Program-made: the position numbers and the translations under genes | The notes under the pieces: generated by a model | Told to the model about the DNA's origin: nothing | Seen by the model: the letters and a program-made list of their open reading frames with translations, nothing else | The model's database searches: none | Part shown: positions 1-64,000 of the stretch, piece after piece | How the letters are laid out: each line of letters begins with the position of its first letter | Position numbering within the stretch: the stretch's first letter is position 1 | DNA from: Candidatus Moraniibacteriota bacterium | GTDB lineage: Bacteria > Patescibacteriota > Minisyncoccia > Moranbacterales > UBA1568 | NCBI GenBank assembly: GCA_049290235.1 | Contig: JBATNG010000017.1 | Coordinates: 628-64,627 of the forward strand | Reading direction: 5' to 3' | Length of the DNA stretch: 64,000 nt

Positions 1-1
1 T

Positions 2-3000
2 CTCCAAACATCCTATAACGCTGATGCCGATGGTTCCAACACCACCATTACTCTCTCGGCCGCTGATGACGGACTCATCATCACCAACCCAACGTCGAGC
101 GGTAACAACCTCTCCGCTTTCACACTTCAAGTTTCCCAGCTCAACACCACCGCGGCCATCACGACACTTGATCTGGTCCAAGCAAGCAATGCAGCGAATG
201 GTGTAGACTTGACCGCCAATGCGATCGATACCGAAACAGCGCTCTCAGTGACGGCTAATCTCCTCACTTCCGGCAAAGCCCTCACCCTCGCCTCCTCTAG
301 TACCGCTTTCACCGGCGCACTCGAAAGCATCACCCTCTCTGGCTCGAATGCCGCCAATACCGGGAACCTCCTCCTCATCGCTGACACTGGTGCCCTCAAT
401 ACCACTACCTCCTTCAAGGTCACCGCCAATGGTGCCGCTACTCAGGTTGCGGCTCTCATCGAGAACACCGGCTCGGGTACGAGCTTCCGCGTCAATGATG
501 TCGCGAGTGATACCGATCCCTTCCTCATTGATGCCACCGGCAATGTCGGGATCGGCGACGCCACCCCCAACACTCTTCTCGATGTCCTTTCCTCCGGTGC
601 GGCGGACACCATCTTCACCCTGGCCAACACGAATGCCGGTGACTATGACCCCGTGATGAAGTTTGAGTTAACCGAAGGTACCCCGCTCTTCACTCTCGGT
701 GTCGATGACTCAGACTCCGACAAGTTCAAGATCTACTCGGGCGATGGCCTGGCCAGTGGGGATGAGTTCATCATCGATGCCAATGGCACCACCACCATCG
801 CCAACCTCAACCTGGGAGCGACAACCTTCGATGAGAATGCGGGGGCGGTGACCTGGATCGATATGTCGGTGACCTCGGCCGCCGCGGTCGATACCATCGA
901 GAGCTATGCGGCCTCAATTGATGGCAATGCCCTCCTCACGGTCTATGCCGAGAGTGATGCAGCGGGGAGCATTCAGGATCGACGCGTTGTAGTCGGCACC
1001 GGTGCCGGAGATGCTGCGACCACGACCCTTCTGTCCCTCGATGTGAAGACGCTGACTGGCAATCCCACGAATGCTGTCGAAGGAGCGATGTATTACAACG
1101 CCGCTGATGACAAGTTCCGTTGTTACCAAGCCTCTGCCTGGACCGATTGTATCGGAGCCGGTGGTTCGACGACACTTCAAACCGCTTATGATACGGATGG
1201 TGACGGCACCAACACCACCATCTCTCTCACCGCCGCCGATGACGGACTGATCATCACCAACCCAACGTCTGCCGGCAACAACCTCTCGGCCTTCACGCTC
1301 CAAGTCTCGCAGCTCAATACCACCGCGGCGATCACGACGCTTGACCTGGTCCAAGCGAGCAATGCAGCGAATGGCGTGGGTTTGACAGCGAACAGTATCG
1401 ACACAGAAACGGGGCTGGCTATCAGTGCGACCGGCCTGACGTCGGGGTATGCCGAGACGATTGCGGTCAATGCTGCGACCACCCTCACCTCCGGTGGCGC
1501 TTTGAGTATCACGGGTCCGACCGGTGCCGCGGCCCAGGCGGCGGGGTCACTGCTCAAAATTTCCACTGCCGGAGCTACCACTGGTACCGCGGGATCAGGT
1601 AACTCATTTCAAGTTAGCAGTGCATCGACGCTCGGGACGATTGCGTCAATCACCGCTTCTGGGAACATGACCACGACGGGTAATCTCCTCACCTTGGGTG
1701 GCGGCACGTCGACGACTCCGACGGGACTCTTGACCGTCAATGCTTCAACCCTGACCTCGGGCTACGCAGCTGACTTCAATGTGAATGGCGCTGCAGTTCT
1801 CACTTCTGGCGGAGCGATCAATATCGATGGTCCGACGGGGGCAGCCGCTCAAGCAGCTGGATCTCTTCTCATGATCAATACAACCGGTGCTGTTACGGGT
1901 ACTGATGGTTCTGGTAATTCGTTCCAAATAAACTCAGCCACGGCCACGGGCACCGTTGCTTCTATCTCGAGTTCTGGCACGATGACGACGACCGGGGATT
2001 TGCTCACCTTGACCGCGAACAATGCCACGACAGCCACGGGACTCCTGACGATTGACGGTGGCTCGGCTATGACATCGGGATCAGTCTTCAGTGTGGCGAG
2101 CGGCAGCACGACCTATGTCCATGGTGCGGAAACGGGGAGCCTCGTGAGCTTGGCGGTGACCGATTCGACCACAGCCGCCGTGACGAGCACGACCAATAAT
2201 CTCCTCCTCTTTCCGACCATCAATGCAGCATCGGGCGCGGCCACACGAACCATCAATGGTGTCTCCATCACCCCCGCTTTCACGGCCTGTACCGCGGGCA
2301 CCTGTGCGGTCAATGGTGTGAATATCGCCAATGTCACTGACGGCACCGGCTTTACCGGTACGGCGGTCAATATCGGGACGGGCTGGGACGTGGGTATCAA
2401 TGCCGGGACCATGACAATCGAGAATATCGGCAATACCGGCACCGACTTCATCGCCAGTACCGGTGCCCTCACTCTCGCGGGCGTCCTCACCGCCAATGGC
2501 GGCATCAGTCTCGCCGGGAGTCAGTCTTTCTCAGCCTCGGCCCTCTCGTACATGGACCTGGGCGCTATCACGCACAGCTCGACGGCCAATCAAGGACTGC
2601 GTCTCCCCAATGCGGCTTCGGCTACTCCCTCGAACCCGACCTCCGGTGAAGGTTACCTCGCTTGGGATGCGGCGGGGAATCAGCTGATTACGTACAATGG
2701 TTCTTCTTGGTCCACCCTCGCGGGCGGGAGCGGCTACAATCTAATCAAGGACGAATCGACGGGACTGACGGCGCGCACCACCCTCGCCTTCCTCGGAGCA
2801 GGTGTCACTTGTGCCGACAATGCCACTCAGACCGAGTGTACGATCAATGGTGGTACGGCTCCCAGTGATACTTTACAGAATGCCTATGATGCCGGTTCGG
2901 CCGGGGATCAGGTGGTGACGCTCGATGCGACGCAGGACTCGATCATCGTCCGTAATCCCTCATCGTCTGGAAGCGATAGCACCTTCACCTTCAAGGTAGA

Positions 3001-6000
3001 GCAGCTCAACACCGGCATCGCCAATACTGCTCTCTATGTTGACAATCGTGGCACGGGGAGTGGTCTCCGCATCGATGACGAGTCCGGCGATACGACGCCA
3101 TTCATTATTGACGGTCACGGTAGAGTCGGAATTGGAACGACAACAATTTCGGAGGATTCGTCAACTGAACGATTATTTCAAGTCGGGTCCGAGACGAACC
3201 GTGGTAATAGTGTAACTTATGGTGAGGTTGTTTCTAAAGGTCAAAAAGACCTGACAGCTTTGACTGGAATCAAAGATATTTTCGTATATGATACGACGAG
3301 CGACAGCGATGGTGGTCGTTGGATTGACTGGGCGACAACTGATCAGCTTTCCTGGTATTCTGAGTCGCTCGATGACGGCCCAAGTGATCCATGTGACATA
3401 GCCTCGGATGATCGTTGCTACAAAGCAGCGTTCCCTCGAAAGGCTATCTTGATCGTGACAACATCAGCACTCTATATATTCGATGCGCAGGATAATACGA
3501 TGTGGATGAAGTTTAGTCAGAATGCAGCTGGCTATGCTCTGGGTGTCGATACAAGTAATGACCCGTCGAGCGTCACGGCCCTTAACGGCGTTGTATATGT
3601 TGGAACAAATGGAGCGTCGGCTGGTGGGCTTTATGCCATCGACTTCGTCAATGACCGCATGTGGAATTACGATGATACCGATCGCTCAGGCGCAAATGTC
3701 GGGATTAGCAGCCGCAATGCAGCCGTAACATATGCGAGCGATAACAACACGAACTTTGACCTTGGTGGGAATACGGGATGGAAAACTATTAATGATGTCT
3801 CAGCTGCAGCCATTCAGTGGAGCAATACGGCAATCGCTGCGACCACTGGCCCAGTCAACGGAATTTCTTTTGTCGCTCTGGCGACAGATTCGGGGGTTAA
3901 TTTGATCAACCTCGCCCAGCAAAGGCTTTTTCAGTACAGTCGCATCACGGACGATAATTATGAGTCAGTCGTTATTACCAAAAGTGCGAGATTGTATGCC
4001 TTGGACAGTACACGAGATGAGCTCAACATGTGGAATAATGTCGATTCAGATGTGGCAAGCCAACTCAATGTGGCGGCGGATAAAGCATGGGATGAAGCGA
4101 CCAATCCCGCTCTGACCAAGAATACACCGGTGATCGGGACCGGTAGTCCCGATGCACTTGAGGTAATTGAACGCGCCTCACTGGCTGATGGTGGACTTAC
4201 GGCTGGTACTGCGTCGGATCTTATCTACATTGGGCATGACCAGGGATTGACCGAACTCCATGACCACGCCACTCTCGCCTCTGGCTGGGTCAAGTACTAC
4301 AATACCACTCGTCAGACGGCTATACTGCCAGCCGCGACGCGTCGGGCGCATATGATGGATGATGCTTCCGGGGACGTGACCAATCAGAGCGTCGGAACGG
4401 ATATTATGGTACCCAAAGGATCCCCGACCTACGGGGTAAATGGTGTACGTGGTAAAGCGATGAGTTTCAACGGTACCTCGCAGTATCTCTGCTCTGGAAC
4501 AGGTACTACGTGTGCCAACGATACGTCTGATAACCTCAGTACGGGCAGCTGGACTATCAGTGTCTGGTTTAAACATACGGCAGGTACCGTTACCGGTACA
4601 GATACGCTCTTCGCTCGTTGTCACAATACGACGCCAGCCGCTGCGGCGGGCTGTGTCGCAGCATCTATGGTTTCATCGGGTGTTATGACGGTTAATGTTG
4701 ACTTCGACGCTACGTTTACCATTGGTCTGACTGGTACGACAGTCTTCCATAGTAGTACCCAGACATACAATGACGGTCAGTGGCATTTCCTTATGGTGAC
4801 TCGTGCTGCAACTACGGGTGCTATAAATACGATGATCGATGGTAAGCCGATTGGTCAAACTAACGGTGTTAACACAACTCTCGATGCCTCGCAGATCCTT
4901 TCCATCGGCGCTGACTGTAGCGTCGGGGCAGCTTGTGCCACGGGTGCTAACTTCTGGGATGGGTCAATTGATGACTTTGTATTGAATGCAAACGGTAGTA
5001 CCGGTACGACAGATAACATCGCCGTTGCTGCCTTGCGTCGCGTGTACAATGATGCTCGGCCACTCGTCAATAAAAGAGTGGTAGCCGTAACCAATGCCAC
5101 AAGCGCCACAACAACAACCATAACAGATACAGGTGAGACATGGATTCCTAATGAATTCGCTGGGCAGGTGATGGCGATTACATCCGATACTGGTGCGGGT
5201 CAAACGCGTCGGGTCGTTTCTAATACGACAGATACGCTTACCGTGTCTCCAGCATTCTCAACTACCCCGGATACAACTTCAGACTTCGAAGTAGATCCTG
5301 AGGCGGTCTATGGGGCTTCAAATATTGTCACTTCTATTGGTATTACGGCTGAGTCTCCTCTAGGAGAGGCTCGACAAATGTGTATTGGAACCAATAGCAC
5401 CTCGGATACCGGTGGTGTTACTTGCTACAATCACCAAGCTGGGCCAAACCTAATCGCCGATGTTTTTCATAGCGATTCAGAACAAATGGATGATAGTAGT
5501 ACAGAATGGACTGGTACTGATTATGATGATATTCGCTCGATTGATCTTTCGGGTCGGGCGCTTGTTATGGGATCAGAGGCTCATTTCTGGACCGAAACGG
5601 AAGATGTTCGTCTTGGGCAGGGTTTGGATTATCTCGCGAATCAGCTCTTCAACATCCGACAGGAGTTGATAAATGATGCCGTTACCGCTCAGGGTAGTAT
5701 CGGTGTGGAAGTTGGATTTACTGGTGGGGCGGACTTGGCGGAGCGCTACTACTCGAATGAGCCACTTCAAGCGGGGGAAGTAGTGTCTATTGACAAGAGT
5801 CTTTCGGCCGGAGTGAAGAAAACGGCCAGTCGCTATCAGCGCGATACACTCGGTATCGTCTCGACCGAACCAGGGCTCATCCTCGGGGCCGAAGCAGAGA
5901 ACGGCTACCCAATCGCCCTTGTCGGTCGAGTACCGGTCAAAGTCACCAATGAGAATGGTCCCATCTATGCTGGCGATCGAGTGACGGCAGCGAGCCGTCC

Positions 6001-7324
6001 GGGTCATGCCATGCTCGCCACTCAGGCGGGACGGGTTATCGGTCAGGCGCTGGGCGATGCGGTGGACTGGGTGGTCTGTGAGGGCGAGGATCCGCTGAAT
6101 CATGACGCCGTGCTTTGCACGACGGTCACGGTTTTTGTGAATCTCACAGATTATTATGGCCAGCCAGTCGAGCTCGCCATGGCGGCACGTGACGCAGCGG
6201 ACGCGGCCCTGGAGGCAACGACCGGGGATGAGGAAGTTGGTCTCGCTGGCGATGGTGCTACCGTCCGGCTCGCGACCGCCGCACCGACGCGGGAGGAGAA
6301 AATCATGACGTTCCTGAAAGAAGTGCGCGATGAACGAGCGAAGATGAATGTGGCAGCCTCCGAAGTCTTCACCGACCGGGTAGCCGCCTCGACCGAAATT
6401 ATCACCCCGACCCTGATCGTGGACCAGATTTTCGCCAAGAGCATCAAGGCCGACAGTATCGAGGGGCTCCAGATATTTACCGATCAACTCTCCAGTCTTT
6501 CGGAGAAGTATGCCGGGCTCGAAGCGGCTGCGAACATTGAGAGCACTTCGTCGGAAGCATCGAATGTCGTCAAGGAACAACTGGCTGTCGCCATGAAGAA
6601 CCTTTCAGTCGATACGCTAACAGTTCAGATGGATGGGAGCGTCTTGGGCAAGCTCTCGGTGGCCGGTGCCCTCACGCTCAGTGGACCGGCAGAATTTCGC
6701 GGCGAGACGCTGTTCAGTAAACTCGCGACGTTCCTCGGCGATACGGTGTTCCAGGGCAAGGCGGTCTTCGAAAAAGCCCCGACCTTCGGATCTGATACGG
6801 CTGGCTTCGCAGTCATTGCTGAAGGGCAACAGTCGGTGGATATTGCTTTCGACGAGGAATACACCAAACAGCCGATCGTCTCGGTCAGTATCACGAGCGA
6901 TGAGAGCTCGCTCTCCAAGGAAGCTGAGACTGATGTGGATCTCGCTATGGATGTCGCCGCCGTGGAGGCAGACTTCGCTGCTGCCTATTTCGATGGGGAT
7001 ATCAAGTACATCGTCACCAAGAAGAGTGAGCGGGGCTTCACCATCGTCCTCAACAAGCCCGCGCCGCGTGAGCTCCAATTCAGTTGGGTAGCCATCGCCG
7101 TCGCTGAGGCTCGGGTATCGCGCTCAGAGGAAACAGGGACGGGGGAGGACCCGGTCGACGCTGATGAGCCGCCAGACACACCTCCAGTCACTGTGCCCAC
7201 TGAACCAGCCGAGACGACTCCTCCCGTTCCGATAGTCACCCCTCCTCCAGTTCTCGTGACCACGCCAGTGGTGGACACAACACTACCGCCAGATCAGCCA
7301 GCCGTTACCACACCAGCCACCTAA
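2..7324 (+). CDS. giant repetitive surface/adhesin-like protein (5' end lies outside window; >2440 aa); LamG/ConA-like lectin domain; Pro/Thr-rich C-terminal tail
   Basis: Frame 2 is open from position 2 with no stop; the ORF track starts at TTG 209 only because no earlier ATG/GTG/TTG occurs in frame. A large internal repeat: nt 2-240 repeats at 1175-1420 (motif LxTxYxxDxDGxNTTIxLxAADDGLIITNPTSxGNNLSAFTLQVSQLNTTAAITTLDLVQASNAANGV). A second repeat pair: 1480-1640 and 1800-1960 (LTSGGAxxIxGPTGAAAQAAGSLLxIxTxGAxTGTxGSGNSFQ). FxIDxxGxVGIGxxTP motifs appear at about 500 and 3100. The LamG-like segment reads SFNGTSQYL...WTISVWFKH...GQWHFLMVTR...IDDFVL (about nt 4450-4980). The C-terminal tail is PPDTPPVTVPTEPAETTPPVPIVTPPPVLVTTP. 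Confidence 0.6.
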   Translation, partial: LQTSYNADADGSNTTITLSAADDGLIITNPTSSGNNLSAFTLQVSQLNTTAAITTLDLVQASNAANGVDLTANAIDTETALSVTANLLTSGKALTLASSSTAFTGALESITLSGSNAANTGNLLLIADTGALNTTTSFKVTANGAATQVAALIENTGSGTSFRVNDVASDTDPFLIDATGNVGIGDATPNTLLDVLSSGAADTIFTLANTNAGDYDPVMKFELTEGTPLFTLGVDDSDSDKFKIYSGDGLASGDEFIIDANGTTTIANLNLGATTFDENAGAVTWIDMSVTSAAAVDTIESYAASIDGNALLTVYAESDAAGSIQDRRVVVGTGAGDAATTTLLSLDVKTLTGNPTNAVEGAMYYNAADDKFRCYQASAWTDCIGAGGSTTLQTAYDTDGDGTNTTISLTAADDGLIITNPTSAGNNLSAFTLQVSQLNTTAAITTLDLVQASNAANGVGLTANSIDTETGLAISATGLTSGYAETIAVNAATTLTSGGALSITGPTGAAAQAAGSLLKISTAGATTGTAGSGNSFQVSSASTLGTIASITASGNMTTTGNLLTLGGGTSTTPTGLLTVNASTLTSGYAADFNVNGAAVLTSGGAINIDGPTGAAAQAAGSLLMINTTGAVTGTDGSGNSFQINSATATGTVASISSSGTMTTTGDLLTLTANNATTATGLLTIDGGSAMTSGSVFSVASGSTTYVHGAETGSLVSLAVTDSTTAAVTSTTNNLLLFPTINAASGAATRTINGVSITPAFTACTAGTCAVNGVNIANVTDGTGFTGTAVNIGTGWDVGINAGTMTIENIGNTGTDFIASTGALTLAGVLTANGGISLAGSQSFSASALSYMDLGAITHSSTANQGLRLPNAASATPSNPTSGEGYLAWDAAGNQLITYNGSSWSTLAGGSGYNLIKDESTGLTARTTLAFLGAGVTCADNATQTECTINGGTAPSDTLQNAYDAGSAGDQVVTLDATQDSIIVRNPSSSGSDSTFTFKVEQLNTGIANTALYVDNRGTGSGLRIDDESGDTTPFIIDGHGRVGIGTTTISEDSSTERLFQVGSETNRGNSVTYGEVVSKGQKDLTALTGIKDIFVYDTTSDSDGGRWIDWATTDQLSWYSESLDDGPSDPCDIASDDRCYKAAFPRKAILIVTTSALYIFDAQDNTMWMKFSQNAAGYALGVDTSNDPSSVTALNGVVYVGTNGASAGGLYAIDFVNDRMWNYDDTDRSGANVGISSRNAAVTYASDNNTNFDLGGNTGWKTINDVSAAAIQWSNTAIAATTGPVNGISFVALATDSGVNLINLAQQRLFQYSRITDDNYESVVITKSARLYALDSTRDELNMWNNVDSDVASQLNVAADKAWDEATNPALTKNTPVIGTGSPDALEVIERASLADGGLTAGTASDLIYIGHDQGLTELHDHATLASGWVKYYNTTRQTAILPAATRRAHMMDDASGDVTNQSVGTDIMVPKGSPTYGVNGVRGKAMSFNGTSQYLCSGTGTTCANDTSDNLSTGSWTISVWFKHTAGTVTGTDTLFARCHNTTPAAAAGCVAASMVSSGVMTVNVDFDATFTIGLTGTTVFHSSTQTYNDGQWHFLMVTRAATTGAINTMIDGKPIGQTNGVNTTLDASQILSIGADCSVGAACATGANFWDGSIDDFVLNANGSTGTTDNIAVAALRRVYNDARPLVNKRVVAVTNATSATTTTITDTGETWIPNEFAGQVMAITSDTGAGQTRRVVSNTTDTLTVSPAFSTTPDTTSDFEVDPEAVYGASNIVTSIGITAESPLGEARQMCIGTNSTSDTGGVTCYNHQAGPNLIADVFHSDSEQMDDSSTEWTGTDYDDIRSIDLSGRALVMGSEAHFWTETEDVRLGQGLDYLANQLFNIRQELINDAVTAQGSIGVEVGFTGGADLAERYYSNEPLQAGEVVSIDKSLSAGVKKTASRYQRDTLGIVSTEPGLILGAEAENGYPIALVGRVPVKVTNENGPIYAGDRVTAASRPGHAMLATQAGRVIGQALGDAVDWVVCEGEDPLNHDAVLCTTVTVFVNLTDYYGQPVELAMAARDAADAALEATTGDEEVGLAGDGATVRLATAAPTREEKIMTFLKEVRDERAKMNVAASEVFTDRVAASTEIITPTLIVDQIFAKSIKADSIEGLQIFTDQLSSLSEKYAGLEAAANIESTSSEASNVVKEQLAVAMKNLSVDTLTVQMDGSVLGKLSVAGALTLSGPAEFRGETLFSKLATFLGDTVFQGKAVFEKAPTFGSDTAGFAVIAEGQQSVDIAFDEEYTKQPIVSVSITSDESSLSKEAETDVDLAMDVAAVEADFAAAYFDGDIKYIVTKKSERGFTIVLNKPAPRELQFSWVAIAVAEARVSRSEETGTGEDPVDADEPPDTPPVTVPTEPAETTPPVPIVTPPPVLVTTPVVDTTLPPDQPAVTTPAT

Positions 7325-7372
7325 ACCCTCCCCTTCGACTGGCTCAGGACCAATAGGCCGGAGGGTTTTCGT
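7325..7372 (+). terminator. possible stem-loop terminator after giant gene (ccctcc...ggaggg + TTTT), long loop
   Basis: Inverted repeat accctcccc (7325-7333) / ccggagggtttt (7358-7369). Confidence 0.25.
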
Positions 7373-7439
7373 TCGTGTTCGCTTTGCTCCTATCGGCGAG
7401 AATATCTTCCTTTCTTTTACATCCAGTGTCTGTGTCTAT

Positions 7440-7457
7440 TTCTTTTGGCAGCGAAAG
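7440..7457. repeat. inverted 18-nt fragment of the hairpin module of the interspersed element (reverse complement of 10356-10373)
   Basis: ttcttttggcagcgaaag is the exact reverse complement of ctttcgctgccaaaagaa at 10356-10373. Confidence 0.6.
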
Positions 7458-7704
7458 GCATCTGTTCATTTCTTTGTGCGTCCAAAGAAACGAACCAAAG
7501 AAAACCGCACCCGAGCTTTCGGTTCATACGGTTGCCAGCCACACCCTCCGGCGGTTTTCTCGCGAGAGACTGAGAAAACCTTCTTCCTTCAGGCGTGGGG
7601 CAACCGTCTCACCTCCCGCAATGGGTGATTGAGAAATTCAAGGCCGAAAAAATAGGTCAGATGCGAATGCATTCCATTTCCTGATACGTCCTTGGTGGCA
7701 GTCG

Positions 7705-7888
7705 AGGCCATGGTTTCCGATTGGCGGAGAGTAACTATTTCCTCAGTCCCTCGCGAGGAAATAGTCGGAGCTAATCGTGAAACTATCCGAGATGAGAACC
7801 GGGCGGCAGTTTTCCCTGCCCGAAGTGCTACATCGTTGCAGGCGGGTTTGGAACTTTCTTTTTCTGTTAAAAGAAAGTGGAAAGAACC
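7705..7888 (+). repeat. interspersed intergenic element copy A: module X (7705-7811), module Y (7812-7854), terminal hairpin (7856-7888); candidate structured RNA
   Basis: Module X (gaggccatggtttccgattggcggag...aatcgtgaaac.atccga...ccgggc.gc) recurs at 10231-10340. Its internal stem actatttcctc/gaggaaatagt in copy A becomes actattttctc/gagaaaatgg in copy B, a compensatory C-G to U-A change. The enclosing helix cgattg/caatcg is conserved. The hairpin ctttcttttt..aaaagaaagtgg is shared with copy B. Confidence 0.5.
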
Positions 7889-8058
7889 TTTGTGTATACA
7901 AAGGAATAAACAGTGATCCTTGACCTCCCATTCCGGGGGGTATCATCGGTAGGCACTTTGACAATTCCGTCGCGTGCCCGCTCACGCGATTGGCTGAATC
8001 AAACCCTGGGACTTTTTCTATTGCTCAAGATGGATTAGTCCATGCTAGACTTATTTGT

Positions 8059-9069
8059 ATGAATCCAAAAGTCTTTGCTTCTATCGTCGCGCTTGTTGGT
8101 GTCGGACTTATCGGTGGCTATTTTGCTCATGACCTCGTGGATGATCGGCGAGAGGGGAGGCATTCGCGTGATTGGTCCGAGATGAACAATACTTCGAAAC
8201 AAGTTCGCCAAATGGGGAACTATTCCTATATCAACCCTCTCCTCGAGTGTGAGGTCGCCGAGGGTACGCTGGATGCGAGAAAGGAGAACTTTCGTGATGT
8301 TCTCGAAATCCGCGTCAATCAACTGAAGAAGGAAAAAAATCTTTCAGAGGTTGCCGTGTATTATCGGGATTTGAATAATGGACCAACGTTTGGTGTCGAC
8401 GAACAAGGGGAATTCTTCCCCGCCTCACTTCTGAAGGTGCCAGTCATGATGGCCTACTATCACCTCGCTGAGCAGGATCCGTCAGTACTGGGCGTGAAGA
8501 TCGCTTATGGACAGCCGCGCGATTTTGGCATCACCCCGACGATCATGCCGCGCGAGAGCCTCGTCCCGGGCGAATCGTATACGGTCGATGATCTCATCCG
8601 GCGGATGATCATCTTTTCCGATAATCAGGCGCTCGCGCTTCTCTCCGAGCGTCTCCCACTCACGGTTCTCCAGGATCTCTTTGCGATGCTCGGGGTGGGA
8701 AGTGATGTACTCGTAAATGCCGATTCCAAGTTGACGGTGAAGGAGTATGCGGGATTCTTCCGAATACTTTTCAATAGTTCGTACCTTTCGCGGGAATCCT
8801 CGGAAAAGGCGCTCGCTCTCCTTTCTTCGACTGACTACAATGACGCGCTTCCGGCAGGTATTCCCAAGGGTGTTGTCGTCTCGCATAAGTTTGGTGAAGC
8901 AGGCACTGCCAATGTAGAACGACAACTCCACGACTGTGGGATTGTGTATTTCCCGAACCATCCCTATCTCGCCTGTATTATGACGCGCGGGCAGGATGTC
9001 GATGAGCTCAAGGACGCTATCGTCGATGTCTCCCAATTCATCTACGAGAAAATCGACGAGCAGTACTAG
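8059..9069 (+). CDS. membrane-anchored serine hydrolase, class A beta-lactamase-like fold
   Basis: ATG at 8059 precedes an N-terminal TM helix (NPKVFASIVALVGVGLIGGYF). SxxK motif at FFPASLLK, SDN motif at FSDNQA, KTG-like box HKFGEAG followed by DCGIVYFP. The ORF track start at 7990 is likely too far upstream. Confidence 0.6.
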   Translation: MNPKVFASIVALVGVGLIGGYFAHDLVDDRREGRHSRDWSEMNNTSKQVRQMGNYSYINPLLECEVAEGTLDARKENFRDVLEIRVNQLKKEKNLSEVAVYYRDLNNGPTFGVDEQGEFFPASLLKVPVMMAYYHLAEQDPSVLGVKIAYGQPRDFGITPTIMPRESLVPGESYTVDDLIRRMIIFSDNQALALLSERLPLTVLQDLFAMLGVGSDVLVNADSKLTVKEYAGFFRILFNSSYLSRESSEKALALLSSTDYNDALPAGIPKGVVVSHKFGEAGTANVERQLHDCGIVYFPNHPYLACIMTRGQDVDELKDAIVDVSQFIYEKIDEQY

Positions 9070-9107
9070 AGGCCGTACTCGGCCCGCTTGAAATTTGGTA
9101 TACTGGA

Positions 9108-9842
9108 GTGGCTATGGATAGTATCAATCGACCGAACATACCTGGACGCAGCGCGATTCCGCGCTCCGGATGGCGATTTTCTCGGGTGAGCTTTGTCCTC
9201 TCGATTCTCCTCCTCGCCGCTGTCGGCGCGGCGGGTTACTTCTATTATCAGTACCGCCAGTCGCCGAAAGTACAAAGTGCGGGAGAAGTGAAGGATCTGA
9301 AAGAAGAAATCGGTGCTATTTTTGAGCTCCCTACAGGTGAAGAACCGACGTTGGCGACCGTGACTGACCGGGACAAGCTCGCTGAGCAGCCGTTTTTTCA
9401 AAAGGCAGAAAATGGTGACAAGGTGCTCATCTATTCTACCTCTGGTCGTGCCGTCCTCTATCGCCCGAGCACGAAGAAAATCGTCGATGTAACGGCGGTC
9501 AATGTTAACCAACCAGCAGCTCCGACACCTGAAGTACCATCGGCTGCGCCGGCACCGAAAATTGCTCGCGTCGCTCTCTTGAATGGTACGACGGTGGCCG
9601 ATACGGCTGCTACGGCTGAGGTGAAGGTGAAAGCTGCGGTCCCTAATGCAGCCGTCGTCACCAAAGCAAATGCGGTAAAGCGTGACTATACCGAGACAGT
9701 CGTCGTCGATGTGACCGGTCAAAATTCAGAAATTGCTAACGGTATCGCCGCCGCGCTTAGTGGATCGGTTGCTGTCTTGCCCGTGGGTGAAACAGCGCCT
9801 TCAGATGCGGATATCCTTGTCATCCTCGGAAGTGACACCTAG
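9108..9842 (+). CDS. LytR_C (LytR/CpsA/Psr C-terminal) domain membrane protein
   Basis: N-terminal TM (VSFVLSILLLAAVGAAGYFYY). The C-terminus reads ARVALLNGTTVADTAATAEVKVKAA...TVVVDVTG...ADILVILGSDT, typical of the LytR_C domain. Confidence 0.55.
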   Translation: MAMDSINRPNIPGRSAIPRSGWRFSRVSFVLSILLLAAVGAAGYFYYQYRQSPKVQSAGEVKDLKEEIGAIFELPTGEEPTLATVTDRDKLAEQPFFQKAENGDKVLIYSTSGRAVLYRPSTKKIVDVTAVNVNQPAAPTPEVPSAAPAPKIARVALLNGTTVADTAATAEVKVKAAVPNAAVVTKANAVKRDYTETVVVDVTGQNSEIANGIAAALSGSVAVLPVGETAPSDADILVILGSDT

Positions 9843-9996
9843 CCCACTTTGTTATCGCTTTTTGGCCGCTCGGACTTTTTCCGAGCTTTTTCTTTGGTAC
9901 GGTCCCCACTATTTTCCTCACTTTGTCCGCGCAAGTTTTTGTCCCCACCTTTTTGATAATTAACTTTATGTCCCTTTCTTTTCGCGCCAAAATAAA

Positions 9997-10057
9997 GTTC
10001 CAAACCCGCCTGCAACGATGTAGCACTTCGGGCAGGGAAAGTTGCTGTCCTGTTCTC
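9997..10057 (-). repeat. interspersed element copy B, inverted partial copy (module Y plus about 20 nt of the 3' end of X)
   Basis: gttccaaacccgcctgcaacgatgtagcacttcgggcagggaa is the reverse complement of module Y at 7812-7854. Similarity continues into the reverse complement of the 3' end of X. Confidence 0.55.
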
Positions 10058-10230
10058 CGGCTTACGTTTTGTTACCCGTTCTCCCCAGTGACATCCTCGC
10101 GCTTCGGAAAGCTGAGAATGTCATGCTCCTTCGAGAACGGAACAAAAATACTCATCTCCCGGAGTGGATAGGTTTAGAATTCTCCCACAATGGATGATTT
10201 GCGCTCACTCAACCGCCCATGTTGAGAGGT

Positions 10231-10385
10231 GAGGCCATGGTTTCCGATTGGCGGAGGATCACTATTTTCTCAGTCTGTCGCGAGAAAATGGCTGGAGACA
10301 ATCGTGAAACGATCCGAACCAGAAACCCCGGGCAGCCGTTTTCTTTCTCCACTTTCTTTCGCTGCCAAAAGAAAGTGGAAATCAG
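10231..10385 (+). repeat. interspersed element copy B, direct copy of module X plus terminal hairpin, immediately upstream of dnaG; candidate structured RNA or 5' leader
   Basis: See copy A. Hairpin ccactttctttcgctgccaaaagaaagtgg at 10350-10380. It ends about 55 nt before the dnaG start. Confidence 0.5.
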
Positions 10386-10438
10386 TCCTGTATTTGAAAT
10401 GGGAGTAGAATAAGGGTAGAATAGAGCGCTATCTATAT

Positions 10439-12307
10439 ATGAGTACTACGACCGAAGACATCAAATCCCGCCTGAATATCGTCGACGTGGTCGGCCAGTA
10501 CGTGAAGCTGCAGAAGGCTGGGTCACACTGGAAGGCGAATTGCCCGTTCCATCAGGAGAAGACGCCCTCTTTCTCCGTGAACGAGGAGCGCAATATGTGG
10601 CACTGTTTCGGCTGTGGCAAGGGCGGGGATGTGTTCGCGTTTGTCATGGAGATCGAGGGGCTGGAATTCCGTGAGGCACTGAAGCTCCTCGCGGAGAAGG
10701 CGGGGGTCGAGCTGCCCGAATATCGTGGAGGTGGTGGGCAGAAGCCTGAAATGAAAGACCGAGGACTGGAAATATTGGAGCTTGCGACGAAATTCTATGA
10801 GAAACAGCTCTGGGAGAGCGAACGCGGCAAGGCGATACTCGCCTATCTCCATGAACGCGGACTGACCGACGAATCCATCCGCACCTATCGGCTGGGCTAT
10901 GCGCCGGATGGCTGGCGTTTCATTTTTGAATTTCTCCTGAAACGAGGGTATAGCGCAGACGAAATAGAACGTACTGGCCTGGTCATTCGTAAAACCAACA
11001 ACCAACAACCAACAATCAGCAACGCGGATCCCTCCCAACCCACAACCCACAACCCGCAACCTACAACCTCGGCCTACTACGATCGTTTTCGCGACCGCAT
11101 CATGTTTCCGATTGGAGACATCCTCGGCCGGCCGATCGGCTATTCGGCCCGCGTCGCCCCTGGTGGGGACGAAAGTCAAGCGAAATATATCAATACTCCA
11201 GAGACGAATTTGTACTACAAGAGTCGGGCGCTCTATGGCCTCGCCCTCGCCAAGCAGTCGATCAAAGAATCAGGCCGAGCGATCCTCGTTGAGGGCAATA
11301 TGGATGTCATCGCACTCCATCAGGCGGGGCTGGCCAATGTCGTCGCAGTGTCTGGGACGGCGCTGACCGTTGAGCAGCTCGGGATATTGAAGCGCTATGG
11401 AAAGAAACTCGCCCTGTTCTTCGATATGGACAAGGCGGGGCAGGCAGCAGCCTGGAAGAGTGCCATCCTCGCGTTTGGTCTGGACTTCGCGGTCGAAGCC
11501 GTCGCGCTCTCGAGTGGCAAGGACGCGGCTGATATGAACCGCGAAGACCCGGAGCAGTTGCGTGCCGCCGTAGCGGATGCCCAGCCGGCGATGCGGTACT
11601 TTCTCGATTCGCTCCTCCGGGATGCTGATGCCGGGAGTCAGGACGGCAAGAACCAAATCGTCGAACGCTATGCTGAGCTCTTGGCCGCGACTCAGAATGA
11701 GCTCGATCGATCGCACTGGACCAAGGAACTCGCGGCCGCCATCGGTGCTGAACCAAAGGTCGTCCAGGCAACGGTCGAAAAAGTCTTTCGCTCGCTGCAA
11801 CGCGGCGATCACTTCATCGAAAGCCGTCCGAGCGGGACCTTTCTCCCGAAGACTTTTGGCCGTCGATCGGAAGTCTTGCGTGAAGGGCTCATCGGTCTCA
11901 TGCTCGCCAGTCCGACGGCGCAAGAGGTCGTCGCGCTTGAGACAGACAGAGCTGTCTTGGACTTTCTCGCGCTCCACCCGATCGCTTTCTTCATTCGCAA
12001 TAATCCATCGGATCCGATCGCCGCGATCGAGGATCGAGCCCTTCAGAGTCTCGCGAGTGATATCTTGTTCCGGACACTCGAGCTCCCCAGTTTGCGCGCG
12101 GCCGAAGAGGAGAGAGAAACGGTCGCAGCGAATATCACAGGTGAATATCTGCGGGATCTGCGGTCCGAATTGCATGAAAAGGATGAACGTCTCGCCCTCG
12201 GGCGCGCGATTGAAGCCGCTCGACAGGCTGGTAACAAAGAGGAGGAACGCCGTCTCTTTGAGGAATTTGCTCGACTGACCAAGGGCGATGCTTCCCAGAA
12301 CGGGTGA
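10439..12307 (+). CDS. dnaG: DNA primase
   Basis: Zinc-binding motif CPFHQEKTPSFSVNEERNMWHCFGCGKGGDVFAFVM. TOPRIM region EGNMDVIALHQAGLANVVAVSGTAL...FDMDKAGQAAA. A low-complexity Q/P/T insert is encoded by a caacca-type repeat at about 10990-11080. Confidence 0.9.
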   Translation: MSTTTEDIKSRLNIVDVVGQYVKLQKAGSHWKANCPFHQEKTPSFSVNEERNMWHCFGCGKGGDVFAFVMEIEGLEFREALKLLAEKAGVELPEYRGGGGQKPEMKDRGLEILELATKFYEKQLWESERGKAILAYLHERGLTDESIRTYRLGYAPDGWRFIFEFLLKRGYSADEIERTGLVIRKTNNQQPTISNADPSQPTTHNPQPTTSAYYDRFRDRIMFPIGDILGRPIGYSARVAPGGDESQAKYINTPETNLYYKSRALYGLALAKQSIKESGRAILVEGNMDVIALHQAGLANVVAVSGTALTVEQLGILKRYGKKLALFFDMDKAGQAAAWKSAILAFGLDFAVEAVALSSGKDAADMNREDPEQLRAAVADAQPAMRYFLDSLLRDADAGSQDGKNQIVERYAELLAATQNELDRSHWTKELAAAIGAEPKVVQATVEKVFRSLQRGDHFIESRPSGTFLPKTFGRRSEVLREGLIGLMLASPTAQEVVALETDRAVLDFLALHPIAFFIRNNPSDPIAAIEDRALQSLASDILFRTLELPSLRAAEEERETVAANITGEYLRDLRSELHEKDERLALGRAIEAARQAGNKEEERRLFEEFARLTKGDASQNG

Positions 12308-12352
12308 AATTTGCTAGCCTGAGCCTACAAAACGGTAATCTCTTTGCTCACT

Positions 12353-13663
12353 ATGGCCAAAAAACCGCTGAAAAAGAAGAAGCCAACGCCGAAGAAACCG
12401 GCTTCCAAGAAGAAGTCAGCCAGGAAACCGGCTCCGAAAAAGCCGGCCAAAAAGCGACCGGTTGCCAAGAAGACGCTGCGGAAGGTGAAAAAATCAGCCC
12501 CGAAAAAGAAGCCCGTGGCCAAGAAGCAGTCGTTTCCGAAGAAGTCTGTAGCAGGGAAGAAACCCTCACGTGGGGAGTTGGCCCAAAACGCTTTTGATGA
12601 ACTGATCAGTCGGGGGAAGCAGCGCGGTTTCATCACCGAAGATGAGATCATCCATATCCTGCCGCATATCGAACAAGATCTCGACAGTCTCGAGAATCTC
12701 TATGAGCAGCTCGAAACGTCGGGTATCCGGGTAGTCGGTTCCGAGGAGATGCTGAAGGTCGGCGAGGAAAAGGAGGAAGTCGTCGAAAAGGGGAAGAAGA
12801 AAGACAAGATGATGGACCTCGGGGAGAGCGATGATGCTTCGGATCTGGTCCAGATGTATTTGAAAGAAATCGGTCGCGTGACGCTCCTCACCGGGGATGA
12901 AGAAGTGAAGCTCGCCAAGGCGATCGAAAAGGGTGATCTCGTGGCGAAACAACGTCTGACTGAGGCGAATCTCCGGCTCGTCGTCTCCATTGCCAAGAAG
13001 TATGTCGGTCGTTCCCATAATTTATCCCTGCTCGATCTCATCCAAGAGGGAAATATTGGTCTCTTCCGAGCGGTCGAGAAATTTGATTATCGCAAAGGTT
13101 TCAAGTTTTCGACCTATGCGACGTGGTGGATCCGTCAGGCGATCACGCGTGCTCTCGCTGATCAGTCTCGGACGATCCGCATCCCGGTGCACATGGTGGA
13201 GACGATCAACAAATACGCCCAGGTGACTCGGCGTCTCGTGCAGGAGCTCGGTCGGGAGCCGCTCGCCGAAGAGATCGCCGCTGAAATGAACCTGGAAGTC
13301 GACAAAATTCGCCATATCCAGAAGATTTCACAAGAAACTGTTTCGCTTGAGACGAGTGTCGGTGACAATGATGATGACTCGGTCCTCGGGGACTTCATCG
13401 AGGATACCGAGACCGTCATGCCACACCAGATGGCCGCCCGCAAGCTCTTGAAGTCACATATCGGAGCCATTCTCGATGAGCTCACGCCGCGCGAGCAGAA
13501 GATCCTTCGTATCCGGTTCGGTCTCGAAGATGGCGTGACGCATACGCTCGAGGAAGTCGGTCAGGAATTCGGTGTCACTCGCGAGCGTATCCGGCAGATC
13601 GAAGCCAAGGCGCTCGAAAAGATCCGTGAGCACGAGAGTCTGAAAAAGCTCCGGGATTACTAA
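12353..13663 (+). CDS. rpoD: RNA polymerase sigma-70 factor with lysine-rich basic N-terminal extension
   Basis: Region 2.x [40 protein letters not shown], region 3, and region 4 [38 protein letters not shown]. The N-terminal 75 aa are KKPxKK-type repeats. ATG at 12353; the ORF-track TTG at 12344 is unlikely. Confidence 0.9.
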
Positions 13664-13674
13664 AAGAGATTACA

Positions 13675-13700
13675 CCCGCCCCCATTTCGGGGGCGTTTAT
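13675..13700 (+). terminator. rho-independent terminator after rpoD
   Basis: cccgccccc-attt-cgggggcg followed by tttat. Confidence 0.6.
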
Positions 13701-13702
13701 AT

Positions 13703-14179
13703 ATGCCGCATATTCATACCGAACCCGGACAGATTGATGCCATCGCTGAGGTGTTTGTTGTCTACCAAGACCGCGTACTCATCCGTTTCCATGAGAAATA
13801 TCATATCTGGATCGCTCCGGGTGGACACATCGAACTCGATGAGACGCCGGAAGAGGCGGCTGTCCGTGAGGTCAAAGAAGAAACGGGTCTCGACGTGGCA
13901 CTCTATACCGGGAACCGACTGCCAGCAGAGCGTGGGACAGGCCGACTGCAACCGCTCACTCCACCGATGTTCATGAATGTCCATGTGGTGGATGTGAACC
14001 ATCGTCACCTCGTGTTCGTTTACTTCGCGACGGCCGAGACGGACCAGATCGTCCAACCTGAGACGCATGAGAAGACTGATTGTCGCTGGATGACCCGGGG
14101 AGAGATACTGGCGGCGACGGATAAGGAGGAGACTATCAAGTCCTACGCTCTGAAAGCACTTGAGATACTCTCGGTCTAG
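13703..14179 (+). CDS. NUDIX hydrolase
   Basis: Nudix box GGHIELDETPEEAAVREVKEETGL (Gx5Ex7REUxEExGU). Confidence 0.8.
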   Translation: MPHIHTEPGQIDAIAEVFVVYQDRVLIRFHEKYHIWIAPGGHIELDETPEEAAVREVKEETGLDVALYTGNRLPAERGTGRLQPLTPPMFMNVHVVDVNHRHLVFVYFATAETDQIVQPETHEKTDCRWMTRGEILAATDKEETIKSYALKALEILSV

Positions 14180-14261
14180 GCTCATTTGTCCGATGGGGTT
14201 GCATTTGCTAACCTACACTCTCCACTTCGGAGAGACCGTTCGTTCACAAAAGGAGGCGGCG

Positions 14262-14774
14262 ATGGATGACACCATTCGTGATAAAGAGGGTTATTCCTTG
14301 GCTCTGCGCGAGACGTATCTCGAGATGATCGAGAGCTCTCTCGGAACCAAGATTTTTCGACGGGTGTATGTTCAGAGACCGGGGGAACTGTTTGACGCGA
14401 CGAAAGATGGCAACTTTTCTTGTGCCTACTTCGTCTCTTCAATTCAATTCCATTTCCATCTCACGACCACCTGGCATGTGAATGTCGGTCTAACAGTGGA
14501 AGACATGCTGGTATCTGGGTGGTATCCGACTGATGAACCGCAAATTGGGGGCGTCATCGTTTACGGCTTCGGAAAAATTTGTTCCGACGACCAGCGCCAT
14601 CGGCACCTAGGCTTCTACATGGGAGGTGATACGGAGGACAAGGTGATCAGTAATCACCCATATCTTTGCGATCCCAGGCGTCACCCACTTCACTATATCG
14701 ATGGGAGAGATGGGAGATCTCATCGGCCAATCGAGGCAATGTACTTCCACGAGAAGTTGGTCATTCGGCCCTGA
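14262..14774 (+). CDS. hypothetical protein (Cys/His-containing, possible papain-like or NlpC-like fold; unassigned)
   Basis: ATG at 14262 is preceded by the SD-like aaaggagg (14249-14256). No family-defining motif recognised with confidence. Confidence 0.4.
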   Translation: MDDTIRDKEGYSLALRETYLEMIESSLGTKIFRRVYVQRPGELFDATKDGNFSCAYFVSSIQFHFHLTTTWHVNVGLTVEDMLVSGWYPTDEPQIGGVIVYGFGKICSDDQRHRHLGFYMGGDTEDKVISNHPYLCDPRRHPLHYIDGRDGRSHRPIEAMYFHEKLVIRP

Positions 14775-14821
14775 GGGCTCGCCATGACCATGTGTCGCTG
14801 CCCCCACCATCGTAGTCCCTT

Positions 14822-14857
14822 GGGCAACCCGCCGCGCCCGGTTGCCTTTTTTCTTTT
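14822..14857 (+). terminator. rho-independent terminator
   Basis: ggcaacc-cgccgcgccc-ggttgcc followed by ttttttcttttt. Confidence 0.6.
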
Positions 14858-14910
14858 TGTGGCTTACCATAGGCCTGTCGCTCCTCGTGGGCGATTTAAC
14901 AACCCAATAC

Positions 14911-14985
<75 letters not shown>

Positions 14986-15168
14986 ACATCAGTATTTCTC
15001 AAGCGACCGGTTCCCATCCGTGGGGAAAGGCCGGAGGGAAGGGAAGAATCGTCACGGAAGGTGGCGATTTTTCTTTCCTCTCACACCGGTTTCATTGCCG
15101 GTCGGCAATCGGATTCGAACCAGGGAAATCTGATTGTATGATATGAAATTTTTATCAACGGTATCAAT

Positions 15169-16326
15169 ATGAATAATCTCAACCCGTATTCAGCTCTATT
15201 CGATGGCGGCAAGAAACGGATCAGATACAACGGAAATAGCGTATTCCAGCCCATTGAGGACGTCAAAGAATCCGATTTCAGCGAAGGGATCACGACAGGA
15301 AGGATCGCGAAGATTTTTCAGGATCCGGAATATTTTTATCACCTTCACAAGGTAGACAATGGGATATTCTTCGGAGCGGTGGAATACTTCCGATCGATCG
15401 ATGCCGAGTGGTGCAATCTTCCCCTCACGACACTCATGATTTCATCTCCGGGAGAAGTGTACGCCGGAAAAACGCTGGATTACACGACCGATACGCTCCC
15501 GGTTGATATATCCTGGTTTGACAATAAGCGGAACGTCTTTCTTTCGGAAAGTTCACAATTCTATCTCGAGCTGAGGCTCCTGACGCAGAATATCGGTAAG
15601 GTCTTTTCCATATATAATTCGTTCAGAAAAGAAAAGGCGGACTTTTGTCATCTTTCGGAGTTCCAGCACATCGAATTCGAGGGGAAGGTTTCTTTTGACC
15701 AGAATATTGATATCTTTCTCGGTTTGATGCGTCACATCACGAAGTATCTTATAGACAATGAGAGAGAAAGCCTGGAGTACTTCATCGGGGAGGAAAAGCT
15801 GAAGGAGCTTGCCGATGCCTTTTCAGAGGGAAATATCGTTACGATTACCTTCAAGGAGGCGCTTGAAGCTCTCCATAAGGAGACCGGGGATGATATGTAC
15901 AAGGAATTCAGCCTGAAAAACTTCGGTGCATGGGAAGAAATAAGACTTACGGAGATATTCGGCAAGCACGTCATTGTGACGAAATTCCCGCTTTTGCAGA
16001 TTCCTTTCTATCACAACGAACTTGAGGAGAATGAGGACGGGGTTCCGCTCGCCGAGAATGCCGATTTCATCCTCTGTGGTTATCGGGAAACCGTCGGAAG
16101 CGGAACGAGAATTTCAAATTCGGAAGCCTTAAAGGAGAAAGCGAAGACTTTCAATCTTCCTATGTCGGATTACGATCCGTATATTCAGACCCGTCTGAGG
16201 GAAGGGTATCAAAAGACTTCCGGTTTCGGTCTCGGATGGCAGCGGTATGTGCAATGGGTATTACAGTTGCCATATATATGGGAAGCGACACATATACCGC
16301 GAGGACATCATCTCCCTAAGCCGTAA
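15169..16326 (+). CDS. AsnA-type asparagine synthetase / class II aaRS-like catalytic core without an anticodon-binding domain
   Basis: Motif-2-like FRKEKADFCHLSEFQHIEFEG, motif-3-like GSGTRI...GFGLGWQRYVQWVLQLPYIWE. The C-terminus resembles AsnA ([22 protein letters not shown]). No N-terminal OB-fold. Confidence 0.6.
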   Translation: MNNLNPYSALFDGGKKRIRYNGNSVFQPIEDVKESDFSEGITTGRIAKIFQDPEYFYHLHKVDNGIFFGAVEYFRSIDAEWCNLPLTTLMISSPGEVYAGKTLDYTTDTLPVDISWFDNKRNVFLSESSQFYLELRLLTQNIGKVFSIYNSFRKEKADFCHLSEFQHIEFEGKVSFDQNIDIFLGLMRHITKYLIDNERESLEYFIGEEKLKELADAFSEGNIVTITFKEALEALHKETGDDMYKEFSLKNFGAWEEIRLTEIFGKHVIVTKFPLLQIPFYHNELEENEDGVPLAENADFILCGYRETVGSGTRISNSEALKEKAKTFNLPMSDYDPYIQTRLREGYQKTSGFGLGWQRYVQWVLQLPYIWEATHIPRGHHLPKP

Positions 16327-16339
16327 AATCAATAAATAT

Positions 16340-17182
16340 ATGGATCAGAAGACCTTCGATAATTTTTTTCAGCCATACGCAAAAAATGTCGACAAAGCCG
16401 ACGATGTGAGCGCCTTTTGGCGACTCTCTGATGCATTGATCATGGAGATTATCAAGGAAAGTATCGGAAAGCATTGTTCCGAGCAATCAGCTGTATGTGA
16501 TGCGGGGGGTGGGACTGGACGGTGGGTGGTGAAGATGAGCATAGAGATTCCCGGAAAATTCATGGTCTACGATCGCTCGGTCGATATGCTCGCAAAAGCG
16601 AAAGAAAATATTGAAAAAGCCGGCCTTTCCGATAAGGTAACGCTCGTTCAGGGAGACTTGACCGATATGAAGAGTATTGAAAGCGAGTCGATCGATCATA
16701 TCGTGAGTATTTACAGCCCGATAAGCTTCATTTCCGAGAACGGAAAGGCAGCTTCGGAAATGTATCGTGTTCTCAAAAAAGGAGGGAGAATTCTTCTTAT
16801 GGGACACAGTTACTATAATGCGCTTGCGTCGAAAGTGAACAATTATCGGGCCGATTCCGAAGAGCTCGCGCGGCTCTCGGAAGAATATCGGGTGAAGTGG
16901 GCACCATATGTCCCTGAGCTGGTGACTTTTTCGAAGGAGAGTATGGAGTCTCTCTTGAAAACGGCTGGCTTCCGAATTGAGAAAACATACGGCGTTCCGG
17001 TGTTCGTTCAGCCCGGTCCGGAAGATTTTGATCCGGAGAACGAGAAGGTGAGCGCGGTGTCAACCTATCTGGAGAATCCGGACGTATTCAAGCAGATATT
17101 CGATTTGGAAATGGAACACAACAGCAGGGATACAGTTGCCAATCGGGGGATGAACATATTCACTCTAGCCACAAAGATATGA
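16340..17182 (+). CDS. class I SAM-dependent methyltransferase
   Basis: Motif I VCDAGGGTGRW, motif post-I VYDRSVDML, LVQGDLTDM. ATG at 16340 lies just after the upstream stop at 16324-16326. Confidence 0.7.
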   Translation: MDQKTFDNFFQPYAKNVDKADDVSAFWRLSDALIMEIIKESIGKHCSEQSAVCDAGGGTGRWVVKMSIEIPGKFMVYDRSVDMLAKAKENIEKAGLSDKVTLVQGDLTDMKSIESESIDHIVSIYSPISFISENGKAASEMYRVLKKGGRILLMGHSYYNALASKVNNYRADSEELARLSEEYRVKWAPYVPELVTFSKESMESLLKTAGFRIEKTYGVPVFVQPGPEDFDPENEKVSAVSTYLENPDVFKQIFDLEMEHNSRDTVANRGMNIFTLATKI

Positions 17183-18204
17183 AAGAGCTTATAAACCCGA
17201 AGCAACTTCAGAAGGGAGACCTCATTTCTATCGTTTCTCCATCCGCCGGACTAGGAGAACTTTTCCCTCATCGGGTAAAAGATGGTATTCGGGCTTTGGA
17301 AAGGATGAGTTTTTGTGTCAAGGTGGAGAAAAACGCGCTTGGTCGGAAGGGGTGGGTGTCCGGAACGGTTGAAGAGCGAATCGAGGATTTGCATTCAGCT
17401 TTTTCCAATCCCGAAGTGAAATGTGTCATGGCATCTATCGGCGGCGATCATAGCAACCAGCTTCTCAAGCATATCGATTACGATCTCATACGGAACAATC
17501 CGAAGATATTTATCGGTTACTCCGATATTTCCGTGCTTCATTACGCACTGCAGTCCAAGGCTGGACTCCGAACATTTTATGGACCGTGTCTCATATCGGA
17601 ATTCGGGGAATATCCGGATGTTCTTGATTATACGAAAGACTCGTTCATGAAAACTCTCGTCGATGGGTCGTTTGGAGAGATTCGCGCATCGGAAGAATGG
17701 ACTGATGATTTTTTGGACTGGTTCAATCAAGAGAACCACACAAAGAAAAGGACGCTGTATCCATCGGGCGGTTATGAATGGTGGAAAGAAGGCCGCGCGG
17801 AGGGGCGGATTCTCGGGGGATGCGTTCCATCGATCAATCACACATTGGGGACCGAGTATTGGATTGACCCTCGAGGAGCTTTGTTTTTCATTGATATCCC
17901 GGAAGGGGGGCCGGGAGAACCGATGGACATGGCCGCACTGGATTCGTTTTTTGCTGATTTGGATAACGCGAAGACGTTTGAGAATATCTCCGGTCTTATT
18001 ATCGGCAGACCGTACAGGTTTTCGGAAGAATTGCACTCCGAACTGAAGGGACTCGTCTTGAAATATGCCGGTTCATATGGTTATCCTATCCTCTATAATG
18101 CAAATATAGGGCACTGCGCGCCGAGTATCACGCTTCCGTTCGGAGCGCTTGCAGAGGCCGACTCTTCGCGGAATCTTTTTCGGATTGCTGAATCGTGGGT
18201 TTGA
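17179..18204 (+). CDS. LD-carboxypeptidase, peptidase family S66 (LdcA / microcin C7 immunity MccF family)
   Basis: Resembles S66 (LdcA/MccF) family; no specific catalytic motif could be pinned down by eye. Confidence 0.65.
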   Translation: MKELINPKQLQKGDLISIVSPSAGLGELFPHRVKDGIRALERMSFCVKVEKNALGRKGWVSGTVEERIEDLHSAFSNPEVKCVMASIGGDHSNQLLKHIDYDLIRNNPKIFIGYSDISVLHYALQSKAGLRTFYGPCLISEFGEYPDVLDYTKDSFMKTLVDGSFGEIRASEEWTDDFLDWFNQENHTKKRTLYPSGGYEWWKEGRAEGRILGGCVPSINHTLGTEYWIDPRGALFFIDIPEGGPGEPMDMAALDSFFADLDNAKTFENISGLIIGRPYRFSEELHSELKGLVLKYAGSYGYPILYNANIGHCAPSITLPFGALAEADSSRNLFRIAESWV

Positions 18205-18230
18205 TAACGTGGAATAGTGTAAAAAAATTA

Positions 18231-18266
18231 CCCGCCGTCAGATACTCGTGACGGCGGGCGTTTTTT
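18231..18266. terminator. bidirectional rho-independent terminator between convergent genes
   Basis: cccgccgtca-gatactcg-tgacggcggg flanked by aaaaaaa (18221-18227) and tttttt (18261-18266). Confidence 0.65.
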
Positions 18267-19515
18267 ATGCGAAAGGAAACGGAATGACATCGCGAACATT
18301 CTGTTTTCCTCGAGGGAGAAGGAGCATTGCGAGACGTGTCACACCGAGACCAAACCCGGAAATCGGCGGTATGCCGATTCTAAGAAGGTCCAGATACCCA
18401 GTATTTATGGGGACTTCAGATTCTTCGTGCTGCTCTTGAAGTCGCTGTCGCATAGCGCCCTCATCGTTCTCGTCTACCGACATAGTAGCGATATGCATCC
18501 CTTTAGCGACAAGTACGGCTTGGTTTGCGCGATCGTCCATGACCCTACAGAATGGATTGAATCCAGTCGGCATATCCATTATGAAGGTTGGATTGTCGAA
18601 CCGCGGGGCTATGATTTTCGTGAGCGCCTTGTATATGCTGGTGAATCCAGGCATATCTTTTGAGAAGAGATCTGGGCGCAGGCTGATCAATTCCTCGATT
18701 GAACAGCATTCTCGGCCGAAGGCCGAGGCGAGTGCCTCATTGAAGGTGGTTCGTTTCGGGGAGGCAGAAAACGCGTCACCCAATGGTTCGACTCCGACAC
18801 TACTCCTACTCGCCGCGGCGAGTTCATTGAGGATTTCGGTAATGACGTCCAGTGAGTCGTCGAGCGAGTCGCTGACCCTGTACGCTTCCAGGATGCCGAA
18901 CTCAGGATAGTGCGTTGCGTTGATGCCTTCGTTTCGGAACGAGTGAGTCATTTCATACACCCGTTCAAACCCTCCGGCAATGAGCTTTTTGAGTTTTATC
19001 TCCGATGTCATCGAGAGATGGTACTCACGGCCGTTTGCATTGCATTTTGTCGAGAAGGAATTCGCGAGACCGGCATCGAAACTATCCTGCAGGACCCCGG
19101 TATCGAATTCAAGATATCCGTTGTTCTGAAGAACTGTCCGGACGCGTCGATTCATATCGGCGATGACTTTGAAGAGGCCGAAAGAATCCTGGTTTCCAAT
19201 GAGACCGATGACGCGATTATCGTATTCCGTCCGACTGTTCACTCCGTTGTATTTGTCGGGCAGCTCGATGCGGCATATCGACACGATCTTGGCAGAATAT
19301 ACGGCTATAGACGGTGTCCCTGTGCCGCTTGTCGTACGTGTGCCTTCGATGGATATGATCGATCCCGCAGGGAGATTGGCGATTTCCCTGTAGTTTCCAA
19401 TTATTTTCTTTGTGAGAATGAACTGGGTATCCTGCTCCTGAAAGCGAACTTTTAGAAAACAGATGCCACCCATATTTCGTTTTGCGAGGATTCTCGCGTA
19501 TCCGGTGACGTCCAT
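18265..19515 (-). CDS. class IIb aminoacyl-tRNA synthetase paralogue, LysRS-like (compact, 416 aa)
   Basis: N-terminal OB-fold (GYARILAKRNMGGICFLKVRFQ...FILTK), motif 2 FRNEGINATHYPEFGILEAY, motif 3 GFGLGVTRLAMLLL. Confidence 0.7.
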   Translation of the reverse strand: MDVTGYARILAKRNMGGICFLKVRFQEQDTQFILTKKIIGNYREIANLPAGSIISIEGTRTTSGTGTPSIAVYSAKIVSICRIELPDKYNGVNSRTEYDNRVIGLIGNQDSFGLFKVIADMNRRVRTVLQNNGYLEFDTGVLQDSFDAGLANSFSTKCNANGREYHLSMTSEIKLKKLIAGGFERVYEMTHSFRNEGINATHYPEFGILEAYRVSDSLDDSLDVITEILNELAAASRSSVGVEPLGDAFSASPKRTTFNEALASAFGRECCSIEELISLRPDLFSKDMPGFTSIYKALTKIIAPRFDNPTFIMDMPTGFNPFCRVMDDRANQAVLVAKGMHIATMSVDENDEGAMRQRLQEQHEESEVPINTGYLDLLRIGIPPISGFGLGVTRLAMLLLPRGKQNVRDVIPFPFA

Positions 19516-19659
19516 GATGAAATTCTCCTCGGTTGGTTGTTAAAGTTCAACGAGGAAGTATATGTTTAAAATGATCCTTTGTCAACGGCATCTCATTGAC
19601 ACGAGGTTCTGTTTCTGATACGGATTAGATAGGTAGAAATTCTGTCCGAGGAGGATGAG

Positions 19660-20562
19660 ATGAAAATTATTCGGCAAAGTTCTTTTACATATCCGATTGG
19701 CCTAAGAGAGAAATGGCGAGACGAAGTCTTCCAGCCATTAGTTGATCACAAGTTCAGGTTGTTGCTTTCCGACGGGAATACCATCGAAGCGGGAGTATTT
19801 GAGCTTTTGGTGGACGAAACGAAAGAAATCCACGCATGCATTTCAACGCAGGCGGGATGTAAATTCGGGTGTGCCATGTGCACCTCCGGCAGGGAGGGCT
19901 TTTCAAGGAACCTCACAAAGGGAGAAATTCTTTGCCAGATACGACTCCTTTCTGGCGCGGCAGGAATCAGAATGTTCGACCATATCGTTTTTATGGGCAT
20001 AGGTGAGCCGCTTGATAATTACGACAACTTTGTCGGAAGCGTTACGGATTTGGTGAATAGCGATGCTTCTTATGCTGGTCGGCTTTCATTCGCGACCGTC
20101 GGGCTCCCTCAGAAGCTACTCCGATTGTCACGGGAACCGATCCCAGCATTCCGAATGCTTTGGATATCGCTCCATGCGCCAACGGATGAAAAGCGCGCAC
20201 AGATCATGCCGGTTGATAAAGCGTTCAGCATTCTTGAAATACTCGGAGCCGCAAAAGAATTCGCCAACCGTGTATCAACGGAAGTATGGATTAACTACAT
20301 GCTTTTCCAAGGATTCAACGACGGTGTCGATGATGCGAAATCGTTCGCGGGTCTCCTGACTGGAACGGAGAGTACTTTCTCCGTGATGATTACTGAGCCC
20401 AATAACGATCTTGCGCAGTATCGGGGAGCTGATGTTTCGGACTTGAAAAGGTTTGAGGGCTATCTCCGATCTGCAGGAGTAAAAAATCGGATCGCTCGAT
20501 TTATTGCGGCGGGGAAACAAGTGAACGCCGGTTGTGGAGAATTCGTCTTCACCCGCATGTAG
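19660..20562 (+). CDS. RlmN/Cfr-family radical SAM methyltransferase homologue, N-terminally truncated relative to RlmN/Cfr
   Basis: CxxxCxxC cluster ACISTQAGCKFGCAMCTSG. MGIGEPLDN. The C-terminal conserved Cys sits in GCGEF. Colinear with Cfr/RlmN from the radical-SAM core to the C-terminus. Confidence 0.7.
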   Translation: MKIIRQSSFTYPIGLREKWRDEVFQPLVDHKFRLLLSDGNTIEAGVFELLVDETKEIHACISTQAGCKFGCAMCTSGREGFSRNLTKGEILCQIRLLSGAAGIRMFDHIVFMGIGEPLDNYDNFVGSVTDLVNSDASYAGRLSFATVGLPQKLLRLSREPIPAFRMLWISLHAPTDEKRAQIMPVDKAFSILEILGAAKEFANRVSTEVWINYMLFQGFNDGVDDAKSFAGLLTGTESTFSVMITEPNNDLAQYRGADVSDLKRFEGYLRSAGVKNRIARFIAAGKQVNAGCGEFVFTRM

Positions 20563-20579
20563 TGTGATTTTCCGTGTTT

Positions 20580-20611
20580 GCCCCAAGGGTTTCCCTTGGG
20601 GCATTTTTTTC
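20580..20611 (+). terminator. rho-independent terminator
   Basis: gccccaaggg-ttt-cccttggggc followed by attttttt. Confidence 0.7.
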
Positions 20612-20686
20612 TTAACTCCCTTCGCAGGATCTGAAATGTAAGCTAGGATGGAGACCAACCGGAAGCGGTATTTCCGTGCTTTTTGA

Positions 20687-20714
20687 GGTGGTTCGAATCC
20701 TGCCGCCGGAGCAA
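20687..20714 (+). repeat. partial tRNA-Asn 3' end (T-arm plus acceptor 3' strand); att-like direct repeat
   Basis: ggtggttcgaatcctgccgccggagcaa versus the tRNA 3' end aggttcgaatcctgtcgccggagcca. Followed by a hairpin caaaaacaa..ttgtttttg plus T-run (20716-20760). Confidence 0.6.
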
Positions 20715-20761
20715 CAAGCAAAAACAATCCTCCTATGAGGGTTGTTTTTGTTTATTTCGGT

Positions 20762-20810
20762 GGCAGGAGTCGAAGTTTATGCCCTTTAGAGTAAATCCTG
20801 CCGCCAGAGC
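20762..20810 (+). repeat. second partial tRNA-Asn 3' fragment carrying a roughly 30-nt insertion in the T-loop position; homologous to the fragment at 24741-24836
   Basis: ggcagga-gtcgaagtttatgccctttagagtaa-atcctgcc-gccagagc. Shares aagtttatgccctttagRgtaaatcctgYcgccRgagc and the downstream caagccttgtt with the 24.8-kb copy. Confidence 0.55.
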
Positions 20811-20873
20811 TAAGAAAACAATGCCTAATCAAGCCTTGTTTTTTGTTACCCTCGAGAGGATTTGAACTGGCCC

Positions 20874-20902
20874 TTGCATTTATTTACAATAGAGTGTATA
20901 AT
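20874..20902 (+). promoter_or_regulatory. sigma-70-type promoter of the abiE operon (TTGCAT, 17 nt, TATAAT) overlapping a direct-repeat operator candidate
   Basis: ttgcat 20874-20879, tataat 20897-20902. Direct repeats caatagagtgtataat (20887-20902) and caatagagtataagt (20932-20946). AbiEi antitoxins are known to autoregulate through repeats in their promoter. Confidence 0.5.
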
Positions 20903-21003
20903 TTAGTTCAAAGGTACTCATATTTGGGTACCAATAGAGTATAAGTAATCAGTTTACCTATGGTGAGTGTAGTCGAACCAGCCGTAGTGAGCAGAGTCGA
21001 ACT

Positions 21004-21588
21004 ATGAAAAAAGACTATCTTTTAGACCTCATGCGATCCAAGAAGACGGTTTTTACGTTTAAGGACCTGGTTTTGCTTTGGGGAGAGTCTGATGTGAGTT
21101 TTGTGAAGAAGAAGATTCATCGCTATGTGAAGGCCGGTAAAATGAACGCTGTACGCAGGGGTATTTATTCTAAGGACAAGAATTATGATAAATATGAGCT
21201 GGCTACAAAAGTATATACTCCCTCATATGTCAGCATGGAAACAGCTTTAGGTGCCGCCGGAATTACGTTCCAGTTGTACGGTCAGATTTTTGTTGCTTCC
21301 TATACCACCAAAGAAATTGAGTGCGACGGACAGAGGTATTCTTATAAAAAAATAAAGGGTACCATTCTCACTAATCAGGTTGGCATAGAATCAAGAGAAA
21401 ATTATAGTATTGCTTCGCCTGAGAGAGCATTTTTGGATGTCATTTACCTCAACCAGGACTATCATTTTGACAACCTCTCGGCTTTACATTGGGAAAAGGT
21501 ATATGACATTTTACCTATATATGACGGTAATAAACGTATGGCCAGAATGGTGAAAATGTACTATGAAGCATGTAAGAAAGACTTTTAA
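21004..21588 (+). CDS. AbiEi-family type IV toxin-antitoxin antitoxin / transcriptional regulator
   Basis: Size and position immediately upstream of the AbiEii-like nucleotidyltransferase. N-terminal wHTH-like region FTFKDLVLLWGESDVSFVKKKIHRYVKAGKMNAVRRGIY. Confidence 0.5.
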   Translation: MKKDYLLDLMRSKKTVFTFKDLVLLWGESDVSFVKKKIHRYVKAGKMNAVRRGIYSKDKNYDKYELATKVYTPSYVSMETALGAAGITFQLYGQIFVASYTTKEIECDGQRYSYKKIKGTILTNQVGIESRENYSIASPERAFLDVIYLNQDYHFDNLSALHWEKVYDILPIYDGNKRMARMVKMYYEACKKDF

Positions 21589-21599
21589 AAAAATATCAT

Positions 21600-22310
21600 A
21601 TGGCTCTGGATACCGCAAAGCATAAAAATATCCTGGTAAAAATCCTGAAGGATATTTACACTGACGTCACTATCAGTCCAGCGCTGGGATTCAAAGGCGG
21701 AACAGCGGCTACTTTTTTCTATGGACTTGATCGCTTCTCGGTGGATTTGGATTTTGATTTGCTTGATGCAGAAAAGGAAATTCTTGTGTTTGAGCGAGTC
21801 AAAGTCATACTGGAGAAGTATGGCACTCTCAAAGAAGCGCGGACAAAAAGATTCAATCTTCTCTACGTGCTCTCATATAATGACAAGGACATCAATGCTC
21901 AAAACGTGAAAGTGGAAATAAATCGTCGGGAGTATGGCTCGCGATATACGGTGGAGTCATTCCTGGGTATTTCTATGCAGGTCATGGTCAAAGAAGATAT
22001 GGTGGCGCATAAGCTCTGTGCTATGCTCGAACGCATCGGTAAAACCAATCGTGATATTTTTGATGTGCAGTTTTTTCTTGCTCACGACTGGCCGGTTAAT
22101 AGGAAAATTATCGAGGATCGTATGGGCGTTTCGTATGCAGATTTTTTGAAAAAGTGTATCGATGCGATGGAAAAGTTCAATGACAACAACATTCTTTCCG
22201 GTATGGGCGAGTTACTCACCGAAAAACAGAAAGCCTGGGCCAAGGCCAAGTTGAAGCCAGAAGCATTGTTTTTACTCAGGTTGGCTTTGGAGAAGGAGAC
22301 GTATCCATAA
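21600..22310 (+). CDS. AbiEii/AbiGii-family nucleotidyltransferase toxin (DUF1814-like)
   Basis: NTase motif GFKGGTAATFFYGLDRFSVDLDFDL (hG[GS] ... DhDh). Confidence 0.6.
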   Translation: MALDTAKHKNILVKILKDIYTDVTISPALGFKGGTAATFFYGLDRFSVDLDFDLLDAEKEILVFERVKVILEKYGTLKEARTKRFNLLYVLSYNDKDINAQNVKVEINRREYGSRYTVESFLGISMQVMVKEDMVAHKLCAMLERIGKTNRDIFDVQFFLAHDWPVNRKIIEDRMGVSYADFLKKCIDAMEKFNDNNILSGMGELLTEKQKAWAKAKLKPEALFLLRLALEKETYP

Positions 22311-22517
22311 AGAAATGAAATATGACCAATCGAATCCTTTCAAAACAATTGCCTGGAAGAAAGAAGAACAGTGGATCAGAGCCATGGTTCGATGGTTGTG
22401 AAATCTGTGGAGCTGAAAGGAAAGCACGTGAAGAAGGTCGATCGCTGAAAGCATCGGAGTTGCGAGAGGCCTTCCAGAGAGCGAATAGAGCGAAGAAGTG
22501 ATAGAAAGTGGTCTACT

Positions 22518-24671
22518 ATGTCCGTGCTTACTCGACAACAGCGAGTGGATTTATTTCAATCTTTTTTTCGCGGGAGAGAAGATGTTTTTGCTATCCGCTT
22601 CCAAAAAGTAGGGACAGATATCTCCGGATATACGCCGGTATTTACCGATCGAGGAAAAACAGAATACAAAACAATCACACAGAGCGACATCGAGAACCAT
22701 CTGCTTGGTAACGTGACACTCGGTATCTATCCGCTACTAAAAGCTAATACGTCATATTTCATTGCTGCAGATTTTGATGAGAAAGAGTGGAAACGAGATG
22801 CAAAAGCCTTTTATGATACCTGTAGGAAGCACGGAATAGATGTTGCTTTGGAAGTTTCCCGATCTGGAAATGGGGCTCACATATGGTGTTTTTTCGATAG
22901 GCCCTATCCTGCTTCGAGGTCGAGAAGAATTTTTCTTACCTTGCTTCGTCAAGCGAAGTGTATTGATGATTACTTTCATGATGAGAGTTTTGATCGTTTA
23001 TTCCCGAACCAGGATATGCATTCAGGGAAGGGTCTGGGTAATCTCATCGCATTACCGCTGCAAGGGAAGTCAAGAAAAGAAAATAAAACTGAATTCATTG
23101 ATCCGAAAACATTCCTTCCATTTCCTGACCAGTGGGATTTTTTGTCTGGTCTCAAAAAGATTTCTGTAGAAAAACTGGATGAGTTGTATGAAAATCTCTG
23201 TCAAAAAGGGAATACTTTGAAAGAGCAGGCGACTTTTAGTCAAAATACCCCGATGTGTATCGAGCTTTCAGCTCTGCTGAAGATTCCGAAGCAGCAGGTT
23301 ACACCGGTGCTCATGACGTATTTACGGGAAAAGTTGAATTTTTTCAATAGCGAATATATAGCCAAGTCGAAAATCGGATTTTCGACGCATGGGGTGGAGA
23401 AGTTTTTTAAGACGGTATGCTCCGACGATGATTTTGTATATATTCCTCGCGGATACCTTGAAATGGTAACGGTCTTTCTTCGGGAGCAGGGTATCGACTT
23501 TGAGGTTGTAGACAAATATTTGGTTTTAGAGGATGTTGAGCTGGATATTTCACTTCCTTTGTATCGATATCAGCAAGAAGCAGTAGAGAGTTTCGTGGGA
23601 AAAAACCAGGGGATGCTGATCGCTCCGCCCGGGAGCGGGAAGACTCTTATGGGACTTGCTATCGCTCTTTCCAAAAAGCAGCCGACGCTCATTATTGTAC
23701 ACCGGAAGAATATCCTCGAGCAGTGGGTCGAGAGCATCCATAACTTTCTCGGGATTCAAAAAAAGGAAATCGGAAAATACGGAGGCACAACCAAGAAAAT
23801 CAAACAACCGTTCACAGTTGCCATGATGCAGACACTTGCGAGAGCAAAAGAAAAGGATGAAATACTGAAGCATTTCGGCTGTGTGATAGTGGATGAATGC
23901 CATCATGTGCCAGCCAAGATGTTCCGGAAAGTGATCTCGTGTGTTTCGTCGAAATACCTTTTCGGACTGACGGCGACGCCGAAGCGGAAATACAACGATC
24001 AGAAATTAATTTCTGCTTACCTAGGTGAGACCATCTATGAAGTTTCCGGTGCTTATCGAGAGGAAAGCAGTGCTCTGGTGAATCCGGGCTCAGCGAATAT
24101 TTCCGTTGTTGTTCTGAAAAGTGATTTTCTCATTCCTTATGAATTCGGCGCAAGGGATTTTGCACATATTTTGAAGCTCACCTCTTTCGATACGCGGAGA
24201 AATAAAATGATTGCCGACGTCATACAAAGCGAAGTTTCACAAAAAAGGAAAGTATTGGTGATAGCGGAAAGAAAATAGCACATCGAGTCGCTTCGGTATT
24301 TCTTGAAGAAGAGTGTGGATATACTGGTCATGACCGGGACTCTCTCGGCTCGACAGAAAAAGTATCGGAGCACCAGAATGGGCAATGGGACGTTTCAGGT
24401 CATACTTGCGACAGGGCAGTTCTTTGGAGAAGGGGTGGATGTGGTACATTTCGACTCGCTTTTTATTGTCTCGCCGATTTCTTTCGAAGGAAAGCTGATC
24501 CAGTACATCGGTCGGTTACAGCGAGGCAGCAGAGAGAAGAAAGTGTTCGACATCTGTGATCCCGAGGTGAAAATGCTTGAAAAGATGTTCAAGAAGAGAG
24601 TGACGGTGTATAACAAATTAGCGAAAGCTGGTCAGATAACTTTTACAGAGCAAGCGAAGGACTTGTTATGA
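22518..24671 (+). pseudogene. Prim-Pol (archaeo-eukaryotic primase-like) N-terminal domain fused to SF2 DEAD/DEAH-type helicase; reading frame interrupted by a single in-frame TAG at 24276-24278
   Basis: PrimPol-like LGIYPLLKANTSYFIAADFDEKEW...LEVSRSGNGAHIWCFF. Helicase motif I APPGSGKT, II DECHH, III LTATP. After the TAG, in the same frame: VLVATGQFFGEGVDVVHFDSLFIV..QYIGRLQRGS (motifs V-VI). The ORF track shows this as 22518-24278 and 24303-24671, both in frame 0. Confidence 0.6.
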
Positions 24672-24740
24672 GTTTTTTACAATATAGGTCCGGACTTCTT
24701 CCAACGCTCGGAGCAGAGAGTTGGTGTGGGGTATATGCCG

Positions 24741-24836
24741 CAGGTGACTGTTTATCACTTGGTCACAGGTTTACATCCAAAGGATGAAAAGTTTATGCCC
24801 TTTAGGGTAAATCCTGTCGCCGGAGCATAGAGAACG
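24741..24836 (+). repeat. third partial tRNA-Asn copy (anticodon arm to 3' end) with a roughly 36-nt insertion in the T-loop
   Basis: caggtgactgtttatcacttggtcacagg-tttacatccaaaggatgaaaagtttatgccctttagggtaaat-cctgtcgccggagca. Compare the tRNA 14937-14985. Confidence 0.6.
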
Positions 24837-24942
24837 AGGCTGTAGCAAGCCTTGTTCTCTTTATCACTTCTATTGGAGTTCGAAGCTGGTATACTTGAAT
24901 TTACAGAAAAGGTTATTACTAATTTTCTATTGTTTCTGTATG

Positions 24943-25368
24943 GCTACAATAAATCCTTGGATTAACTTCAACGGTAATGCTGAAGAGGCATTTACTTTTT
25001 ATAAATCTGTTTTTGGCGGAGAGTTTGCTAAGGTGGTGCGTTTCAAAGATATCGCGAGTGATGAATTCCCTGTGGCAGAAAAAGAAGAAAATAAAATGAT
25101 GCATATTGCTTTACCTATTGGTAACAGCACTCTGTTGATAGCCAATGATGTTCCGGAGGTTCTGGGGCGAGTAAATGAGCATGAAAATCGAAGCAAAATT
25201 TTGGTAAGTACGGAAAGTAAAGAAGAGGCGGACAGATTATTTCATGGCCTTTCGGCCGGAGGAGAAGTGGAGGGATCTATGGGTGACAGTCCGTGGGGAT
25301 CATATGCGGGTATGTTTCGAGATAAATACGGTATTGAGTGGATCATTGAATTTTCTCCTAGTAATTGA
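24943..25368 (+). CDS. VOC/glyoxalase-fold protein, PhnB-like
   Basis: MATINPWINFNGNAEEAFTFYKSVFGG is typical of the PhnB-like family. ATG at 24943. Confidence 0.6.
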   Translation, partial: ATINPWINFNGNAEEAFTFYKSVFGGEFAKVVRFKDIASDEFPVAEKEENKMMHIALPIGNSTLLIANDVPEVLGRVNEHENRSKILVSTESKEEADRLFHGLSAGGEVEGSMGDSPWGSYAGMFRDKYGIEWIIEFSPSN

Positions 25369-25405
25369 AATACGTGAGGGGATATAACAATAATCTTGCT
25401 TTTGA

Positions 25406-25455
25406 ATCACCGTTCTGACGGCCCTCTCAGGCGGGCAGGCCTTCACGATGCGGAG
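25406..25455 (+). promoter_or_regulatory. conserved 50-nt non-coding leader element, copy a (upstream of the RibD_C gene)
   Basis: atcaccgttctRacgKcYctctcaggcgggcaggcYttcaYgatgcgRag is shared with 28113-28162 at about 88 percent identity. Confidence 0.4.
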
Positions 25456-25491
25456 GGAATTAGCCTGAAAATTCTTCGTTATAATAACCCT

Positions 25492-26091
25492 ATGAGAAAA
25501 ATTATTGTCCTGTCTTTTATTACATTGGACGGTGTCATGCAGGCGCCGGGCGGACCCGAGGAAGATACCTCGGGTGGCTTCAAGTACGGTGGGTGGACGG
25601 TGCCCTATTTTGATGACTTTTCAGGAGAGGTTATGGCAGAGCAAATGGGCCGACCCTTCGATTTGTTACTGGGCAGAAAAACTTACGAGATATTTGCCGG
25701 GTATTGGCCCGAGCATAATGACGAAGGCGGAGTGCCACTCAATAATGCAATCAAATATGTGGCTTCAAACACGCTCAAAAAACTGGAATGGAATAACTCG
25801 ATACTTTTGAAAAATAATGTTGTCGAAGAAATAAAAAAACTGAAGGAACAGGACGGTCCGGATTTGCATGTTCACGGGAGCGGTAACTTTATCCAGACGC
25901 TCATGAAGCATGATTTGGTCGATGAATTTTGGCTCAAAATATTTCCTGTGACACTTGGTGCAGGCAAGCGCCTCTTTGCCGATGGTACGATTCCAGTAGC
26001 TTTCAAACTAACAGACAGCAAAATTTCACCAAGCGGAGTCATCATCGCCAATTATAAACGCGCGGGAGAAGTGAAAACCGGCTCGTTTTGA
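25492..26091 (+). CDS. dihydrofolate reductase-family protein (RibD C-terminal domain, YwjB-like)
   Basis: MRKIIVLSFITLDGVMQAPGGPEED...GRKTYEIFAGYWP...LHVHGSGNFIQTL. ATG at 25492. Confidence 0.65.
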   Translation: MRKIIVLSFITLDGVMQAPGGPEEDTSGGFKYGGWTVPYFDDFSGEVMAEQMGRPFDLLLGRKTYEIFAGYWPEHNDEGGVPLNNAIKYVASNTLKKLEWNNSILLKNNVVEEIKKLKEQDGPDLHVHGSGNFIQTLMKHDLVDEFWLKIFPVTLGAGKRLFADGTIPVAFKLTDSKISPSGVIIANYKRAGEVKTGSF

Positions 26092-26204
26092 TACGAGGTG
26101 GATATTCACTAGTGTGGACATCTGAAATTGAGGCTTACCGAGGCCTCTTTTTTGTCTGATCCGGGAGGGCGTATAATTCAGGTATAAACAGTAACCCAGG
26201 CCGT

Positions 26205-26549
26205 ATGAAAAAATTCTTGGTTTTGTATCTCGTGCCCGTGGCGACTCTTGAGGCGTGGATGAAGACTGATCCTGAAACACGGCAGGCAGAGGAGGGCAAG
26301 ATGAAAGAGGAGTGGAGTGTGTGGATGAAGGAACATGGGGCAGCCATGAAGGAAACATGGGGAGCGGGGAAAACAAAGCTAGTAACCAAAGGAGGCACGA
26401 GCGATATCAAAAACGACGTTATGCTGTTCTCAATTGTGGAAGCGGAGTCAGCGGAAGCGGCAGCGAAACCTTTTGAGAGTCATCCACATCTCGGGATCCC
26501 AGAGGCGTCGATTGAGATCATGCCCATGAATGATCTCTCAGGCATGTGA
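26205..26549 (+). CDS. hypothetical protein
   Basis: ORF with plausible start; no recognised motif. Confidence 0.35.
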   Translation: MKKFLVLYLVPVATLEAWMKTDPETRQAEEGKMKEEWSVWMKEHGAAMKETWGAGKTKLVTKGGTSDIKNDVMLFSIVEAESAEAAAKPFESHPHLGIPEASIEIMPMNDLSGM

Positions 26550-26618
26550 TTGGTTTCCACGTCAGTTGATACGATTGAGATGAAAGTTCGAACAAGGCGA
26601 TAGTCACTAACGCAGAGC

Positions 26619-26957
26619 ATGAACATCTCAAGGACAAGATTCGTTATCAGCTTCCTTATCGCTGCCTTTGCCTTCTTGTTTATCTCGAACGCGCTTTTTG
26701 GGACGGAGGCTCGACTCTTTCCTCAGCCGCCCGAGTCTTTCTTGGGCACGGATTCACCCATCGTTTGGAAGAGTATTGGGTATAAAACTCTCTTGCCGAT
26801 CAAAATTGTTTTGATCGGACCCATGCTTCCCTTTATCAATTTTTTGCGCCAAGAGCCGGATACGCCACCACCATTTTTTGTCATCGGGTTTGCGATCTAC
26901 TGGTCAATCCTTGCCCTATTCCTTCATTACCTTCTCGGTAAGAAGAAACACGCTTAA
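26619..26957 (+). CDS. small hypothetical membrane protein
   Basis: Three predicted hydrophobic helices. Confidence 0.35.
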   Translation: MNISRTRFVISFLIAAFAFLFISNALFGTEARLFPQPPESFLGTDSPIVWKSIGYKTLLPIKIVLIGPMLPFINFLRQEPDTPPPFFVIGFAIYWSILALFLHYLLGKKKHA

Positions 26958-26996
26958 CGCATCATTAGTTTCTCTCCATTAAAATCCCAGTCTAGC

Positions 26997-27473
26997 GTGA
27001 AATCTATGAAGAACAGTGAAGCAGCATTTCGCTGGATTATCGAAATATTCAAACGCCACGGACTACCTTTTGTTGTCCTCGGGGGCTTGGCGGCCCGAGC
27101 CTATGGTTCGACCCGCGAGCTGAACGATATTGATCTCGTCATTCACAGAGACAATTTCGAACGCATCCTTCCCGAGGTACGGGAGTATATCACTTTCGGG
27201 CCAGAAATGAGCCAGGATGAAGAAGCGGAAGGGTATTCTATGGTTCTTCAATACAAGGAGCAAGACATCGATATTGGAGCCGAGGAAGATTGCAAGATTT
27301 TCAACCAAGCAACTGGCCAGTGGGAACTCTTGGAAACGGACTTCAATAATGTAGACCTGAAAGAAGTCTTCGGGATCACGGTTCCTGTTATGAAGAAAGA
27401 AGCCATCATTACTGAAAAACTCAAGTTCAACCGGCCAGTGGATCACGAGGATATCAAACAAATGCAGAGTTAG
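26997..27473 (+). CDS. small nucleotidyltransferase, Lnu(A)/LinA-like
   Basis: FVVLGGLAARAYGSTRELNDIDLVIHRD compares with the Lnu(A) motif LDGGWGVDVL..REHRDIDIDFD. Size 158 aa. Confidence 0.5.
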   Translation: MKSMKNSEAAFRWIIEIFKRHGLPFVVLGGLAARAYGSTRELNDIDLVIHRDNFERILPEVREYITFGPEMSQDEEAEGYSMVLQYKEQDIDIGAEEDCKIFNQATGQWELLETDFNNVDLKEVFGITVPVMKKEAIITEKLKFNRPVDHEDIKQMQS

Positions 27474-27496
27474 AACCTGGTACGCTAGATAAACAT

Positions 27497-28078
27497 ATGC
27501 AAGAGCAATACTACAAGAGCTTAGAAACTTACGAGGACTGGGGAGCTCACAAGTCAGCAGTCTTGAGTATGATTGAGGAACAGGACAGGGAAGTTGTAGA
27601 GCAGGCGATAGGAATAGTAGAAAAGTATCACAATACTCCAAGAACTCTGTATACAGGAAACTACAATCGTCATCCCGTGAGAGTAGCAAGAATTCTGTTA
27701 GAAGAGTTTGATGTGAAGGATGCAAGAGCCGTTTTAATTGCTCTTTGCCACGACTTGGGGGAGTGGTCGGAATATGATGTGAAGAATCTCGAAAATGAAT
27801 TTGGAGCTGATGTAAAATCGGGTGTTGAAACTCTAACCTGGAATGCAGGCGATACGTGGGATTCATTCTTTCAAAGAATTGTTGCCACGAAGAACGATGA
27901 CCTCATAAAGGTCAAAATGGCGGATAAACTGGACAACAATAGGTCAGCTGTGTTTTCTAGTGAGGCTGAGAAAAAGAAGGCCAGAGAGAAGACGGAAAAA
28001 ATCCTACGACCCTTTGTGGAGAAGAACTACCCAGATTACTGGAAGAAACTTGAAGAATCCTTGCGGGCATTAGCCTAG
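27497..28078 (+). CDS. HD-domain hydrolase, RelA/SpoT hydrolase-domain-like (small alarmone hydrolase type)
   Basis: HPVRVARIL...ALCHDLGE and KMADKLDN (compare SpoT KLADRLHN). Confidence 0.55.
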   Translation: MQEQYYKSLETYEDWGAHKSAVLSMIEEQDREVVEQAIGIVEKYHNTPRTLYTGNYNRHPVRVARILLEEFDVKDARAVLIALCHDLGEWSEYDVKNLENEFGADVKSGVETLTWNAGDTWDSFFQRIVATKNDDLIKVKMADKLDNNRSAVFSSEAEKKKAREKTEKILRPFVEKNYPDYWKKLEESLRALA

Positions 28079-28112
28079 TGCAGATCTGGAATAGAGAATA
28101 GTCGTTCCTAGT

Positions 28113-28162
28113 ATCACCGTTCTAACGTCTCTCTCAGGCGGGCAGGCTTTCATGATGCGAAG
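28113..28162 (+). promoter_or_regulatory. conserved 50-nt non-coding leader element, copy b (upstream of msrAB)
   Basis: See 25406-25455. Confidence 0.4.
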
Positions 28163-28362
28163 CAACTATCACTGAAGCTTAGTGGGAGACTCTCCACGTG
28201 TTGTCCGGCGAGTTTTCTATTGAGTGAAGACTATCCCTTTTCCTTTAACAGTACCCTTGATTGGAGTTCGGACCTGGTATACTACCCAAACAGGAGAGCG
28301 GAACGGAGGGAGAGGAAGGGCATATCGGCCGTAGGATAAACAGCACATGAAAACGACAGGCT

Positions 28363-29574
28363 ATGAAACAACTCACGAGTGTCGCAGTTTTCGTCCTGGG
28401 AGGGTGTCTGCTCGTGGGTGGAATATGGTACGCGAATCAGATTTGGACCGCCGGAGTGGTCAAGATCCCAAGCATCCCCAAGCAGAGTTGTTTAGATCAT
28501 AACAACGGACAGCATATGAAAAAGACACCGGCGGAACTGGCGCAGTATGAACGAGCGTATTTCGCGGGCGGGTGTTTCTGGTGTACGGAAAGTGATCTGC
28601 AGAAAGCCGAGGGAGTCATCGAGGTGGTTTCCGGCTATGCGGGTGGTACGGTTGTGAATCCGACCTATAGTGATGTGACGAGTGAAAAGAGCGGTCATCG
28701 GGAAGCGGTCGAAATTTACTATGATGGAAAGCGGACGACCTATGAAAACCTCGTGCATTACTATCTGATGCACATCGATCCGACGGATGATGGTGGGCAA
28801 TTTTATGATCGCGGAGAAAGTTACCAAGCAGTGATATTTTACGGTTCTGAAGAAGAGCGACTCGTAGCCGAGCAGGCTCTCCGAGAATTAGACGAGGCAA
28901 AGATCTTTGACAAGCCGGTAGCGGTTAGGGTATTGCCCTACAAAAATTTTTACACCGCCGAAGAGTATCACCAGAACTATGCCGAAGAAAATACCATCAA
29001 GTACTGTGCCTATCGAGAGTCGAGTGGGCGAGATACATTCTTGAAAAAATATTTCGGTATGAAGACCTGGGAAGAACTGGTCGGGAAGAGAGTAGTCATG
29101 GGTCAGAATGACACTCAGAATGCCGACTTTTCAAAATTTATGAAGCCGAACGATGCCGAATTGCGTTCCCGGTTGACCGATATCCAATATGAGGTGACCC
29201 AAGAGGAGGGGACGGAGAAGCCGTTTCAGAATGCCTACGACAGCAATCATGCTGCCGGTATCTATGTCGATATTCTCAGTGGCGAGCCGCTGTATTCATC
29301 AGCTGATAAGTTCGACAGTGGCACCGGTTGGCCGAGTTTTGTAAAACCGATCGATACTCGCTCTATCGTCGAGAAACCAGATACGGGGTTTTTCAGTACG
29401 CGTACGGAAATCCGGAGTCGGTACGGTGATAATCATCTCGGGCATGTGTTCACCGATGGGCCGGCTGAACGGGGCGGCTTGCGCTACTGTATGAATTCGG
29501 CTGCGCTCCGCTTCATCCCCAAGGAAGAGATGGAACAAGCGGGGTATGGACAGTACCTGTCCGCCGTTGAATAA
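28363..29574 (+). CDS. msrAB: bifunctional peptide methionine sulfoxide reductase MsrA/MsrB with N-terminal membrane anchor
   Basis: MsrA motif GGCFWCTE. MsrB C-terminus GTGWPSF...RYCMNSAAL. Confidence 0.85.
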
Positions 29575-30014
29575 TGCAGGGGAATATAACAAGTGAAATA
29601 TTTATGGAAATCAATTATTGGGCTGTCGTGACGTCGGCGATTGTCAGTATGGTGATCGGTTCCATCTGGTACGGGCCACTGTTCGGGAAGCGATTTATGG
29701 AAGCGACGGGCATGAATGAATGGAGCAAAGAGAAACAGGCCGCGAGCAAGCGAGCGATGCCGAAAGCATATCTGGGACAATTCGGCGCCAGTCTGGTCAT
29801 GTTCTTCGTCTTTGCCTGGTACATCGGACTGTCTGGTCATCCGGGCGCACTGGGTGGTATCAACAACGCCTTTTGGGTCTGGATCGGGTTCGTGGTGCCG
29901 TTGGCTTTGGGGAACGCACTCTGGGGTGGGAAGATGACGGTGTTTTGGCTGAATATCGGCAATATGCTGGCGACTCTTCTCGCTGCCGGAGCCATAATCG
30001 GTGCCTGGCGATAG
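29574..30014 (+). CDS. DUF1761-like membrane protein
   Basis: Four hydrophobic helices. TAATG overlap with the msrAB stop. An alternative start is 29604. Confidence 0.45.
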   Translation: MQGNITSEIFMEINYWAVVTSAIVSMVIGSIWYGPLFGKRFMEATGMNEWSKEKQAASKRAMPKAYLGQFGASLVMFFVFAWYIGLSGHPGALGGINNAFWVWIGFVVPLALGNALWGGKMTVFWLNIGNMLATLLAAGAIIGAWR

Positions 30015-30227
30015 CATAACCTCAGAGTCTGCAGCGAGGGGGCATATCACTTCTGAAACACAGGAATTGAGACACTCGCTTTGCCATTGTCTCGAGGTTC
30101 GTCACGCGTTCAACCAAGACACAGGAAAGCGATGCCGGGGCATACTTGCGGAACGATAAGTCTAGACGTATTGAGGAAAACATGCTAGAGTGCAGGGTCC
30201 AATTGGGACGATTTCAGGGAGGGAAAC

Positions 30228-30599
30228 ATGCTCTTTAAAATAGCGGAAGGCAGTGGAAGAGGTATGGAAGGCGGTAGTGACAAAAAACATACCACTCTGC
30301 AGGGCCAGGTAGTCGAGATTATTCGGATTATCGTGTATGACGAGGCGGGGACTCCACTTCAGGAGTTTTCCGAAGAAGAAATCATGCTCGGGTTCACGAT
30401 TTCTCAAGTCATACCCAAAGATGGTAGTCCGGCTGGTGAAACTGGGTGGTGGCGCCTAACAATCGGAAGGGCCAAGGCACCCTTGATTATCGAGGGCGAA
30501 CGGGTGGAGTTCTGGGACTCGGGCGGACGCTTCGGTGATTGTGGAGTACCGATGGATGCCACCCCGTGCGGTCAGAAACCGGAGTCTCAAGTATGGTGA
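30228..30599 (+). CDS. hypothetical protein
   Basis: SD-like gggaggg upstream of the ATG. Confidence 0.4.
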   Translation: MLFKIAEGSGRGMEGGSDKKHTTLQGQVVEIIRIIVYDEAGTPLQEFSEEEIMLGFTISQVIPKDGSPAGETGWWRLTIGRAKAPLIIEGERVEFWDSGGRFGDCGVPMDATPCGQKPESQVW

Positions 30600-30626
30600 T
30601 CCATTTCTATCTACAGGAGGCACTAG

Positions 30627-31064
30627 ATGCCGAAGCTGAAGCTAACGTTACATCCGGAGTATCCAGCACTGGACCCAGAGATCGTACCCCTGGTTCGGGT
30701 GATTACGGCGATCGGCCTGCCACCGGTGTACGCCTGTGCCGGTCATGAGGAAAGGAGTCGAGGTATCCTGCAGTATGCTTACCCGATGGTCTGCATGCTA
30801 CTGGAACCAAATGATGTTAGACAGGCAAAGTGTTTTCGCCGACTAGCAGAGATGCTTGATATTTTCGATAGCTGTTGCCACAGTCGGTATGATGTGGCAT
30901 GGATGCTTAGGCTGGTGGAGAATCAGCAGGCTTGTCATCTCTGGTCTCTCAGACCGACAGACACTGGCCGTCCGCTAAGGGAACTCCACTATGGCATCCG
31001 TCTCCTGACGGATAACCTCGGGCTGATGGATGAATGGTATACCCCTATCGAAGATAAGGACTGA
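30627..31064 (+). CDS. hypothetical protein
   Basis: SD aggagg upstream. Confidence 0.4.
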   Translation: MPKLKLTLHPEYPALDPEIVPLVRVITAIGLPPVYACAGHEERSRGILQYAYPMVCMLLEPNDVRQAKCFRRLAEMLDIFDSCCHSRYDVAWMLRLVENQQACHLWSLRPTDTGRPLRELHYGIRLLTDNLGLMDEWYTPIEDKD

Positions 31065-31120
31065 CTCGCCGGCAGAACATCTGCTTCGGTAGGTCTTCTG
31101 TTTACAGCGAGGGCAGCGAC

Positions 31121-31162
31121 AAAAAAGGCGGGTGGTCAAAGCCATTCCCGCCTTTTCTTTTT
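31121..31162. terminator. bidirectional rho-independent terminator
   Basis: aaaaaa-ggcggg-tggtcaaagccatt-cccgcc-ttttcttttt. Confidence 0.7.
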
Positions 31163-31170
31163 GTCTCGAA

Positions 31171-31545
31171 CTACTTTTTCTTGGCAGCGGTCTTCTCGTG
31201 AGCTTCCGCTTTCGCCGCTCTGGCGAGTTTGCTCATCGACTTCCAATGCTTCTTCAAATCCTTGGCGATCTCTTCGATTTCGGCCTTGCCGGCGCGCTTG
31301 CCTTTGGTATATTCCTTGGCGACCGCGTCGACGATACCTTGGTAGACTGGCTCGGTGATTTCGCGGGCATGTTCGAGTTGTTCGACGACTTCGCCCTTCA
31401 TCTTGATGACCCAGGCGCGGGCATGCTTCTGATGGACTTTTCCTTTCGGTCCGAAGAAGAAGTAGGCGGTGGCGGCGATCCCGGCCAGGCTAGCGCCGAT
31501 GACCGCGAGGGTGGCGGCTTTCGATGAGTTCGATTTCTTGGGCAT
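31171..31545 (-). CDS. hypothetical membrane-anchored protein (YtxH-like?)
   Basis: N-terminal TM helix followed by a charged helical region. Confidence 0.4.
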   Translation of the reverse strand: MPKKSNSSKAATLAVIGASLAGIAATAYFFFGPKGKVHQKHARAWVIKMKGEVVEQLEHAREITEPVYQGIVDAVAKEYTKGKRAGKAEIEEIAKDLKKHWKSMSKLARAAKAEAHEKTAAKKK

Positions 31546-31729
31546 ACCGTTGATGATGAAGTAATTATCTGCAGTGATGCGGGCGATTCTGACGACGAGG
31601 GCAGGAAACGATGGAGCTCATTCGCGTTTATTCTGTGCCATACAGAGAGGGCTAGGCTTATGGCTCTAGAGTAATCCTATCTGGCGGCTTTGGCAAAGGG
31701 GTCTCTCATGGCCTCTTTTTTTGTACCCC

Positions 31730-31758
31730 TTGACATACCCCCAGGGGGGTATTAGACT
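31730..31758 (+). promoter_or_regulatory. promoter (TTGACA, 17 nt, TAGACT) with an embedded perfect 18-bp palindrome ATACCCCCAGGGGGGTAT; CsoR-type operator
   Basis: ttgaca 31730-31735. Palindrome 31735-31752 fills the spacer. -10-like tagact 31753-31758. The csoR ATG is at 31788. Confidence 0.6.
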
Positions 31759-31787
31759 ACGGTCAGAAATTCGTAATAGCAATACGT

Positions 31788-32054
31788 ATGGCCAGTCCCT
31801 CAAAGCAGAAACTCATCCGCCGACTGAAGATCATCGAGGGTCAGGTCCGGGGGCTGCAGGAGATGCTCGAAAAAGATGTCTACTGCATCGATGTCATCAC
31901 ACAGACTTCGGCTGTGAAGCAGGGACTGACCGTCGTGGAAGATGTGCTTATGGAGAGCCATCTCGGTACCTGTGCCATCGCCCAGATCAAGGGCGGGAAG
32001 GAGGCGAAGGCGAAGGAAGAAATTCTTAAGGTCTATCGATTAAAAAGAAAATAA
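31788..32054 (+). CDS. csoR: CsoR/RcnR-family copper-sensing transcriptional repressor
   Basis: Metal-site positions YCIDV...H..TC (Cys-His-Cys). Size 88 aa. Confidence 0.75.
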
Positions 32055-32056
32055 GT

Positions 32057-34360
32057 ATGAGTAATACTGCAACCTACAAAATCCGAGGGATGCACTGCGC
32101 TTCGTGTTCAGCCATTATCGAAAAGACGTTCAAGAAGGTCGATGGAGTAGAGTCGGCGGCAGCTAACTATGGGACCGAGAGCGTGAAGGTTGCTTTTGAT
32201 GCGGGGAAGACCAGTGCCCATCATCTCTCGAAAACTATCGAGCCGCTCGGCTACTCGCTCATTATCCCAGAAGAAAAATCGGCTGGAGATATGGGCATGA
32301 CAGCCGATGAACATGCGGCCCATCTCGGGATTAATCAATCAAAACGAGAAAAAATCGCTGAGCTCGCCGTACTTAAAACTCAGACGCTTTTTCTTATCCC
32401 GCTCACACTCTTCAGTATCTTTGTCATGGGCTGGGACATGCTGGCGGAGTTCGCCTTCCTTTCCGCGGCCCCCATTTTTTGGAAAGAATTCTTCCACCAC
32501 CTGCTCCCGTTGATGGCAACCTATGCGTTGTTTGTCGCGGGCAGGCCGTACCTCCTTGGCTTCTACCGATTTCTCCGCTATGGCAAAGCGAATATGGATA
32601 CCCTCATCGGTATTGGAACGTCAGCGGCCTACCTCTACAGCTTTATTGTTTCGGCGTTTGAAGAATCGCTCCGAGCATACGTTAATGTGGAATACACGTA
32701 CTATGACGTGACGATTATTGTGATCGCGTTCATCACGCTCGGGAAATACCTGGAGGCGCGTTCCAAACTGAAGACAGGGGACGCGATCGAAAAATTACTT
32801 AATCTCCAGGCGAAGACGGCGCTGGTCATCCGTGACGGAAAGGAAATCGAAGTTCCGATCGAAACGGTCAGGCTGGGTGAACTCATCGTCGTGAAGCCAG
32901 CCGGCAAGATCCCGGTCGATGGCGTGCTTACCGAGGGGGCCTCGTATGTGGACGAGAGCCTCGTGACCGGTGAGCCGATCCCGGTTGAGAAAGTGGTTGG
33001 CTCGAATGTGGTCGCTGGGACGATAAACACGACCGGAGCGTTCACGTTCCGAGCGACCAAGGTGGGTGCCGAAACACTACTCGCACGCATCATTGCGATG
33101 GTCGAGGAGGCGCAGGGGAGCAAGGCGCCGATTCAAGCTTTGGCCGACAAGATCTCGAGCGTTTTTGTGCCAACCGTACTCGTCATTGCCTTCGTGACAC
33201 TTGCTGCCTGGCTCCTCATCGGTACGTCCTACCTTGGTTTCGCCCAGGCGCTCTCATTCGGACTTGTCTCTTTTGTCGGCATCCTCGTGATCGCCTGCCC
33301 GTGTGCCCTGGGCCTGGCGACGCCGATTGGGATCATCGTGGGGGTTGGGAAGGGCGCGGGCGAAGGTATTCTCATCAAGGATGCCGAAACGCTTGAGAAG
33401 CTCCAAAAGGTGAATGTGCTCGTTTTCGATAAGACCGGGACGATCACTCGCGGAAAGCCAGAGCTCGTGTCGCTGAAGAATACCTCCCAAAAAAGTGACG
33501 ATGAAATCATCGCGCTTCTGGCAGCGCTTGAAAAGAAATCTGAACATCCGATCGCTCAGGCGATTCTCACTTATGCGAGAGAGAAGGGTATCGATGCTGC
33601 CCCGCTTGAAAGCTTCGAAGCGATCAAAGGGAAGGGCGTCAAGGGGCGAATTGCCGACAGTGAGTATTTCGCTGGCAATATTACGCTCATGAGTGATCTC
33701 GCCCTCTCATTCGATCGCTCTTCACTTGAGCTCGAGGCATCCCAGGGAAAGACGCCCGTCTTGCTGGCTTCGCGTGAGGCGGTCTTAGCGGTTGCGATGG
33801 TCGCGGATGCAATCAAACCCGAGGCCAAAGCAGCTATCAGTGCGCTCCATGCACTGGGTCTTCGAACGGTGATGCTGACGGGCGATAATCGAGAGACAGC
33901 GCAGTTCATCGCAAAACAGGTGGGCATTGATGAAGTCGTGGCCGAGGTCTTGCCCGAAGCGAAACTAGAGAAAATCAAGTCACTGCAAGCCGAGGGGAAT
34001 CAGGTGGCGATGGCAGGGGACGGCGTGAATGATGCGCCGGCACTCGCCCAGGCCGAAGTCGGACTCGCGATGGCGACCGGCACTGACGTTGCGATCGAAT
34101 CCGCCGGTATCACGCTCCTTCACGGGGATATTTCCAGGATTGTGAAGGCTATCCGGCTTTCGAAGCTCACGATGCGCGGGATCAAACAGAACCTCTTCTG
34201 GGCATTCGTCTACAATATCGTCGGCATTCCACTGGCGGCGGGCATCTTCTACCCGTTCACCGGTTGGCTGCTCTCGCCTGTTTTCGCTGGGCTCGCCATG
34301 GCCTTTTCGAGTGTTTCCGTGGTGGGGAACTCACTTCGACTTAAATCCAAAAAACTGTAA
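32057..34360 (+). CDS. copA: copper-translocating P1B-type ATPase
   Basis: HMA motif [11 protein letters not shown] motif [29 protein letters not shown]. Confidence 0.9.
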
Positions 34361-34368
34361 GTGCGAGT

Positions 34369-35388
34369 ATGACCAAGTATACGTTTCATGTTTCTGGGAT
34401 GCACTGTAACGCCTGTATCCTACTAACGGAGAGTGAGCTCCAGGAGCATCCAAAGGTGGTCTCGGCGATATCGAGCCTGAAGACTCACTCGGTTGAGGTC
34501 ACAGGTGATTTCGGAGATATTGCCCCGGCCGACATCGCTCGGGAACTCTCCGTCCTCCTCGAAAAACATGGCTATAGTCTCTCGACAGAGAAGACAGCAG
34601 CCACGAAAAACTGGTCCGATTTCAAGTATGCCTTACCGATTGCACTCGGATTCGCCGCGCTCTTTGTGATGCTCCAGAAACTGGGTATCGTCAATCTCGT
34701 GGATACCGGTTCAGTTTCCTATGGTACAGCCTTCCTCGTAGGTGTCATCGCATCGCTCTCGACGTGTATGGCGGTAGTCGGTGGCCTGGTACTGTCCATG
34801 TCGGCGACCTTTGCCAAGGAAGGTGACCGAGTGAGGCCACAGCTTTTGTTTCATGGCGGCCGGCTGGGAGCATTTTTTCTTCTCGGCGGTTTGATTGGCG
34901 CACTTGGTGCCAGCTTCACCCTGAGCATCTCGGTGACGCTTGGGCTCAGCCTGACGATTGGCCTCGTCATGCTCATCTTGGGTATCAATCTGCTCGATGT
35001 GTTTCCGTGGGCGAAGCGGTTCCAACCGACGCTACCCAAATTTCTCTCCAAGCATGCCTACGGTGTTTCGAAGCTGAATCACACTCTCACGCCGTGCTTG
35101 GTTGGTATCGCAACGTTTTTTCTGCCGTGCGGCTTTACCCAGTCGATGCAGCTCTATACCCTGTCGACCGGGAGCTTTATGGGTGGCGCCGTGACGATGT
35201 TCTCCTTTGCTCTGGGGACATTGCCGGTACTCGCGCTCATTAGCTTCAGTTCGTTCAGCATTCAGGAGAGTTCCAAAGCGGGGATATTCTTCAAGTCAGC
35301 CGGACTGATCGTGATTCTGTTTGCGCTCATGAACATTGTGAATAGCCTCGTCATCGCCGGCCTCATCCCACCGATATTTAATTTCTAG
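34369..35388 (+). CDS. HMA-domain (GMHCNAC) fused to a polytopic membrane domain (DsbD/CcdA-like transmembrane region)
   Basis: N-terminal GMHCNAC. Conserved Cys residues sit in TM helices (LSTCMAV, FFLPCGF). Confidence 0.5.
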   Translation: MTKYTFHVSGMHCNACILLTESELQEHPKVVSAISSLKTHSVEVTGDFGDIAPADIARELSVLLEKHGYSLSTEKTAATKNWSDFKYALPIALGFAALFVMLQKLGIVNLVDTGSVSYGTAFLVGVIASLSTCMAVVGGLVLSMSATFAKEGDRVRPQLLFHGGRLGAFFLLGGLIGALGASFTLSISVTLGLSLTIGLVMLILGINLLDVFPWAKRFQPTLPKFLSKHAYGVSKLNHTLTPCLVGIATFFLPCGFTQSMQLYTLSTGSFMGGAVTMFSFALGTLPVLALISFSSFSIQESSKAGIFFKSAGLIVILFALMNIVNSLVIAGLIPPIFNF

Positions 35389-35543
35389 GCTAGCGAGGTG
35401 GTCATCTACAGTGCGTCGTGCGTATCAGCGATCAGTCACACTTATCAGCGAACGCCGAGGACTGTATACTAGAAGACACCTATCGCCCCACCCAGACCGT
35501 CATGACTCGTGAAAAACATAATCCAGTAAGCCCCCCAACACCT

Positions 35544-35936
35544 ATGAAGATTGCTATTGGCCTCATCGCTCTCGTCGCGATCATTTTTTTCGGGTATTTG
35601 CTCTGGCAGATGGGAGGACCAACGCCAGAGAGTCAGTCGGCTTCAGCGAACAATGTCAGTGTCGTCGATGGACAGCAGGTCGTCACGATATCAGCCAAGG
35701 CTGGATACACGCCGCGGGTGAGCGAGGTGAAGGCAGGAGTGCCGACGATTCTCCGCGTCGATACCCAGGGGACATTCGACTGTTCCTCGCAGATCCGTGT
35801 CCCGAGCCTGAACATTAGCCAATCCCTGCCTCCCTCCGGCGTCACCGATATCGCGCTCGGAATCCTCGAGCCAGGCGTGCTGCATGGCACCTGCGGGATG
35901 GGGATGTACCCTTTCCAGCTCAATGTTCAGAGCTAG
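35544..35936 (+). CDS. membrane-anchored cupredoxin-like putative copper-binding protein
   Basis: ATG at 35544. TM helix. C-terminal motif HGTCGMGM. Confidence 0.35.
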   Translation: MKIAIGLIALVAIIFFGYLLWQMGGPTPESQSASANNVSVVDGQQVVTISAKAGYTPRVSEVKAGVPTILRVDTQGTFDCSSQIRVPSLNISQSLPPSGVTDIALGILEPGVLHGTCGMGMYPFQLNVQS

Positions 35937-36034
35937 CGGGCAGGGAAGATAGGCGACCGCAGCGTATTGATGAAAAACGAAAGAAAAGCCCCAGCATGAA
36001 TGCCAGGACTTTTCTCTTGTCGAATCGATTACGA

Positions 36035-36298
36035 TTATGAGAGATGCTTGGAGACGAGTTTCGTCATCTCAAACATGTTCACTACGTCCTTGCCGCCGAA
36101 GACTGCCTTCAGCGCCTCGTCCGCATTGATATTGCGCTTGTTCTCCGGGTCCTGGAGATTCTTGCTCTTGATATAGACCCAGAGCTGCTTCACCACTTCC
36201 GAACGGGGCATCGGACCAGCACCGACTACCACTGCGAGTTCAGCGCTGATCTTCATCGGCTTCATGAACGCGGAATTGCTCGTCGCCATAAAATCCAC
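36035..36298 (-). CDS. SWIB/MDM2-domain protein
   Basis: KPMKISAELAVVVG..PMPRSEVVKQLWVYIKSKNLQDPENKRNINADEALKAVFG is the typical SWIB signature. Confidence 0.7.
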   Translation of the reverse strand: MDFMATSNSAFMKPMKISAELAVVVGAGPMPRSEVVKQLWVYIKSKNLQDPENKRNINADEALKAVFGGKDVVNMFEMTKLVSKHLS

Positions 36299-36391
36299 TG
36301 TTAGGGGTTACGGGACCCATTATACACCTTTTCTGGAAAAAGCGATGCCTGGGGACGGTGGGGGACTTCGTGGTACAGTAAAAGCACTAAC

Positions 36392-37603
36392 TTGATCATC
36401 AATTCTATGAGCGTCGAGGAACGGATCGTCATCAACGACATGGCGGGTGAAAGTCAGATGAATTACATCATCCAGGAGGCAGCGCGGCGTGGCACTTCGG
36501 ATATTCATATCGACCCGCTGCCAGATGAGGTACTCGTCCGCTTCCGAATTGACGGTGTCCTCCAAGAGGCGAAGCGTTTCCCTCGGGAGCACCTCGACCA
36601 TATCATCAATCAACTGAAAGTCCTCTCGAACCTCGAGGTCGGGTCTGTGCGACTCCCGGAGGATGGACACTTTTCCGCCCGGCTGACCGACGACCACACC
36701 GTGGCCAATCGAGTGCTCGATGTGCGCGTTTCCATGTTCCCGAGTGTCAATGGTGCCGCGGCAGTGCTGCGTCTCCTCAATCGTTCGGATATGCTCATCT
36801 CCCTCGATGAGATATTCGTCGATCCCGATCTCCGGTCGAAAGTGCGAGAGATGACGCTCTCGAGTTATGGTATGGTCCTGACGACTGGACCGACGGGCTC
36901 GGGCAAGACGACTTCGCTGTATGCGATGCTCATGGAGACCAATCGCCAGGAGCGCAATATCCTGACGCTCGAGGATCCGGTCGAAATGTACTTCGATGAC
37001 ATGCGGCAGAGTCAGATCCATCCCGAGATCGGCTTTACATTTGCCAAAGGGATGAAGAGTATCCTCCGTCAGGATCCGGACGTCATCATGATCGGTGAGA
37101 TCCGCGATGCTGAGACGGCCGAGTACGCGGTTCAGGCCTCGCTCACTGGCCGACTCGTCTATTCGACACTGCACGCGAACACGACTATCGGTGCGATCGC
37201 CCGTATGATCGATATGGATATTGAGCGAGGACTCATCGCCTATGCCGTTCGGGGGATCATCACGCAGCGGCTCGTCCGAAAGATCTGTTCTGCCTGCAGC
37301 GCGCCGGATCCGAATCCGCGGGCGGAATTCATCGCCTTTCTCGGGCTGAGTGACATGCATATCGCATACCAGAAGGGTGCTGGTTGTGCGTCGTGTGATG
37401 GCACTGGGTATCATGGCCGTGCGGGCATCTTCGAAGTACTGACCTTTGATGACCAATTGCGCGCGTTGATCGTCGACAAAGCCTCGATGAATGATCTCCA
37501 GGCCTATGCAGTCCAATCTGGCATGCAGACACTGCGCCAGAACGCCATCAATCTCGTCTCTGCCGGGATCACGACGGTCGATGAAATCGTCCGTGTGGTC
37601 TAG
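36392..37603 (+). CDS. GspE/PilB-family secretion or pilus ATPase (compact, lacks N1 domain)
   Basis: Walker A TGPTGSGKTT. Asp box and His box present. C-terminal tetracysteine CSACS...CASCDGTG. Confidence 0.8.
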   Translation: MIINSMSVEERIVINDMAGESQMNYIIQEAARRGTSDIHIDPLPDEVLVRFRIDGVLQEAKRFPREHLDHIINQLKVLSNLEVGSVRLPEDGHFSARLTDDHTVANRVLDVRVSMFPSVNGAAAVLRLLNRSDMLISLDEIFVDPDLRSKVREMTLSSYGMVLTTGPTGSGKTTSLYAMLMETNRQERNILTLEDPVEMYFDDMRQSQIHPEIGFTFAKGMKSILRQDPDVIMIGEIRDAETAEYAVQASLTGRLVYSTLHANTTIGAIARMIDMDIERGLIAYAVRGIITQRLVRKICSACSAPDPNPRAEFIAFLGLSDMHIAYQKGAGCASCDGTGYHGRAGIFEVLTFDDQLRALIVDKASMNDLQAYAVQSGMQTLRQNAINLVSAGITTVDEIVRVV

Positions 37604-37649
37604 CGGCCAATCTCCCGAGCCGTTCGCGTGCTAAAATAGGGGAGCTTCT

Positions 37650-39011
37650 ATGTCCCGACTCCGATCGCACAGCAAGCTGAAATGGGTTGTCCGGCTCCAT
37701 TTTTGGGTCATGTTTTTTTCTTTTTTCCTGTATCTCGGCTTCGGTTTCTCGCTTGGGCCCGAATTCCTCTATCAGGATATCCGGAAGAAATTTTTTGCCT
37801 TTGCGGATGATACCATCGTCGTGACCGCGGTCGTCCCGGGTCCACCCGCCGTACCGGTCGTGACCGCGACACCGGCCTGTACCGCATTGGTACCGCGCAT
37901 CGTTCTCGATTGGGCGGATGACACGGGGACGACGCTTTGGGATATCGATCGCGATGGTTTGCCGCTCTCGACTGGACTCACGGCGTCGCAGTATCTGGAT
38001 ACGGCTGTTGTGGCCAATACGAGCTATACCTATCAGGTTACGGCCACTGGACCGATGTCACCGGGAGTGGCTGTTTCGGCGCTGGTTTCCGTGACGACAC
38101 TCGACTGTGCGAGTATCGCACCGGTGACGGTTATGATCGAAACGCTCGGGGGGAAAAACGTCACGCCAAATCATCGTCAGAATACCGATCTCTCCAAACG
38201 CCGGCCCAAGGTGACTGGGACGACCAATACCCCGTATGCCATCATCGATATCGTGGTGACCAATCCGACGATTCGTGCCCGCATCATCGCCAATGCCAAT
38301 GGGTATTTCGAATGGATCCCGCCAATCGGACTCGATACGGGGAATCATAGCCTGACGGTGACGGCCACAGATCCGAATGATCCGAGCCGGAGCGGTACGG
38401 ACAGTCTCCTCTTTTGGACCAAGAATGTGAGTGGTACCTCAACGAGAGAGACAACCCAGTCCCTGATCCCGAGTGGGAGACAGGACGCCTTCGACTTTGC
38501 CGTGGTAGTGAAGAATCCCGAGAAAGCGCTTTTTCAGGAAGAGATACTTCGGGCAGATATCGTTGCCCGTACCGGGGTTTTTCCTGAGTCGGCTGCCGGC
38601 CAGACAGTCCTCAACGATCCGACCAGGCAGGATGTACTTCAGCTCGGTCCGGTTGAGCTGAGTGGGACGGCCAAGACGACTGTCGAGACGCAGATCCCGT
38701 TTTATCTCGAGCCCGGCGAGTACCGGGTGCGGGCAGACATCACGATTGACGGTGAGACTGTCAGTCGCGAGGATACGTTCATGCTGAGGGGGCTGCCGCT
38801 CTTCACCGTCGCTGGTCGCGAGGTGACGTATGCAGAAGTCGCGAGTTATATCGGAACGCTCTTTTTTCTCCTGCTCTTCCTGTTTCTCTTTTTTCTCCTG
38901 TTCTTCATTCGTGAATACTGGCTGTATCTTCATAGCCTGCGGGCGATTACAGAGCAGCAGCTCGCTCGGCTCGGATTCTTTGGACCTGGAAAGGAGGTGA
39001 CTCGGTCATGA
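37650..39011 (+). CDS. membrane protein with Ig-like/beta-sandwich repeats and a C-terminal hydrophobic anchor
   Basis: N-terminal TM; C-terminal LFFLLLFLFLFFLLFF. Confidence 0.4.
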   Translation: MSRLRSHSKLKWVVRLHFWVMFFSFFLYLGFGFSLGPEFLYQDIRKKFFAFADDTIVVTAVVPGPPAVPVVTATPACTALVPRIVLDWADDTGTTLWDIDRDGLPLSTGLTASQYLDTAVVANTSYTYQVTATGPMSPGVAVSALVSVTTLDCASIAPVTVMIETLGGKNVTPNHRQNTDLSKRRPKVTGTTNTPYAIIDIVVTNPTIRARIIANANGYFEWIPPIGLDTGNHSLTVTATDPNDPSRSGTDSLLFWTKNVSGTSTRETTQSLIPSGRQDAFDFAVVVKNPEKALFQEEILRADIVARTGVFPESAAGQTVLNDPTRQDVLQLGPVELSGTAKTTVETQIPFYLEPGEYRVRADITIDGETVSREDTFMLRGLPLFTVAGREVTYAEVASYIGTLFFLLLFLFLFFLLFFIREYWLYLHSLRAITEQQLARLGFFGPGKEVTRS

Positions 39012-39352
39012 CAGATTTTCTCTTGCTTTTCCTCTCGTTTCTGACGGTGACGTCGTTGTTACTTTCGCTCGTATTCGTTGTCGGTATCGTTTGGCGAGTG
39101 GAATTGGAACTCGACCTATCGTTTAAATTCTTTTCCTTTGCCGTGGTTTTTCTCCTCGCCGCAGAAATCCTCGACTTTTTGCCGATGACACGTTTGGCGC
39201 CTTGGTGGCAATGGGCGCTGCCGGTCGTGAGGCTCTGCATCGCGACGAACCTCCTCCTTGGTCTCTTCTTCATGCGCGACCTCATCCGCCGGATGGACGG
39301 CGAGAAACAATCAGCGCTTCGGCCAATCTCTGACCAGGCACAACACGAATAG
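39008..39352 (+). CDS. small membrane protein
   Basis: Overlaps the upstream gene by 4 nt; three hydrophobic helices. Confidence 0.35.
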   Translation: MTDFLLLFLSFLTVTSLLLSLVFVVGIVWRVELELDLSFKFFSFAVVFLLAAEILDFLPMTRLAPWWQWALPVVRLCIATNLLLGLFFMRDLIRRMDGEKQSALRPISDQAQHE

Positions 39353-39606
39353 CGCCGGAGGATTGGCTCGGGCAATTGTCGCACTTTGGGTTGGTGCTTG
39401 TCTTCAGTGACGTGTCTTGGTATGATGGTTCCTGCGAGTTTGTTGTCCGATGGGGCAATTTTTTATTGTCGAACGCGGAGAGTACGAGGAGGACGAATCG
39501 GATGTGCTTCCCCGTACCTTGTGCCGATTGTTCGGTCGATATCGGTGATGTGTCCAAGCAGCGAGAAGGGGGTTACCTGTTGTGTCAAAATTTTTTTCGA
39601 TTGATT

Positions 39607-40038
39607 ATGCCGATCAAACACCGCCATCCAGCGCATGTCCAAGTGAAACGGACCCATATCGGGCTGGGACTTTTTGCCGTGACGGCGCTGAAGAAAGGAA
39701 CGACTGTCTTGGAATATATCGGTGAGCGGATACCGACGAGTGTCGGTGACGAACGGGACAACCGCTATATCTTCAATGTGAGTACGCGTATCGATATCGA
39801 CGGCAGTCCGCGTTGGAATACGGCGCGCTATGCCAATCACTCCTGTCGGCCCAACTGTGAGGCCATCAATCGGCGTGGCCGAATTTTCTTTGTCGCGAAG
39901 AAGTCGATCGCGAGCGGAGAGGAAATCACTCTCCATTATGGGAAGGATCACTTTGAAGGGTATATCAAACCCGTTGGCTGTCGGTGTATGAAATGCTCGC
40001 CTCTAGGCGTTGCGTCATCGAGGGCCACCCGGGGGTAG
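39607..40038 (+). CDS. SET-domain protein-lysine methyltransferase
   Basis: RYANHSCRPNC (NHSCxPN), EITLHYG (ELxxxY), post-SET CRCMKC. ATG at 39607. Confidence 0.75.
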   Translation: MPIKHRHPAHVQVKRTHIGLGLFAVTALKKGTTVLEYIGERIPTSVGDERDNRYIFNVSTRIDIDGSPRWNTARYANHSCRPNCEAINRRGRIFFVAKKSIASGEEITLHYGKDHFEGYIKPVGCRCMKCSPLGVASSRATRG

Positions 40039-40062
40039 CCGAAGCAGATGGAGTGTCACTAG

Positions 40063-40827
40063 TTGACTATGTCCCTGATCCGTGGGACGCTCTCCATCAT
40101 GGAAGAATCAATCCCATTCCCGATCCGGATTAATCGCTATCTGGCGTTACGCGGTCTCACGACGCGCAAGGCGGCCGATGGGTTGATCGTGGCCGGTCGA
40201 GTGAGTGTCAATGGTCAGACGGCGACACTCGGCATGCGGGTGAACGCTGATGATCACGTCGAAGTACGAGGGGAAGTCAGGGCCAAGCCGTATCGTTACA
40301 TCCTCTATTACAAGCCGCGTGGCATCATCACGCATTCACCGGTGAAGCGAGAAAAAAGTATCGCCGACATCTACCCAGAAAAGGGAGTCTTCCCCATCGG
40401 CCGACTCGACAAGGCGTCCGAAGGGCTCATGCTCTTGACCGATGATGGGCGCGTCACTGAGCGATTGCTCCATCCGCGGTTCGTCCATGAGAAGGAGTAC
40501 GAGGTAGTGATCCAAGAAGCGGTGCCGGCGGACATACCGGAGAAACTCGTGCGCGGCATCGAGAGTGAAGGGGAACGTCTCCAGGCCAAACGCGTGAAGG
40601 TGCTCAATCGCTCCGAACTCTCGATCGTCCTCACTGAAGGTAAAAAACATCAGATCCGACGCATGCTCTCGGCGCTCCATCTCACCGTGAAAGCCTTGAA
40701 GCGCGTCCGTATCATGGATCTCCGAATTGGATCGCTCATCCCAGGGGAGGGACGACAGCTCACCCGTCCGGAAGCAGCAGCATTTCTCGCCGCCCTCGGC
40801 ATCCCTGAGGCGGGCACCCGACGGTAA
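40063..40827 (+). CDS. pseudouridine synthase, RsuA/RluB family
   Basis: S4-like IRINRYLALRGLTTRKAADGLIVAGRVSVNG. Catalytic PIGRLDKASEGLMLLTDDG. Confidence 0.8.
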   Translation: MTMSLIRGTLSIMEESIPFPIRINRYLALRGLTTRKAADGLIVAGRVSVNGQTATLGMRVNADDHVEVRGEVRAKPYRYILYYKPRGIITHSPVKREKSIADIYPEKGVFPIGRLDKASEGLMLLTDDGRVTERLLHPRFVHEKEYEVVIQEAVPADIPEKLVRGIESEGERLQAKRVKVLNRSELSIVLTEGKKHQIRRMLSALHLTVKALKRVRIMDLRIGSLIPGEGRQLTRPEAAAFLAALGIPEAGTRR

Positions 40828-40953
40828 CCGGAGTATCGCCCGGGGCACAGGCTTGACAGAGGGAGTATAAACCTGATTAAATGGGATTCCGTCCTGAAAG
40901 AGAGACCCTGCTTCTTATTTTGTGGGATTTGGTCCCGTTTTCCGTTTTCAGTT

Positions 40954-41736
40954 ATGTCTGACCGCCGGCTCTCAGTTATCATCCCCACACTCAATGAGCG
41001 GGGGAATATCGAACCGCTCCTCCGGCGCCTGAGTGATTTTTTGACGCATCATCAGTATGTCTGTGAGGCGATTGTGGTTGATGATCGATCAACCGATGGG
41101 ACGTTTCAAAAATTAGAACGGTTGCAAGAGGAGGGTCTTCCTATCCGTCCGTTTCGAAAGATTGGTTGCCGAGGCAAGGCATACTCGCTTCTCGAAGGAT
41201 TTGAACGGGCGCAGTTTGATAACATCGCTATTTTGGACGCGGACCTCCAGTGTCCACCCGAGGCAATCGGTCCGATGTTTGAGTATCTTCTCTCGGGTAC
41301 GGACGTTATCGTTGCGAATCGGAGCAATGCTGTTGGAAACCCATGCCGTCGAATGGCGAGCTGGATTTTTCAGGAAGTCTTCGCTCGGCGGTTGAATGGC
41401 CTTCAAGTAGATTCACAGTCAGGACTGAAGCTCTTCCGCCGCTCGGTGTTAGAGTCAGTGACGCTTGCTCCATCCCCGTGGACCTTTGACATGGAATTCC
41501 TTTTGAAGGCACAGCTCGCGGGGTATGCTGTGAGAGGGTATACGGTTGATTTCTCTGAACGGAACTCTGGCGAATCGAAGATCAGTCTCTGGAGTGCTTC
41601 GGTCGAGATCGCGTGGAATGCGCTTTCCCTCTGGTATCAGCATCGGCTTCCGGTACTGGCACGTTCTGTGGGCGCCGGACTTCTGGGAAAGGGGAGGCGG
41701 CTCACGGGACTGATCAGTAATCGTCGCCTGTTTTAA
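40954..41736 (+). CDS. family 2 glycosyltransferase (polyprenyl-phosphate sugar synthase-like)
   Basis: LSVIIPTLNERGNI, DDRSTDGT, DADLQ. Confidence 0.75.
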   Translation: MSDRRLSVIIPTLNERGNIEPLLRRLSDFLTHHQYVCEAIVVDDRSTDGTFQKLERLQEEGLPIRPFRKIGCRGKAYSLLEGFERAQFDNIAILDADLQCPPEAIGPMFEYLLSGTDVIVANRSNAVGNPCRRMASWIFQEVFARRLNGLQVDSQSGLKLFRRSVLESVTLAPSPWTFDMEFLLKAQLAGYAVRGYTVDFSERNSGESKISLWSASVEIAWNALSLWYQHRLPVLARSVGAGLLGKGRRLTGLISNRRLF

Positions 41737-41749
41737 GTAACATCTTTGT

Positions 41750-42175
41750 ATGTCCAATCAACAGCCACTCGTGCTCCCGATCATCAACATTGCTCTTCCG
41801 AGGACGCTTATCCTCTACTTCTTCATTGGCTCGAGCGCAGCCCTCGTTGATGTGGTCGGGTTTTTCCTCCTGTTCAATACCTATGGGATACCGGCAGTAG
41901 TTGCGACGGCAATTTCTGTTTCCCTCGCGACGATCTACTCATTTGTGCTCAACGCGAAATATAACTTTAAGGTCAGCGATCGTCTGGGGATGCGTCTCGT
42001 CCTCTTCTCTCTGGTCAGCGGCGCTGGACTTCTCCTCTCAGCTCTCGCGCTGTATGTCGCGCATGATATGTACGGAATCAACGGAAACATCGTGAAGATC
42101 GCCTCATTGCCGGTTATTTTTGTGGTGCAGTTCTTGTTGAACAAGCATATTTCATTTAAGTCGAATACTTTATGA
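41750..42175 (+). CDS. GtrA-family small membrane protein
   Basis: Four-TM GtrA-like pattern. ATGA overlap with the next gene. Confidence 0.6.
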   Translation: MSNQQPLVLPIINIALPRTLILYFFIGSSAALVDVVGFFLLFNTYGIPAVVATAISVSLATIYSFVLNAKYNFKVSDRLGMRLVLFSLVSGAGLLLSALALYVAHDMYGINGNIVKIASLPVIFVVQFLLNKHISFKSNTL

Positions 42176-43512
42176 ACGAGACCGCTATGAAGAAATCAGT
42201 TGCTATCATCGGTGCTGGATATACTGGCCTCGTCGCTGCCTATCGCCTCGCCAAGGCTGGGCAGGCGGTTACGGTCTATGAACGAGAGTCGTATGTCGCC
42301 GGTCTCGTCTCAGGATTTTCTTTGGATGGGATTGCGATGGAGAAGATCTATCACTTTCTCTATAAGACCGATGCGGATATCCTCGGCCTCCTCGAAGAGC
42401 TGGGCGTCCGAGAGAAACTCGTCTTCCATGATAGCTCCGTCTCGACGTACTATGATGGAAAACTGTATCCATTCATGACCCCCGTGGACATCCTGCGCTT
42501 TACCCCGCTTTCATTTTTGAATCGGATCCGTTTTGGTGTTGTTGGTCTGTATTTGCAATTTTTGACCCGCTGGGAGCCCTTGACCCGTGTTACAGCCTAC
42601 GATTGGATGCTGAAATGGTCAGGCAAAGAAGTCATGGACATTATCTGGACCCCGCTGCTTAAGGGGAAGTTCTCGAAATACTATGACAAGATTGCCATGT
42701 CTTGGCTTTGGTCACGAATCCGGGTTCGGGCACGATCCAAGGAAAAGGGTGATGTCGTGGAGAAGTTAGGTTATTTTACCGGCGGTTGGCACATTGTGGC
42801 CGATCGTTTGGTCGAAGAGATTGAGAAGCTTGGTGGGGAAGTCCGTACAGGCGTACAGATCGAATCCCTTCGCTCCATCCCTGAGTCGGGGAAGGTTGAG
42901 GTGATGATTGATGGTTCTCCGATTCTTCACGATACCGTGATCGCGACTATTCCGACCCATGTCTTTGGTCGTCTCGTTGAAAATGATCCGTTGGCGACAG
43001 CTGAATACAAGTCACAGCTCGCGAGCATCGACTACATCGGTGCCGTCGTCATGCCGTTTGTTTCAACAGAACGTATCACCTCATATTACTGGCACAACAT
43101 CAACGATCCTCGCTGTCCGTTCCTCGTATTTCTCTCGCTTTCAGAGCTAGCCGGTTCGGAAAATTTTGGCGGTAAGCATGTGTATTACGTCGGTGCCTAT
43201 GTTTCGCACGACCACCCCTATTTTTCTCTCGAGAAGGAGGCTATCATGGATGAATGGAAAGCCGGACTGAAGCTGATGTTTCCGGATTTCGATGCTTCGA
43301 AGATAACCGCCACTGAGCTGTTCCGCTTCAAGAACGCACAGCATATTGTCGGAATGGGTTACAAGGAAAAGATGCCGGCGTATCAGACACCGCTTCCAGG
43401 CGTCTACCTCGCAAACTTTTCTCAGATCTACCCGGACGACCGTGGTACCAACTATGCGGTTCGTGACGGCAATGTGATTGCTGATATGGTATTGCGTAAC
43501 CTGAACGCCTGA
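42172..43512 (+). CDS. FAD/NAD(P)-binding oxidoreductase (amine oxidase / desaturase-like)
   Basis: Rossmann motif VAIIGAGYTGLVAAYRLAKAG. Confidence 0.65.
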   Translation: MNETAMKKSVAIIGAGYTGLVAAYRLAKAGQAVTVYERESYVAGLVSGFSLDGIAMEKIYHFLYKTDADILGLLEELGVREKLVFHDSSVSTYYDGKLYPFMTPVDILRFTPLSFLNRIRFGVVGLYLQFLTRWEPLTRVTAYDWMLKWSGKEVMDIIWTPLLKGKFSKYYDKIAMSWLWSRIRVRARSKEKGDVVEKLGYFTGGWHIVADRLVEEIEKLGGEVRTGVQIESLRSIPESGKVEVMIDGSPILHDTVIATIPTHVFGRLVENDPLATAEYKSQLASIDYIGAVVMPFVSTERITSYYWHNINDPRCPFLVFLSLSELAGSENFGGKHVYYVGAYVSHDHPYFSLEKEAIMDEWKAGLKLMFPDFDASKITATELFRFKNAQHIVGMGYKEKMPAYQTPLPGVYLANFSQIYPDDRGTNYAVRDGNVIADMVLRNLNA

Positions 43513-43528
43513 GACAGCATTCTCACCT

Positions 43529-46354
43529 ATGCCCAAGCTTGACCTCACTATCCTCCTACCGACCTATAACGAAGCGGCCAACATCGCTCCGTTGCTTCGG
43601 GCTGTCGCTCGCTCGCTTGAAGAGAGCGATGTGCGGTATGAAATCGTCTTTGTCGACGATAGTTCGGACATGACACCGGATGTCATCACTCGGATGCGAG
43701 AGGTTTACAAGGATGTCCGGCTAATTCGTCGAGCACCCGAAGAACGAACAGGTCTCGCAACAGCGCTCATCGCAGGCTTCGCAGCGGCGAAGGGCGAATA
43801 CATCCTCTGTATGGATTCCGATCTCCAACACCCACCCTATGCCATACCGGAGCTTATTGCGAAACTTCGCGAGACGGGCGCTGATGTGACCGTCGCGACG
43901 CGGTATGCTGCCGGCGGGAGCGCCGAGGGACTTGGTACGTTGTACCGTCGAGCCGTCTCCCACCTGTGTCGATTTGCGGCGTGGGCGATCATTCCGCAGA
44001 CGCACAAGACCACCGACCCGGGGAGCGGCTTCTTTGTGTTTCGGAAATCTATTGTCGAGAATCTTAATTTTCAGGGCCTTCAAGGATTCAAGATCCTGAT
44101 CGATATCCTCGCCCGGACCAAGAAGCTCCGAGTTTCTGAAGTTCCCTATACTTTCCGAAAGCGAATCAATAATGAAAGCAAGGCGACCGTCGAACAGGGG
44201 ATCGCCTTCCTTCGGCACCTTGTTCTTTTGAAGTGGCAGAGTCTCGTGCCTGAGGCAACAGGTCCGAAAAGTATCGAAAGCGCTATCCCGGCGCGTCGAG
44301 AGCCCCGGAACTGGGGTCGCATCTCTCAGACGCTTTTGATCGACGGCGCTATCGCCCTCGCGATTGGTCTGGTGGGGTGGTACCTGGTTGGTTACTACGC
44401 CGCCTTCAATTATTTGTACACGGGCTATGAGGACTGGATCTACCATGCGTTCCGAGTGAAGTCGCTGCAGGACCATGGGCTGGTCGCCTGGGACCATATC
44501 TGGAGTAACGGTATCGGTTATTGGAAACTGTACCAGTATGTGGCGCACTACATCATGCTCGGCGTCGTCGAGCTCACGGGTCTCCCAATTACCAAGGTGC
44601 TGCTGCTTTCTCTCGTTGTTCTCTACATCGGTCTTCGGGTGGCATTGTACGGCATCCTCCGTCTCCTCGGCGCGAATCGGATTTTTGCCGTGTTGCCAGT
44701 GATCGCTTCGTACACCATCGTCCAGGAGTGGGGTTCCATGCAGGATTACTCAATCTACATCGCTTTCATCGCCTTTCCCCTCCATCTCCTGCTTTGGATC
44801 ATGGCTTTTCGTGATCTCAAGTGGATTTATGTCTTGGCGGCGGTCACCGGTGCTGTCTGGACTTTTCATCCCGTATTTGGTTTCAATGCCTCAATCCTGC
44901 TTGGACTCCTCGTTGTCTTTTCAAAACTGAAATCCGATTTCTCAAAAATCTTCCGGGTAGGCATCGTCTATTTCATCGCAGCGGCACCATTTTTAACCTC
45001 GTACTTTACGGCCGGTTACTTCTTCACTAACCCGCTCTTCAAATCGTACATCTACCTCTCGACATCGGTACTGGCTCCGTACGGCGGCCTCAGTATGCTC
45101 TATTGGCTCCTTTTCGGGATTATCTGGCTTTTGGTTATCTGGCGCTCACAACTCGTCCCGACCTGGACCAAGGTGCTGCTGGTCTACGCGAGCGTTTATC
45201 TCGTACTCATTTACCTTGGACAGAAGGATTATCTTCCGAATTTCCTCGTCCAGTTCCAGTTCTCACGCGGCATCACAGCGGTCGCATTTGCTCTCGTCCT
45301 CGTTTTTGGTGTCGTGCTCCAGCGGACGCTCGGCGCGGTACAGGGACTTGGTATCAAGCTTGTCGCTACTGTTCTCATCGCTGCAGGCATCGTCCATGCT
45401 GTTGATATCGCTTCGCGTTACTACGTTTCACCGCCGGTCAATGAAATCCAGAATGCCGTTGCTGAGTATTTCACCGATCATGACTTGCCGAAGGGCAGTG
45501 TCTTTACAGAAAACGTTTCTGAAGCAACCTACTTTGCTCCGGCTGGCGTACGGTACGTCACGTCATACAATGAGCATATGCAGCCGCATCCCTATTCGAC
45601 GCGTCTTCGCGTTCTCATGAATAGTCGGCTCGGTTACACGGGTATTTCACAGGCCCATCTCCGGAACATCGAGAATTACGCCACCGTTCTTGGTATCGAA
45701 TATCTCTTTTTGCCCGCAGCCTCACCGTTGGTCACGGGGCTGACTTCCAAGGACGGAGCAATGTTCGAGTTGGTTGCGCTTGAGAATAGCGAACCGCTGA
45801 CCGACGCGATTGCTGTGCTCCGTAATACGTCGCCAATCATATCAGCCTTTGCTGTTTCGCGCTCGGAAATTTCTGACCGCCTCCTTAGTGATGAGCTTCC
45901 ATTGCCAACGATTCATATTGCCTCCTACAAGCCGTGGGATGAACGGATTGCTGAGATGGCAGAGATCGTGCGTTCCTCGGCCATTGTGCCGATCGAAGTC
46001 GGATTTGTTCCGACCAATGTACTGGAGATTGGTGGCGAGTCATTTCCCAAGTTGGATACGATGAATGATCCAATCATCCTCGTCAATCAGAGCTATGATG
46101 CGAAATGGCAGGTAGTTTCTCCTCAGGCGGGCGCATGGTCTGTTCAGCCATCGACACTTCGGCTTATGGTGTTGGAAAAATCGGGGAGTGTCCCGGTTCA
46201 GGCCTTTGAATTACGCAATGATTGGCCGTGGTGGTACTGGCCGGTGCAGTCCCTCGGGGTCGTGATGACTCTTGTGGCTGTGCTTTGGACTATGAAGACG
46301 CATGGTCTTATCCGAATTTCGTTCAGGAAACTCTCCAGCTATGTCAACAAATAA
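43529..46354 (+). CDS. GT2 glycosyltransferase fused to a large polytopic membrane domain (GT-C/YfhO-like)
   Basis: N-terminal LTILLPTYNEAANI..DDSSD..DSDLQ, then more than 12 predicted TM helices and a C-terminal soluble domain. Confidence 0.6.
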   Translation: MPKLDLTILLPTYNEAANIAPLLRAVARSLEESDVRYEIVFVDDSSDMTPDVITRMREVYKDVRLIRRAPEERTGLATALIAGFAAAKGEYILCMDSDLQHPPYAIPELIAKLRETGADVTVATRYAAGGSAEGLGTLYRRAVSHLCRFAAWAIIPQTHKTTDPGSGFFVFRKSIVENLNFQGLQGFKILIDILARTKKLRVSEVPYTFRKRINNESKATVEQGIAFLRHLVLLKWQSLVPEATGPKSIESAIPARREPRNWGRISQTLLIDGAIALAIGLVGWYLVGYYAAFNYLYTGYEDWIYHAFRVKSLQDHGLVAWDHIWSNGIGYWKLYQYVAHYIMLGVVELTGLPITKVLLLSLVVLYIGLRVALYGILRLLGANRIFAVLPVIASYTIVQEWGSMQDYSIYIAFIAFPLHLLLWIMAFRDLKWIYVLAAVTGAVWTFHPVFGFNASILLGLLVVFSKLKSDFSKIFRVGIVYFIAAAPFLTSYFTAGYFFTNPLFKSYIYLSTSVLAPYGGLSMLYWLLFGIIWLLVIWRSQLVPTWTKVLLVYASVYLVLIYLGQKDYLPNFLVQFQFSRGITAVAFALVLVFGVVLQRTLGAVQGLGIKLVATVLIAAGIVHAVDIASRYYVSPPVNEIQNAVAEYFTDHDLPKGSVFTENVSEATYFAPAGVRYVTSYNEHMQPHPYSTRLRVLMNSRLGYTGISQAHLRNIENYATVLGIEYLFLPAASPLVTGLTSKDGAMFELVALENSEPLTDAIAVLRNTSPIISAFAVSRSEISDRLLSDELPLPTIHIASYKPWDERIAEMAEIVRSSAIVPIEVGFVPTNVLEIGGESFPKLDTMNDPIILVNQSYDAKWQVVSPQAGAWSVQPSTLRLMVLEKSGSVPVQAFELRNDWPWWYWPVQSLGVVMTLVAVLWTMKTHGLIRISFRKLSSYVNK

Positions 46355-47867
46355 CACTCAAAAACCAGAACGCTTTCTCGCCTCGACACGGATCGATAAT
46401 CTGACGATTGTCTTTCTGCTCTCGGCACCGTTTGTCGTAGTCTTCTACGCTTCTTTCGTCTTCAATCCAGCCAATGCCGATCACCTCGTGCTCTATGCTT
46501 TCCAGGTGTTGGCGGATGCGATCAGTATCACGGTACTCGCCGGACTCTGGGTGACCGTCCTTCTCGATGTCGTTGTTGAGTGGCATCATCGTTTGAAGCG
46601 TGTCTGGGATGCCTCATTTCTCGAGACGAGCCCAACGATAGACTGTATCGTAACGACATATAATGAGCCGATTCCAGTGATCCGCAGGACGCTCAAGGCC
46701 GTCATCTCGATGGAGTATCCCCATACGACGTATGCCTTTGACGACGGACAATCGGCTGAAGTTGCAGCACTCGCGAAGGAGCTTGGAGTCCGCTACGTGA
46801 CGCGCGAGAGCCGTCAGCATGCGAAAGCGGGGAATTTGAACAATGGCCTTCAGCAATGCGAAGGAGACTTTTTTGCGGTCTTTGATGCCGATCAGGTGCC
46901 AAAGCCAGACTTTATCACGACACTCCTCCCCTATATGGCCAATGCTCGTGTCGCGATGGTTCAATCGCCGCAGCACTACGCGAATACCGAACACTTTATC
47001 GCCTCTGGCGCAGCCCAGGCGCAGGAAGTTTTTTACCGCTATGTCTGCCCGTCAAAGAACATCTCGAATTCAGCCTTTTGCGTTGGGACGAACATGATTT
47101 TCCGTCGGGCGGCGATCGATAGCATTGGTGGAATCGCGTTCAATAAATCAGAGGACATCTGGACCTCGCTCAAGCTTCATGAGGGCGGCTGGCAGACTAT
47201 TTTCGTGAACCGTATCCTCGCTATCGGACAGGCGCCTGATACAGTCGTCTCGTATTTCAAGCAGCAGCTCCGCTGGGCCCGTGGTGGACTCGAGATGTTG
47301 TTCTATCATAACCCACTGCGTTCTACTCGACTTCAGCTCGACCAGCGTATCCAATACTTCATGTCGAATTCATTCTTCTTGGTCGGGATTTCGATTTTCG
47401 TCTACCTCATTTTTCCGCTCCTCTATCTCCTCTTCTCCATCAAGCCGCTCGAGTCGCTATCGCCATTTACCTGGCTCGTCCACTACGTTCCGTTCTTCCT
47501 CCTCTATTACTCCCTCACGTGGCTGTTGACTGGCCGACTCCATCTCTCGACCCTCGCGACTGCGCTTGCGACATTCTACCCGTACCTCATGGCACTCCTC
47601 TCTGTATTCTTTGACAAGGAGCATGAGTGGACCGCGACGACGTCGAAGAAAAGCTCCCAGGACTACTTTATGAAGTGGGCGTGGCCGCATGCTTTTATCA
47701 TGTTCCTCACGCCGCTCGCGCTTATAGTTGGTTGGTATAATAATTACGATTTCTGGTCGACACTCTTCTATTCTGTCTGGTCTGTCGTGAACATGCTCCT
47801 CCTCTATGTGTTTCTCACCGGTGAAGGTCGCACCGGGAGCGGTCCGCGAAAAGAATCAGAAGCCTAA
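46341..47867 (+). CDS. processive family 2 beta-glycosyltransferase (cellulose/curdlan/chitin synthase-like; QxxRW)
   Basis: DDGQS, FDADQVP (DxD), QQLRWARG (QxxRW), and TM helices at both ends. Confidence 0.75.
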   Translation: MSTNNTQKPERFLASTRIDNLTIVFLLSAPFVVVFYASFVFNPANADHLVLYAFQVLADAISITVLAGLWVTVLLDVVVEWHHRLKRVWDASFLETSPTIDCIVTTYNEPIPVIRRTLKAVISMEYPHTTYAFDDGQSAEVAALAKELGVRYVTRESRQHAKAGNLNNGLQQCEGDFFAVFDADQVPKPDFITTLLPYMANARVAMVQSPQHYANTEHFIASGAAQAQEVFYRYVCPSKNISNSAFCVGTNMIFRRAAIDSIGGIAFNKSEDIWTSLKLHEGGWQTIFVNRILAIGQAPDTVVSYFKQQLRWARGGLEMLFYHNPLRSTRLQLDQRIQYFMSNSFFLVGISIFVYLIFPLLYLLFSIKPLESLSPFTWLVHYVPFFLLYYSLTWLLTGRLHLSTLATALATFYPYLMALLSVFFDKEHEWTATTSKKSSQDYFMKWAWPHAFIMFLTPLALIVGWYNNYDFWSTLFYSVWSVVNMLLLYVFLTGEGRTGSGPRKESEA

Positions 47868-47896
47868 TCACGATTTCTCTCTAATCTCTCACCTCT

Positions 47897-48790
47897 ATGT
47901 CGCAATCAACCAATCGCTCAATCAAGACGCTTGTCGTCAACGGCCTCTACCTCGGTGCTGCTTTTCTGTTTGCGTTTATGATCGCGACACAGGCACTGAT
48001 GCACAAGATCAATAACTACGAACTCAACAAGAGCCTTATTTTCCTTACGGTAAAGAAGGAGCGAGTGGATGTTTCAACCACTGTTGCTGGCCGGATTGAA
48101 GAGATTCTGGTCCGACAGGGGTCATCGGTAAAAGAAGGTGAAATCGTTGCTCGATTGAAAGATGAGGGGAGAGTGTTAAAAATTGCCGCACTACGTCCAG
48201 TCGCTGGGGCAAACCTCTCCGCTCGTACCGAGCTCGAGCTGCTTTTGGCACAGGAGGATGAGTTCGAGATTCGTGCTCCGCGCTCTGGTGTCGTAGAGAA
48301 GGTCCATTCGACCAAGGGTACTTCCGTTATCGAGGGGTCTGTCCTACTCACGGTGTATGCCAATGATGATCTTGAACTCGTCGGCACTATTCGCCCAGAG
48401 CAATATAACCTCATCGACAAGCACCGGAGCATCAGTGTCTTTAACCCGCGGCTCGGCCAGGCCTTCACTGCTTCGTTCCAGGGTATCACTGGTGTCCGTG
48501 ACGATCTCTTGCCAGATGGGACCATCGCACCAGTCCAGAATGACGCGGTAAAGAAAAACGAGATGTACGAAATTCGGTTCTCGCTCAATGAAAAGGAAGA
48601 AGGAGGATCCTTTATTGAAGGAGAGAAGCTCGAGGTCATCTCGGAAAACGCTGATGTCGAGCAGTTGAAGCCTCTCTATCGTCTGGCGCGGATGTGGAAC
48701 AGCCTGATCCTCGGGACAGATTTCGACGCGCTCCGTAAATACAATGAAGGAAATAATAATGACATTCCCAAGACTGAAGAATCTCAGTAA
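47897..48790 (+). CDS. HlyD-like membrane-fusion / periplasmic adaptor-type protein
   Basis: N-terminal TM; lipoyl-like hairpins GEIVARL and GSVLLTV. Confidence 0.5.
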   Translation: MSQSTNRSIKTLVVNGLYLGAAFLFAFMIATQALMHKINNYELNKSLIFLTVKKERVDVSTTVAGRIEEILVRQGSSVKEGEIVARLKDEGRVLKIAALRPVAGANLSARTELELLLAQEDEFEIRAPRSGVVEKVHSTKGTSVIEGSVLLTVYANDDLELVGTIRPEQYNLIDKHRSISVFNPRLGQAFTASFQGITGVRDDLLPDGTIAPVQNDAVKKNEMYEIRFSLNEKEEGGSFIEGEKLEVISENADVEQLKPLYRLARMWNSLILGTDFDALRKYNEGNNNDIPKTEESQ

Positions 48791-50732
48791 GTACATCCTC
48801 GGGGCGGCCGTTATCGGCAGTTCCGTTCTTTGGTTTGTCTGGTCACAGAAGTCGGCTGATCCGATAGTCACTCCAAAACACGAAGAAGTAACCGTTTATA
48901 CCCCGAAAGAGCGAAGCGTCGGGGAGCGGACCAATACCTGGTTTTCCAGCCTGTACCGAAGTTTCCCGTCCGCACCACTTTTTGTCTTCCCAGGATCCTA
49001 TCAGTTTACGGAAAGCGGGCTATCCATCAGTGATTCGCAGCTTGTCCCGACTGAAAAAACGCTGTACGGGAGTTTCAACCCGGTATGCACAGTGAATGGC
49101 ACCAACTCGGTCAAGAACATCACGGTGGAACGCTATGGAGACTGGGATGTTTCCGTCGCGGTTGAGCCATCAGTGGGGGATTCTTGGAGCGTGCAGCTCG
49201 TCCAGGGTTCGCCGATCGTGAATATCTCGGACTTTGTTTCCGATATGAAACCAGCCTGTGGAGATGGTGTCCAGCCGTCAAGATATCGGCAGGACGCGAT
49301 TCTCGTAAAGCGCGGCGACCAGCCGGTGCTTCTTATCCAGGCGATGGATGCCGAAGCAACAGAGGGTATCGTTCTCCGGTCTGAATCTGACCGGTACCGA
49401 GTGATCCAGCTCCCAATCTCTACCGACCAATCACTCGATTTCTTCCTCGATCTCGCTTGGGATCGAGTTCTGGATACCCAGTACGACTGGTCCGAAGATC
49501 AGAGTACTGAACGTATCAGACTCGTCACGCTCACCGAGAGTGGTCAGTCGTCTCTCACCACCGTCTGGCCACATCACCGTCTGGCGGGTGTGAGTATGAC
49601 ATCATTTGGGAGCTATTCGACGGTGTATGGTCGTCTTGATCTCGTCCGTTCCGATCGGATCGAATTCCGCCAGTCACGACCCGAGCTCCCGATCGGATTC
49701 AAGCCGGTAAGCGACGAGGCTGAACGGGCTAAAATCGAGGAATCTCTCCGCACGGACAGCCTGCGGTATCAAACGGAGACACCTCCATCCGGAGTGTATT
49801 TCCGTGGCGCCTGGTTTGGCGGCTTAGCGAGTCTCATCCTCTTGGCGGATGCGTACGGGCTTGAGGATGAGCGATCGAAACTGCTTGATCTACTCGAGAC
49901 ACATTTCCGTCCCGCGCTCGTTGACTTTGCGTATGATGATGCAAAGAAAATGCTCATTGCTGCGAAGAATTCGGAATTCGGCAACGAAAAGGGGAATGAT
50001 CACCATTTTCATTACGGCTACTATCTCCGCTCGGGTGCCGTGCTCGTCCAGTATCGTCCAGAGATCCGGGGAGAGCTCGTGCCGATTCTGAACGAAATGG
50101 CGCTCGATATCGCGAATACCGATCGATCATCTGATCGTTATCCGTTCCTGCGCCACTTCTCGCCGTACGCCGGTCATTCGTGGGCGGATGGGGAAGCGCT
50201 CTTTCAGGATGGCAACAATCAAGAATCAAGCTCGGAGGCGTTGAACGCTTGGTATGCCCTCTCGCTTTGGGGGAGTGTGACCGGCCAAGAAGTCTATGCT
50301 ACTACGGGGCGGAATCTCTACGCGCACGAACTCCTCGGCATCCGGTCATATTGGTTTGGCGAAGGGAATGCGTTTCCGTCTGAATACCGTCACCCGATCG
50401 TTTCACTCGTCTGGGGTGGAAAGCGTGACTACGCGACCTGGTTCAGCGCTGACCCGATGCATATCCAGGGGATACAGTGGCTGCCGATGACACCGGCATC
50501 GACCTACCTCGGCCGACTCCCGGGCCATGAGGCACGGATGCGTGATCTGGGATCGAGTGGAGCTCTTGCAGCGACTCATGAGTGGGGCGACCTCTATATC
50601 GCGTATCTGTCGTATCATGATCCGGCGGAAGCGCTCCGGAATCTCGAGTTGGCCGTCCCACGCCAGGCAATCAAATCAACCGCACTCCTCCGGCACATTG
50701 TCTACACGAACTCGTCCTCAGGTAATCGCTGA
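48759..50732 (+). CDS. secreted glycoside hydrolase, probably GH81 endo-beta-1,3-glucanase
   Basis: NDHHFHYGYYL and QESSSEALNAWYALSLWG resemble the GH81 signature blocks as I recall them. N-terminal signal/TM. Confidence 0.5.
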   Translation: MTFPRLKNLSKYILGAAVIGSSVLWFVWSQKSADPIVTPKHEEVTVYTPKERSVGERTNTWFSSLYRSFPSAPLFVFPGSYQFTESGLSISDSQLVPTEKTLYGSFNPVCTVNGTNSVKNITVERYGDWDVSVAVEPSVGDSWSVQLVQGSPIVNISDFVSDMKPACGDGVQPSRYRQDAILVKRGDQPVLLIQAMDAEATEGIVLRSESDRYRVIQLPISTDQSLDFFLDLAWDRVLDTQYDWSEDQSTERIRLVTLTESGQSSLTTVWPHHRLAGVSMTSFGSYSTVYGRLDLVRSDRIEFRQSRPELPIGFKPVSDEAERAKIEESLRTDSLRYQTETPPSGVYFRGAWFGGLASLILLADAYGLEDERSKLLDLLETHFRPALVDFAYDDAKKMLIAAKNSEFGNEKGNDHHFHYGYYLRSGAVLVQYRPEIRGELVPILNEMALDIANTDRSSDRYPFLRHFSPYAGHSWADGEALFQDGNNQESSSEALNAWYALSLWGSVTGQEVYATTGRNLYAHELLGIRSYWFGEGNAFPSEYRHPIVSLVWGGKRDYATWFSADPMHIQGIQWLPMTPASTYLGRLPGHEARMRDLGSSGALAATHEWGDLYIAYLSYHDPAEALRNLELAVPRQAIKSTALLRHIVYTNSSSGNR

Positions 50733-50754
50733 AGTGGCGAGGAGAAGCTGAGAC

Positions 50755-50793
50755 AATAAAAAAATCAATCCGCCAACTGGCGGATTGATTTTT
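50755..50793. terminator. bidirectional rho-independent terminator
   Basis: aaaaaaa-aatcaatccgcc-aact-ggcggattgatt-tttt. Confidence 0.7.
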
Positions 50794-51319
50794 TAGTGAG
50801 GTGGGGGACTCTCTTACAAGAGCCCGACCTGACCGAAGAAAGTGAGGGTGAGGACTGGCACGAGAGCGAGGAGGAACGCCATAGACGTTTCCTGGCTTTG
50901 CGCCTGTTCTTGGGCGACTTTGGCACAGTTCTCACACGAAGGGCCGCTGCACGGAGCCTCCATGACGGGCTCGTTTCCCTTGGTCTCCATAGGAGTTTTT
51001 GTTTTTATTTTTTATTAAAACGACCTTGCCGAAAGAAAAAAACGGGGGGCAGAGCCACCCGTTTCTCTCACTTCAACATATTTAGTATACTCCCGTTTTT
51101 GGTAAAAGTCAAGACCTGTTAGAGGTTTAATGAAGTATGTTCAAAAGAATCCTAGCGGTCCTTCATCGATGGCGGGTGTTCAAAGAAGTTCTTCCTGACT
51201 TCTAACAGGGTCAGACCCCTGCTCGGACAGAAGGTCGTTCGGGGAATGCTGAAACATATGATTGTCATCAGCATCGGGTAGAAGATTTGGCGAGAATGTT
51301 GTACACTAGAAAACAACAT

Positions 51320-52057
51320 ATGGCAGAGCGGAAACAACAACTCGTTATCTCGATCGCACTCCTTGGTTCGGCAATGCTCCTCTTGGCGGGCTGTTCATGG
51401 GAGAGTTCGCCGGTGGTGAAGGATGCTAAGCCGGCTGAGTTGCCACTCGATAAATTGAAGCGGGCTGAGACGGACCGAGTGCTCGCTGAAGAAAACAAGA
51501 AGAAGGAAGTCACTAAACCAGTAACCCCAGCACCGGCTATGAATCAGAAACAATATCCGTCGGCACCCGCCATGAGTATCGATCCGGCCAAGCAGTATGT
51601 CGCCACGCTGCATACGGAAAAAGGTGACATCGAGATTGAGCTCGCTGCCAGTGCGACCCCAATTACCGTGAATAACTTTGTGTTCCTCGCGCGGGAGAAG
51701 TTCTATGACGATGTTGTTTTCCATAGAACCATTCCGGGTTTTATGATCCAAGGTGGGGATCCAACGGGTACTGGTTCGGGCGGCCCGGGGTATCGTTTCG
51801 ATGATGAAGTATTTACAGGAAGCTATAAACGAGGGACAGTGGCGATGGCGAATGCGGGACCAGATACGAACGGGAGTCAATTTTTCATCATGCATGCTGA
51901 CTATGCCTTGCCGCCGAACTATGTCATCTTCGGCCAAGCGACGAAAGGACTCGAGGCAGTTGATGCGATCGCGACTGCCCCGACCCAGCCTGGCGGTGAA
52001 GGATCGGCACCCACGACCCCAGTGAAGATCACCTCCGTCGAGGTAGTCGAACAGTAG
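51320..52057 (+). CDS. ppiB: cyclophilin-type peptidyl-prolyl cis-trans isomerase, lipoprotein
   Basis: Lipobox LLLAGCS. HRTIPGFMIQGGDPTGTGSGG. Confidence 0.85.
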   Translation: MAERKQQLVISIALLGSAMLLLAGCSWESSPVVKDAKPAELPLDKLKRAETDRVLAEENKKKEVTKPVTPAPAMNQKQYPSAPAMSIDPAKQYVATLHTEKGDIEIELAASATPITVNNFVFLAREKFYDDVVFHRTIPGFMIQGGDPTGTGSGGPGYRFDDEVFTGSYKRGTVAMANAGPDTNGSQFFIMHADYALPPNYVIFGQATKGLEAVDAIATAPTQPGGEGSAPTTPVKITSVEVVEQ

Positions 52058-52159
52058 CAAAGCCATCTTGACCTGCACCGGGTTTCGAGCTATACTGTGA
52101 AGGCTCAAATCGAAAGGCGGCAACGCCTTTTTTCGATACTAAACGTTCGTGAATGCTTT

Positions 52160-53950
52160 ATGGAAACCAGAAATGTCGCAATCATCGCACACGTCGACCA
52201 CGGCAAGACAACCTTGACCGATGCGCTCATGCGTCAGACGGGGGTCGCTATGGCCGCGGGTGCATCGATGGATTCGAATGCGCTCGAACAGGAACGTGGC
52301 ATCACCATCTATGCCAAGAACTGCTCGCTTTTCTATAAGGACACCAAGATCAATATCGTCGACACGCCGGGGCATGCCGATTTCGGTTCCGAGGTAGAGC
52401 GCGTGCTCCGCTCCATCGATGATGTCATCCTCGTCGTCGATGCACAGGAAGGCCCGATGCCGCAGACGCGCTTCGTTTTGAAGAAGTCGCTTGAGCTCGG
52501 ACTCCGCCCGATTGTCGTCATCAACAAGATCGACAAGCCGGCGGCTCGTCCGGACGATGTGAAAGAAATGGTCTATGAACTCTTCCTCGACCTCGGTGCC
52601 GATGACCATCAGCTGGAATTCCCAGTCGTCTATGCGATTGCCCGTGAAGCGGTCGCGATGAAGGAGTTGGCTGATCCGCGCACCGATCTCTCGCCGCTCC
52701 TGGATACGATTCTCGAGCGCGTCACTCCTGCTGAACATGATGTGAACAAGCCGCTGCGTGCTCAGCCGTTCAATCTCGGCTATGACAATTTCGTCGGTCG
52801 TCTCGCGATCGCCCGTGTCTATGATGGCCGTCTCGCAGTCAATGACTCGGTGATGCTCCGCAATGTGAATGGCAAGCAGTCGAGTGGCCGAATCGTCAAA
52901 CTCTTTACTTTCAAGGGGATGGAACGCGTGGAGAGCGAAATCGTCGAGGCGGGGGACATCGTCATGATCGCTGGCCTGCCGGATGTCGAGATCGGGGACA
53001 CGATCACAACGGATGTGAATGCTGAGCTTTTGCCCGCGATCGCGATCGATGAGCCGACTATTTCGCTCGACTTTATGGTGAATGACTCTCCCTTTGCCGG
53101 ACGCGAGGGCAAGTTCGTCACAAACAAACAGATCCGCGAGCGCCTCGAGAAAGAGCTTGAGATCAATGTCGGTCTCCGCATCGAATTTGCGGATGATCAC
53201 TACAAGGTCGATGGCCGCGGCGAGCTGCACATCTCCATCCTCCTGGAAAACATGCGCCGCGAAGGCTACGAGGTCCAGGTGTCCCAGCCGCAAGTCATCA
53301 TCAAGGATGTCGATGGCGTGAAGTCTGAACCGTTCGAGGAAGTGACGGTGGAGTGTCCGATGGAAGTGACCGGTCCGGTCATCGAGAAGCTCGGCAAGCG
53401 CAAAGGCATCATGATGGACATGCGCGAAGGTTCGGGCGGCTACCAACGACTGCTCTTTGAAATCCCGACGCGCGGCCTCCTGGGCTATCGCGGCGAATTT
53501 ATGGTGGATACGCGGGGCGAAGGGACACTCTATACTCGCGTCCTCGGTTTCCGTCCATACGCCGGACTGATTGACCACAAGGATGTCGGTGCCATGATCT
53601 CCATGGAAACCGGCAAGGCGGCCGCCTTCTCGCTCGACAATCTCCAGACTCGCGGGACGCTCTATATCGGCCATGCGGCTGAAGTATACGAGGGGATGGT
53701 CATCGGCAACGCCACCAAGGGCGAAGATATGTCGGTGAATCCGACCAAAGGTAAAGCGATGAGCAATATGCGCTCATCGGGGGCCGATGAAGCGATCAAG
53801 CTGACCCCGCCGTGGGAGCTGAATATCGAACGCGGCCTGGAAGTTATGAACGCGGACGAGTACCTTGAGATCACTCCGCTCTCGGTTCGGCTCCGCAAGC
53901 AATTTCTGAAAGAGACTGACAGAATACGGGCGACTCGAAGTAAAAAATAA
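52160..53950 (+). CDS. typA: translational GTPase TypA/BipA
   Basis: [28 protein letters not shown] at 52160. Confidence 0.9.
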
Positions 53951-53958
53951 GATAGGTG

Positions 53959-53986
53959 AAAGCCCCGAGAGCCGGGGCTTTTTTCT
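53959..53986. terminator. bidirectional rho-independent terminator
   Basis: aagccccg-agag-ccggggctttttt. Confidence 0.7.
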
Positions 53987-54014
53987 ATGTATTGAATGGA
54001 AAGAGGATGAAGAT

Positions 54015-55856
54015 CTATTTCTCAACTCGGAAGACTTTCACATAGTTGCCCGGACGGTCATCGAGCTCGAGCGACCAGACGGGTGGGATAGCGGTTTGGC
54101 GGTAGTAGCGATGGGCGGTCAGTCCGGAGAGGCGTTCCCAGCGAGTGAAGCGCGACATGTAGCGGGCTTCACCGCGGCGGGTGAGGACATAATAGTCCGG
54201 TTTGATTTCATTGCCATCAAATGTGTAAGCGGTGAGGCAGTGGCCCACAAAGAATTCGCAGACACCGTAGTAGTCGCTCCAGACGGTGAGTGCGGAAGCG
54301 TTCGGGAGCGTGTTTAGGTATTGGGCGGCTTCATAACCACCATAGCCCCAGGCATCAGCGATGAGAGCGTTTTTCGGCAGGAGGGTATTGGCGTAGTTTG
54401 CATAGAACGGGTAGATGGCACAGAGCGAAACGGCCGAAGCGATGATCACGACGAGCGCGATACCCTTCCGGAAGTTGGGCCACTTCGTTTCACCCCAAGC
54501 GGCGCATTCCCGCAGACCGAGCGCGCCGAGGACAGCGAGAAGTGGGAAGAGGATAATGGCGTAGCGCGCGGTGGCGAGGATATTGGAGTGGATCAGGATG
54601 AACGTGAAACCGAGCATGAAGAGTGACAGTGTGAGAATAATAGATCCGTCAGTGATTGCTCGACGCCGGAGCGCGATAATCCCAAGTCCGAAGAGGCTCA
54701 GGAGAAGCACTGGCGGGAGCGAGAAGACAATGGCATTCCATTCGAGGAAGAAGGCTTCGAGAAAGTTCGGTACACTCGCATGGTAACGGGCGTCGGTCAG
54801 GTCTTTGATGTCGAAGGGGATCGCATAGATGTTCCAGCCGGGGAAGGCATACCGGCTGATGATGACAGCAGTGAAGAGGAAGAGGAAGAAGATCGGTACG
54901 AGTTTGACGCTTGGCGCAGCCTTTCGGAGAAGGTAGCGGAGCTTCAGAAGGCACCGGGACTTGAGGAGGAAGAGATCAATGAGAAAGAGCAGCACGACCG
55001 GAGCGAAGGAATAAAGAAGGACTTCTTTGTCAGGGACGGTCGCGAGATACTCGGCCAGATATTTTCGGTCAAGGAAGAAGGCGGGGACGGCAGCGAGGAC
55101 AAGGACGACGGAGGCTGCAGCGATCATGACGAGACGGTAGAAACCGGTCGAGAGTTGCGTGCGGAGCGAATCAAGAGTCTCCTCTTCCGAAGCAGCGATG
55201 AAGTGGATGATGTACGCTAAGCCGAAAGCTGGGAATAGGATAAGCGCAGTGTATTTCGAAAGGAGTGCCAGCGTGGTGAACAGGAGAGTCGCGAAGAGGT
55301 CGCGCCGAGTGTCGAATCTGAGCAGCGCGAAATAGGAAAGAAAAGCGGCGGTCGAAGTTGACCAGAGAAGGGCATCGGGGTTTACGATTTGTGTCATGCC
55401 AAGAAGCACTGGCGAGAGCGCGGTGAGGCCCGAAGCGAAGAGTGCGGTCCACGGATCGAAGAGCCGGGCGAGGAGGAAAAAGATGTAGATGAGAATGAGG
55501 CCGTTCGCGAGGAGGAGCGGTAACCGGAAGGCGAGGAGGAGCGGCGCAGTTTCATCGACCTGGCACTGGTACAGCCGATTGTCTTGCTCCACGCAGTGTG
55601 TGGCCGTGTCAGGGAGGGCGAGGAGGGCTGGGCCAGTGATGAGGGCGAGCGAGACTCCGGGTTTGTCATTGATGAAGGTTTTTCGAAGCTCCCAGTCACC
55701 CCAGGCATTCCAATATTTCGGTACCCGCTCGTAAAGCCAGTAGTGTTCGTCCGCGGTCAGAAACTGAGTCAGGTGGAGCGAGCTGAAGAGCGCATAGAGC
55801 CCCATGACCAGGACGAAAAGCGGCTTGGGTTGGAGGAGGTTGGTGAGGAAGGACAT
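54015..55856 (-). CDS. GT-C family glycosyltransferase (GT39/ArnT/PMT-like)
   Basis: About 13 TM helices and a C-terminal soluble domain. Confidence 0.6.
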   Translation of the reverse strand: MSFLTNLLQPKPLFVLVMGLYALFSSLHLTQFLTADEHYWLYERVPKYWNAWGDWELRKTFINDKPGVSLALITGPALLALPDTATHCVEQDNRLYQCQVDETAPLLLAFRLPLLLANGLILIYIFFLLARLFDPWTALFASGLTALSPVLLGMTQIVNPDALLWSTSTAAFLSYFALLRFDTRRDLFATLLFTTLALLSKYTALILFPAFGLAYIIHFIAASEEETLDSLRTQLSTGFYRLVMIAAASVVLVLAAVPAFFLDRKYLAEYLATVPDKEVLLYSFAPVVLLFLIDLFLLKSRCLLKLRYLLRKAAPSVKLVPIFFLFLFTAVIISRYAFPGWNIYAIPFDIKDLTDARYHASVPNFLEAFFLEWNAIVFSLPPVLLLSLFGLGIIALRRRAITDGSIILTLSLFMLGFTFILIHSNILATARYAIILFPLLAVLGALGLRECAAWGETKWPNFRKGIALVVIIASAVSLCAIYPFYANYANTLLPKNALIADAWGYGGYEAAQYLNTLPNASALTVWSDYYGVCEFFVGHCLTAYTFDGNEIKPDYYVLTRRGEARYMSRFTRWERLSGLTAHRYYRQTAIPPVWSLELDDRPGNYVKVFRVEK

Positions 55857-55942
55857 AGGTTGGGATCGGATGACAGTTGTATATGTAGCATAGCATCCAC
55901 TTTCGAGCGAGACTCCTCGGGAGTAGGGTACAATAGGGATAT

Positions 55943-56521
55943 ATGCTCATCGAATGGATCATTCAATTCGGACCGATTACAAGCTTCTTCCTTGTTTTTG
56001 AAGCATCAGGATGGAATTTTTTTGCGGCGACTGCGGTACTCATGGCGACGGTCGTCCTTGCGACTGCTGCGAGCTGGTATCGGTCGAAGCAGGTGGCTTG
56101 GTTTCCGCTTTGGAGTGCTGGCTTCAGCCTCGTCTTTGGCGGCGCGACACTCTATTATGCGGACCCGCAGTGGCTCATCCTGAAGGACACACTCTATGAT
56201 GGCCTCTTCGGGCTGATGTTGCTGTTCGGGCTGGCGTTTCGGAAAAACTTGCTTCGGAAATTCTTCATGCCACTCTTTGCGATTACCGATCGCGGGTGGC
56301 ACATACTCGCGGTCCGCTGGGCGCTTTTTTTCCTTGTTTCGGCGACCCTGAATGAGGTGGTCCGACATTGGGTCACCCCGGAAATTTGGGTGCATTATAA
56401 GATTGCCAATACGGTTGCCTTTATCACCTTCGGACTCTATCAGCTGCGTCTCACAGGGCGGGAACGGCTGGCGACGGAAGCCAATCGGCTCGGCATGCGA
56501 CTCACTCATTATAAGAAATAA
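55943..56521 (+). CDS. yciB: inner-membrane septation-associated protein YciB/IspZ family
   Basis: Size and a five-TM pattern. Confidence 0.55.
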   Translation: MLIEWIIQFGPITSFFLVFEASGWNFFAATAVLMATVVLATAASWYRSKQVAWFPLWSAGFSLVFGGATLYYADPQWLILKDTLYDGLFGLMLLFGLAFRKNLLRKFFMPLFAITDRGWHILAVRWALFFLVSATLNEVVRHWVTPEIWVHYKIANTVAFITFGLYQLRLTGRERLATEANRLGMRLTHYKK

Positions 56522-56527
56522 TGTACT

Positions 56528-57328
56528 ATGGCTGATTTCATTGATGTGGTACGGTTTTCTGCGCTGCTGCTTTCCCTGTACCTCACGCTGGTGTTGGTTG
56601 TTGCCCTTTGTCGTGAGGACAACGGTATCATGGACATCGCCTACGGTGCGGGCTTCGTCCTCATCGCTTGGTGTCTGGCCTTCATGTGGCCGGATTGGAC
56701 TGATCGCCAGATGATTGTCCTCGCCTGCGTGACTCTCTGGGGAGTGCGTCTCGCGACGCGGATTCTTCTCAAGAACTGGAGCAAACCCGAGGACTTCCGC
56801 TATCACACCTGGCGTGAAGAGTGGAAGAAGAAAGGCATGCTCTATTTCTTTTTCCGCAGTCTCGGCCAGATCTATCTGCTTCAGGGTGCGATCATTCTCA
56901 TCGTCTCGCTACCAGTAATGATCGTGTTCGCGACGACACAGGCGCCAATCGAATGGTACAACTGGTTGGGCATCGGCCTCTGGTGTGTTGGTTTTATATT
57001 TGAGTTCGTGGGAGATTTCCAGCTCGACCGGTTCATCGGGAACAAAGACAATACTGGGAAAATCATGATGACTGGTCTGTGGAAGTATACGAGGCATCCG
57101 AACTATTTCGGCGAGGCGACGATGTGGTGGGGACTTTTCCTCGTTGTCTTTGGTCTACCATTTTCTCGCTTCGCTCTCGCAAGTCCTATCCTCATCACGT
57201 TTCTCCTCACTCAGGTCTCTGGTATCCCGATGCTCGAAAAGCGCTGGGCCGGCCGGCCAGATTGGGAAACCTACAGGGCCAAAACCAGTGCTTTCTTTCC
57301 CTGGATTCCAAAAAAAGCCTCGGAATGA
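56528..57328 (+). CDS. DUF1295 / steroid 5-alpha-reductase-like membrane protein
   Basis: C-terminal motif RHPNYFGE. Confidence 0.6.
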   Translation: MADFIDVVRFSALLLSLYLTLVLVVALCREDNGIMDIAYGAGFVLIAWCLAFMWPDWTDRQMIVLACVTLWGVRLATRILLKNWSKPEDFRYHTWREEWKKKGMLYFFFRSLGQIYLLQGAIILIVSLPVMIVFATTQAPIEWYNWLGIGLWCVGFIFEFVGDFQLDRFIGNKDNTGKIMMTGLWKYTRHPNYFGEATMWWGLFLVVFGLPFSRFALASPILITFLLTQVSGIPMLEKRWAGRPDWETYRAKTSAFFPWIPKKASE

Positions 57329-57366
57329 GGCTTTGGACGGGTTAGGTATTGGGGCGAAGGGGACTC

Positions 57367-60300
57367 TTAGACCAGCTGGGTCTGGACGCTGGGCTCCTCG
57401 CCCGTTTTCACATCAAACCACATCTCGTAGATGACGGGGATGAAGAAGAGTTTGGCGACGCCAGAGAACGAAAGTCCGGCGATGATCGCGCCGCCGAGGC
57501 CCTGCCAGATCGGATCCGACAGTGTGATCGGGATGAGACCGACGATGGTCGTGAGGGCAGTGAGGAGGATCGGTTCGAGCCGGCTGGTGGCACCTTCGAC
57601 TACGGCTTCACGGACTGGGAGCCCGAGGTCGAGATTCTTGTTGATCTTGTCGACCATGATGATGGAGTTGTTCACCACGATGCCGAAGAGCGCCAGGACG
57701 CCGATCAAGGCGGGGAACGAGAGCGGAATGCCGAAGAGCGCGAAGATGACGAACACGCCAGAGACCGCGATCGGAATCACGAGGAGGACGATGAGGGCCT
57801 TGCGGTAGGAATTGAATTGGATCACCATGGTGGCGAAGATGAGAATGGCGGAGAGGAGCATCGCGTACATGATCGACTGAACAGACTTGTTGTTTTCCTC
57901 GTTGACCCCGCCGGTCTTCCAGCTATAGCCATCGGGGAGGTCGAGCTCACCATCGGCAAACTGTTCGAGGGCCGCGTTGAGCTCGGTCACCGAGTAGCCT
58001 TCATTCACGGCGGCTGAGATGGAGATGCTGCGTTGTTCGTCTTCACGTGTGATGAGCGTCGGGTTCTTGCGGAGTTCAAGCGCCCCGAGGGCGAGCAAGG
58101 GTACCGGTTCGCCCGACCGAGTCATTACCGACAATCGCCCGATATCCTCGGGTGATGCGAAGTTTTCAGCGGTGAGTCGGAGCACGATATCGCGCTTGTC
58201 TTCACCAAAACGTACATCCTCTTTCACGGTGAAACCATTGCCGAGTGTTCGGATATAGATCCCTGTGTCGGCACCGGACAGTCCGGCCGCCGTGAGGGCA
58301 GCGTCATTGGGGATGAAGGAGAGCTTTTTCCCGGCGCTCGACAGCGAGACCGAGACATTGCTCGTGCCTGTCATACCTTGGAGATGCTGCTTGGTCTTTT
58401 CGGCAAAGGCTTCAAGAGTGTCCAGGTCCGAACCGAGAAGCTTCAACTGGAGGTCGGCCCCAGCCGGTGGACCACCCGAGAGCTGAGAAGCGGTGATGAT
58501 GCCGCCGTTCCAGTCGGCGAATGAACGATTGAGTTCTGTCACGATCGCACTCGATTTTTTGTCGCGCTCCTTGGCTTTGATGAGGTGGAGCGTGAAGAGG
58601 ATATGACTGAAGTCTTTGCCCGTGGCACTCAGAGCGCTATCGGTCGGCGCCGTGGCACCGATTTCCGCGAGCACGAAGTCGAGTTCGGAGAGGTGCTGGA
58701 AGCGTGGCAGGAGTTCCTGTGCGGCCGCAGTCGCTTGATCTGGGGTCGTTCCCGTCGGCAATTCCGCCCCAACATAGATGATGTCGATATCGTCGCCGGG
58801 GAAGAATTCATTGACCACGAAGCCGAGCGGAACGAGGGCGTACGATGCGAGGGTGAAGACGATGAGGAAAACGATCGTCAGCCGGCGGGCTTGGCGCGAA
58901 GATAGAATCCGTTCGATGAGCACCGCATACCAGAGACTGAGACGGTCAAAGGAGAGAAGGCCATGATCCTGGAATTGGGTCCAGGCACCACCGAGACGGG
59001 TCGTCTTCCACGCCGTGACGGTTCGGAAGAAAGAGCGAGTGAGGCGGAAGGCGAGGCCGAGCAAAACGGCCGCCGCCAGAAACAGTGGCCACTTCATCGG
59101 TCCGATGGGCATGACGAAGAAGACAGCGACGAGGATCAGGACGTAGAGGAGCACTCGGAGGAAGAGAATGACTCGGCGTGGGAAGTGGCCTTCGAGGAAG
59201 ACGGCCATGTAGGGGATGACGAGGAAGAGAGCGGTCGCGGCGGAGAGAGCCAGGGCGGAAGAGACCACTACCGGGATCGGTCGGATGAATTCACCGATGA
59301 TGCCGGTGGCGAGGAGGAGGGGGACGAAGGCCCAAACGGTCGTGATCGTCGTGGTGGTGATGACGCCGCTGAAATCACGGAACACGAGGAGCACGGTCTC
59401 GCTCGGAGTGAATTTCCCAGAGCGGTGGTAGCTGGCGATGGCCGAGATGACGACGATCGCATTGTCGACGAGGATGCCGAGAGCGAGGAGGAGTGAGAAG
59501 AGTGAGATGAAGTTGATCGAGATACCGACGGAGCGCATCACGACGAAGGTCGCGAGGAAGGTGAAGGGGATCGCAAAGGCGGCGATGAGCGACTGACGTA
59601 CTCCGAAGAAGAGGAGCAGCATGATGAAGACGAGTCCGAAGGTGATGAGGAAATCACGTTGGAGTTGACTGAAGCTTCGATCGATTTCTTCTGAGCCATT
59701 GAAATAAGTCGAGACTGTGAAGGCGACGGGCGAGATGGCCCGGTACTCAGCGATCGCGGATTCGATACTTTCGATGGTGACCCGGGTGTCGGCGCTCTCG
59801 GTCTGATAGGCGGCGAAGAAAATAGCGCGCGAGGCATCGTGGGCATGACTCAAGACGAAAGCGGGGAGCGTCCCGGGCTGCTCGCGTTCAACGATCTCGG
59901 CGAGGCTACCGAGCGGCACGGTCTGGCCGGCGAGGGTAACCGGGAGGGTGCGGAGCGCAGCGACGGAACGAACGCTTTTCTCTTGATCGAGCGAGAGGGC
60001 GGTCCCGGAGGCAGCGAGTGTCCCTCCGGGGAAGTTTCCGAGCGCCGTCTCGATGGTTCGGGCGAGGAGGGGGATGTTCAAATTATGGGCCGCGATGGAT
60101 TCGGGTGAGAGGAGGATTGAAATCTCTGGATCACGCCGATAGGTGAGATCGACTTTCTCGACGGCGGGCAGGGCTTTGATCCGATCGAGGAGTTCGTCGG
60201 CGATGATAGGGAGGGCGCTCTCATCATCGGGCGCGGAGAGAGCGAAGAGCATCACGGGTTGGTTTTGGAAGTCGATGACCTCGACCGATGGATCTTGGCT

Positions 60301-60717
60301 GGCATCGGGGAGGGTGGTGACGCGGTCGACCGCATTTTGGACATCACTCTTGGCTTTCTCTGGATCGACAGTCGAAGAGAATTCCACGACGATGCTTGAA
60401 AAACTTTCCTGCGAGTTGGAGGTGACTCGGGTGACGTCGGACAGGCCGTTCACTGCGTCCTCGATCGGGATTGTCACGAGGTCTTCGATATCTTCGGGTC
60501 CGGCCCCCGGAAAAGCCGTACCGATGATGACCGTCGGGATCTGGATATCCGGATTGAGCTCCTTCTTCAGTGAGATGTACGAAACGGTCCCCGCGATGAT
60601 GAGGGTCGCGGTGATGAGGATGATGGCCCGGGTGCTCTGGAAATAGCGCCCAACGAGTCCATTCCGGAGCGATTCGTCGAAGTGTAACCGGTCGAAGAAA
60701 TTTTTCGTATATGTCAT
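57367..60717 (-). CDS. RND-superfamily efflux transporter permease (AcrB-like)
   Basis: 1116 aa, twelve TM helices and two large periplasmic loops. Confidence 0.8.
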   Translation of the reverse strand: MTYTKNFFDRLHFDESLRNGLVGRYFQSTRAIILITATLIIAGTVSYISLKKELNPDIQIPTVIIGTAFPGAGPEDIEDLVTIPIEDAVNGLSDVTRVTSNSQESFSSIVVEFSSTVDPEKAKSDVQNAVDRVTTLPDASQDPSVEVIDFQNQPVMLFALSAPDDESALPIIADELLDRIKALPAVEKVDLTYRRDPEISILLSPESIAAHNLNIPLLARTIETALGNFPGGTLAASGTALSLDQEKSVRSVAALRTLPVTLAGQTVPLGSLAEIVEREQPGTLPAFVLSHAHDASRAIFFAAYQTESADTRVTIESIESAIAEYRAISPVAFTVSTYFNGSEEIDRSFSQLQRDFLITFGLVFIMLLLFFGVRQSLIAAFAIPFTFLATFVVMRSVGISINFISLFSLLLALGILVDNAIVVISAIASYHRSGKFTPSETVLLVFRDFSGVITTTTITTVWAFVPLLLATGIIGEFIRPIPVVVSSALALSAATALFLVIPYMAVFLEGHFPRRVILFLRVLLYVLILVAVFFVMPIGPMKWPLFLAAAVLLGLAFRLTRSFFRTVTAWKTTRLGGAWTQFQDHGLLSFDRLSLWYAVLIERILSSRQARRLTIVFLIVFTLASYALVPLGFVVNEFFPGDDIDIIYVGAELPTGTTPDQATAAAQELLPRFQHLSELDFVLAEIGATAPTDSALSATGKDFSHILFTLHLIKAKERDKKSSAIVTELNRSFADWNGGIITASQLSGGPPAGADLQLKLLGSDLDTLEAFAEKTKQHLQGMTGTSNVSVSLSSAGKKLSFIPNDAALTAAGLSGADTGIYIRTLGNGFTVKEDVRFGEDKRDIVLRLTAENFASPEDIGRLSVMTRSGEPVPLLALGALELRKNPTLITREDEQRSISISAAVNEGYSVTELNAALEQFADGELDLPDGYSWKTGGVNEENNKSVQSIMYAMLLSAILIFATMVIQFNSYRKALIVLLVIPIAVSGVFVIFALFGIPLSFPALIGVLALFGIVVNNSIIMVDKINKNLDLGLPVREAVVEGATSRLEPILLTALTTIVGLIPITLSDPIWQGLGGAIIAGLSFSGVAKLFFIPVIYEMWFDVKTGEEPSVQTQLV

Positions 60718-60732
60718 AGCGTCGGATGGGGA

Positions 60733-61926
60733 CTAGCGGATGGGTTCAATCGTTTCCCCGGGGAGGACGGCCGCGTTCAAGACGAGGGTATCGCTCGGCT
60801 CCAAACCACTCTGGACGACGACCGAGGCCCCGATCGTTTCACCGAGTGTGACGGGTTGGCCACGCGTGACATGGTCAGCCTCCATGATGACCACGGAGGT
60901 CGCGACCGAGGTCGAACGGATGGCATCGATCGGCACGAGGTAGCTGTCTCGGTATTTCGGTACGAGCGGCACAGACAAGGTGACATAGTCATGTTGCGCG
61001 AGCTGATCAGACAGGTCGTGAGGGAGCGGATAGGTGACGATGACGAGCCCGGCAGCATTCTCGCTCCTGGCCTGATAGCCTGAGGAGAGCGTGTAGGATG
61101 CAGTACCAATCTGGAGTTCGGCGCTACCGGAATCCAAAAGCGCATCGGCGAGTTTTTTCGGGAAAGCAGCTTCGAGAGTACTGCTCCCGGCGGTAGCATG
61201 GAGTGTCATGAGGACGGTGCCGGGGGTGACGACATCACCTGGGCGGACTGCGATATGCTCGACGGTCCCGCGGACGAGGGACTTGGGGTGGAGAGCCGCG
61301 TCACTACGCTCGGCGAGTGCTAGGTCGAGTCGTGCCGTTTCCCGATCAGCTTTCAAACGTTTCAGATCAAGCTCCGCCTGCCGGGAGGCCGCCTTTCCCT
61401 CGCGGTCGGTCTTGGTCGGATCGGCCTTGGTGATTTTCTTTTGGAGATCGATAATTTCTTTCTCGAGCTGGTAGCTCCGCTCAGTGAGACTGGTCTGCAG
61501 GGCCGCCCGCTCTTCACTCAGGGCCGCCACTCCGCTCGCATAGTCAGCCGTCAGTATCGCCACACTCTGGCCGCTCACGACGTTTTGGCCTGGCCGGACG
61601 GCGAGACTTTGTACGATACTCGGCACGAGTGCGACGATGTCAATGGTGTCAGACTTCTTGACCCGGGCTGAGACAGACATCCGGCTCTCGTCCGCGCCCG
61701 CGACGAAGAGCAGCGAGGTTTTGGCGGTCGGTGCCGGCGGGGCCAGGGCCTCGTCCGGGGCCCGCAGAGTACTCGCGAGGGCGATTACTCCGAAGAGCAC
61801 CGCGAGCACGACAATAAAGCTCACAACCGGGCGTTTTTCGAGGCGGGCGAAGAGCGATCGGAACATAGAAATAAGGGTGAAAAATGAATAAAGGGTTTCG
61901 CTCGAAAATAGCAGGAAAAGAGCCAA
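60733..61926 (-). CDS. efflux RND periplasmic adaptor (membrane fusion protein)
   Basis: TM, coiled coil (LQKKITKADPTKTDREGKAASRQAELDLKRLKADRETARLDLALAE) and a beta-barrel region. 15-nt gap to the RND permease gene. Confidence 0.75.
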   Translation of the reverse strand: MALFLLFSSETLYSFFTLISMFRSLFARLEKRPVVSFIVVLAVLFGVIALASTLRAPDEALAPPAPTAKTSLLFVAGADESRMSVSARVKKSDTIDIVALVPSIVQSLAVRPGQNVVSGQSVAILTADYASGVAALSEERAALQTSLTERSYQLEKEIIDLQKKITKADPTKTDREGKAASRQAELDLKRLKADRETARLDLALAERSDAALHPKSLVRGTVEHIAVRPGDVVTPGTVLMTLHATAGSSTLEAAFPKKLADALLDSGSAELQIGTASYTLSSGYQARSENAAGLVIVTYPLPHDLSDQLAQHDYVTLSVPLVPKYRDSYLVPIDAIRSTSVATSVVIMEADHVTRGQPVTLGETIGASVVVQSGLEPSDTLVLNAAVLPGETIEPIR

Positions 61927-61958
61927 AAGTCAACCAGTGATCCCTGCCGTGATACCAT

Positions 61959-63716
61959 ATGAATATGATTCGATTCATCCGAGAAAACCCAGCGAGTTTG
62001 GCCCTCCTCGCCCTTTTGGTTTTGGGACTTACCTGGCGACAGCCGTGGCCGTATATCGTGGCCATCGTGGCGGGGCTCGTCATACTCGGGACCCAGTCCT
62101 TCGAACGGATCCGGATCGGCAAATGGGACCTCGACTATATCGCGCTCCTGACCTTGGTCACGGCCTTGTTCCTCGGCGAGTGGCTGGCAGGGGCGATCAT
62201 CGCGCTCATGATTTCGCTCTCGCGGGCGCTGGAGCAGTACGGGACGCGCCGGGCCGAAGCCTCACTCGAGGAGCTCTTTCGGCTGCTTCCGAAAATGGCA
62301 CTCGTCGAACGTGATGGGACATTCATCGAAGTCCCACTGCAGGAAATCCAGATCGGTGAAACCGTCTCGGTCCGGCATCGGGAGATGGTGCCTTTGGATG
62401 GGACATTGCTCTCTGCTGGTGGCCTCTTTAGCGAAGCAAATCTGACTGGTGAGATGGAACCGGTCGAATACCGCGCAGGCAAACGTCTGCGGAGCGGTAG
62501 TGTGAACATGGGTGAGGCCGTGACACTCTCGGTGACCGGGGACTTCGGCCACTCGACGTATCAGAGCATGCTCGGCATCGTCATGGCTGGGAAACGCGAG
62601 CCGTCGCATCTGGTCCGATTGGCCGGACAGCTCAATTGGCCATTCACTCTCGTCACCCTCATCCTCTCCATCGGTACCTATCTCGTGACGGGCGATATGG
62701 AGCGTTTCCTCGCGGTCCTCGTCGTGGCGACACCGTGTCCGCTTCTCATCGCTGCTCCGATCGCCTTCCTCGGTGGACTCTCCAAGGCGGCGCGCCGGCA
62801 CATCATCATCAAGACGCCCGAGACCCTCGAGCGACTCGCTAAGACAACCACGATTTTCTTCGACAAGACTGGGACGCTCACCCTCGGCATCCCGGCGCTG
62901 CGAACGATCGTCCCCCTCGATGTCGCTGTCCCCGAGACCCAAGCCCTGGCCCTCGCTTCAGCGCTCGAAGAACACTCGCTGCACCCATTGGCCCGAGCGT
63001 TGGTCTCGGCCAATCGTGAACGACACGGTGAGGATCTCGATGCGACTGGTGTCACTGAGAAACTCGGCGAAGGCATCCGGGGTGAGGTGAGCGGGGAGCG
63101 GTACCGGATTGAAAAGAGTCTTTCGACCGAAGGGATGGCGGTGGAGCTGGTCGGGCTGGCGGGGCCGATCGCGCGCTTTGTCTTTGACGATGTCCCCAAG
63201 CCGGGTATCACTGTGACCTTTGACTATCTGAAGGCACGCGGGTTCACCCTGTCAGTCCTGACCGGGGACAAAGCAGCCAACGCTCATCGTGTCCTCGATC
63301 AGTATGGTTTACCGATCATCGCGGAGTGCGACCCCGAACGGAAAGTCGCCACCGTGAAAGCAGCTCAAGCGCGCGGGGAGGTGGTCGCCATGGTGGGCGA
63401 TGGTGTGAATGATGCGCCGGCCCTCGCTCTCGCTGATGTCGGGGTCGTCTATTCGGGGACCGAGAACAGTCTCTCACTCGAAGCGGCGGATGCCGTTATC
63501 TTGAAGCGTGACATCGGGCTCTTCCAAGAGCTCATCCACATCAGTCGTCGATCGTATCGCATCGCACGGGAGAGTATGGTCGTCGGGATTGGACTGTCGA
63601 TCGTCGGTATGGTTGCCGGCGCCCTCGGCTATCTCCCGCCGGTCCATGGCGCCATCCTCCAGGAGGGAATCGACGCGCTCGTCATCGTGAACGCGCTCCG
63701 GGCAGCGTATCGGTAG
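61959..63716 (+). CDS. P1B-type heavy-metal ATPase, compact form without N-terminal HMA domain
   Basis: TM motif VVATPCPLLIAAP (xPC), [17 protein letters not shown]. Confidence 0.7.
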   Translation: MNMIRFIRENPASLALLALLVLGLTWRQPWPYIVAIVAGLVILGTQSFERIRIGKWDLDYIALLTLVTALFLGEWLAGAIIALMISLSRALEQYGTRRAEASLEELFRLLPKMALVERDGTFIEVPLQEIQIGETVSVRHREMVPLDGTLLSAGGLFSEANLTGEMEPVEYRAGKRLRSGSVNMGEAVTLSVTGDFGHSTYQSMLGIVMAGKREPSHLVRLAGQLNWPFTLVTLILSIGTYLVTGDMERFLAVLVVATPCPLLIAAPIAFLGGLSKAARRHIIIKTPETLERLAKTTTIFFDKTGTLTLGIPALRTIVPLDVAVPETQALALASALEEHSLHPLARALVSANRERHGEDLDATGVTEKLGEGIRGEVSGERYRIEKSLSTEGMAVELVGLAGPIARFVFDDVPKPGITVTFDYLKARGFTLSVLTGDKAANAHRVLDQYGLPIIAECDPERKVATVKAAQARGEVVAMVGDGVNDAPALALADVGVVYSGTENSLSLEAADAVILKRDIGLFQELIHISRRSYRIARESMVVGIGLSIVGMVAGALGYLPPVHGAILQEGIDALVIVNALRAAYR

Positions 63717-63820
63717 TGGCGTTGTCGACTTGGGCCGAGTCTGGCAGAAAATGGTATATTTAGAGAAGACCGATAGTACAATTTTCAATGGCCAATGATC
63801 GATTTTCATTGAATTTCCAA

Positions 63821-64000
63821 TGCCTGAATTATCAAGCAGTAAAAGAGCCTATGATCTCGAGGAACGGACTGCACGTTTCGGCGAGGCGGTTGTCGTTTTC
63901 TGCAAAAGCATCGAGAAAGAAAAACTCACCCAAGCCCTGACACTGCAACTCATCCGTTCTGGTACGAGTATCGGTGCGAATTATTGCGAAGCGAACAATG
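63821..64000 (+). CDS. four-helix-bundle protein (TIGR02436 / 23S rRNA intervening-sequence-protein family), 3' end beyond window
   Basis: MPELSSSKRAYDLEERTARFGEAVVVFCK...LIRSGTSIGANYCEA carries the signature SIGANxxEA motif. Confidence 0.55.

What the first reader, a model, noticed from the sequence alone, without database searches (positions are those of the whole stretch)
7440..10385. Two copies of a modular intergenic element with compensatory base-pair changes; candidate structured RNA or 5' leader
A module X of about 110 nt (ggccatggtttccgattggcggag...aatcgtgaaac.atccga...ccgggc.gc) occurs upstream of the serine-hydrolase gene (7705-7811) and immediately upstream of dnaG (10231-10340). 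Between the copies, the internal stem actatttCctc/gagGaaatagt changes to actatttTctc/gagAaaatgg. This is a compensatory C-G to U-A substitution that preserves pairing. The enclosing helix cgattg/caatcg and a 3' hairpin (..aaaagaaagtgg) are also conserved. A second module Y of about 43 nt follows X in copy A, but lies inverted and 190 nt upstream of X in copy B. An 18-nt piece of the hairpin is also found inverted at 7440-7457. Preserved secondary structure combined with modular shuffling suggests either a MITE-like mobile structured element or a cis-regulatory RNA shared by two operons. I could not match it to RNase P RNA, tmRNA, SRP RNA, 6S RNA, hammerhead ribozymes or the common riboswitch classes.
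Basis: seen in the sequence. Interest (0 to 1): 0.7.

Follow-up and report, generated by a model that had tools for sequence, protein, structure and literature searches.

The report
Paired structured intergenic repeat in Moranbacteria
The two "copies" are four arms of a non-coding repeat, arranged as two head-to-head pairs; each arm folds into a conserved hairpin rod, the family occurs only around one variable gene cluster next to dnaG in some uncultured Moranbacteria (CPR), and it is not a leader of dnaG.

Summary
The region holds four arms of one 180-215-nt element (7459-7636 -, 7678-7888 +, 9963-10178 -, 10207-10384 +). They form two head-to-head pairs, one in each intergenic region.

I found 17 arms in six related Candidatus Moranbacteria genomes. 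Each unit normally combines one arm from each of two subfamilies, s1 and s2.

A 14-arm alignment supports a rod-like fold:
- 93% of cells are paired.
- 23 of 25 pairs show compensatory double changes.
- 0 of 500 shuffles reach the observed values.

G-U outnumbers A-C by 22:1 in the pairs, so the folded strand reads outward from the centre in both arms. The hairpin loop AGUCnnUCGC and a purine-rich GGA/GGA internal loop are conserved.

What it is not:
- There is no Rfam match.
- There is no conserved ORF.
- The arms have no promoters of their own.
- It is not a leader, because the dnaG promoter and the -10 box of the bla-like (Beta-lactamase2 family) gene lie downstream of the units.

Units are absent from seven related lineages. 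They occupy three different positions in either orientation, their arms reassort, and decayed or modular variants exist. No copies occur elsewhere in about 390 kb searched.

Best reading: a low-copy, MITE/bcr1/ERIC/REPIN-like foldback repeat that acts as folded single strands. A pair of divergent small RNAs is the main rival. Interest is moderate.

The parts
7436..7458 (-). Outer terminal half-hairpin of unit A on the s2 side (CTATTTCTTTTGGCAGCGAAAGG). It is the inverted counterpart of the s1-type terminal hairpin, so it acts as the left terminal inverted repeat.
   Evidence: 7439-7457 is 100% identical to 10356-10374 inverted. The same extra s1-type half-hairpin lies outside the s2 hairpin in L012, L019, L020, L022 and L026.
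7459..7636 (-). Arm A_s2 (subfamily 2). The rod fold is at 7500-7632, its inner hairpin at 7553-7580, and its terminal A/T-rich hairpin at 7464-7495.
   Evidence: CM 127.5 bits; nhmmer 153 bits; stem GGTTTTCTC/GAGAAAACC with loop AGTCTCTCGC.
7637..7677 (.). Centre of unit A, where the 5' ends of the two arms face each other. It contains the palindrome GAATGCATTC (7665-7674).
   Evidence: The centre length varies from 6 to about 50 nt among units.
7678..7888 (+). Rod 7682-7814; inner hairpin 7734-7765 with loop AGTCCCTCGC (7745-7754); Y insertion 7815-7846; terminal hairpin 7853-7883.
   Evidence: CM 130.1 bits; nhmmer 137 bits; MFE -71.9 kcal/mol, z = -3.8; Y located.
9963..10178 (-). Arm B_x, a diverged arm carrying Y. 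Rod 10037-10175; inner hairpin 10090-10122 (GACATTCTC/GAGGATGTC with an enlarged loop); Y insertion 10005-10036; terminal hairpin 9973-10003.
   Evidence: CM 96 bits; nhmmer 94 bits; inverted repeat I1; Y located.
10179..10206 (.). Centre of unit B.
10207..10384 (+). Arm B_s1 (subfamily 1, without Y). Rod 10209-10343; inner hairpin 10262-10291 with loop AGTCTGTCGC; terminal hairpin 10349-10378.
   Evidence: CM 120.9 bits; nhmmer 140 bits.
10394..10422 (+). dnaG promoter (TTGAAA-N17-TAGAAT). It is not part of the element. It lies between unit B and the dnaG ATG at 10439.
   Evidence: 10 of 12 positions match; the best site in the region. It is conserved in L012, L016, L024 and L026, and two of those lack the element.
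9868..9886 (+). Intrinsic terminator of the upstream LytR_C-like gene. It is not part of the element. Unit B lies between this terminator and the dnaG promoter.
   Evidence: GCTCGGA...TCCGAGC followed by TTTTTCTTTG.

Best explanation
The region contains two units of a non-coding foldback repeat, each 0.42-0.46 kb. A unit is two diverged arms of 180-215 nt placed head-to-head, normally one s1 and one s2 arm. Both ends of the unit carry the same A/T-rich hairpin (CCACTTTCTTTT..AAAAGAAAGTGG), so these hairpins act as terminal inverted repeats.

Shown: each arm, read from the centre outward, folds on its own into a roughly 130-nt imperfect rod. The fold has these features:
- four helices;
- a conserved 3x3 purine loop (GGA/GGA);
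- a bulged-A hairpin with loop AGUCnnUCGC;
- possibly a closing helix, CGCCC/GGGCG in s1 or CACCC/GGGUG in s2;
- a T/U-rich tract (GTTTTCTTTGG) followed by the terminal hairpin.

Also shown: selection keeps the fold and the unpaired motifs while the stem sequences turn over.

Inferred: the unit is a low-copy, non-autonomous intergenic repeat of the bcr1/ERIC/Correia/REPIN kind. I propose that it persists and moves by recombination or by trans-acting transposition within a hypervariable locus (giant ORF, then bla-like, then LytR_C-like, ending at dnaG). I also propose that the conserved loops of its arms are recognised by a protein as folded single strands, either ssDNA or transcript. It sits between the upstream terminator and the downstream promoter, and it is dispensable to the host.
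For: Four arms in the window and 17 in six genomes, always as head-to-head pairs.

Fold:
- 93.3% of cells are paired, 23 of 25 pairs have double changes, 0 of 500 shuffles reach the observed values, and slid controls give 28-51% paired.
- G-U outnumbers A-C by 22:1, and the sense strand is more stable than the antisense strand in 12 of 14 arms.
- The arms fold separately within the whole unit.

Repeat-like behaviour:
- Units are absent from L005-8, L009, L010, L014, L016, L023 and L024, although L016 is 91% identical to L012 in DnaG.
- Units occupy three positions: A before the bla-like gene, C between the bla-like and LytR_C-like genes (L019), and B before dnaG. Both orientations occur; L020 is inverted relative to the window at the same site.
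- The same s1b/s2b pair sits at position B in L012 and position C in L019. Elsewhere the arm phylogenies are discordant.
- Decay and module variants exist: a truncated inner hairpin in L12_A_s2, a rod-less arm in L026, and extra half-hairpins. Y is inserted at the identical site in s1, s2 and x arms.
- Units always lie between a terminator and a promoter.
- 15 of 16 arms have no sigma-70-like promoter.
- There is no conserved ORF, no Rfam hit, and no phage or plasmid match.
- The s1 arms at position A are 86-89% identical across genomes whose dnaG DNA is 76-79% identical.

Precedent: bcr1 is a MITE-like repeat with compensatory changes that keep a structure (PMC3184786). REPINs are inverted doublets that fold as ssDNA or mRNA (PMC3116915).
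Against: - Every copy found lies in one 3-kb gene neighbourhood. There is none elsewhere in the 64-kb window or in about 390 kb of window plus loci. A prolific MITE would be dispersed.
- The family is rare. A permissive motif scan of the JGI metagenomes gave one true locus. A stricter motif gave none in the GTDB representative genomes.
- I could recognise no target-site duplication, and I found no clean empty site.
- The annotated part of the window holds no transposase.
- The many conserved unpaired positions are more typical of a functional RNA or RNP than of a transposon end.
- I could not scan whole genomes of the hosts.
Confidence: 0.45

Rival explanations
1. Each arm is a small structured RNA gene of about 135-150 nt. 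The two paralogues (s1 and s2) would be transcribed divergently from the centre and end at the U-rich tract. They would act in trans or as an RNP, perhaps on the neighbouring cell-envelope genes.
For: - Strong covariation and many conserved unpaired nucleotides.
- The G-U versus A-C asymmetry puts the functional strand in the outward direction in both arms.
- A possible closing helix, followed by UUUUCUUU.
- The optional GC-rich hairpins (Y, and the 33-nt insert in L022) sit exactly before that U-tract and look like terminators in the outward direction.
- In L022 each arm points toward a divergent bla-like gene.
- The arms are more conserved than dnaG DNA between genomes.
Against: - 15 of 16 arms have no sigma-70-like promoter upstream, although this organism's dnaG promoter is canonical.
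- In L019 and L022 the two arms are only 6 nt apart, which leaves no room for a central promoter.
- There is no canonical intrinsic terminator.
- The unit is dispensable and patchy, its position and orientation vary, and decayed copies exist.
Confidence: 0.3
2. The arms are folded-ssDNA sites used in host or mobile-element DNA transactions. They would be attC-like or ssi-like recombination or priming sites, one on each strand. They would mark and promote exchange of the hypervariable cassette (giant ORF, bla-like, LytR_C-like) next to dnaG.
For: - Strand-specific folds lie on opposite strands.
- The structure is conserved while the stem sequence turns over, as in attC sites.
- Units flank the bla-like/LytR_C-like pair in the window and in L012.
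- That segment has a discordant history: window versus L020 is 91% identical from the dnaG start onward but about 71% upstream, and LytR_C is closer to L012 than to L007.
- Arrays of TTTCTTTGG motifs at the unit ends look like protein-binding sites on double-stranded DNA.
Against: - The same similarity breakpoint at the dnaG start exists between L007 and L020, which have no unit there.
- No integrase, primase or Rep gene is linked to the units.
- The attC R''/R' consensus is absent.
- There is no experimental handle.
Confidence: 0.1
3. The element is a cis-regulatory 5' leader or riboswitch shared by the serine-hydrolase and dnaG operons.
For: The + strand arms lie upstream of the bla-like gene and of dnaG in the window, and the structure is conserved.
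Against: - The promoters lie downstream of the units.
- Half of the arms are antisense to the neighbouring genes.
- The unit is inverted in L020 and sits between the bla-like and LytR_C-like genes in L019.
- It is absent upstream of dnaG in most relatives.
- There is no Rfam match.
Confidence: 0.03
4. The arms encode small proteins, that is, the 74-aa ORF at 7692-7916 and the 64-aa ORF at 10219-10413.
For: - ORFs overlap the s1 arms, and there is an SD-like GGAGGTGA plus ATG in the window copies.
- Gene callers have called such ORFs elsewhere.
Against: - Every frame carries stop codons in some arms. L22_A_s1 and L19_C_s1 have in-frame stops five codons before the loop, and all s2 arms are closed in that frame.
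- The ATG is lost in L012 and L020.
- Y and other indels shift the frame.
- The substitutions preserve base pairing, not amino acids.
- There is no Pfam hit.
Confidence: 0.02
5. This is a plain local duplication of intergenic DNA with no constraint, and the apparent pairing is chance.
For: All copies in the window lie within 3 kb of each other.
Against: - Homologous arms in six genomes keep the fold through wholesale stem replacement, for example CTATTTCCTC, GGTTTCATA, CCATCGTATC and GGGCTTCATC.
- 0 of 500 shuffles reach the observed covariation.
- The arms are more conserved than the flanking genes.
Confidence: 0.03

Closest known systems
bcr1 repeat of the Bacillus cereus group (MITE-like; described in review PMC3184786)
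   Same: - A non-coding intergenic repeat of about 150 nt.
- Its genomic distribution is not conserved among close relatives.
- Compensatory base changes keep a double-stranded, cruciform-like fold.
   Different: - bcr1 is dispersed in tens of copies and is flanked by 5-bp direct repeats.
- Here the copies are few, confined to one gene neighbourhood, always in head-to-head pairs of two subfamilies, and show no recognisable target duplication.
ERIC/IRU and Correia/BOX/RUP-type small palindromic intergenic repeats (PMC3184786; details on ERIC insertion variants are from my own knowledge)
   Same: - Imperfect palindromes of about 100-160 nt lying between genes.
- Either orientation occurs.
- Variants with internal insertions or deletions exist, and BOX is modular.
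- Presence or absence varies among relatives.
   Different: - Those families are multi-copy and dispersed.
- Their hairpin is formed by the element's two ends.
- Here each arm has its own internal multi-helix fold with conserved loops, and two arms form an obligate pair.
REPINs (REP doublets forming hairpins) mobilised by RAYT transposases (PMC3116915, PMC3337134)
   Same: - The replicative unit is two palindromic elements in inverted orientation separated by a short spacer.
- They are predicted to fold in ssDNA or mRNA.
- Single copies are decayed remnants of doublets.
   Different: - REPs are 20-60 nt and occur in hundreds of copies.
- They are linked to one RAYT gene per genome.
- The arms here are 180-215 nt, low-copy, of two diverged subfamilies, and no RAYT or Y1 transposase was seen.
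Orphan structured 'ssNA' motifs found by comparative genomics (Weinberg/Breaker-type candidate RNAs, some proposed to act as ssDNA; from my own knowledge)
   Same: - A covarying multi-helix fold with conserved loops.
- No known function.
- It is unclear whether it acts as RNA or as ssDNA.
   Different: - It is not in Rfam 15.
- The obligate outward-facing pairing and the confinement to one variable locus are unusual.

Membership tests
MITE (TIR-type non-autonomous transposon) | Short (under about 600 bp), non-coding | tested here: met
   Units are 0.35-0.46 kb, and all reading frames are interrupted in some arms.
MITE (TIR-type non-autonomous transposon) | Terminal inverted repeats | tested here: met
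   Both unit ends finish in ..GCTGCCAAAAGAAAGTGG read outward (7436-7458 and 7853-7883). The same holds in five other genomes.
MITE (TIR-type non-autonomous transposon) | Target-site duplication flanking the element | tested here: inconclusive
   No direct repeat is recognisable at the unit flanks. The element boundaries are uncertain and there is no clean empty site for comparison.
MITE (TIR-type non-autonomous transposon) | Multiple dispersed copies in a genome | tested here: not met
   CM and nhmmer --max searches of the 64-kb window and 28 loci found copies only at positions A, B and C of one gene cluster. I could not scan whole genomes.
MITE (TIR-type non-autonomous transposon) | A cognate autonomous IS with matching ends | not testable with these tools
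   There is no transposase in the annotated part of the window.
REP / REPIN | 20-60-nt REP palindromes in inverted doublets, hundreds of copies per genome, one RAYT gene | tested here: not met
   The inverted doublet architecture is present. However, the arms are 180-215 nt and low-copy, and no Y1-transposase gene was seen.
Cis-regulatory RNA leader / riboswitch | Lies between the promoter and the start codon, in fixed orientation upstream of a conserved gene class | tested here: not met
   The promoters lie downstream of the units. Both orientations and three positions occur.
Cis-regulatory RNA leader / riboswitch | Covarying conserved secondary structure | tested here: met
Independent small RNA gene | Own promoter and terminator bracketing the conserved structure | tested here: not met
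   Only 1 of 16 arms has even a loose sigma-70 match upstream. There is no canonical terminator, only a U-rich tract, with GC hairpins in 4 arms. A consensus scan cannot exclude atypical promoters.
Any Rfam 15 family (6S, SRP, RNase P, tmRNA, ribozymes, riboswitches and others) | Covariance-model score at or near the gathering threshold | tested here: not met
   The only match in the window at gathering scores is tRNA-Asn. In 7300-10450 at E<=10 there is only a spurious 8-bit lncRNA hit.
IS200/IS605-type ends / PATE | Subterminal hairpins at both ends on one strand, and TnpA (Y1) and/or TnpB in the genome | tested here: inconclusive
   The perfect-palindrome terminal hairpins read the same on both strands, so the first feature is formally satisfied. 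No TnpA or TnpB was seen in the window. The rest of the genome was not searched.
Integron attC site | R''/L''-L'/R' organisation (RYYYAAC...GTTRRRY), one per cassette in a single orientation, with an integron integrase nearby | tested here: not met
   The consensus ends are absent from the arm sequences. The arms occur in opposed pairs, and no integrase is adjacent.
Small protein gene | An ORF conserved across homologues | tested here: not met
   Stop codons occur in every frame in some arms. There is no Pfam hit.

The most novel reading that the evidence does not exclude
The arms are a previously undescribed class of structured single-stranded nucleic acid specific to Moranbacteria (CPR). They would be either two divergently expressed paralogous ncRNAs or opposed folded-ssDNA sites. 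In this reading they work only as an outward-facing s1/s2 pair, bind a dedicated protein through the conserved AGUCnnUCGC loop and the GGA/GGA internal loop, and have a role tied to the hypervariable locus of giant surface protein and cell-wall genes next to dnaG, rather than being selfish DNA.
Probability: 0.25. Interest if true: 0.7.

Novelty: new variant of a known kind. Interest (0 to 1): 0.45.

Why it matters
Little is known about non-coding elements in CPR/Patescibacteria, which have tiny genomes with little room for junk DNA. This family has clear covariation, a strand-specific fold, conserved loops and an obligate two-subfamily head-to-head arrangement. It is confined to a fast-changing surface and cell-wall gene cluster.

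- If it is a repeat, it shows how miniature foldback elements persist at very low copy number in reduced genomes.
- If it is an RNA or an ssDNA site, it is a new structured motif with a ready-made covariance model and a testable protein-binding loop.

For annotation, the practical lessons are that the small ORFs called over it are spurious and that it is not a dnaG leader.

Tried and rejected
- Rfam at gathering threshold and at E<=10: nothing.
- Genome-collection scan with the strict loop pattern TTYCTCAGTCNNTCGCGAGRAAA: only two chance hits in delta-proteobacterial MAGs, scoring 14-17 bits with the CM.
- Metagenome scan with GRAG-N13-TMAGTCYNTCGYKA-N8-YYGGAR: 3 loci, of which only L019 is real.
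- Viral contigs: 0 hits for three patterns, including Y.
- Phage and plasmid BLAST: no meaningful hit.
- Coding hypothesis: rejected because of stop codons.
- Leader hypothesis: rejected because of promoter positions.
- SD/anti-SD pseudoknot between the GGGAGG motif and the hairpin loop: rejected, because the two middle loop bases vary (CC, UG, UC, CA) and pairing is not kept.
- Replication origin or terminus: no GC-skew switch at 7-10 kb.
- Folded-ssDNA promoter (Frpo-like): I read no -35/-10-like boxes in the rod.
- Target-site duplications and empty-site comparisons (L012 against L016, window against L007): the intergenic DNA cannot be aligned outside the promoter.
- Searching the protein database with the spurious ORF translations as a proxy for DNA worked modestly, giving 4 extra contigs.
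- Literature searches for CPR structured RNAs or MITEs found nothing relevant.


Full report

Yes.
- X (7687-7790) matches 10214-10317 at 81% over 104 nt (D3). BLAST gives E = 6e-25.
- Y is longer than reported. 7794-7877 matches 9974-10057 inverted, 84 nt at 87% (I1), with a 47-nt stretch that is identical.
- The A/T-rich 3' hairpin recurs at 7853-7883, 9973-10003 and 10351-10381 (D6).
- 7439-7457 is an exact inverted copy of 10356-10374.
- The compensatory change C-G to U-A in the inner stem is as described.

**2.

A second inverted match links 7546-7578 to 10265-10297 (I2). A four-way alignment then showed that the DNA upstream of each X is itself a diverged, inverted copy of the whole element.

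The region therefore contains four arms:
- 7459-7636 (-)
- 7678-7888 (+)
- 9963-10178 (-)
- 10207-10384 (+)

In each intergenic region the two arms lie head-to-head, with their 5' ends facing a short centre.

'Module Y' is mostly the 3' part of the third arm. Its identical core (CCTGCCCGAAGTGCTACATCGTTGCAGGCGGG) is a 32-nt optional insertion between GTTTTC and TTTGG, present in two of the four arms. The '18-nt piece' at 7440-7457 is the outer terminal half-hairpin of unit A.

**3. Organism and relatives.**

The window is identical to contig JBATCZ010000152 of GCA_049663145.1. Its DnaG and LytR_C-like proteins place it among Candidatus Moranbacteria/Moraniibacteriota, in the CPR (Patescibacteria).

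I fetched the same locus from 13 other lineages.

Units are present in:
- L012 (positions A and B)
- L019 (position C, between the bla-like and LytR_C-like genes)
- L020, which is the complete 1.22-Mb genome CP064975.1 (position A, whole unit inverted)
- L022 (position A, between divergent bla-like genes)
- L026 (position A pair, plus a position B s2 arm with Y and a rod-less s1 remnant)

Units are absent from L005-8, L009, L010, L014, L016, L023 and L024/25. L016 is 91% identical to L012 in DnaG.

A protein-database search with the spurious ORF translations found four more arm-bearing contigs.

There are no copies anywhere else in the 64-kb window or in the other loci, about 390 kb in all. 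I tested this with the covariance model and with nhmmer --max.

The family is rare. One true locus came from the JGI metagenome scan. None came from viral contigs, phages or plasmids.

**4. Anatomy.**

The arms fall into two subfamilies.
- s1 has the 5' motif ACGCCCTTGGTGGCA.GCGAGG and the terminal hairpin CCACTTTCTTTT..AAAAGAAAGTGG.
- s2 has the 5' motif TCACCCATTGCGGGAGGTGA and the terminal hairpin TTCGTTTCTTTG..CAAAGAAATGAA.

A unit is normally one s1 plus one s2 arm. On the s2 side an extra s1-type half-hairpin lies outside the s2 hairpin, so both unit ends read ..GCTGCCAAAAGAAAGTGG outward. These are terminal inverted repeats.

The centre is 6 to about 50 nt long.

**5. The fold.**

On the 14-arm covariance-model alignment:
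- 93.3% of cells form standard pairs. Shuffles give 70.5%, and slid registers give 28-51%.
- 23 of 25 pairs show changes on both sides.
- 0 of 500 shuffles reach any of the five measures.

Whole stems are replaced while the loop AGUCnnUCGC and the GGA/GGA internal loop stay. Examples of inner stems are CTATTTCCTC, CCATTTCCTC, GGTTTTCTC, GGTTTCATA, CCATCGTATC and GGGCTTCATC.

A closing helix (CGCCC/GGGCG in s1, CACCC/GGGUG in s2) has modest support: 83% paired and 4 of 6 pairs with double changes, on a hand-registered alignment.

G-U outnumbers A-C by 22 to 1 in the pairs, and the sense strand folds better than the antisense strand in 12 of 14 arms. The selected strand therefore reads from the centre outward in both arms. 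In the whole unit the arms fold separately and do not pair with each other.

**6. What it is not.**

- Not a known RNA: Rfam gives nothing.
- Not coding: every frame has stops in some arms, the ATG is lost in L012 and L020, and substitutions keep pairs rather than amino acids.
- Not a dnaG or hydrolase leader, for two reasons. First, the best promoter in the region (TTGAAA-N17-TAGAAT, 10394-10422) lies between unit B and the dnaG ATG, and it is conserved in relatives without units. Second, a conserved TAGACT/TAGAAT box sits 7-8 nt before the bla-like ATG.
- Each unit lies between the terminator of the upstream gene and the promoter of the downstream gene.
- Not an origin or terminus of replication: there is no GC-skew switch.

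**7. Dynamics.**

- The same s1b/s2b pair lies at position B in L012 and at position C in L019 (83% and 86% identity).
- The window's s1 arm groups with L012 and L020 (86-89%), but its s2 arm groups with L022 (84%). Arms therefore reassort.
- Position-A s1 arms are more similar between genomes (86-89%) than dnaG DNA is (76-79%). The flanking intergenic DNA cannot be aligned at all.
- The units sit in a hypervariable block. Window versus L020 is 91% identical from the dnaG start onward but about 71% upstream. The window's LytR_C-like protein is closer to L012 (66%) than to L007 (50%), even though DnaG is 94% identical to L007.
- That breakpoint also exists between genomes without units (L007 versus L020), so the units are not required for it.

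**8. Mechanism.**

Shown:
- a paired, non-coding, strand-specifically folded element under selection for its structure and loop motifs;
- it is dispensable, patchy, and variable in position and orientation;
- it has modular and decayed variants;
- it has no recognisable promoters of its own (only 1 of 16 arms has even a loose match).

Inferred as most likely (about 0.45): it is a low-copy foldback repeat of the bcr1/ERIC/Correia/REPIN kind. Its arms must fold as single strands, either ssDNA or transcript, to be recognised by a trans-acting protein. It persists by local transposition or recombination in a variable locus. There are precedents for MITE-like repeats with compensatory changes (bcr1) and for inverted doublets as the replicative unit (REPINs) (PMC3184786, PMC3116915).

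Main rival (about 0.3): two divergent small structured RNAs. The richness of conserved unpaired positions favours this. So do the U-tract after the fold and the terminator-like GC hairpins inserted exactly there in four arms. The lack of promoters and the 6-nt centres in L019 and L022 argue against it.

A folded-ssDNA recombination or priming site is a minor rival (about 0.1).

**9. Novelty and score.**

This is an undescribed family, absent from Rfam, phage and plasmid collections. It belongs to a known general kind, namely structured palindromic intergenic repeats or orphan structured motifs.

Three features are unusual:
- the obligate s1/s2 head-to-head pairing;
- the very low copy number;
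- the confinement to one variable gene cluster in a CPR lineage.

Interest is moderate (0.45). It would rise if transcripts or a binding protein were found.

Noticed in passing
window 14911-30000: tRNA-Asn (14911-14985) is followed by a low-GC island (0.43-0.48 against 0.54). Partial tRNA-Asn 3' copies lie at 20690-20712 and 24740-24826, and a 68-nt repeat links 20773-20840 to 24789-24856. These look like att-type repeats bounding two tandem integrated islands. The cargo includes two class-II aaRS-like genes, an AbiEii toxin (21600-22310) and an AEP-TOTE primase fused to a ResIII/DEAD helicase (22518-24278). Relatives L005 and L010 carry a large serine recombinase at the same tRNA.
   Followed up: partly
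window 1-10438 against 10439 onward: There is a sharp mosaic boundary at the dnaG start codon. The window is 91% (L020) and 87% (L007) identical in DNA from dnaG onward, but only about 70% or unalignable upstream (giant ORF, bla-like, LytR_C-like). Two alternative dnaG upstream regions exist among relatives: the TTGAAA..TAGAAT..TAGAAT type and the TATAAT..TAGGATATCCAGAC type. The window carries the type of the more distant L012/L016 lineage.
   Followed up: partly
window 209-7324: A giant ORF runs off the window start. It is more than 2371 aa here and 2593-3866 aa in relatives. It has internal 279-nt repeats at 2-280 and 1175-1453 (76%). It diverges strongly between close relatives and is probably a surface protein.
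   Followed up: no
window 7815-7846 and 10005-10036; L026 6146-6178; L022 about 6471-6503: The 32-nt Y module is identical in two window arms of different types. It is almost identical in an s2 arm of another genome (L026), always inserted between (G/C)TTTTC and the following T-rich stretch (TTTGG in the window; TTGG in L026). In L022 a different 33-nt GC-rich hairpin occupies the same site. Y occurs nowhere outside arms. This is either a mini insertion module or an optional terminator-like hairpin.
   Followed up: partly
window 7940-7990 and 8040-8060: Downstream of unit A, the segment GCACTTTGACAATTCCGTC..CCGCTCAC is shared with L012 (L012 2911-2952). A -10-like box (TAGACT/TAGAAT) lies 7-8 nt before the ATG of the bla-like gene in the window, L012, L020 and L026. 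This suggests a leaderless or near-leaderless mRNA.
   Followed up: no
window 7665-7674: The perfect palindrome GAATGCATTC lies in the centre of unit A, on the 5' side of the s1 arm. It is conserved in L012 (about 2685-2694) and L020 (about 8612-8621). Compact units have GAATTC at the dyad instead (L019 708-713).
   Followed up: no
window 9900-9945: A possible further decayed fragment of an inner hairpin (CCACTATTTTCCTCACTTTGTCCGCGCAAG) lies on the + strand upstream of arm B_x. It resembles ACTATTTCCTCAGTCCCTCGCGAGG but was not detected by the CM or by nhmmer.
   Followed up: no
window 25406-25455 / 28113-28162 and 57680-57775: There are two other local repeats: a 50-nt direct repeat at 88% inside the low-GC island, and a 48-nt tandem duplication inside a minus-strand ORF (D10 and D13).
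   Followed up: no

Follow-up and report, generated by a model that had tools for sequence, protein, structure and literature searches.

The stretch of DNA analysed here (the window, 64,000 nucleotides from Candidatus Moraniibacteriota) contains an element of ~9.8 kb that carries five genes, designated A to E, and is flanked by a tRNA-Asn gene and a degenerate copy of the 3' part of that gene (Table 1). An ORF check placed the five genes where a preliminary description of this DNA had reported them, except that the start of B was corrected from 16247 to 16340 (gene call of the public protein), and the products of A to E are identical to MFZ1654603-07 (NCBI) of a public Candidatus Moraniibacteriota MAG. 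In the degenerate repeat, which aligns with the tRNA gene, stretches of 17-18 nt match tRNA-Asn exactly; when tested as a tRNA itself, the repeat proved not to be one. The preliminary description had noted as a coincidence that an island carrying an asparagine synthetase was inserted at tRNA-Asn. This reflects attachment-site use only; no tRNA adjoins the module at any of 14 other loci scanned. The AbiEi/AbiEii pair is island context and lies outside the cassette, and the PrimPol-helicase, split into two ORFs, is possibly disrupted. From the terminator-like hairpins and a promoter-like site, the five genes are predicted to be transcribed as three units, one for A-B-C and one each for D and E, with a 4-base overlap between the start of C and the stop of B.

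Table 1 Features of the island and its boundaries, in window positions
Feature	Position	Strand	Basis or remark
tRNA-Asn (GTT)	14911..14985	+	Left end of the island, used as its attachment site; ARAGORN
A: AsnRS-derived catalytic core, 385 aa, without anticodon-binding domain	15169..16326	+	Family profiles, alignment, AF2
B: class I SAM-dependent methyltransferase, 280 aa	16340..17182	+	Profile matches, gene call
C: S66 serine peptidase of MccF type, 341 aa	17179..18204	+	Both Peptidase_S66 domains
Terminator-like hairpin, bidirectional, between convergent C and D	18230..18259		Stem of 10-11 bp that includes 8 GC pairs; a T-run on each strand
D: LysRS-derived protein, 416 aa, OB fold and motifs 2 and 3 intact	18265..19515	-	Profiles, mapping on LysU, AF2
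Promoter-like site 5' of D	19557..19585	-	11/12 consensus positions; consensus match only
E: RlmN/Cfr-type (class A) radical-SAM methylase, 300 aa	19660..20562	+	Profiles, BLASTP
Terminator-like hairpin 3' of E	20579..20603	+	
AbiEi/AbiEii toxin-antitoxin (abortive-infection) pair	21004..22310	+	PADLOC AbiEi 198 bits, AbiEii 257 bits; Pfam AbiEii
PrimPol (AEP)-helicase, two ORFs (22518-24278 and 24303-24671)	22518..24671	+	Island replication module
Degenerate direct repeat of tRNA-Asn, anticodon-arm to acceptor-end part, with internal insertion	24741..24828	+	Right boundary of the ~9.8 kb element

The product of A is predicted to be an adenylate-forming ligase that activates asparagine or aspartate. 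It matches PF00152 (E 1.4e-26), its top NCBIfam profile is AsnRS (131 bits against a cutoff of 414, in an alignment that covers the catalytic domain only), and it is collinear with the catalytic domain of E. coli AsnRS. R153 and E155 of motif 2, the metal ligands D299 and E307, R314, and R359 (motif 3) are invariant in a family that comprises two subfamilies. The preliminary description had correctly seen an aaRS core without an anticodon domain but had called it AsnA-type; the top fold matches of the AF2 model (pLDDT 88.5) are the AsnRS structures 1x54 and 9sh8, neither AsnA nor AS-AR is among the 50 best, and we reject assignment to the E. coli AsnA type. Archaeal AS-AR (3p8t) and E. coli AsnA do share with A a class II aaRS core devoid of an anticodon domain and a site for Asp/Asn and ATP. 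The AS-AR equivalog NF005055 aligns near full-length at 105 bits (cutoff 389), and 3p8t is matched by phmmer through the C-terminal part alone (E 8e-4). A differs from AS-AR in length, exceeding the 294-residue 3p8t chain by ~90 aa, and in its constant linkage to an S66 peptidase and to a methyltransferase, with which it is once fused (an A::B fusion in P0224).

Among E. coli proteins, B comes closest to the tRNA methyltransferase CmoM, at only 21% identity, and B is not homologous to MccD (E 2.9, with only the SAM-binding core in common). The methyltransferases of the cassettes fall into two subfamilies, and at least 10 sister loci encode an MccD homologue of full length in the place of B (29% identity over 268 aa, E 2e-31); three loci add a gene of the Orn/DAP-decarboxylase family that resembles the N-domain of MccE. 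MccD has the class I methyltransferase fold and alkylates the phosphate of the peptidyl-adenylate, and enzymes of its type serve in biosynthetic tailoring and not as resistance factors (PMC8323819).

The preliminary description had placed C in the MccF branch of the S66 LD-carboxypeptidase family, and comparisons of its sequence bear this out, assigning C to the MccF rather than the LdcA type. It aligns over its full length with MccF and MccF-like chains in the PDB (E 1e-46 to 1e-57) and only partially with LdcA (1e-13), scores 163 bits against MccF versus 54 against E. coli LdcA, and is 31% identical to plasmid-borne E. coli MccF (E 7e-52). Every one of 32 cassette S66 proteins has Ser118 and His311, with D or E at the position of Glu243; some cassettes contain a second S66 copy. 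In many bacteria, stand-alone MccF/MccG homologues confer resistance to McC (PMC8323819, PMC9239234).

D scores 228.6 bits against the LysRS profile (cutoff 468), with a weak match to the OB fold, and 102 bits against EpmA (cutoff 287); its AF2 model nonetheless contains a confident OB barrel, the residues R13, F20 and Q31 of which are invariant and common to canonical LysRS. When mapped on E. coli LysU, D retains E240, R262, H270, F274, E278, Y280 and R480, whereas E414 is changed to V, E421 to H, N424 to T, F426 to S and E428 to D. Because both metal-ligand glutamates are substituted in every member of the family, D cannot be a working lysS. Thus D is indeed a compact LysRS-like paralogue with an OB fold and motifs 2 and 3, as first described, but not, judging from these residues, the second LysRS that had been offered as one possibility; it probably keeps the ability to bind lysine and an adenine nucleotide, and perhaps also the anticodon loop of a tRNA. 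A second kind of aaRS-like gene, c2, which is weakly HisRS-like and in which no tRNA-binding domain was detected, replaces D in most cassettes. D, with its altered active site, and c2 recall the re-purposed scaffolds of HisZ (a regulatory HisRS paralogue) and EpmA/PoxA (a LysRS-like EF-P lysylase). Unlike EpmA, however, D retains the OB fold; the cassette lacks a HisG or EF-P context, and the changes of E414 to V and E421 to H are specific to the D family.

E scores 162.6 bits against the RlmN profile (cutoff 290) and 128 against Cfr (cutoff 530). It is 31% identical to E. coli RlmN over the whole core, with C60 corresponding to C118, C67, C71 and C74 of the CxxxCxxC cluster to C125, C129 and C132, and C292 to C355, so that both catalytic cysteines of RlmN are retained. 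The RlmN_N domain (~58 N-terminal residues) is absent, as the preliminary description had suspected, and this shortening is a family trait because more than 100 sequence clusters are all ~300 aa; a housekeeping RlmN with a mis-called start was considered and rejected, the scores also lying below the RlmN cutoff. Unlike RlmN and Cfr, which modify adenine C2/C8 of rRNA and tRNA and occur as lone housekeeping or resistance genes, E has aaRS paralogues, peptidases and tailoring enzymes as neighbors, and the contexts of its family are biosynthetic-cluster-like or mobile rather than ribosomal. In one other cluster an E homologue accompanies an S51 (MccG-type) peptidase and three ProRS-related genes, of which two are full copies and the third is truncated and ProRS-like; further contexts include ThiF, SPASM and B12 radical-SAM enzymes and methyltransferases, and one homologue adjoins the gene for a CCA-adding enzyme. 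S51 peptidases (MccG) cleave isoaspartyl-nucleotides (PMC9239234).

In an independent metagenome scan, an S66 gene lay within 5.5 kb of A in 27 of the 27 informative A-family loci (those with at least 2.2 kb downstream), and in all loci examined a methyltransferase gene lay between the two. A distant Moranbacteria lineage has all five genes in the order A-B-C-E-D (identities of 54% for B and C, 47% for E, 37% for D and 27% for A), and the cassette of one lineage has a Mur ligase and MurL as neighbors. The five-gene neighborhood first described therefore recurs elsewhere, though not as a fixed set: the functional unit is an A-B-C core with two swappable accessories, D and E, and the types of A, methyltransferase and second aaRS-like gene are exchanged between cassettes of patchy distribution. 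The preliminary description had named three points on which its proposal could fall; on these, the neighborhood is conserved, E is not a housekeeping RlmN and D is not lysS. We found no published description of such a cassette in the literature.

Among known systems, microcin C (an MccA/B/C core with MccD, MccE and MccF; PMC8323819, PMC12250964) likewise places an MccF-type S66 peptidase beside SAM-dependent tailoring enzymes, and the likeness extends to sister cassettes with MccD and, sometimes, an MccE-N-domain-like decarboxylase. Both systems have chemistry around asparagine or aspartate and ATP, gene content that evolves by module exchange, and a convergent gene (mccF in the E. coli mcc plasmid locus, D or c2 here). 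In contrast to microcin C, the window lacks a ThiF-type MccB, a conserved short precursor ORF and the MccC exporter; nor was any exporter found in the island or conserved near the cassette. The adenylate-forming enzyme is instead an AsnRS-derived core, the window methyltransferase is no MccD homologue, LysRS-derived and RlmN-derived genes are added, and the hosts are CPR bacteria. The ascamycin and albomycin clusters (PMC12945691, PMC9032320) also combine aaRS-related genes and self-protection with an aminoacyl-nucleoside-type inhibitor. Those clusters, however, are from actinomycetes and make unrelated scaffolds (sulfamoyl-adenosine and thionucleoside-siderophore), and the additional aaRSs that they encode are functional, whereas D is catalytically degenerate and mismatches A in amino-acid type.

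These findings raise the possibility, to which we assign a probability of roughly 0.45, that the cassette specifies peptide-free, microcin-C-like biosynthesis of, and immunity to, an aminoacyl-nucleotide. The preliminary description had offered aminoacyl-nucleoside biosynthesis plus immunity as one of its two hypotheses, and this is the one best supported, by the MccF-type C, by MccD in sister B slots and by the occurrence of E with S51 beside ProRS paralogues. The product would be an aspartyl- or asparaginyl-adenylate mimic that poisons a class II aminoacyl-tRNA synthetase. A, which has an intact adenylate-forming site, would convert Asn or Asp and ATP into an aminoacyl-nucleotide scaffold that is presumably stable, with a P-N or amide linkage; in MccB chemistry, asparagine is the sole residue that is obligatory (PMC8323819). 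The A::B fusion and the true MccD homologues suggest that B decorates this scaffold using SAM, and the RlmN-type residues of E suggest that it may methylate an sp2 carbon, for which adenine C2 or C8 would be the simplest candidates. Since only a minority of cassettes contain E, it is not essential to the core chemistry. C would protect the producer by cleaving the aminoacyl-nucleotide amide bond. The weakest part of the model is D, which might be a binding, sequestering or regulatory partner without canonical Mg-dependent activation. Alternatively, A may catalyse an AS-AR/AsnA-like reaction (beta-aspartyl-AMP plus an amine), which would yield a non-nucleotide product.

Counting for a pathway of this kind are the complete, AsnRS-type active site of A and the presence in E of both catalytic cysteines without the N-terminal domain. 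On the same side are the conserved A-methyltransferase-S66 core, the recurrence of all five genes in a distant lineage, the MccE-like decarboxylase genes, the biosynthetic-cluster-like surroundings of E homologues, and the exchange of modules between patchily distributed cassettes, one of them on a mobile island. Counting against it are substrate assignments that we infer throughout, the missing MccB/ThiF, precursor ORF and exporter, and a window B that is not an MccD homologue. Moreover, a resistant target copy should be AspRS- or AsnRS-like, whereas D is LysRS-like and c2 weakly HisRS-like, and the LysRS-shared OB residues of D also suit a tRNA-directed function. The restriction of E to a minority of cassettes and the alternative AS-AR/AsnA-like reaction of A count on this side too.

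It is unlikely, in our estimation, that the cassette instead directs modification of RNA or protein. In such a module the tRNA bound by the OB fold of D would have a class IIb-type anticodon with U35. The target that A aminoacylates would be a nucleoside of that RNA, its 3' end, or a protein (compare GluQRS and EpmA); the RNA would also be methylated by B and by E, the latter writing m2A/m8A, and C would take the aminoacyl mark off again. There is established precedent for aaRS paralogues as modifiers of tRNA or EF-P, rRNA or tRNA is the substrate of the only relatives of E that are characterised, and the confident OB barrel of D with its LysRS-shared residues, the distant kinship of B with CmoM and the CCA-adding enzyme gene would all fit. 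What argues against this is that most cassettes have c2 instead of D, that most lack E and that E itself lacks the N-terminal domain of RlmN and Cfr; module swapping and island carriage are unusual for modification of the translation machinery, and the substrates of MccD and MccF relatives are small aminoacyl-nucleotides (PMC8323819).

Less probable still is a module solely for resistance to exogenous translation inhibitors, the other hypothesis of the preliminary description, in which McC-like compounds would be hydrolysed by C and inactivated through methylation by B, adenylate mimics would be captured by A and D as aaRS decoys, and E would be a ribosome methylase of the Cfr kind. Only its MccF part has held up, D not being a functional second aaRS copy and a Cfr-like role of E finding no support (no Cfr N-terminal domain, and a score far below the Cfr cutoff). 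The resistance conferred by stand-alone MccF/MccG homologues, the second S66 copies, the resemblance of D to a binder with a degenerate active site, and the carriage of the window copy on a mobile island beside another defence gene pair all accord with such a role. A decoy, however, would not need the complete and strongly conserved catalytic site of A (55-93% identity within its family), the fusion and the strict A-methyltransferase-S66 order point to a pathway, and MccD-type enzymes are not resistance factors.

Metabolic patching of a reduced CPR genome, with A as an enzyme that makes asparagine in the manner of AS-AR/AsnA or as a ligase that amidates a peptidoglycan stem peptide, C as an LD-carboxypeptidase for murein recycling, D as a second LysRS and E as the organism's RlmN, is very improbable because A is fused to a methyltransferase in one lineage and constantly linked to an S66 peptidase; the AS-AR architecture of A, the membership of S66 in the LdcA family and the Mur ligase and MurL of one lineage speak for it, but all five proteins score far below equivalog cutoffs and receive no housekeeping name from PGAP, A has AsnRS as its top folds and belongs to a patchy family of only hundreds of clusters, here on a mobile island, C is closer to MccF than to LdcA, D lacks both metal-ligand glutamates, and E-family contexts are not ribosomal.

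The cassette is thus conserved and undescribed, and the window copy resides on a mobile island of a Candidate Phyla Radiation bacterium. If the peptide-free, microcin-C-like reading is correct, these bacteria would build an aminoacyl-nucleotide poison from recycled tRNA-synthetase and rRNA-methylase enzymes rather than from the known microcin C machinery.

All five open reading frames that the preliminary description had placed between 15169 and 20562 are present, and each of A–E has an exact counterpart among the proteins annotated in the public assemblies of a Candidatus Moraniibacteriota (Candidate Phyla Radiation, CPR) MAG, the contig of which carries MFZ1654603–07. The NCBI names are 'amino acid--tRNA ligase-related protein' for both A and D, 'class I SAM-dependent methyltransferase' for B, 'S66 peptidase family protein' for C and 'radical SAM protein' for E. 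The families to which the five products had been assigned were recovered in every case; however, all five score far below the curated equivalog cutoffs, and A–E are divergent paralogues rather than housekeeping enzymes. The cassette that they form comprises three transcription units (A–B–C, D and E). Specifically, A, B and C are read in the same direction, with the stop codon of B overlapping the first bases of C; C and the convergent D are parted by a strong hairpin that is bidirectional, a separate promoter-like site precedes D, and a separate terminator-like hairpin follows E. An open reading frame of 9 codons, MKFLSTVSI, covers part of the beginning of A, including its start codon, and is probably meaningless, since relatives do not share it.

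Positions of the cassette genes, of neighboring features and of homologous loci elsewhere
Location	Feature	Position	Strand
Window	Giant ORF (2371 aa), upstream core genome	209–7324	
Window	Beta-lactamase2-family gene, upstream core genome	7990–9069	
Window	tRNA-Asn	14911–14985	
Window	9-codon ORF	15143–15172	
Window	A, AsnRS-like core	15169–16326	+
Window	B, methyltransferase (true start 16340)	16340–17182	+
Window	C, S66 peptidase	17179–18204	+
Window	Bidirectional hairpin	18230–18259	
Window	D, LysRS-like	18265–19515	−
Window	E, RlmN/Cfr-type radical-SAM	19660–20562	+
Window	PrimPol (AEP)-helicase, whole	22518–24671	
Window	PrimPol (AEP)-helicase, main ORF	22518–24278	
Window	PrimPol (AEP)-helicase, Helicase_C part	24303–24671	
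Window	Degenerate tRNA-Asn copy	about 24741–24828	
Window	Second low-GC stretch	24895–28078	
L002	Cluster with E homologue	325–8948	
L008	A2-type cassette, accompanying enzymes	7458–8780, 12122–12580	
L088	A2-type cassette, accompanying enzyme	11029–12321	
L093	c2	11028–12203	−
L095	Cassette with A::B fusion	1161–9554	
L097	c2	13063–14238	−
L134	A homologue with in-frame TGA	10001–11125	

Protein A contains class II motifs 1–3, the acidic pair of metal ligands and an amino-acid pocket of the AsnRS type, and its 'SSQFYLE' aligns with 'SGQLNGE' of AsnRS. It is collinear with the catalytic domain of E. coli AsnRS from residue ~125 on, whereas its N-terminus, of only about 55 residues, is unrelated to AsnRS and lacks the OB-fold anticodon-binding domain. 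The stretches FRKE...HLSEFQHIEFE, GSGTR and GFGLGWQR are invariant in the A family, as are R153/E155 of motif 2, the metal-ligand pair D299/E307, R314 and R359 of motif 3. The AsnRS equivalog score of A is 131 bits (cutoff 414), and an AF2 model (pLDDT 88.5) found its best structure matches in AsnRS (TM about 0.75). A had previously been described as AsnA-type. That description holds insofar as A is an aaRS core without an anticodon-binding domain, the architecture of AsnA and of the archaeal AS-AR; however, A scores 105 bits against the AS-AR/AsnA cutoff of 389, matches PDB 3p8t only partially (E 8e-4), and resembles AsnRS folds best, with neither AsnA nor AS-AR among its top 50 fold matches.

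Protein E is 31% identical to E. coli RlmN and retains the CxxxCxxC cluster together with the two mechanistic cysteines (C67/C71/C74, C60 and C292, aligned with RlmN C125/C129/C132, C118 and C355, respectively). In an alignment of 37 E-family sequences C60, C67, C71 and C74 are invariant, and C292 is present in at least 90%. The proposal that E is an N-terminally shortened member of the RlmN/Cfr family was borne out: the RlmN_N domain is missing (no PF21016), E starts ~58 residues later than RlmN, with 59 residues preceding an alignment that begins at RlmN residue 118, and the proteins in more than 100 E-family clusters are all ~300 aa. Its scores are 162.6 for RlmN (cutoff 290) and 128 for Cfr (cutoff 530). 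When genome contigs were searched with a profile of the E-family alignment, only one of 80 loci (L008) yielded a family member, the search being swamped by housekeeping RlmN. At another locus, L002, a homologue 66% identical to E lies with two ProRS genes of full length (578 and 526 bits; cutoff 437) and a further, truncated gene (409 aa) that is ProRS-like and of the bacterial type; the cluster also encodes two SPASM-type radical-SAM enzymes and a peptidase of family S51. Peptidases of this family (MccG) make up the other known class of enzymes able to cleave isoaspartyl-nucleotides (PMC9239234). The L002 cluster looks like a proline-type counterpart of the cassette in the window, and may specify a ProRS inhibitor together with a resistant ProRS. 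Further E homologues are found with genes for ThiF, B12 and SPASM radical-SAM enzymes, methyltransferases, a kinase, NUDIX and Maf, contexts that resemble biosynthetic clusters or mobile DNA and are unlike ribosomal contexts.

Protein C consists of two S66 domains (PF02016 and PF17676). Among the S66 proteins of the cassettes, S118 and H311 of the triad are invariant, and the residue corresponding to E243 is Asp or Glu (32 of 32). Over its full length C aligns with E. coli MccF at 163 bits, as compared with 54 bits for E. coli LdcA, and it is 31% identical to the plasmid-borne E. coli MccF (E 7e-52). Its PDB matches follow the same pattern, with MccF and MccF-like chains matching full length (E 1e-46 to 1e-57) and LdcA-type chains partially (1e-13). 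Judged by sequence, C is nearer MccF than the murein LD-carboxypeptidase LdcA, in agreement with its earlier placement in the MccF family. (Note that Trp186 of MccF, the adenine-stacking residue (PMC8323819), is conserved in C; E. coli LdcA also has a Trp aligned at this position, and we therefore rejected Trp186 as an MccF-specific marker and did not count it as evidence.)

Protein D combines an OB fold, the barrel of which was confidently modeled, with a catalytic domain containing motifs 2 and 3, as expected of the compact LysRS-like protein of the preliminary description. OB residues R13, F20 and Q31 are common to true LysRS, and the whole D family retains LysU residues E240 (E172 of D, as mapped on the E. 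coli LysU sequence), R262, E264, H270, F274, E278, Y280 and R480. However, LysU E414 and E421, the class II pair of acidic residues by which the catalytic Mg2+ is bound, are replaced by V/A/I/F and by H/N, respectively, in 12 of 12 D-family members, whereas six of six canonical LysRS have E/Q and E at these sites; D is also altered at N424, F426 and E428, and none of these changes occurs in the six canonical sequences. Because the metal-ligand glutamates and these three residues are changed while the OB fold and the other residues listed are kept, D is a conserved, re-purposed LysRS scaffold and not a functional spare LysRS, contrary to the suggestion that it is a second copy. D may have retained affinity for lysine, an adenine nucleotide or tRNA. 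Its LysRS family score is 228.6 bits (cutoff 468), and it is not of the EpmA/PoxA type, since it has the OB fold and its score for that family is 102 bits (cutoff 287).

In many relatives the place of D, usually convergent after the S66 gene, is held by c2, an unannotated family of ~380 aa (copies in L097 and L093, and 17 others) with the conserved C-terminus 'RxAGIGYY...GGxTDW...GxGTEL'. A c2 profile matched no solved structure, hhalign detected no similarity between c2 and the D/LysRS alignment, and c2 did not align with E. coli HisRS. Only weak Pfam HisRS matches remain (10 of 16 members), and so the aaRS-like nature of c2 is tentative; c2 may be a new HisRS/HisZ-like paralogue.

With regard to whether the neighborhood exists elsewhere, a question raised in the preliminary description, we found all five genes in other Moranbacteria genomes, in the order A–B–C–E–D, and also on a contig of 7.3 kb that had been assigned to a Desulfonauticus submarinus bin (L006, GCA_053937255.1). 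The L006 cassette is 72–81% identical to the Moranbacteria GWC2 version, which points to either a mis-binned CPR contig or recent horizontal transfer. Relative to the window proteins, those of the A–B–C–E–D set are 54% identical for B and C, 47% for E, 37% for D and only 27% for A, the A gene of this set representing a second subfamily, A2. When metagenomes were scanned independently with the alignment of the A family, 48 loci were recovered. Sequence extends 2.2 kb or more beyond A in 27 loci, and all 27 have an S66 gene within 5.5 kb; it extends 3.6 kb or more in 23, and in 15 of these a second aaRS-like gene, usually convergent, follows (c2 in 13 and D in 2). One cassette closely related to that of the window (A 79% identical) has c2 where the latter has D and E, and in one lineage A is fused to B; cassettes that include E are confined to the window lineage, a second Moranbacteria lineage and one Paceibacterota locus. 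From these counts, and from the variability of D, c2 and E, it follows that A, the methyltransferase and the S66 peptidase are the invariant core, and that D or c2, and E, are swappable accessories.

Several variants extend this picture. The A homologues of L131–L141 (GC 25–35%) contain 7–20 in-frame TGA and almost no TAA/TAG, and the cassette therefore also occurs in UGA-recoded CPR lineages. A2-type cassettes (L088 and L008) have beside them a divergent PurD-like ATP-grasp enzyme, to which L008 adds RpiB and a second ATP-grasp enzyme, and these variants hint at ribosylamine or nucleoside-type chemistry. L095 has the order RNHCP, ThiF, aromatic amino-acid lyase, 519-aa protein, A::B fusion, second methyltransferase and S66, such that a ThiF-family enzyme, not detectably MccB-like, stands alongside the aaRS-derived ligase.

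In the window, the cassette lies within an element of ~9.8 kb between tRNA-Asn and a degenerate copy of the part of this tRNA from the anticodon arm to the 3' end, and G+C falls from ~55% to 43–49% between the two. The element carries A–E, an AbiEi/AbiEii pair and a split PrimPol-helicase, and we saw no integrase in it; the split could have arisen by frameshift, or through decay of the module by which the island replicates. That an asparagine enzyme should be inserted at tRNA-Asn had been thought a notable coincidence, but no tRNA adjoins the module in any of the 14 other loci scanned, and we therefore rejected this link and ascribe it to attachment-site usage rather than biology. PADLOC profiles gave no match for A, C, D or E and only a generic methyltransferase domain for B, on which basis a known anti-phage defense system was rejected. 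No other aaRS gene was present among the 20 other window ORFs scanned for families. Past the tRNA-fragment repeat is a second low-GC stretch, with glyoxalase/3-dmu-9_3-mt and RibD_C genes, a nucleotidyltransferase fragment and an HD-domain gene, which might have entered this site in a separate and earlier insertion. The core genome upstream includes a giant ORF and a Beta-lactamase2-family gene.

In the microcin C (McC) pathway, MccD, which has a class I methyltransferase fold, moves a 3-amino-3-carboxypropyl group from SAM to the peptidyl-adenylate phosphate, the N-domain of MccE then decarboxylates this group, and MccF hydrolyses toxic isoasparaginyl-adenylate (PMC8323819, PMC12250964). As in mcc, a full-length MccD homologue (29% identical to E. 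coli MccD over 268 aa, E 2e-31) is encoded between A and S66, in place of the window-type methyltransferase, in at least 10 sister loci, the E-bearing Paceibacterota locus among them, and three cassette loci have an MccE-like feature in the form of a gene of the Orn/DAP-decarboxylase family. B of the window was rejected as an MccD orthologue (BLASTP E 2.9; hhalign aligned the SAM-binding core only). Unlike mcc, the island in the window lacks both MccB, the ThiF-like nucleotidyltransferase, and the MccC exporter, and E. coli MccB and MccC had no tblastn match in any cassette locus at E 1e-6. An MccA-like precursor ending in Asn was sought upstream of A in 19 loci, among which no short ORF is conserved, and a precursor peptide at this position was therefore rejected; the window has only a 9-aa ORF there, which ends in Ile.

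The most economical reading, to which we assign a probability of roughly 0.45, is that the cassette is a peptide-free analogue of McC chemistry. In particular, the AsnRS-derived A would bind ATP and either Asn or Asp, the pair of substrates that MccB also joins, and would yield an aminoacyl-nucleotide; B, or MccD in the sister cassettes, would decorate this product in a SAM-dependent manner; E, by analogy with the nucleobase tailoring in cytidine-type McC, probably C-methylates the adenine; and the MccF-type peptidase C would guard the producer. The analysis establishes the families of the five proteins, the intact active sites of A and E, the altered site of D, the linkage of the genes and the homology to MccD and MccF; all substrates, the product and the part played by D are inferred. 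Set against this reading are the lack of MccB, precursor peptide and exporter, the finding that the window's B is not MccD, and the fact that neither D nor c2 belongs to the Asp/Asn type, as a resistant target copy should. Moreover, AS-AR-like amide formation by A would give a product that is not a nucleotide.

A module directed at the modification of tRNA or protein is an unlikely alternative. We regard as rather improbable a module for resistance only, for which C offers an MccF-type hydrolase and D no working spare LysRS. Similarly improbable is an intracellular small-molecule toxin-antidote system (addiction or abortive infection), in which the AsnRS-derived A would generate, within the producing cell and with no carrier peptide or exporter, an adenylate mimic that poisons an aaRS, the MccF-type hydrolase and a catalytically dead LysRS-like 'sponge' would restrain the toxin, and E would have a free nucleotide and not RNA as its substrate, a first among RlmN-type radical-SAM methylases. 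Metabolic or cell-wall patching is very improbable.

An aminoacyl-nucleotide toxin with its immunity is a known kind of system; for the present gene combination our literature search found no description. Because published surveys for McC-like clusters are anchored on MccB (PMC12250964), the whole of this family would escape them. The cassette is in our view highly interesting, being mobile and widespread among CPR bacteria and turning three translation enzymes to new uses that lend themselves to experiment, namely an AsnRS core as a ligase, a LysRS minus its metal site and an RlmN/Cfr methylase minus its RNA-binding domain, each of them testable. If the cassette is indeed a peptide-free analogue of McC chemistry, it would constitute a second, independent enzymatic route to McC-type warheads, one in which a tRNA synthetase core replaces the ThiF enzyme and no ribosomal peptide is used. 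To our knowledge, almost nothing is known of the chemical ecology of CPR bacteria or of their dealings with host cells, and the same reading, if true, would mean that aminoacyl-nucleotide antibiotics reach these bacteria.

Follow-up and report, generated by a model that had tools for sequence, protein, structure and literature searches.

Does the DNA at positions 20874-22310 of the window (the whole 64,000-nucleotide stretch that was analysed) encode a toxin-antitoxin module of the AbiE type, and through which DNA element would such a module control its own expression? The original prediction proposed an AbiEi/AbiEii pair in which the antitoxin represses its own operon by way of two direct repeats. 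Direct reading of the sequence places both genes, the promoter hexamers and the repeat copies where the prediction had them. Taken together, the evidence makes it probable that 20874-22310 is a self-contained AbiE-type toxin-antitoxin cassette (COG5340 antitoxin, DUF1814/COG2253 toxin), with a palindrome as its proposed operator. Its features are as follows.

20874..20879, + strand: TTGCAT, a -35-like hexamer that marks the left boundary of the conserved cassette (TTG 0.93 in 30 loci)
20887..20898, + strand: first copy of the direct repeat (CAATAGAGTGTA), extending across the promoter spacer into the beginning of the -10
20897..20902, + strand: -10 hexamer TATAAT, with a 17-nt spacer from the -35 (0.87-1.00 per position, 30 loci)
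20913..20932, no strand assigned: GGTACTCA-tatt-TGGGTACC, a palindrome 10 nt past the -10 that is proposed as the AbiEi operator
20932..20943, + strand: second copy of the direct repeat (CAATAGAGTATA), adjoining the palindrome's right arm
20957..21003, + strand: leader insertion of two tandem 24-nt units with core GTGAGnnnAGTCGAAC (direct repeat D2, 24-nt spacing), a window-specific duplication
21004..21588, + strand: abiEi-like gene for an antitoxin/repressor of 194 aa, in which a winged helix at the N-terminus (residues ~1-60) is joined to a C-terminal domain
21600..22310, + strand: abiEii-like gene for a DUF1814 nucleotidyltransferase toxin of 236 aa, marking the right boundary of the conserved cassette

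The gene pair and its promoter

The two open reading frames lie on the same strand, 11 nt apart. Of 50 related loci, 46 keep the pairing, and the gap between the genes ranges from -23 to +88 nt. The DNA 5' of TTGCAT is unrelated from locus to locus, and blastn similarity with other loci starts at 20871-20873 and ends at 22297-22303; the conserved unit, 1.43 kb from the -35 to the abiEii stop, is the sole part common to the relatives. The -35 hexamer agrees with the TTGACA consensus at 3/6 positions only, which explains why the site is missing from the list produced by a promoter scan. The pattern conserved among relatives is TTG-N3-17 nt-TATAAT, and the retention of both of its hexamer elements across 30 loci supports the predicted promoter as real. 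A full-length RpoD is encoded by the host inside the window.

The downstream protein matches Pfam PF08843 at 58.1 bits against a cut-off of 22.5 (E = 1.6e-15) and aligns end-to-end with PADLOC PDLC02324 (E = 3.1e-77, 257 bits). It contains GGTAAT and DLDFDL, in agreement with the GGTAA...DLDFDL nucleotidyltransferase that had been predicted. That it might instead be an antibiotic nucleotidyltransferase is excluded by the finding that AbiEii is the sole Pfam family matched; aminoglycoside/lincosamide NTase and MNT profiles were unmatched in Pfam and NCBIfam, and all 20 PADLOC matches were to AbiEii models. In S. agalactiae AbiEii, motifs I (hG[GS]), II (DhD with its preceding Arg), III (KLxAxxxR) and IV (+DxxD) are each needed for toxicity, which is abolished by mutation of G49, R63, D67, D69, K173, R180 or D192 (PMC3985639). 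All four catalytic motifs are present in the window toxin, and every one of these residues has an invariant counterpart in its family, in which G33, G34, R45, S47, D49, D51, K138, A141, R145, R151, D152 and D155 are identical in 44/44 members. The phosphoacceptor of the S. agalactiae toxin is T65, within R63-x-T65-x-D67-x-D69 (bioRxiv 10.64898/2026.01.19.700257). The R-x-[ST]-x-D-x-D pattern here reads R45-F-S47-V-D49-L-D51, so that Ser47 is a putative phosphoacceptor, equivalent to T65 by sequence pattern rather than by structural superposition.

The upstream protein matches PADLOC PDLC02255 (AbiEi, a non-curated model) end-to-end (E = 2.6e-59, 198 bits). Against Pfam AbiEi_1-4 nothing was found at E <= 1, and NCBIfam TAA_AbiEi (NF047376) scored 30 bits, below its cut-off of 150, over residues 8-91 only. 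The expectation that both proteins would match their family profiles was thus borne out for AbiEii (58 bits vs 22.5) but not for AbiEi, which falls below the curated Pfam and NCBIfam thresholds. Among the relatives of this protein, AbiEi_4 is matched by 30/48 close and 48/97 diverse sequences (best E = 4e-8), and the NCBI homologue P0062 is annotated as an AbiEi-family antitoxin. A sequence search of the PDB, using the single protein and profiles of 48 and 97 members, returned nothing but a marginal CooA winged-helix (E = 2.2).

Structure prediction with AF2 gave a model of pLDDT 95.8 and pTM 0.90, with the element order H1-S1-H2-H3-S2-S3; a model built from a shallow alignment (relatives 75-90% identical) reached pLDDT 52.5 and was discarded. 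When the retained model was compared with 350,542 PDB chains using Foldseek, E <= 0.001 was obtained only for 6Y8Q_A and 6Y8Q_D (S. agalactiae AbiEi) and for 1ZEL_A (Rv2827c). The top match was 6Y8Q_A (E = 1e-5, TM 0.55 over the full length) and 1ZEL ranked third (E = 9.7e-4), followed by NTase-fold proteins; the C-terminal domain of AbiEi has been reported to be NTase-like in fold (PMC7319586). The predicted structure of the AbiEi-like protein matches the two-domain AbiEi fold. Within its alpha5-beta4 loop (residues 85-93), G86, F89, Q90 and Y92 are invariant. With full-length PADLOC matches for both proteins, a Pfam AbiEii match above threshold, the AbiEi fold match and intact toxin motifs, the assignment as an AbiEi/AbiEii-type pair holds. 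The 'type IV' label for AbiE is under revision to type VII (bioRxiv 10.64898/2026.01.19.700257). The cassette is an ordinary, intact member of the AbiE family.

The candidate operator

Autoregulation had been attributed to AbiEi binding two direct repeats, CAATAGAGTRTA (20887 and 20932), the first overlapping the -10, a reading that we now consider very improbable. The repeat itself is real, in that CAATAGAGT is found exactly twice, at 20887 and 20932, as the sole two copies in 64 kb, the extended copies agree at 11/12 positions, and copy 1 overlaps both the spacer and the -10. It is nevertheless near chance expectation (4-9%; P about 0.04-0.09), since, when the 89-130-nt region was resampled with a first-order Markov model, 6-9% of trials contained an exact repeat of at least 9 nt and 4-5% contained two 12-mers differing at no more than one position. 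The two sites agree at 9/12 positions in L020 and at 8/12 in L018, but across 29 related loci we found neither conservation nor co-variation of the two copies, similarity being 6.17/12 within loci and 6.05/12 between them (permutation P = 0.28), and no other locus had an exact word longer than 8 nt common to both repeat regions. The sites that known AbiEi proteins and Rv2827c recognise in their own promoters are, moreover, inverted repeats (PMC7319586), and a far better conserved palindrome sits between the two copies.

This palindrome, absent from the original prediction, is the strongest non-coding feature of the locus. Its family form is GGTACYCA-N4-TGGGTACC, an 8-4-8 layout whose arms are conserved at 0.93-1.00 in 30 loci, whereas four-fold sites stand at 0.59 and third codon positions at 0.67. 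It occurs once in the window and once per locus, always upstream of abiEi and 43-91 nt before the abiEi start; given a transcription start near 20909, its position would be about +4 to +23. The window's copy carries one mismatch, T20918. In more distant clades the place of the palindrome, 0-10 nt past the -10, is taken by other inverted repeats, which is evidence that the operator type changes from clade to clade while its location in the promoter stays fixed. Five differences that are fixed between the operator clades lie in the AbiEi recognition helix (K35Q, K36V, K37R, I38L and R40Y), where clade-specific changes affect 5/17 positions compared with 24/177 elsewhere, a difference that is suggestive and not significant (Fisher P = 0.088). 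On the basis of sequence conservation, the likely site of self-regulation is this palindrome just after the promoter, rather than the direct repeats.

The same palindrome could instead act mainly as RNA: folded into an 8-bp stem-loop at the 5' end of the abiE transcript, it would make the message more stable or adjust its translation. It lies just 3' of where transcription is inferred to start, the minimum-energy and centroid structures both predict an 8-bp hairpin for it, and on the sense strand the window's sole arm mismatch would still allow a G.U pair. A constraint on structure alone would permit compensatory changes, however, and none was seen among ~25 loci in which the arm sequence is invariant despite divergence to ~0.6 at neutral sites. 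Nor do arm mismatches across all loci show a sense-strand G.U bias (10 G.U, 9 A.C and 20 other, a neutral result at 10 vs 9), and +4 to +23 is a classic position for a repressor site. We therefore regard a mainly RNA-based role as improbable and retain the palindrome as a candidate DNA operator. The two roles can coexist.

Between the palindrome and abiEi, the tandem insertion, which is predicted to form a hairpin, is accompanied by a leader of ~95 nt, compared with ~47 nt in most relatives. L002, L003, L004, L007, L017, L018 and L020 have one unit, and most loci have none. An upstream ORF (from the ATG at 20959 to a TGA overlapping the abiEi ATG) was rejected because most loci lack the insertion and those that have it do not preserve the reading frame. 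A permissive Rfam search of 20400-21100 gave no credible match in the leader, Rfam on the whole window found only tRNA-Asn at 14911, and ARAGORN made no gene call on the tRNA-like fragments at 20689-20810.

Comparison with known systems and a proposed mechanism

The window cassette and S. agalactiae AbiEi-AbiEii (6Y8Q) are alike in their bicistronic order with the antitoxin first, in a sigma-70-type promoter with a 17-nt spacer, in the presence of an inverted repeat in the promoter region, in the two-domain antitoxin fold, and in toxin motifs I-IV with a Ser/Thr two residues before DxD (PMC3985639; bioRxiv 10.64898/2026.01.19.700257). The antitoxins are nonetheless only 16% identical in the structural alignment, with no match at the sequence level even when profiles are used. 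The genes are separated by an 11-nt gap in the window and overlap by 4 nt in S. agalactiae, the phosphoacceptor position is Ser rather than Thr, and the S. agalactiae leader is 26 nt long, shorter than those of the window and most of its relatives. The operators also differ, with 8-bp arms placed 4 bp apart downstream of the -10 in the window, as opposed to two 23-bp repeats 3 bp apart in S. agalactiae.

The M. tuberculosis pair Rv2827c-Rv2826c (1ZEL) and the MenA/MenT systems likewise combine a COG5340 antitoxin fold with a DUF1814 NTase toxin, and Rv2827c autoregulates through inverted repeats (PMC7319586), of which the window has a candidate. Rv2827c is larger (293 aa), is 13% identical to the window AbiEi and shows negative co-operativity across four 23-bp repeats, where the window has a single short palindrome. 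In MenA/MenT the toxin is controlled by auto-phosphorylation (PMC11375011). By sequence, the toxin's closest solved relative is the DUF1814 nucleotidyltransferase JHP933 of H. pylori (4O8S/4OK0; E = 3e-13 with the family profile), with KG-x-TA...RFS-x-DLDFD and KLCA...RD-x-FD in common and the match limited to residues 29-163. Because both window proteins match PADLOC models end-to-end, the subfamily already has its entry as AbiE in a database of defence systems, although PDLC02255 and PDLC02324 lack experimental characterisation and we found no description of an operator or of regulation for this subfamily.

In the proposed mechanism, each of two AbiEi winged-helix domains would occupy one palindrome half-site, with 12 bp between the half-site centres. 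AbiEi bound at about +4 to +23 would block RNA polymerase and thereby repress the operon. By analogy with the MenT toxins and S. agalactiae AbiEii, free AbiEii may add nucleotides to tRNA 3' ends and so stop translation. Neutralisation could occur through insertion of the AbiEi alpha5-beta4 loop into the toxin active site, which may trigger auto-phosphorylation of Ser47, two positions before the D49-x-D51 metal site. Phage infection or loss of the cassette might be what sets the toxin free. This toxin-antitoxin model would work without the direct repeats.

Spread and biological role

The surroundings of the cassette are unrelated from case to case, and nearly all copies come from Patescibacteria metagenome-assembled genomes. 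The host of the window copy is an uncultivated Patescibacteria genome, where the cassette lies in a low-GC stretch in accordance with the predicted island in an apparently uncultivated lineage. No linkage to its neighbours (a 59-aa ORF, an AEP-helicase and a radical SAM gene) was found in 52 loci, and tblastn of AbiEii against plasmids and phages gave no match.

A role in phage defence is an assumption here, and the cassette might instead lack such a role, as a selfish addiction module or a remnant in decay, which we judge possible though somewhat unlikely. The occurrence of a bare promoter-to-stop unit in unrelated contexts is consistent with this, as are the in-frame stop in the adjoining TOTE-type primase-helicase, the stabilisation of plasmids by AbiE (PMC3985639), and the failure of S. 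agalactiae AbiE to protect E. coli against 32 coliphages (bioRxiv 10.64898/2026.01.19.700257). Decay, however, is excluded by the intact state of both ORFs and the invariance of all functional residues, and phage resistance is conferred by lactococcal AbiE, RlegTA and SanaTA (bioRxiv 10.64898/2026.01.19.700257; PMC3985639). This alternative bears on biological role and can stand alongside the molecular mechanism proposed above.

We put forward only tentatively a wider reading, namely that the cassette may represent a distinct AbiE subfamily, mostly of Patescibacteria, that carries no mobility gene and spreads among many candidate phyla as a bare 1.43-kb promoter-operator-abiEi-abiEii unit, frequently entering tRNA-linked islands. 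Its self-regulation would also depart from that of the characterised systems, with a single short 8-4-8 palindrome downstream of the -10 serving as a roadblock in place of long 23-bp repeats across the promoter.

To knowledge of AbiE in general our analysis adds little, as the family, the fold, the toxin chemistry and inverted-repeat autoregulation are established and PADLOC models exist for this subfamily. It does provide, in GGTACCCA-N4-TGGGTACC, a concrete candidate operator for a subfamily with >4,000 metagenome relatives and roughly 1,400 clusters at 50% identity, and corrects the site originally predicted. The phage interactions of Patescibacteria lineages are hard to study, and the cassette is among the few recognisable toxin-antitoxin or defence-type modules found at 77-90% protein identity across many of them. 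If the wider reading is true, it would be among the most widely shared toxin-antitoxin/defence units of these reduced-genome bacteria and would offer a handle on their almost unknown phage biology.

The AbiE gene pair and its products

Both open reading frames (ORFs) originally predicted to form an AbiEi/AbiEii-type pair are found at the predicted positions, on the same strand and 11 nt apart, downstream of the elements discussed below.

20874-20879, upstream of both ORFs: -35-like hexamer TTGCAT
20897-20902, after a 17-nt spacer: -10 hexamer TATAAT
20913-20932: palindrome, window version GGTACTCA-tatt-TGGGTACC
21004..21588, same strand as the abiEii ORF: abiEi-like ORF, 194 aa
21600..22310, same strand as the abiEi ORF: abiEii-like ORF, 236 aa

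The AbiEii-like protein scores 58.1 bits (cut-off 22.5) against the curated Pfam family AbiEii/DUF1814, the sole Pfam family it matches, which excludes the antibiotic nucleotidyltransferase considered as an alternative identity. It also matches PADLOC AbiEii PDLC02324 from end to end (E = 3.1e-77), and the solved structure nearest to it in sequence is that of the H. pylori DUF1814 protein, 4O8S/4OK0 (E = 3e-13, family profile). The toxicity of S. agalactiae AbiEii is abolished by mutating G49, R63, D67, D69, K173, R180 or D192 (PMC3985639), and T65 is its phosphoacceptor (bioRxiv 10.64898/2026.01.19.700257). Their counterparts in the window protein are G33/G34, R45, S47 (for T65), D49, D51, K138, R145 and R151-D152-x-x-D155, all invariant in 44/44 family members. 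At the level of these residues, the predicted active site of the toxin is shown to be intact.

The AbiEi-like protein was less easily assigned from its sequence. Pfam gives no AbiEi match at E <= 1, the NCBIfam TAA_AbiEi score is only 30 bits (cut-off 150), and PDB sequence searches, including those with 48-member and 97-member profiles, found no match. PADLOC AbiEi PDLC02255 is matched over the full length (E = 2.6e-59), and Pfam AbiEi_4 is matched by 30/48 close and 48/97 diverse relatives. AlphaFold gave a pLDDT of 52.5 with a shallow alignment and of 95.8 (pTM 0.90) with 97 diverse relatives, the latter model having a winged-helix N-terminus. Foldseek comparison of the AbiEi model with 350,542 PDB chains reached E <= 0.001 only for two chains of S. 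agalactiae AbiEi 6Y8Q (E = 1e-5, full-length TM 0.55) and for 1ZEL, M. tuberculosis Rv2827c. The outcome of this fold test is clear, and the model supports an AbiEi fold for the upstream protein.

Given the Pfam and PADLOC matches of AbiEii, and the PADLOC match, the relatives' AbiEi_4 matches and the fold evidence for AbiEi, the pair is an intact, ordinary member of the known AbiE family, as had been proposed. The gene pairing is retained in 46/50 related loci, and the pair is already covered by PADLOC models; at E <= 0.001 the family numbers 1,380 clusters (50% identity).

Promoter and candidate operator

A genome scan yielded 52 loci encoding relatives at 52-94% identity, nearly all in Patescibacteria MAGs, and upstream sequences from 30 close loci were aligned. 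Conserved sequence begins exactly at the -35, with unrelated sequence before it, and the predicted promoter is borne out by the conservation of its hexamers (TTG 0.93, TATAAT 0.87-1.00). This site is missing from a promoter scan of the DNA because its -35 agrees with TTGACA at only 3/6 positions. Among the upstream elements of the 30 loci, conservation is highest in a palindrome, GGTACCCA-N4-TGGGTACC, which follows the -10 by 10 nt; its arms are conserved at 0.93-1.00, against a neutral baseline in the same loci of 0.59 (four-fold degenerate sites) or 0.67 (third codon positions). Conservation of both the putative promoter and the palindrome is shown by this comparison. The palindrome is single in each locus, always 43-91 nt upstream of the abiEi start, and single in the window with three mismatches allowed.

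The original prediction had assigned autoregulation to two direct repeats. Both copies of CAATAGAGT are indeed present, at 20887 and 20932, extending to 11/12 matching positions and with no further copy in the 64-kb window, but they failed the conservation test: the sites show no excess similarity within a locus (6.17/12 matches) over that between loci (6.05/12; permutation P = 0.28), and direct repeats of equal quality occur in 4-9% of composition-matched random sequences. On this basis they are not supported as a regulatory site; the conserved element is the palindrome.

The palindrome at 20913-20932 is a candidate AbiEi operator. Characterised AbiEi and Rv2827c bind to inverted repeats within their own promoters and thereby repress the operons that encode them; the S. 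agalactiae AbiEi site has two 23-bp repeats separated by 3 bp (PMC7319586). The window architecture is the same in kind, although its repeat is shorter and located downstream of the -10. The palindrome is also predicted to occupy roughly positions +4 to +23 of the transcript and to fold there as an 8-bp hairpin, such that it might act as RNA instead. This reading is less favoured, since about 25 diverged loci share an invariant arm sequence with no compensatory change, and the arm mismatches across all loci (10 G.U, 9 A.C, 20 other) lack a sense-strand G.U bias. GGTACCCA is absent from the upstream regions of more distant relatives, which carry different inverted repeats at the same position, 0-10 nt after the -10 (for example ACTGGA..TAGGTT-N-AACCTA..TCCAGT; arms of 15-21 nt). 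This change in operator type between clades is accompanied by five fixed substitutions in recognition helix 31-43 (K35Q, K36V, K37R, I38L and R40Y), an enrichment of clade-specific substitutions that is not significant (P = 0.088). For these reasons we favour a DNA site recognised by protein.

The abiEi leader (20957-21003) carries a 24-nt insertion, tandemly duplicated in the window and single in seven related loci (L002, L003, L004, L007, L017, L018 and L020); most loci lack it. A hairpin is predicted for this insertion (z = -3.1), which also introduces an upstream ORF of 15 codons ending in a TGA that overlaps the abiEi ATG. In another related locus, L024, a near-copy of the palindrome (AAGGTACCCATATTTGGGGACC, about 1520-1545) lies ~20 nt past the abiEii stop codon, perhaps marking where a second, truncated cassette begins at the end of the contig.

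Cassette extent and genomic setting

DNA similarity to all other loci is limited to about 20871-22303, except in L018, where it runs about 60 nt further upstream; immediately past the abiEii stop the sequence is unrelated between loci, and no gene neighbouring the cassette in the window was found again at a related locus. As delimited by these comparisons, the abiE unit is therefore a 1.43-kb promoter-to-stop cassette. It lies within a low-GC stretch (0.41-0.47 vs 0.52-0.60) that starts after tRNA-Asn (14911-14985), and in ten related loci a tRNA on the same strand lies <=3 kb upstream (tRNA-Asn in three); the tRNA proximity and low GC are suggestive of island cargo. In L008, two tRNA-Arg(CCG) genes (2693-2766 and 3116-3192), 350 nt apart and directly upstream of the cassette, look like a duplication left by an integrative element.

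Several other features surround the cassette. The low-GC stretch at 15169-20562 encodes two class II aminoacyl-tRNA-synthetase paralogues (15169-16326, +; 18265-19515, -), a SAM methyltransferase, an S66 LD-carboxypeptidase (MccF belongs to this family) and a radical SAM protein, a set resembling an aminoacyl-nucleotide antibiotic or immunity cluster. At 20689-20810, a tRNA-3'-end-like sequence, AATCCTGCCGCC(G/A)GAGC, occurs in two direct copies 98 nt apart, with an inverted copy that gives a long hairpin (20692-20774); neither ARAGORN nor Rfam called a tRNA here, and the copies may be attachment-site remnants of integration events. Downstream, a 59-aa ORF with a CxxC motif (22322-22501) has no Pfam, PADLOC or NCBIfam match and is missing from all related loci. 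It is followed by a TOTE-type archaeo-eukaryotic primase fused to an SF2 helicase (22518-24671; Pfam AEP-TOTE 248 bits, ResIII, Helicase_C), a single reading frame broken by an in-frame TAG at 24276-24278 (...VLVIAERK*HIESLRYF...). This is probably a nonsense-mutated defence-type gene, and is linked to abiE in none of the 52 loci.

Both DnaG and a full RpoD are encoded by the host. Among the DnaG relatives that carry a name, most are Moranbacteria/Patescibacteria MAGs (54-60% identity), but these are outranked by matches labelled Dojkabacteria (74%) and 'Undibacterium sp.' MAG (73%), so the taxon labels are only partly consistent. The top match (94%) is known from metagenomes only, in support of the uncultivated lineage originally suggested. 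A tblastn search with the toxin found no match in 72,556 plasmids and 50,697 phage genomes. The antitoxin profile had one match in IMG/VR (L053, 58% identity), on a contig of GVMAG-M-3300009502-26, binned as a giant-virus MAG, and no other in viral collections; this match may reflect either faulty binning or genuine transfer.

Proposed mechanism

Some AbiE homologues give protection against phage; S. agalactiae AbiE gave none against 32 coliphages (bioRxiv 10.64898/2026.01.19.700257). By analogy with the family literature, AbiEi would bind the palindrome and repress transcription, and AbiEii would extend or modify tRNA 3' ends, leading to translation arrest. The alpha5-beta4 loop of AbiEi, placed by secondary-structure order at residues 85-93 (G86, F89, Q90 and Y92 invariant), would be the part implicated in neutralisation, in which AbiEi may induce auto-phosphorylation of Ser47 of AbiEii and so neutralise the toxin (PMC11375011; bioRxiv 10.64898/2026.01.19.700257).

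Follow-up and report, generated by a model that had tools for sequence, protein, structure and literature searches.

Structure of the interrupted gene

The DNA analysed here, which we refer to as the window, is a 64,000-nucleotide stretch of a contig from a Candidatus Moraniibacteriota bacterium. On its forward strand, an open reading frame at 22518-24278, encoding 586 amino acids, closes with a TAG codon at 24276-24278. The same frame remains open past this codon (24279-24671), ending at a TGA at 24669-24671, and conceptual readthrough yields one protein of 717 residues. That two reading frames share a single frame here and are parted by this TAG, as the original prediction held, was confirmed on the sequence. 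The N-terminal 586 codons (22518-24275) encode an AEP domain, an XPB-type N-terminal (DRD-like) domain, RecA1 and the first strand of RecA2, and the last 130 codons with the TGA (24279-24671) encode the rest of RecA2, including helicase motifs V and VI. In an alignment of homologues the TAG stands in place of a conserved acidic codon within the motif ERK[E/D]H. Intact orthologues share 78-81% identity with the 130 codons that follow the stop, so the open frame there did not arise by chance. The feature is real, i.e., it is a premature in-frame TAG inside a single Prim-Pol/helicase gene.

Pfam matches and the motifs bore out the further claim that the gene is a fusion of a Prim-Pol with an SF2 helicase, and that it is otherwise intact. 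A CAPP-like AEP domain (nt 22542-23183, aa 9-222) matched AEP-TOTE (PF22548) with an E value of 1e-73 and 248 bits against a cut-off of 27, the match covering positions 2-229 of the 230 in the profile. Further matches were obtained to ResIII/DEAD (aa 347-490) and to Helicase_C (aa 564-669), the latter bridging the stop. Motif I (DxD; AADFDE, 22764-22781), motif II (SxxGxGxH; SRSGNGAHIW, 22857-22886) and motif III (hD; SFDRLFPNQD, 22986-23015) of the AEP domain fall in invariant columns of the alignment. Helicase motifs I-VI are also all encoded on the forward strand, with the Walker A sequence at 23622-23645, DECH at 23889-23906, TATP at 23967-23981, the motif IV region containing the stop (VLVIAERK*H) at 24252-24281, motif V at 24405-24443 and motif VI at 24501-24527. 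The TAG parts motifs I-IV from motifs V and VI; it lies where the motif IV strand ends, so that its predicted position between motifs IV and V was correct. In an AlphaFold model of an orthologue (P0002; mean pLDDT 86.5), residue 591 corresponds to the stop site. Because this residue begins the helix after strand 1 of RecA2 in the model, the truncated product would be expected to lack most of the second lobe of the motor.

Relation to known families

By sequence, the Prim-Pol domain matched the crystal structures of CAPP (7nqd/7nqf) with an E value of 1e-16, and by fold the Prim-Pol of the P0002 model matched CAPP with a TM score of about 0.8 and 27-28% identity. From residue ~250 to the C-terminus, the best matches in both sequence and fold were archaeal XPB/Rad25 and T4 UvsW, the match taking in the N-terminal DRD-like domain and both RecA lobes, and motifs I-VI are all encoded in the window gene. 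Unlike these proteins, however, it is fused to a Prim-Pol and its RecA2 is broken by the stop, and it is not an XPB orthologue, scoring 106 bits with the NCBIfam model against a cut-off of 610. Replicases of the pRN1 ORF904 type likewise join an AEP Prim-Pol to a helicase on a mobile element. Their helicase belongs to SF3 and they replicate an autonomous plasmid, whereas the window gene has an SF2 helicase that resembles XPB.

Away from CRISPR loci, CAPP homologues most often consist of a Prim-Pol with a helicase behind it, and these proteins typically belong to mobile elements (Zabrady et al. 2021, PMC8211822). The window gene has the same N-terminal AEP Prim-Pol and helicase as these non-CRISPR CAPP_A-type proteins, although the window copy bears a premature stop. 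The family is one already described, i.e., the non-CRISPR CAPP-like Prim-Pol-helicases of mobile elements. With the NCBIfam model for CAPP type A1 (NF040561) the score was 107.9 bits against a cut-off of 200, and no cas genes or CRISPR array were found near the gene when the neighbouring families were scanned.

The end-to-end match of the Prim-Pol domain to PF22548 is also a likeness to AEP-TOTE, and one family member (P0092) carries the NCBI name [quoted passage not shown]. TOTE stands for TPR, OB, TBP, Effector (Aravind, Iyer and Burroughs 2022, as cited in PMC12458937). Reading frames from 12 to 34 kb gave no Pfam match to a TPR-cold-shock/OB or TBP-domain protein, and TPR-OB/TBP proteins were not among the most frequent families of the 272 neighbour proteins at 74-78 related loci. 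Since only the effector component is present, we have not filed the gene as a TOTE system.

Homologues and the ancestral codon

The family is very widespread: a protein search returned at least 7800 relatives, counted as protein clusters. Among species-representative genomes, a relative is encoded in at least 590 stretches, from candidate-phyla-radiation bacteria, Bacteroidota and others. Among the matches listed, nearly all relatives are single polypeptides of ~700-725 amino acids. The sole 100% match among them is the 586-residue truncated product, found in the Candidatus Moraniibacteriota metagenome-assembled genome (MAG) at NCBI and in a Logan assembly; intact relatives reach no more than 76% identity.

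When 117 homologues were aligned, the column occupied by the TAG had Glu in 93 of them and Asp in the other 24, and it is surrounded by near-invariant Arg, Lys and His. The original prediction had named Gln, Tyr and Trp as residues that might be conserved at this site, but the column is strictly Glu/Asp. The ancestral state of the stop is an acidic codon: the nearest orthologues (73-76% identity) have GAG (L002/L003), GAG (L005) or GAA (L004) at the stop site, and from GAG one G-to-T transversion is enough to create the TAG. All 117 homologues run on for at least 100 residues past the column. We also fetched 80 loci from species-representative genomes; 78 were not cut by the end of a contig, and in 77 of these a single reading frame spanned the whole match. 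A natural two-gene arrangement, with orthologues ending at this point and a separate gene downstream, had been put forward as the finding that would overturn the prediction; it was ruled out by the continuity of the homologues and loci.

Because dS was saturated against the nearest relatives, the state of the part downstream of the stop was assessed from dN and from mismatches at conserved columns. The post-stop dN to orthologues was 0.125-0.130, compared with 0.166-0.167 between intact orthologues of comparable divergence. At 31 highly conserved columns after the stop, the window sequence had two mismatches and intact orthologues had from one to four. Apart from the stop the gene is intact; with dS saturated, its undecayed 3' part shows the mutation to be recent only relative to a long branch.

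Disrupted copies were also seen in relatives. In P0017 the gene has suffered a deletion, and the P0018 copy, of low coverage, is fragmented. Only one further interrupted copy turned up among the 78 genome loci. This copy (L027, from the Bacteroidetes MAG LacPavin_0920_WC90_MAG_44_13) carries an independent in-frame TAG (L027:7891-7893; CAG to TAG), which replaces the Gln that is conserved in FQ[VI]L, within RecA2 and just before helicase motif V. As judged from these sequences, disruptions scattered over different places are what sporadic loss would leave, and not what would be seen at a conserved recoding site.

Genomic context

The gene had been predicted to lie beside an AbiEi/AbiEii pair within an island, and both parts of this claim held. 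GC content drops from ~0.55 to 0.41-0.47 between ~15 and 29 kb, starting right after an intact tRNA-Asn(GTT) at 14911-14985, which forms the left edge of the low-GC island and is its likely integration target. A copy of the 3' end of this tRNA (20690-20712; 96% identical to 14961-14983) looks like an att-type scar closing the first segment of the island. Next is the left member of a pair of imperfect 68-nt direct repeats (20773-20840), which includes a degenerate stretch resembling the 3' end of tRNA-Asn. It is followed by genes for an AbiEi-family antitoxin/transcriptional regulator (21004-21588; PADLOC AbiEi, E 2.6e-59) and, after a gap of 11 nt, an AbiEii nucleotidyltransferase toxin (21600-22310; Pfam PF08843; PADLOC, E 3.1e-77). 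Beyond the Prim-Pol/helicase gene lie a degenerate tRNA-Asn anticodon arm with the 5' half of a T arm (24740-24778; 90% identical to 14933-14971), which was not recognised as a tRNA, and then the right 68-nt repeat (24789-24856), in which 24804-24826 is a tRNA-Asn 3' end at 78% identity. All of these features are on the forward strand. The two 68-nt repeats, which are 82% identical, bound exactly the AbiEi, AbiEii and Prim-Pol/helicase genes, which make up a 4-kb cassette. No integrase or recombinase was found within 15-30 kb, and no plasmid rep genes within the cassette. The arrangement looks like the product of stacked or serial insertions at one tRNA-Asn with no integrase left, and the cassette has the look of a remnant, or of a unit that is mobilised in trans.

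Two other pairs of direct repeats occur further to the right. One (25406-25455 versus 28113-28162, 88% identity) runs from the start of a RibD_C gene to just upstream of msrAB, and the other (24872-24895 versus 28260-28283, 92% identity) from upstream of a glyoxalase gene to just upstream of msrAB; they may be scars of an insertion between 24.9 and 28.3 kb. The first segment of the island (15169-20562) holds five genes, i.e., an AsnRS-like catalytic-domain paralogue (385 aa), a SAM methyltransferase, an S66 LD-carboxypeptidase (of the family that contains MccF), a LysRS-like paralogue (416 aa, minus strand) and an RlmN/Cfr-like radical-SAM enzyme (300 aa). All five score below the NCBIfam equivalog cut-offs, and together they may represent a resistance or self-immunity cluster directed against translation-targeting antibiotics.

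Interpretation of the stop codon

The original prediction offered three explanations for the stop: a recent nonsense mutation, an assembly or sequencing error, or programmed readthrough. We consider the first to be probably correct, i.e., that an accessory gene of a known type has recently acquired an ordinary nonsense mutation, and the change from GAG to TAG in an acidic column supports it. An artefact of sequencing or assembly, or a minority allele, would mean that the organism really has GAG at this position and an intact gene for the 717-residue protein. The source is a metagenome-assembled contig, the sole defect is a single-base substitution with everything else intact, and G-to-T changes belong to a known class of oxidative-damage artefact. 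However, substitution errors rarely survive into a consensus, and an independently built contig, assembled by Logan from SRR28060978, matches the window at 100% identity along 7761 nt (7.8 kb), TAG included. This agreement makes an assembler artefact unlikely, although the two assemblies may come from one run. Nor was an intact allele of >90% identity present among the matches listed from the search of 5.8 billion protein clusters, and no second interrupted conserved gene was seen within the window. Taken with the Logan contig, these results make an error of this kind improbable. Three reading frames that share one frame (26205-26549, 26619-26957 and 26997-27473) were considered as a second broken gene, but several stops intervene and the three are distinct genes.

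Programmed readthrough or suppression of the amber codon, giving a short Prim-Pol/RecA1 isoform together with a full-length one, would predict the full conservation of the 130 downstream codons. In E. coli, termination is comparatively weak when the base after the stop (+4) is C, as it is here, and L027 provides a second family member with an in-frame TAG in RecA2. Yet the L027 codon lies at a different residue, and the C at +4 is simply inherited from the ancestral GAG-CAY. TAG occurs in none of the 117 homologues at this column, which is strictly acidic; readthrough that inserts Gln, Tyr, Trp or Lys would not bring back such a residue, and Glu is not usually inserted when a stop is read through. 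TAG is also a normal terminator in the window, where it ends at least four conserved genes (those for a cyclophilin, a T2SSE ATPase, a beta-lactamase-family protein and DsbD_2) at the ends of their Pfam profiles; on the strength of these genes, genome-wide reassignment of TAG was rejected. Where other pairs of long reading frames in the window are parted by an in-frame TAG, they are distinct genes (cyclophilin/BipA, and an unknown gene/AcrB-family gene). The original prediction had looked to other in-frame TAGs in conserved genes and to a suppressor tRNA(CUA) as signs of recoding; our survey, which covered the window, found neither, the sole tRNA there being tRNA-Asn and an Rfam scan returning nothing besides it. 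The RNA 3' of the stop showed no stimulatory structure, with a minimum free energy z of -0.09 versus shuffles. We therefore regard readthrough as very unlikely. Unlikelier still is a regulated switch, in which low readthrough, or a suppressor encoded elsewhere in the genome, would give a little full-length enzyme together with a motor-less Prim-Pol isoform. If this were true, a potentially toxic conflict enzyme would be kept throttled, and the independent TAG in RecA2 of L027 (Bacteroidota) would hint at a recurrent strategy. It is also unlikely that the split is tolerated or functional, with the 586-residue Prim-Pol working without its motor, or a re-initiated C-terminal piece reassembling with it. 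RecA1 and every catalytic motif of the Prim-Pol are intact, start codons occur soon after the stop (TTG at 24303, ATG at 24378), and CAPP Prim-Pol domains are active alone in vitro (PMC8211822). Against this, the break falls within RecA2 rather than between domains, none of the homologues has a natural split at this point, and neither 24303 nor 24378 is preceded by an evident Shine-Dalgarno-like sequence.

If the stop is an ordinary nonsense mutation, as we favour, the intact ancestor would have been a CAPP-like archaeo-eukaryotic Prim-Pol fused to an XPB/Rad25-like SF2 translocase in one polypeptide of the usual family length. A single G-to-T transversion would have converted to TAG the conserved Glu codon (GAG) of ERKEH, at the turn between strand 1 of RecA2 and the helix that follows. 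Translation would now halt after 586 residues, so that the Prim-Pol and RecA1 would be kept and motifs V and VI would be missing. Without these two motifs the truncated product should lose ATP-driven translocation, and the truncation probably abolishes function. Because nothing downstream has decayed, the mutation would be recent or still polymorphic. In the intact enzyme, we envisage that the XPB-like motor would open or track along DNA and that the Prim-Pol would make primers or DNA on the exposed strand, activities that could serve either defence against invading DNA or the establishment of the enzyme's own mobile element. The gene would be accessory cargo, of a commonly lost kind, within an AbiEi/AbiEii cassette stacked at a tRNA-Asn. 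On its own the finding matters little, being a textbook case of a nonsense mutation by one base change, in an accessory gene that belongs to a mobile or defence cassette from an uncultured bacterium. Its use is a practical one: annotations should describe the locus as a disrupted CAPP-like Prim-Pol/XPB-like helicase, and neither as two genes nor as evidence of recoding.

Neighborhoods and carriers of related genes

Full-length relatives are carried on 97 large plasmids, of 78-985 kb, which have replicon typing of their own. With these plasmids having their own replicons, it is unlikely that the gene is the sole replicase of a small plasmid. A phage origin was rejected: there were no full-length relatives in 50,697 phage records, in which only the helicase half found matches.

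The recurrent placing of the gene beside varied toxin-antitoxin modules may be worth a separate study. An AbiEii gene lies within two genes of the relative in 13 of 74-78 genome loci, and other recurrent neighbours at these loci are Fic, RhuM, SLFN-AlbA_2/HATPase_c_4, MazE, HipA and integrases. At single loci, VapBC-like, MNT/HepT, Fic, HigBA and RES-Xre pairs are found directly upstream. As a raw tally, made without a background rate, the gene is very often directly downstream of a variable toxin-antitoxin-like module, across phyla and on plasmids (loci L004, L006-L009, L011, L092, L093 and L012-L091). The module types are AbiE, VapBC-like RHH+PIN, MNT/HepT, Fic, HigBA, RES-Xre, ParDE, MazE and HipA.

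In the 73%-identical orthologue L002 (ENA ERZ2903520 NODE_234), the gene adjoins dnaG and rpoD, and AbiEi/AbiEii genes are found four genes upstream. In the window a sigma-70 factor identified by Pfam (12344-13663), together with the reading frame at 10439-12307, sits 9-12 kb upstream of the gene. With dnaG and rpoD beside the one gene and a sigma-70 factor upstream of the other, the same chromosomal neighborhood may be a variable hotspot in related organisms.

Many Bacteroidota members of the family are longer, at ~1000 amino acids, and have an extra C-terminal region of ~280 residues (L031, L038, L044, L047, L086 and ~28 other loci). In L029, L036, L074 and L082, a gene of ~440 amino acids is found immediately downstream. 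Neither the extra region nor this downstream gene gave a frequent Pfam match, so that the family possesses a further module, which is absent from the candidate-phyla-radiation-type version in the window.
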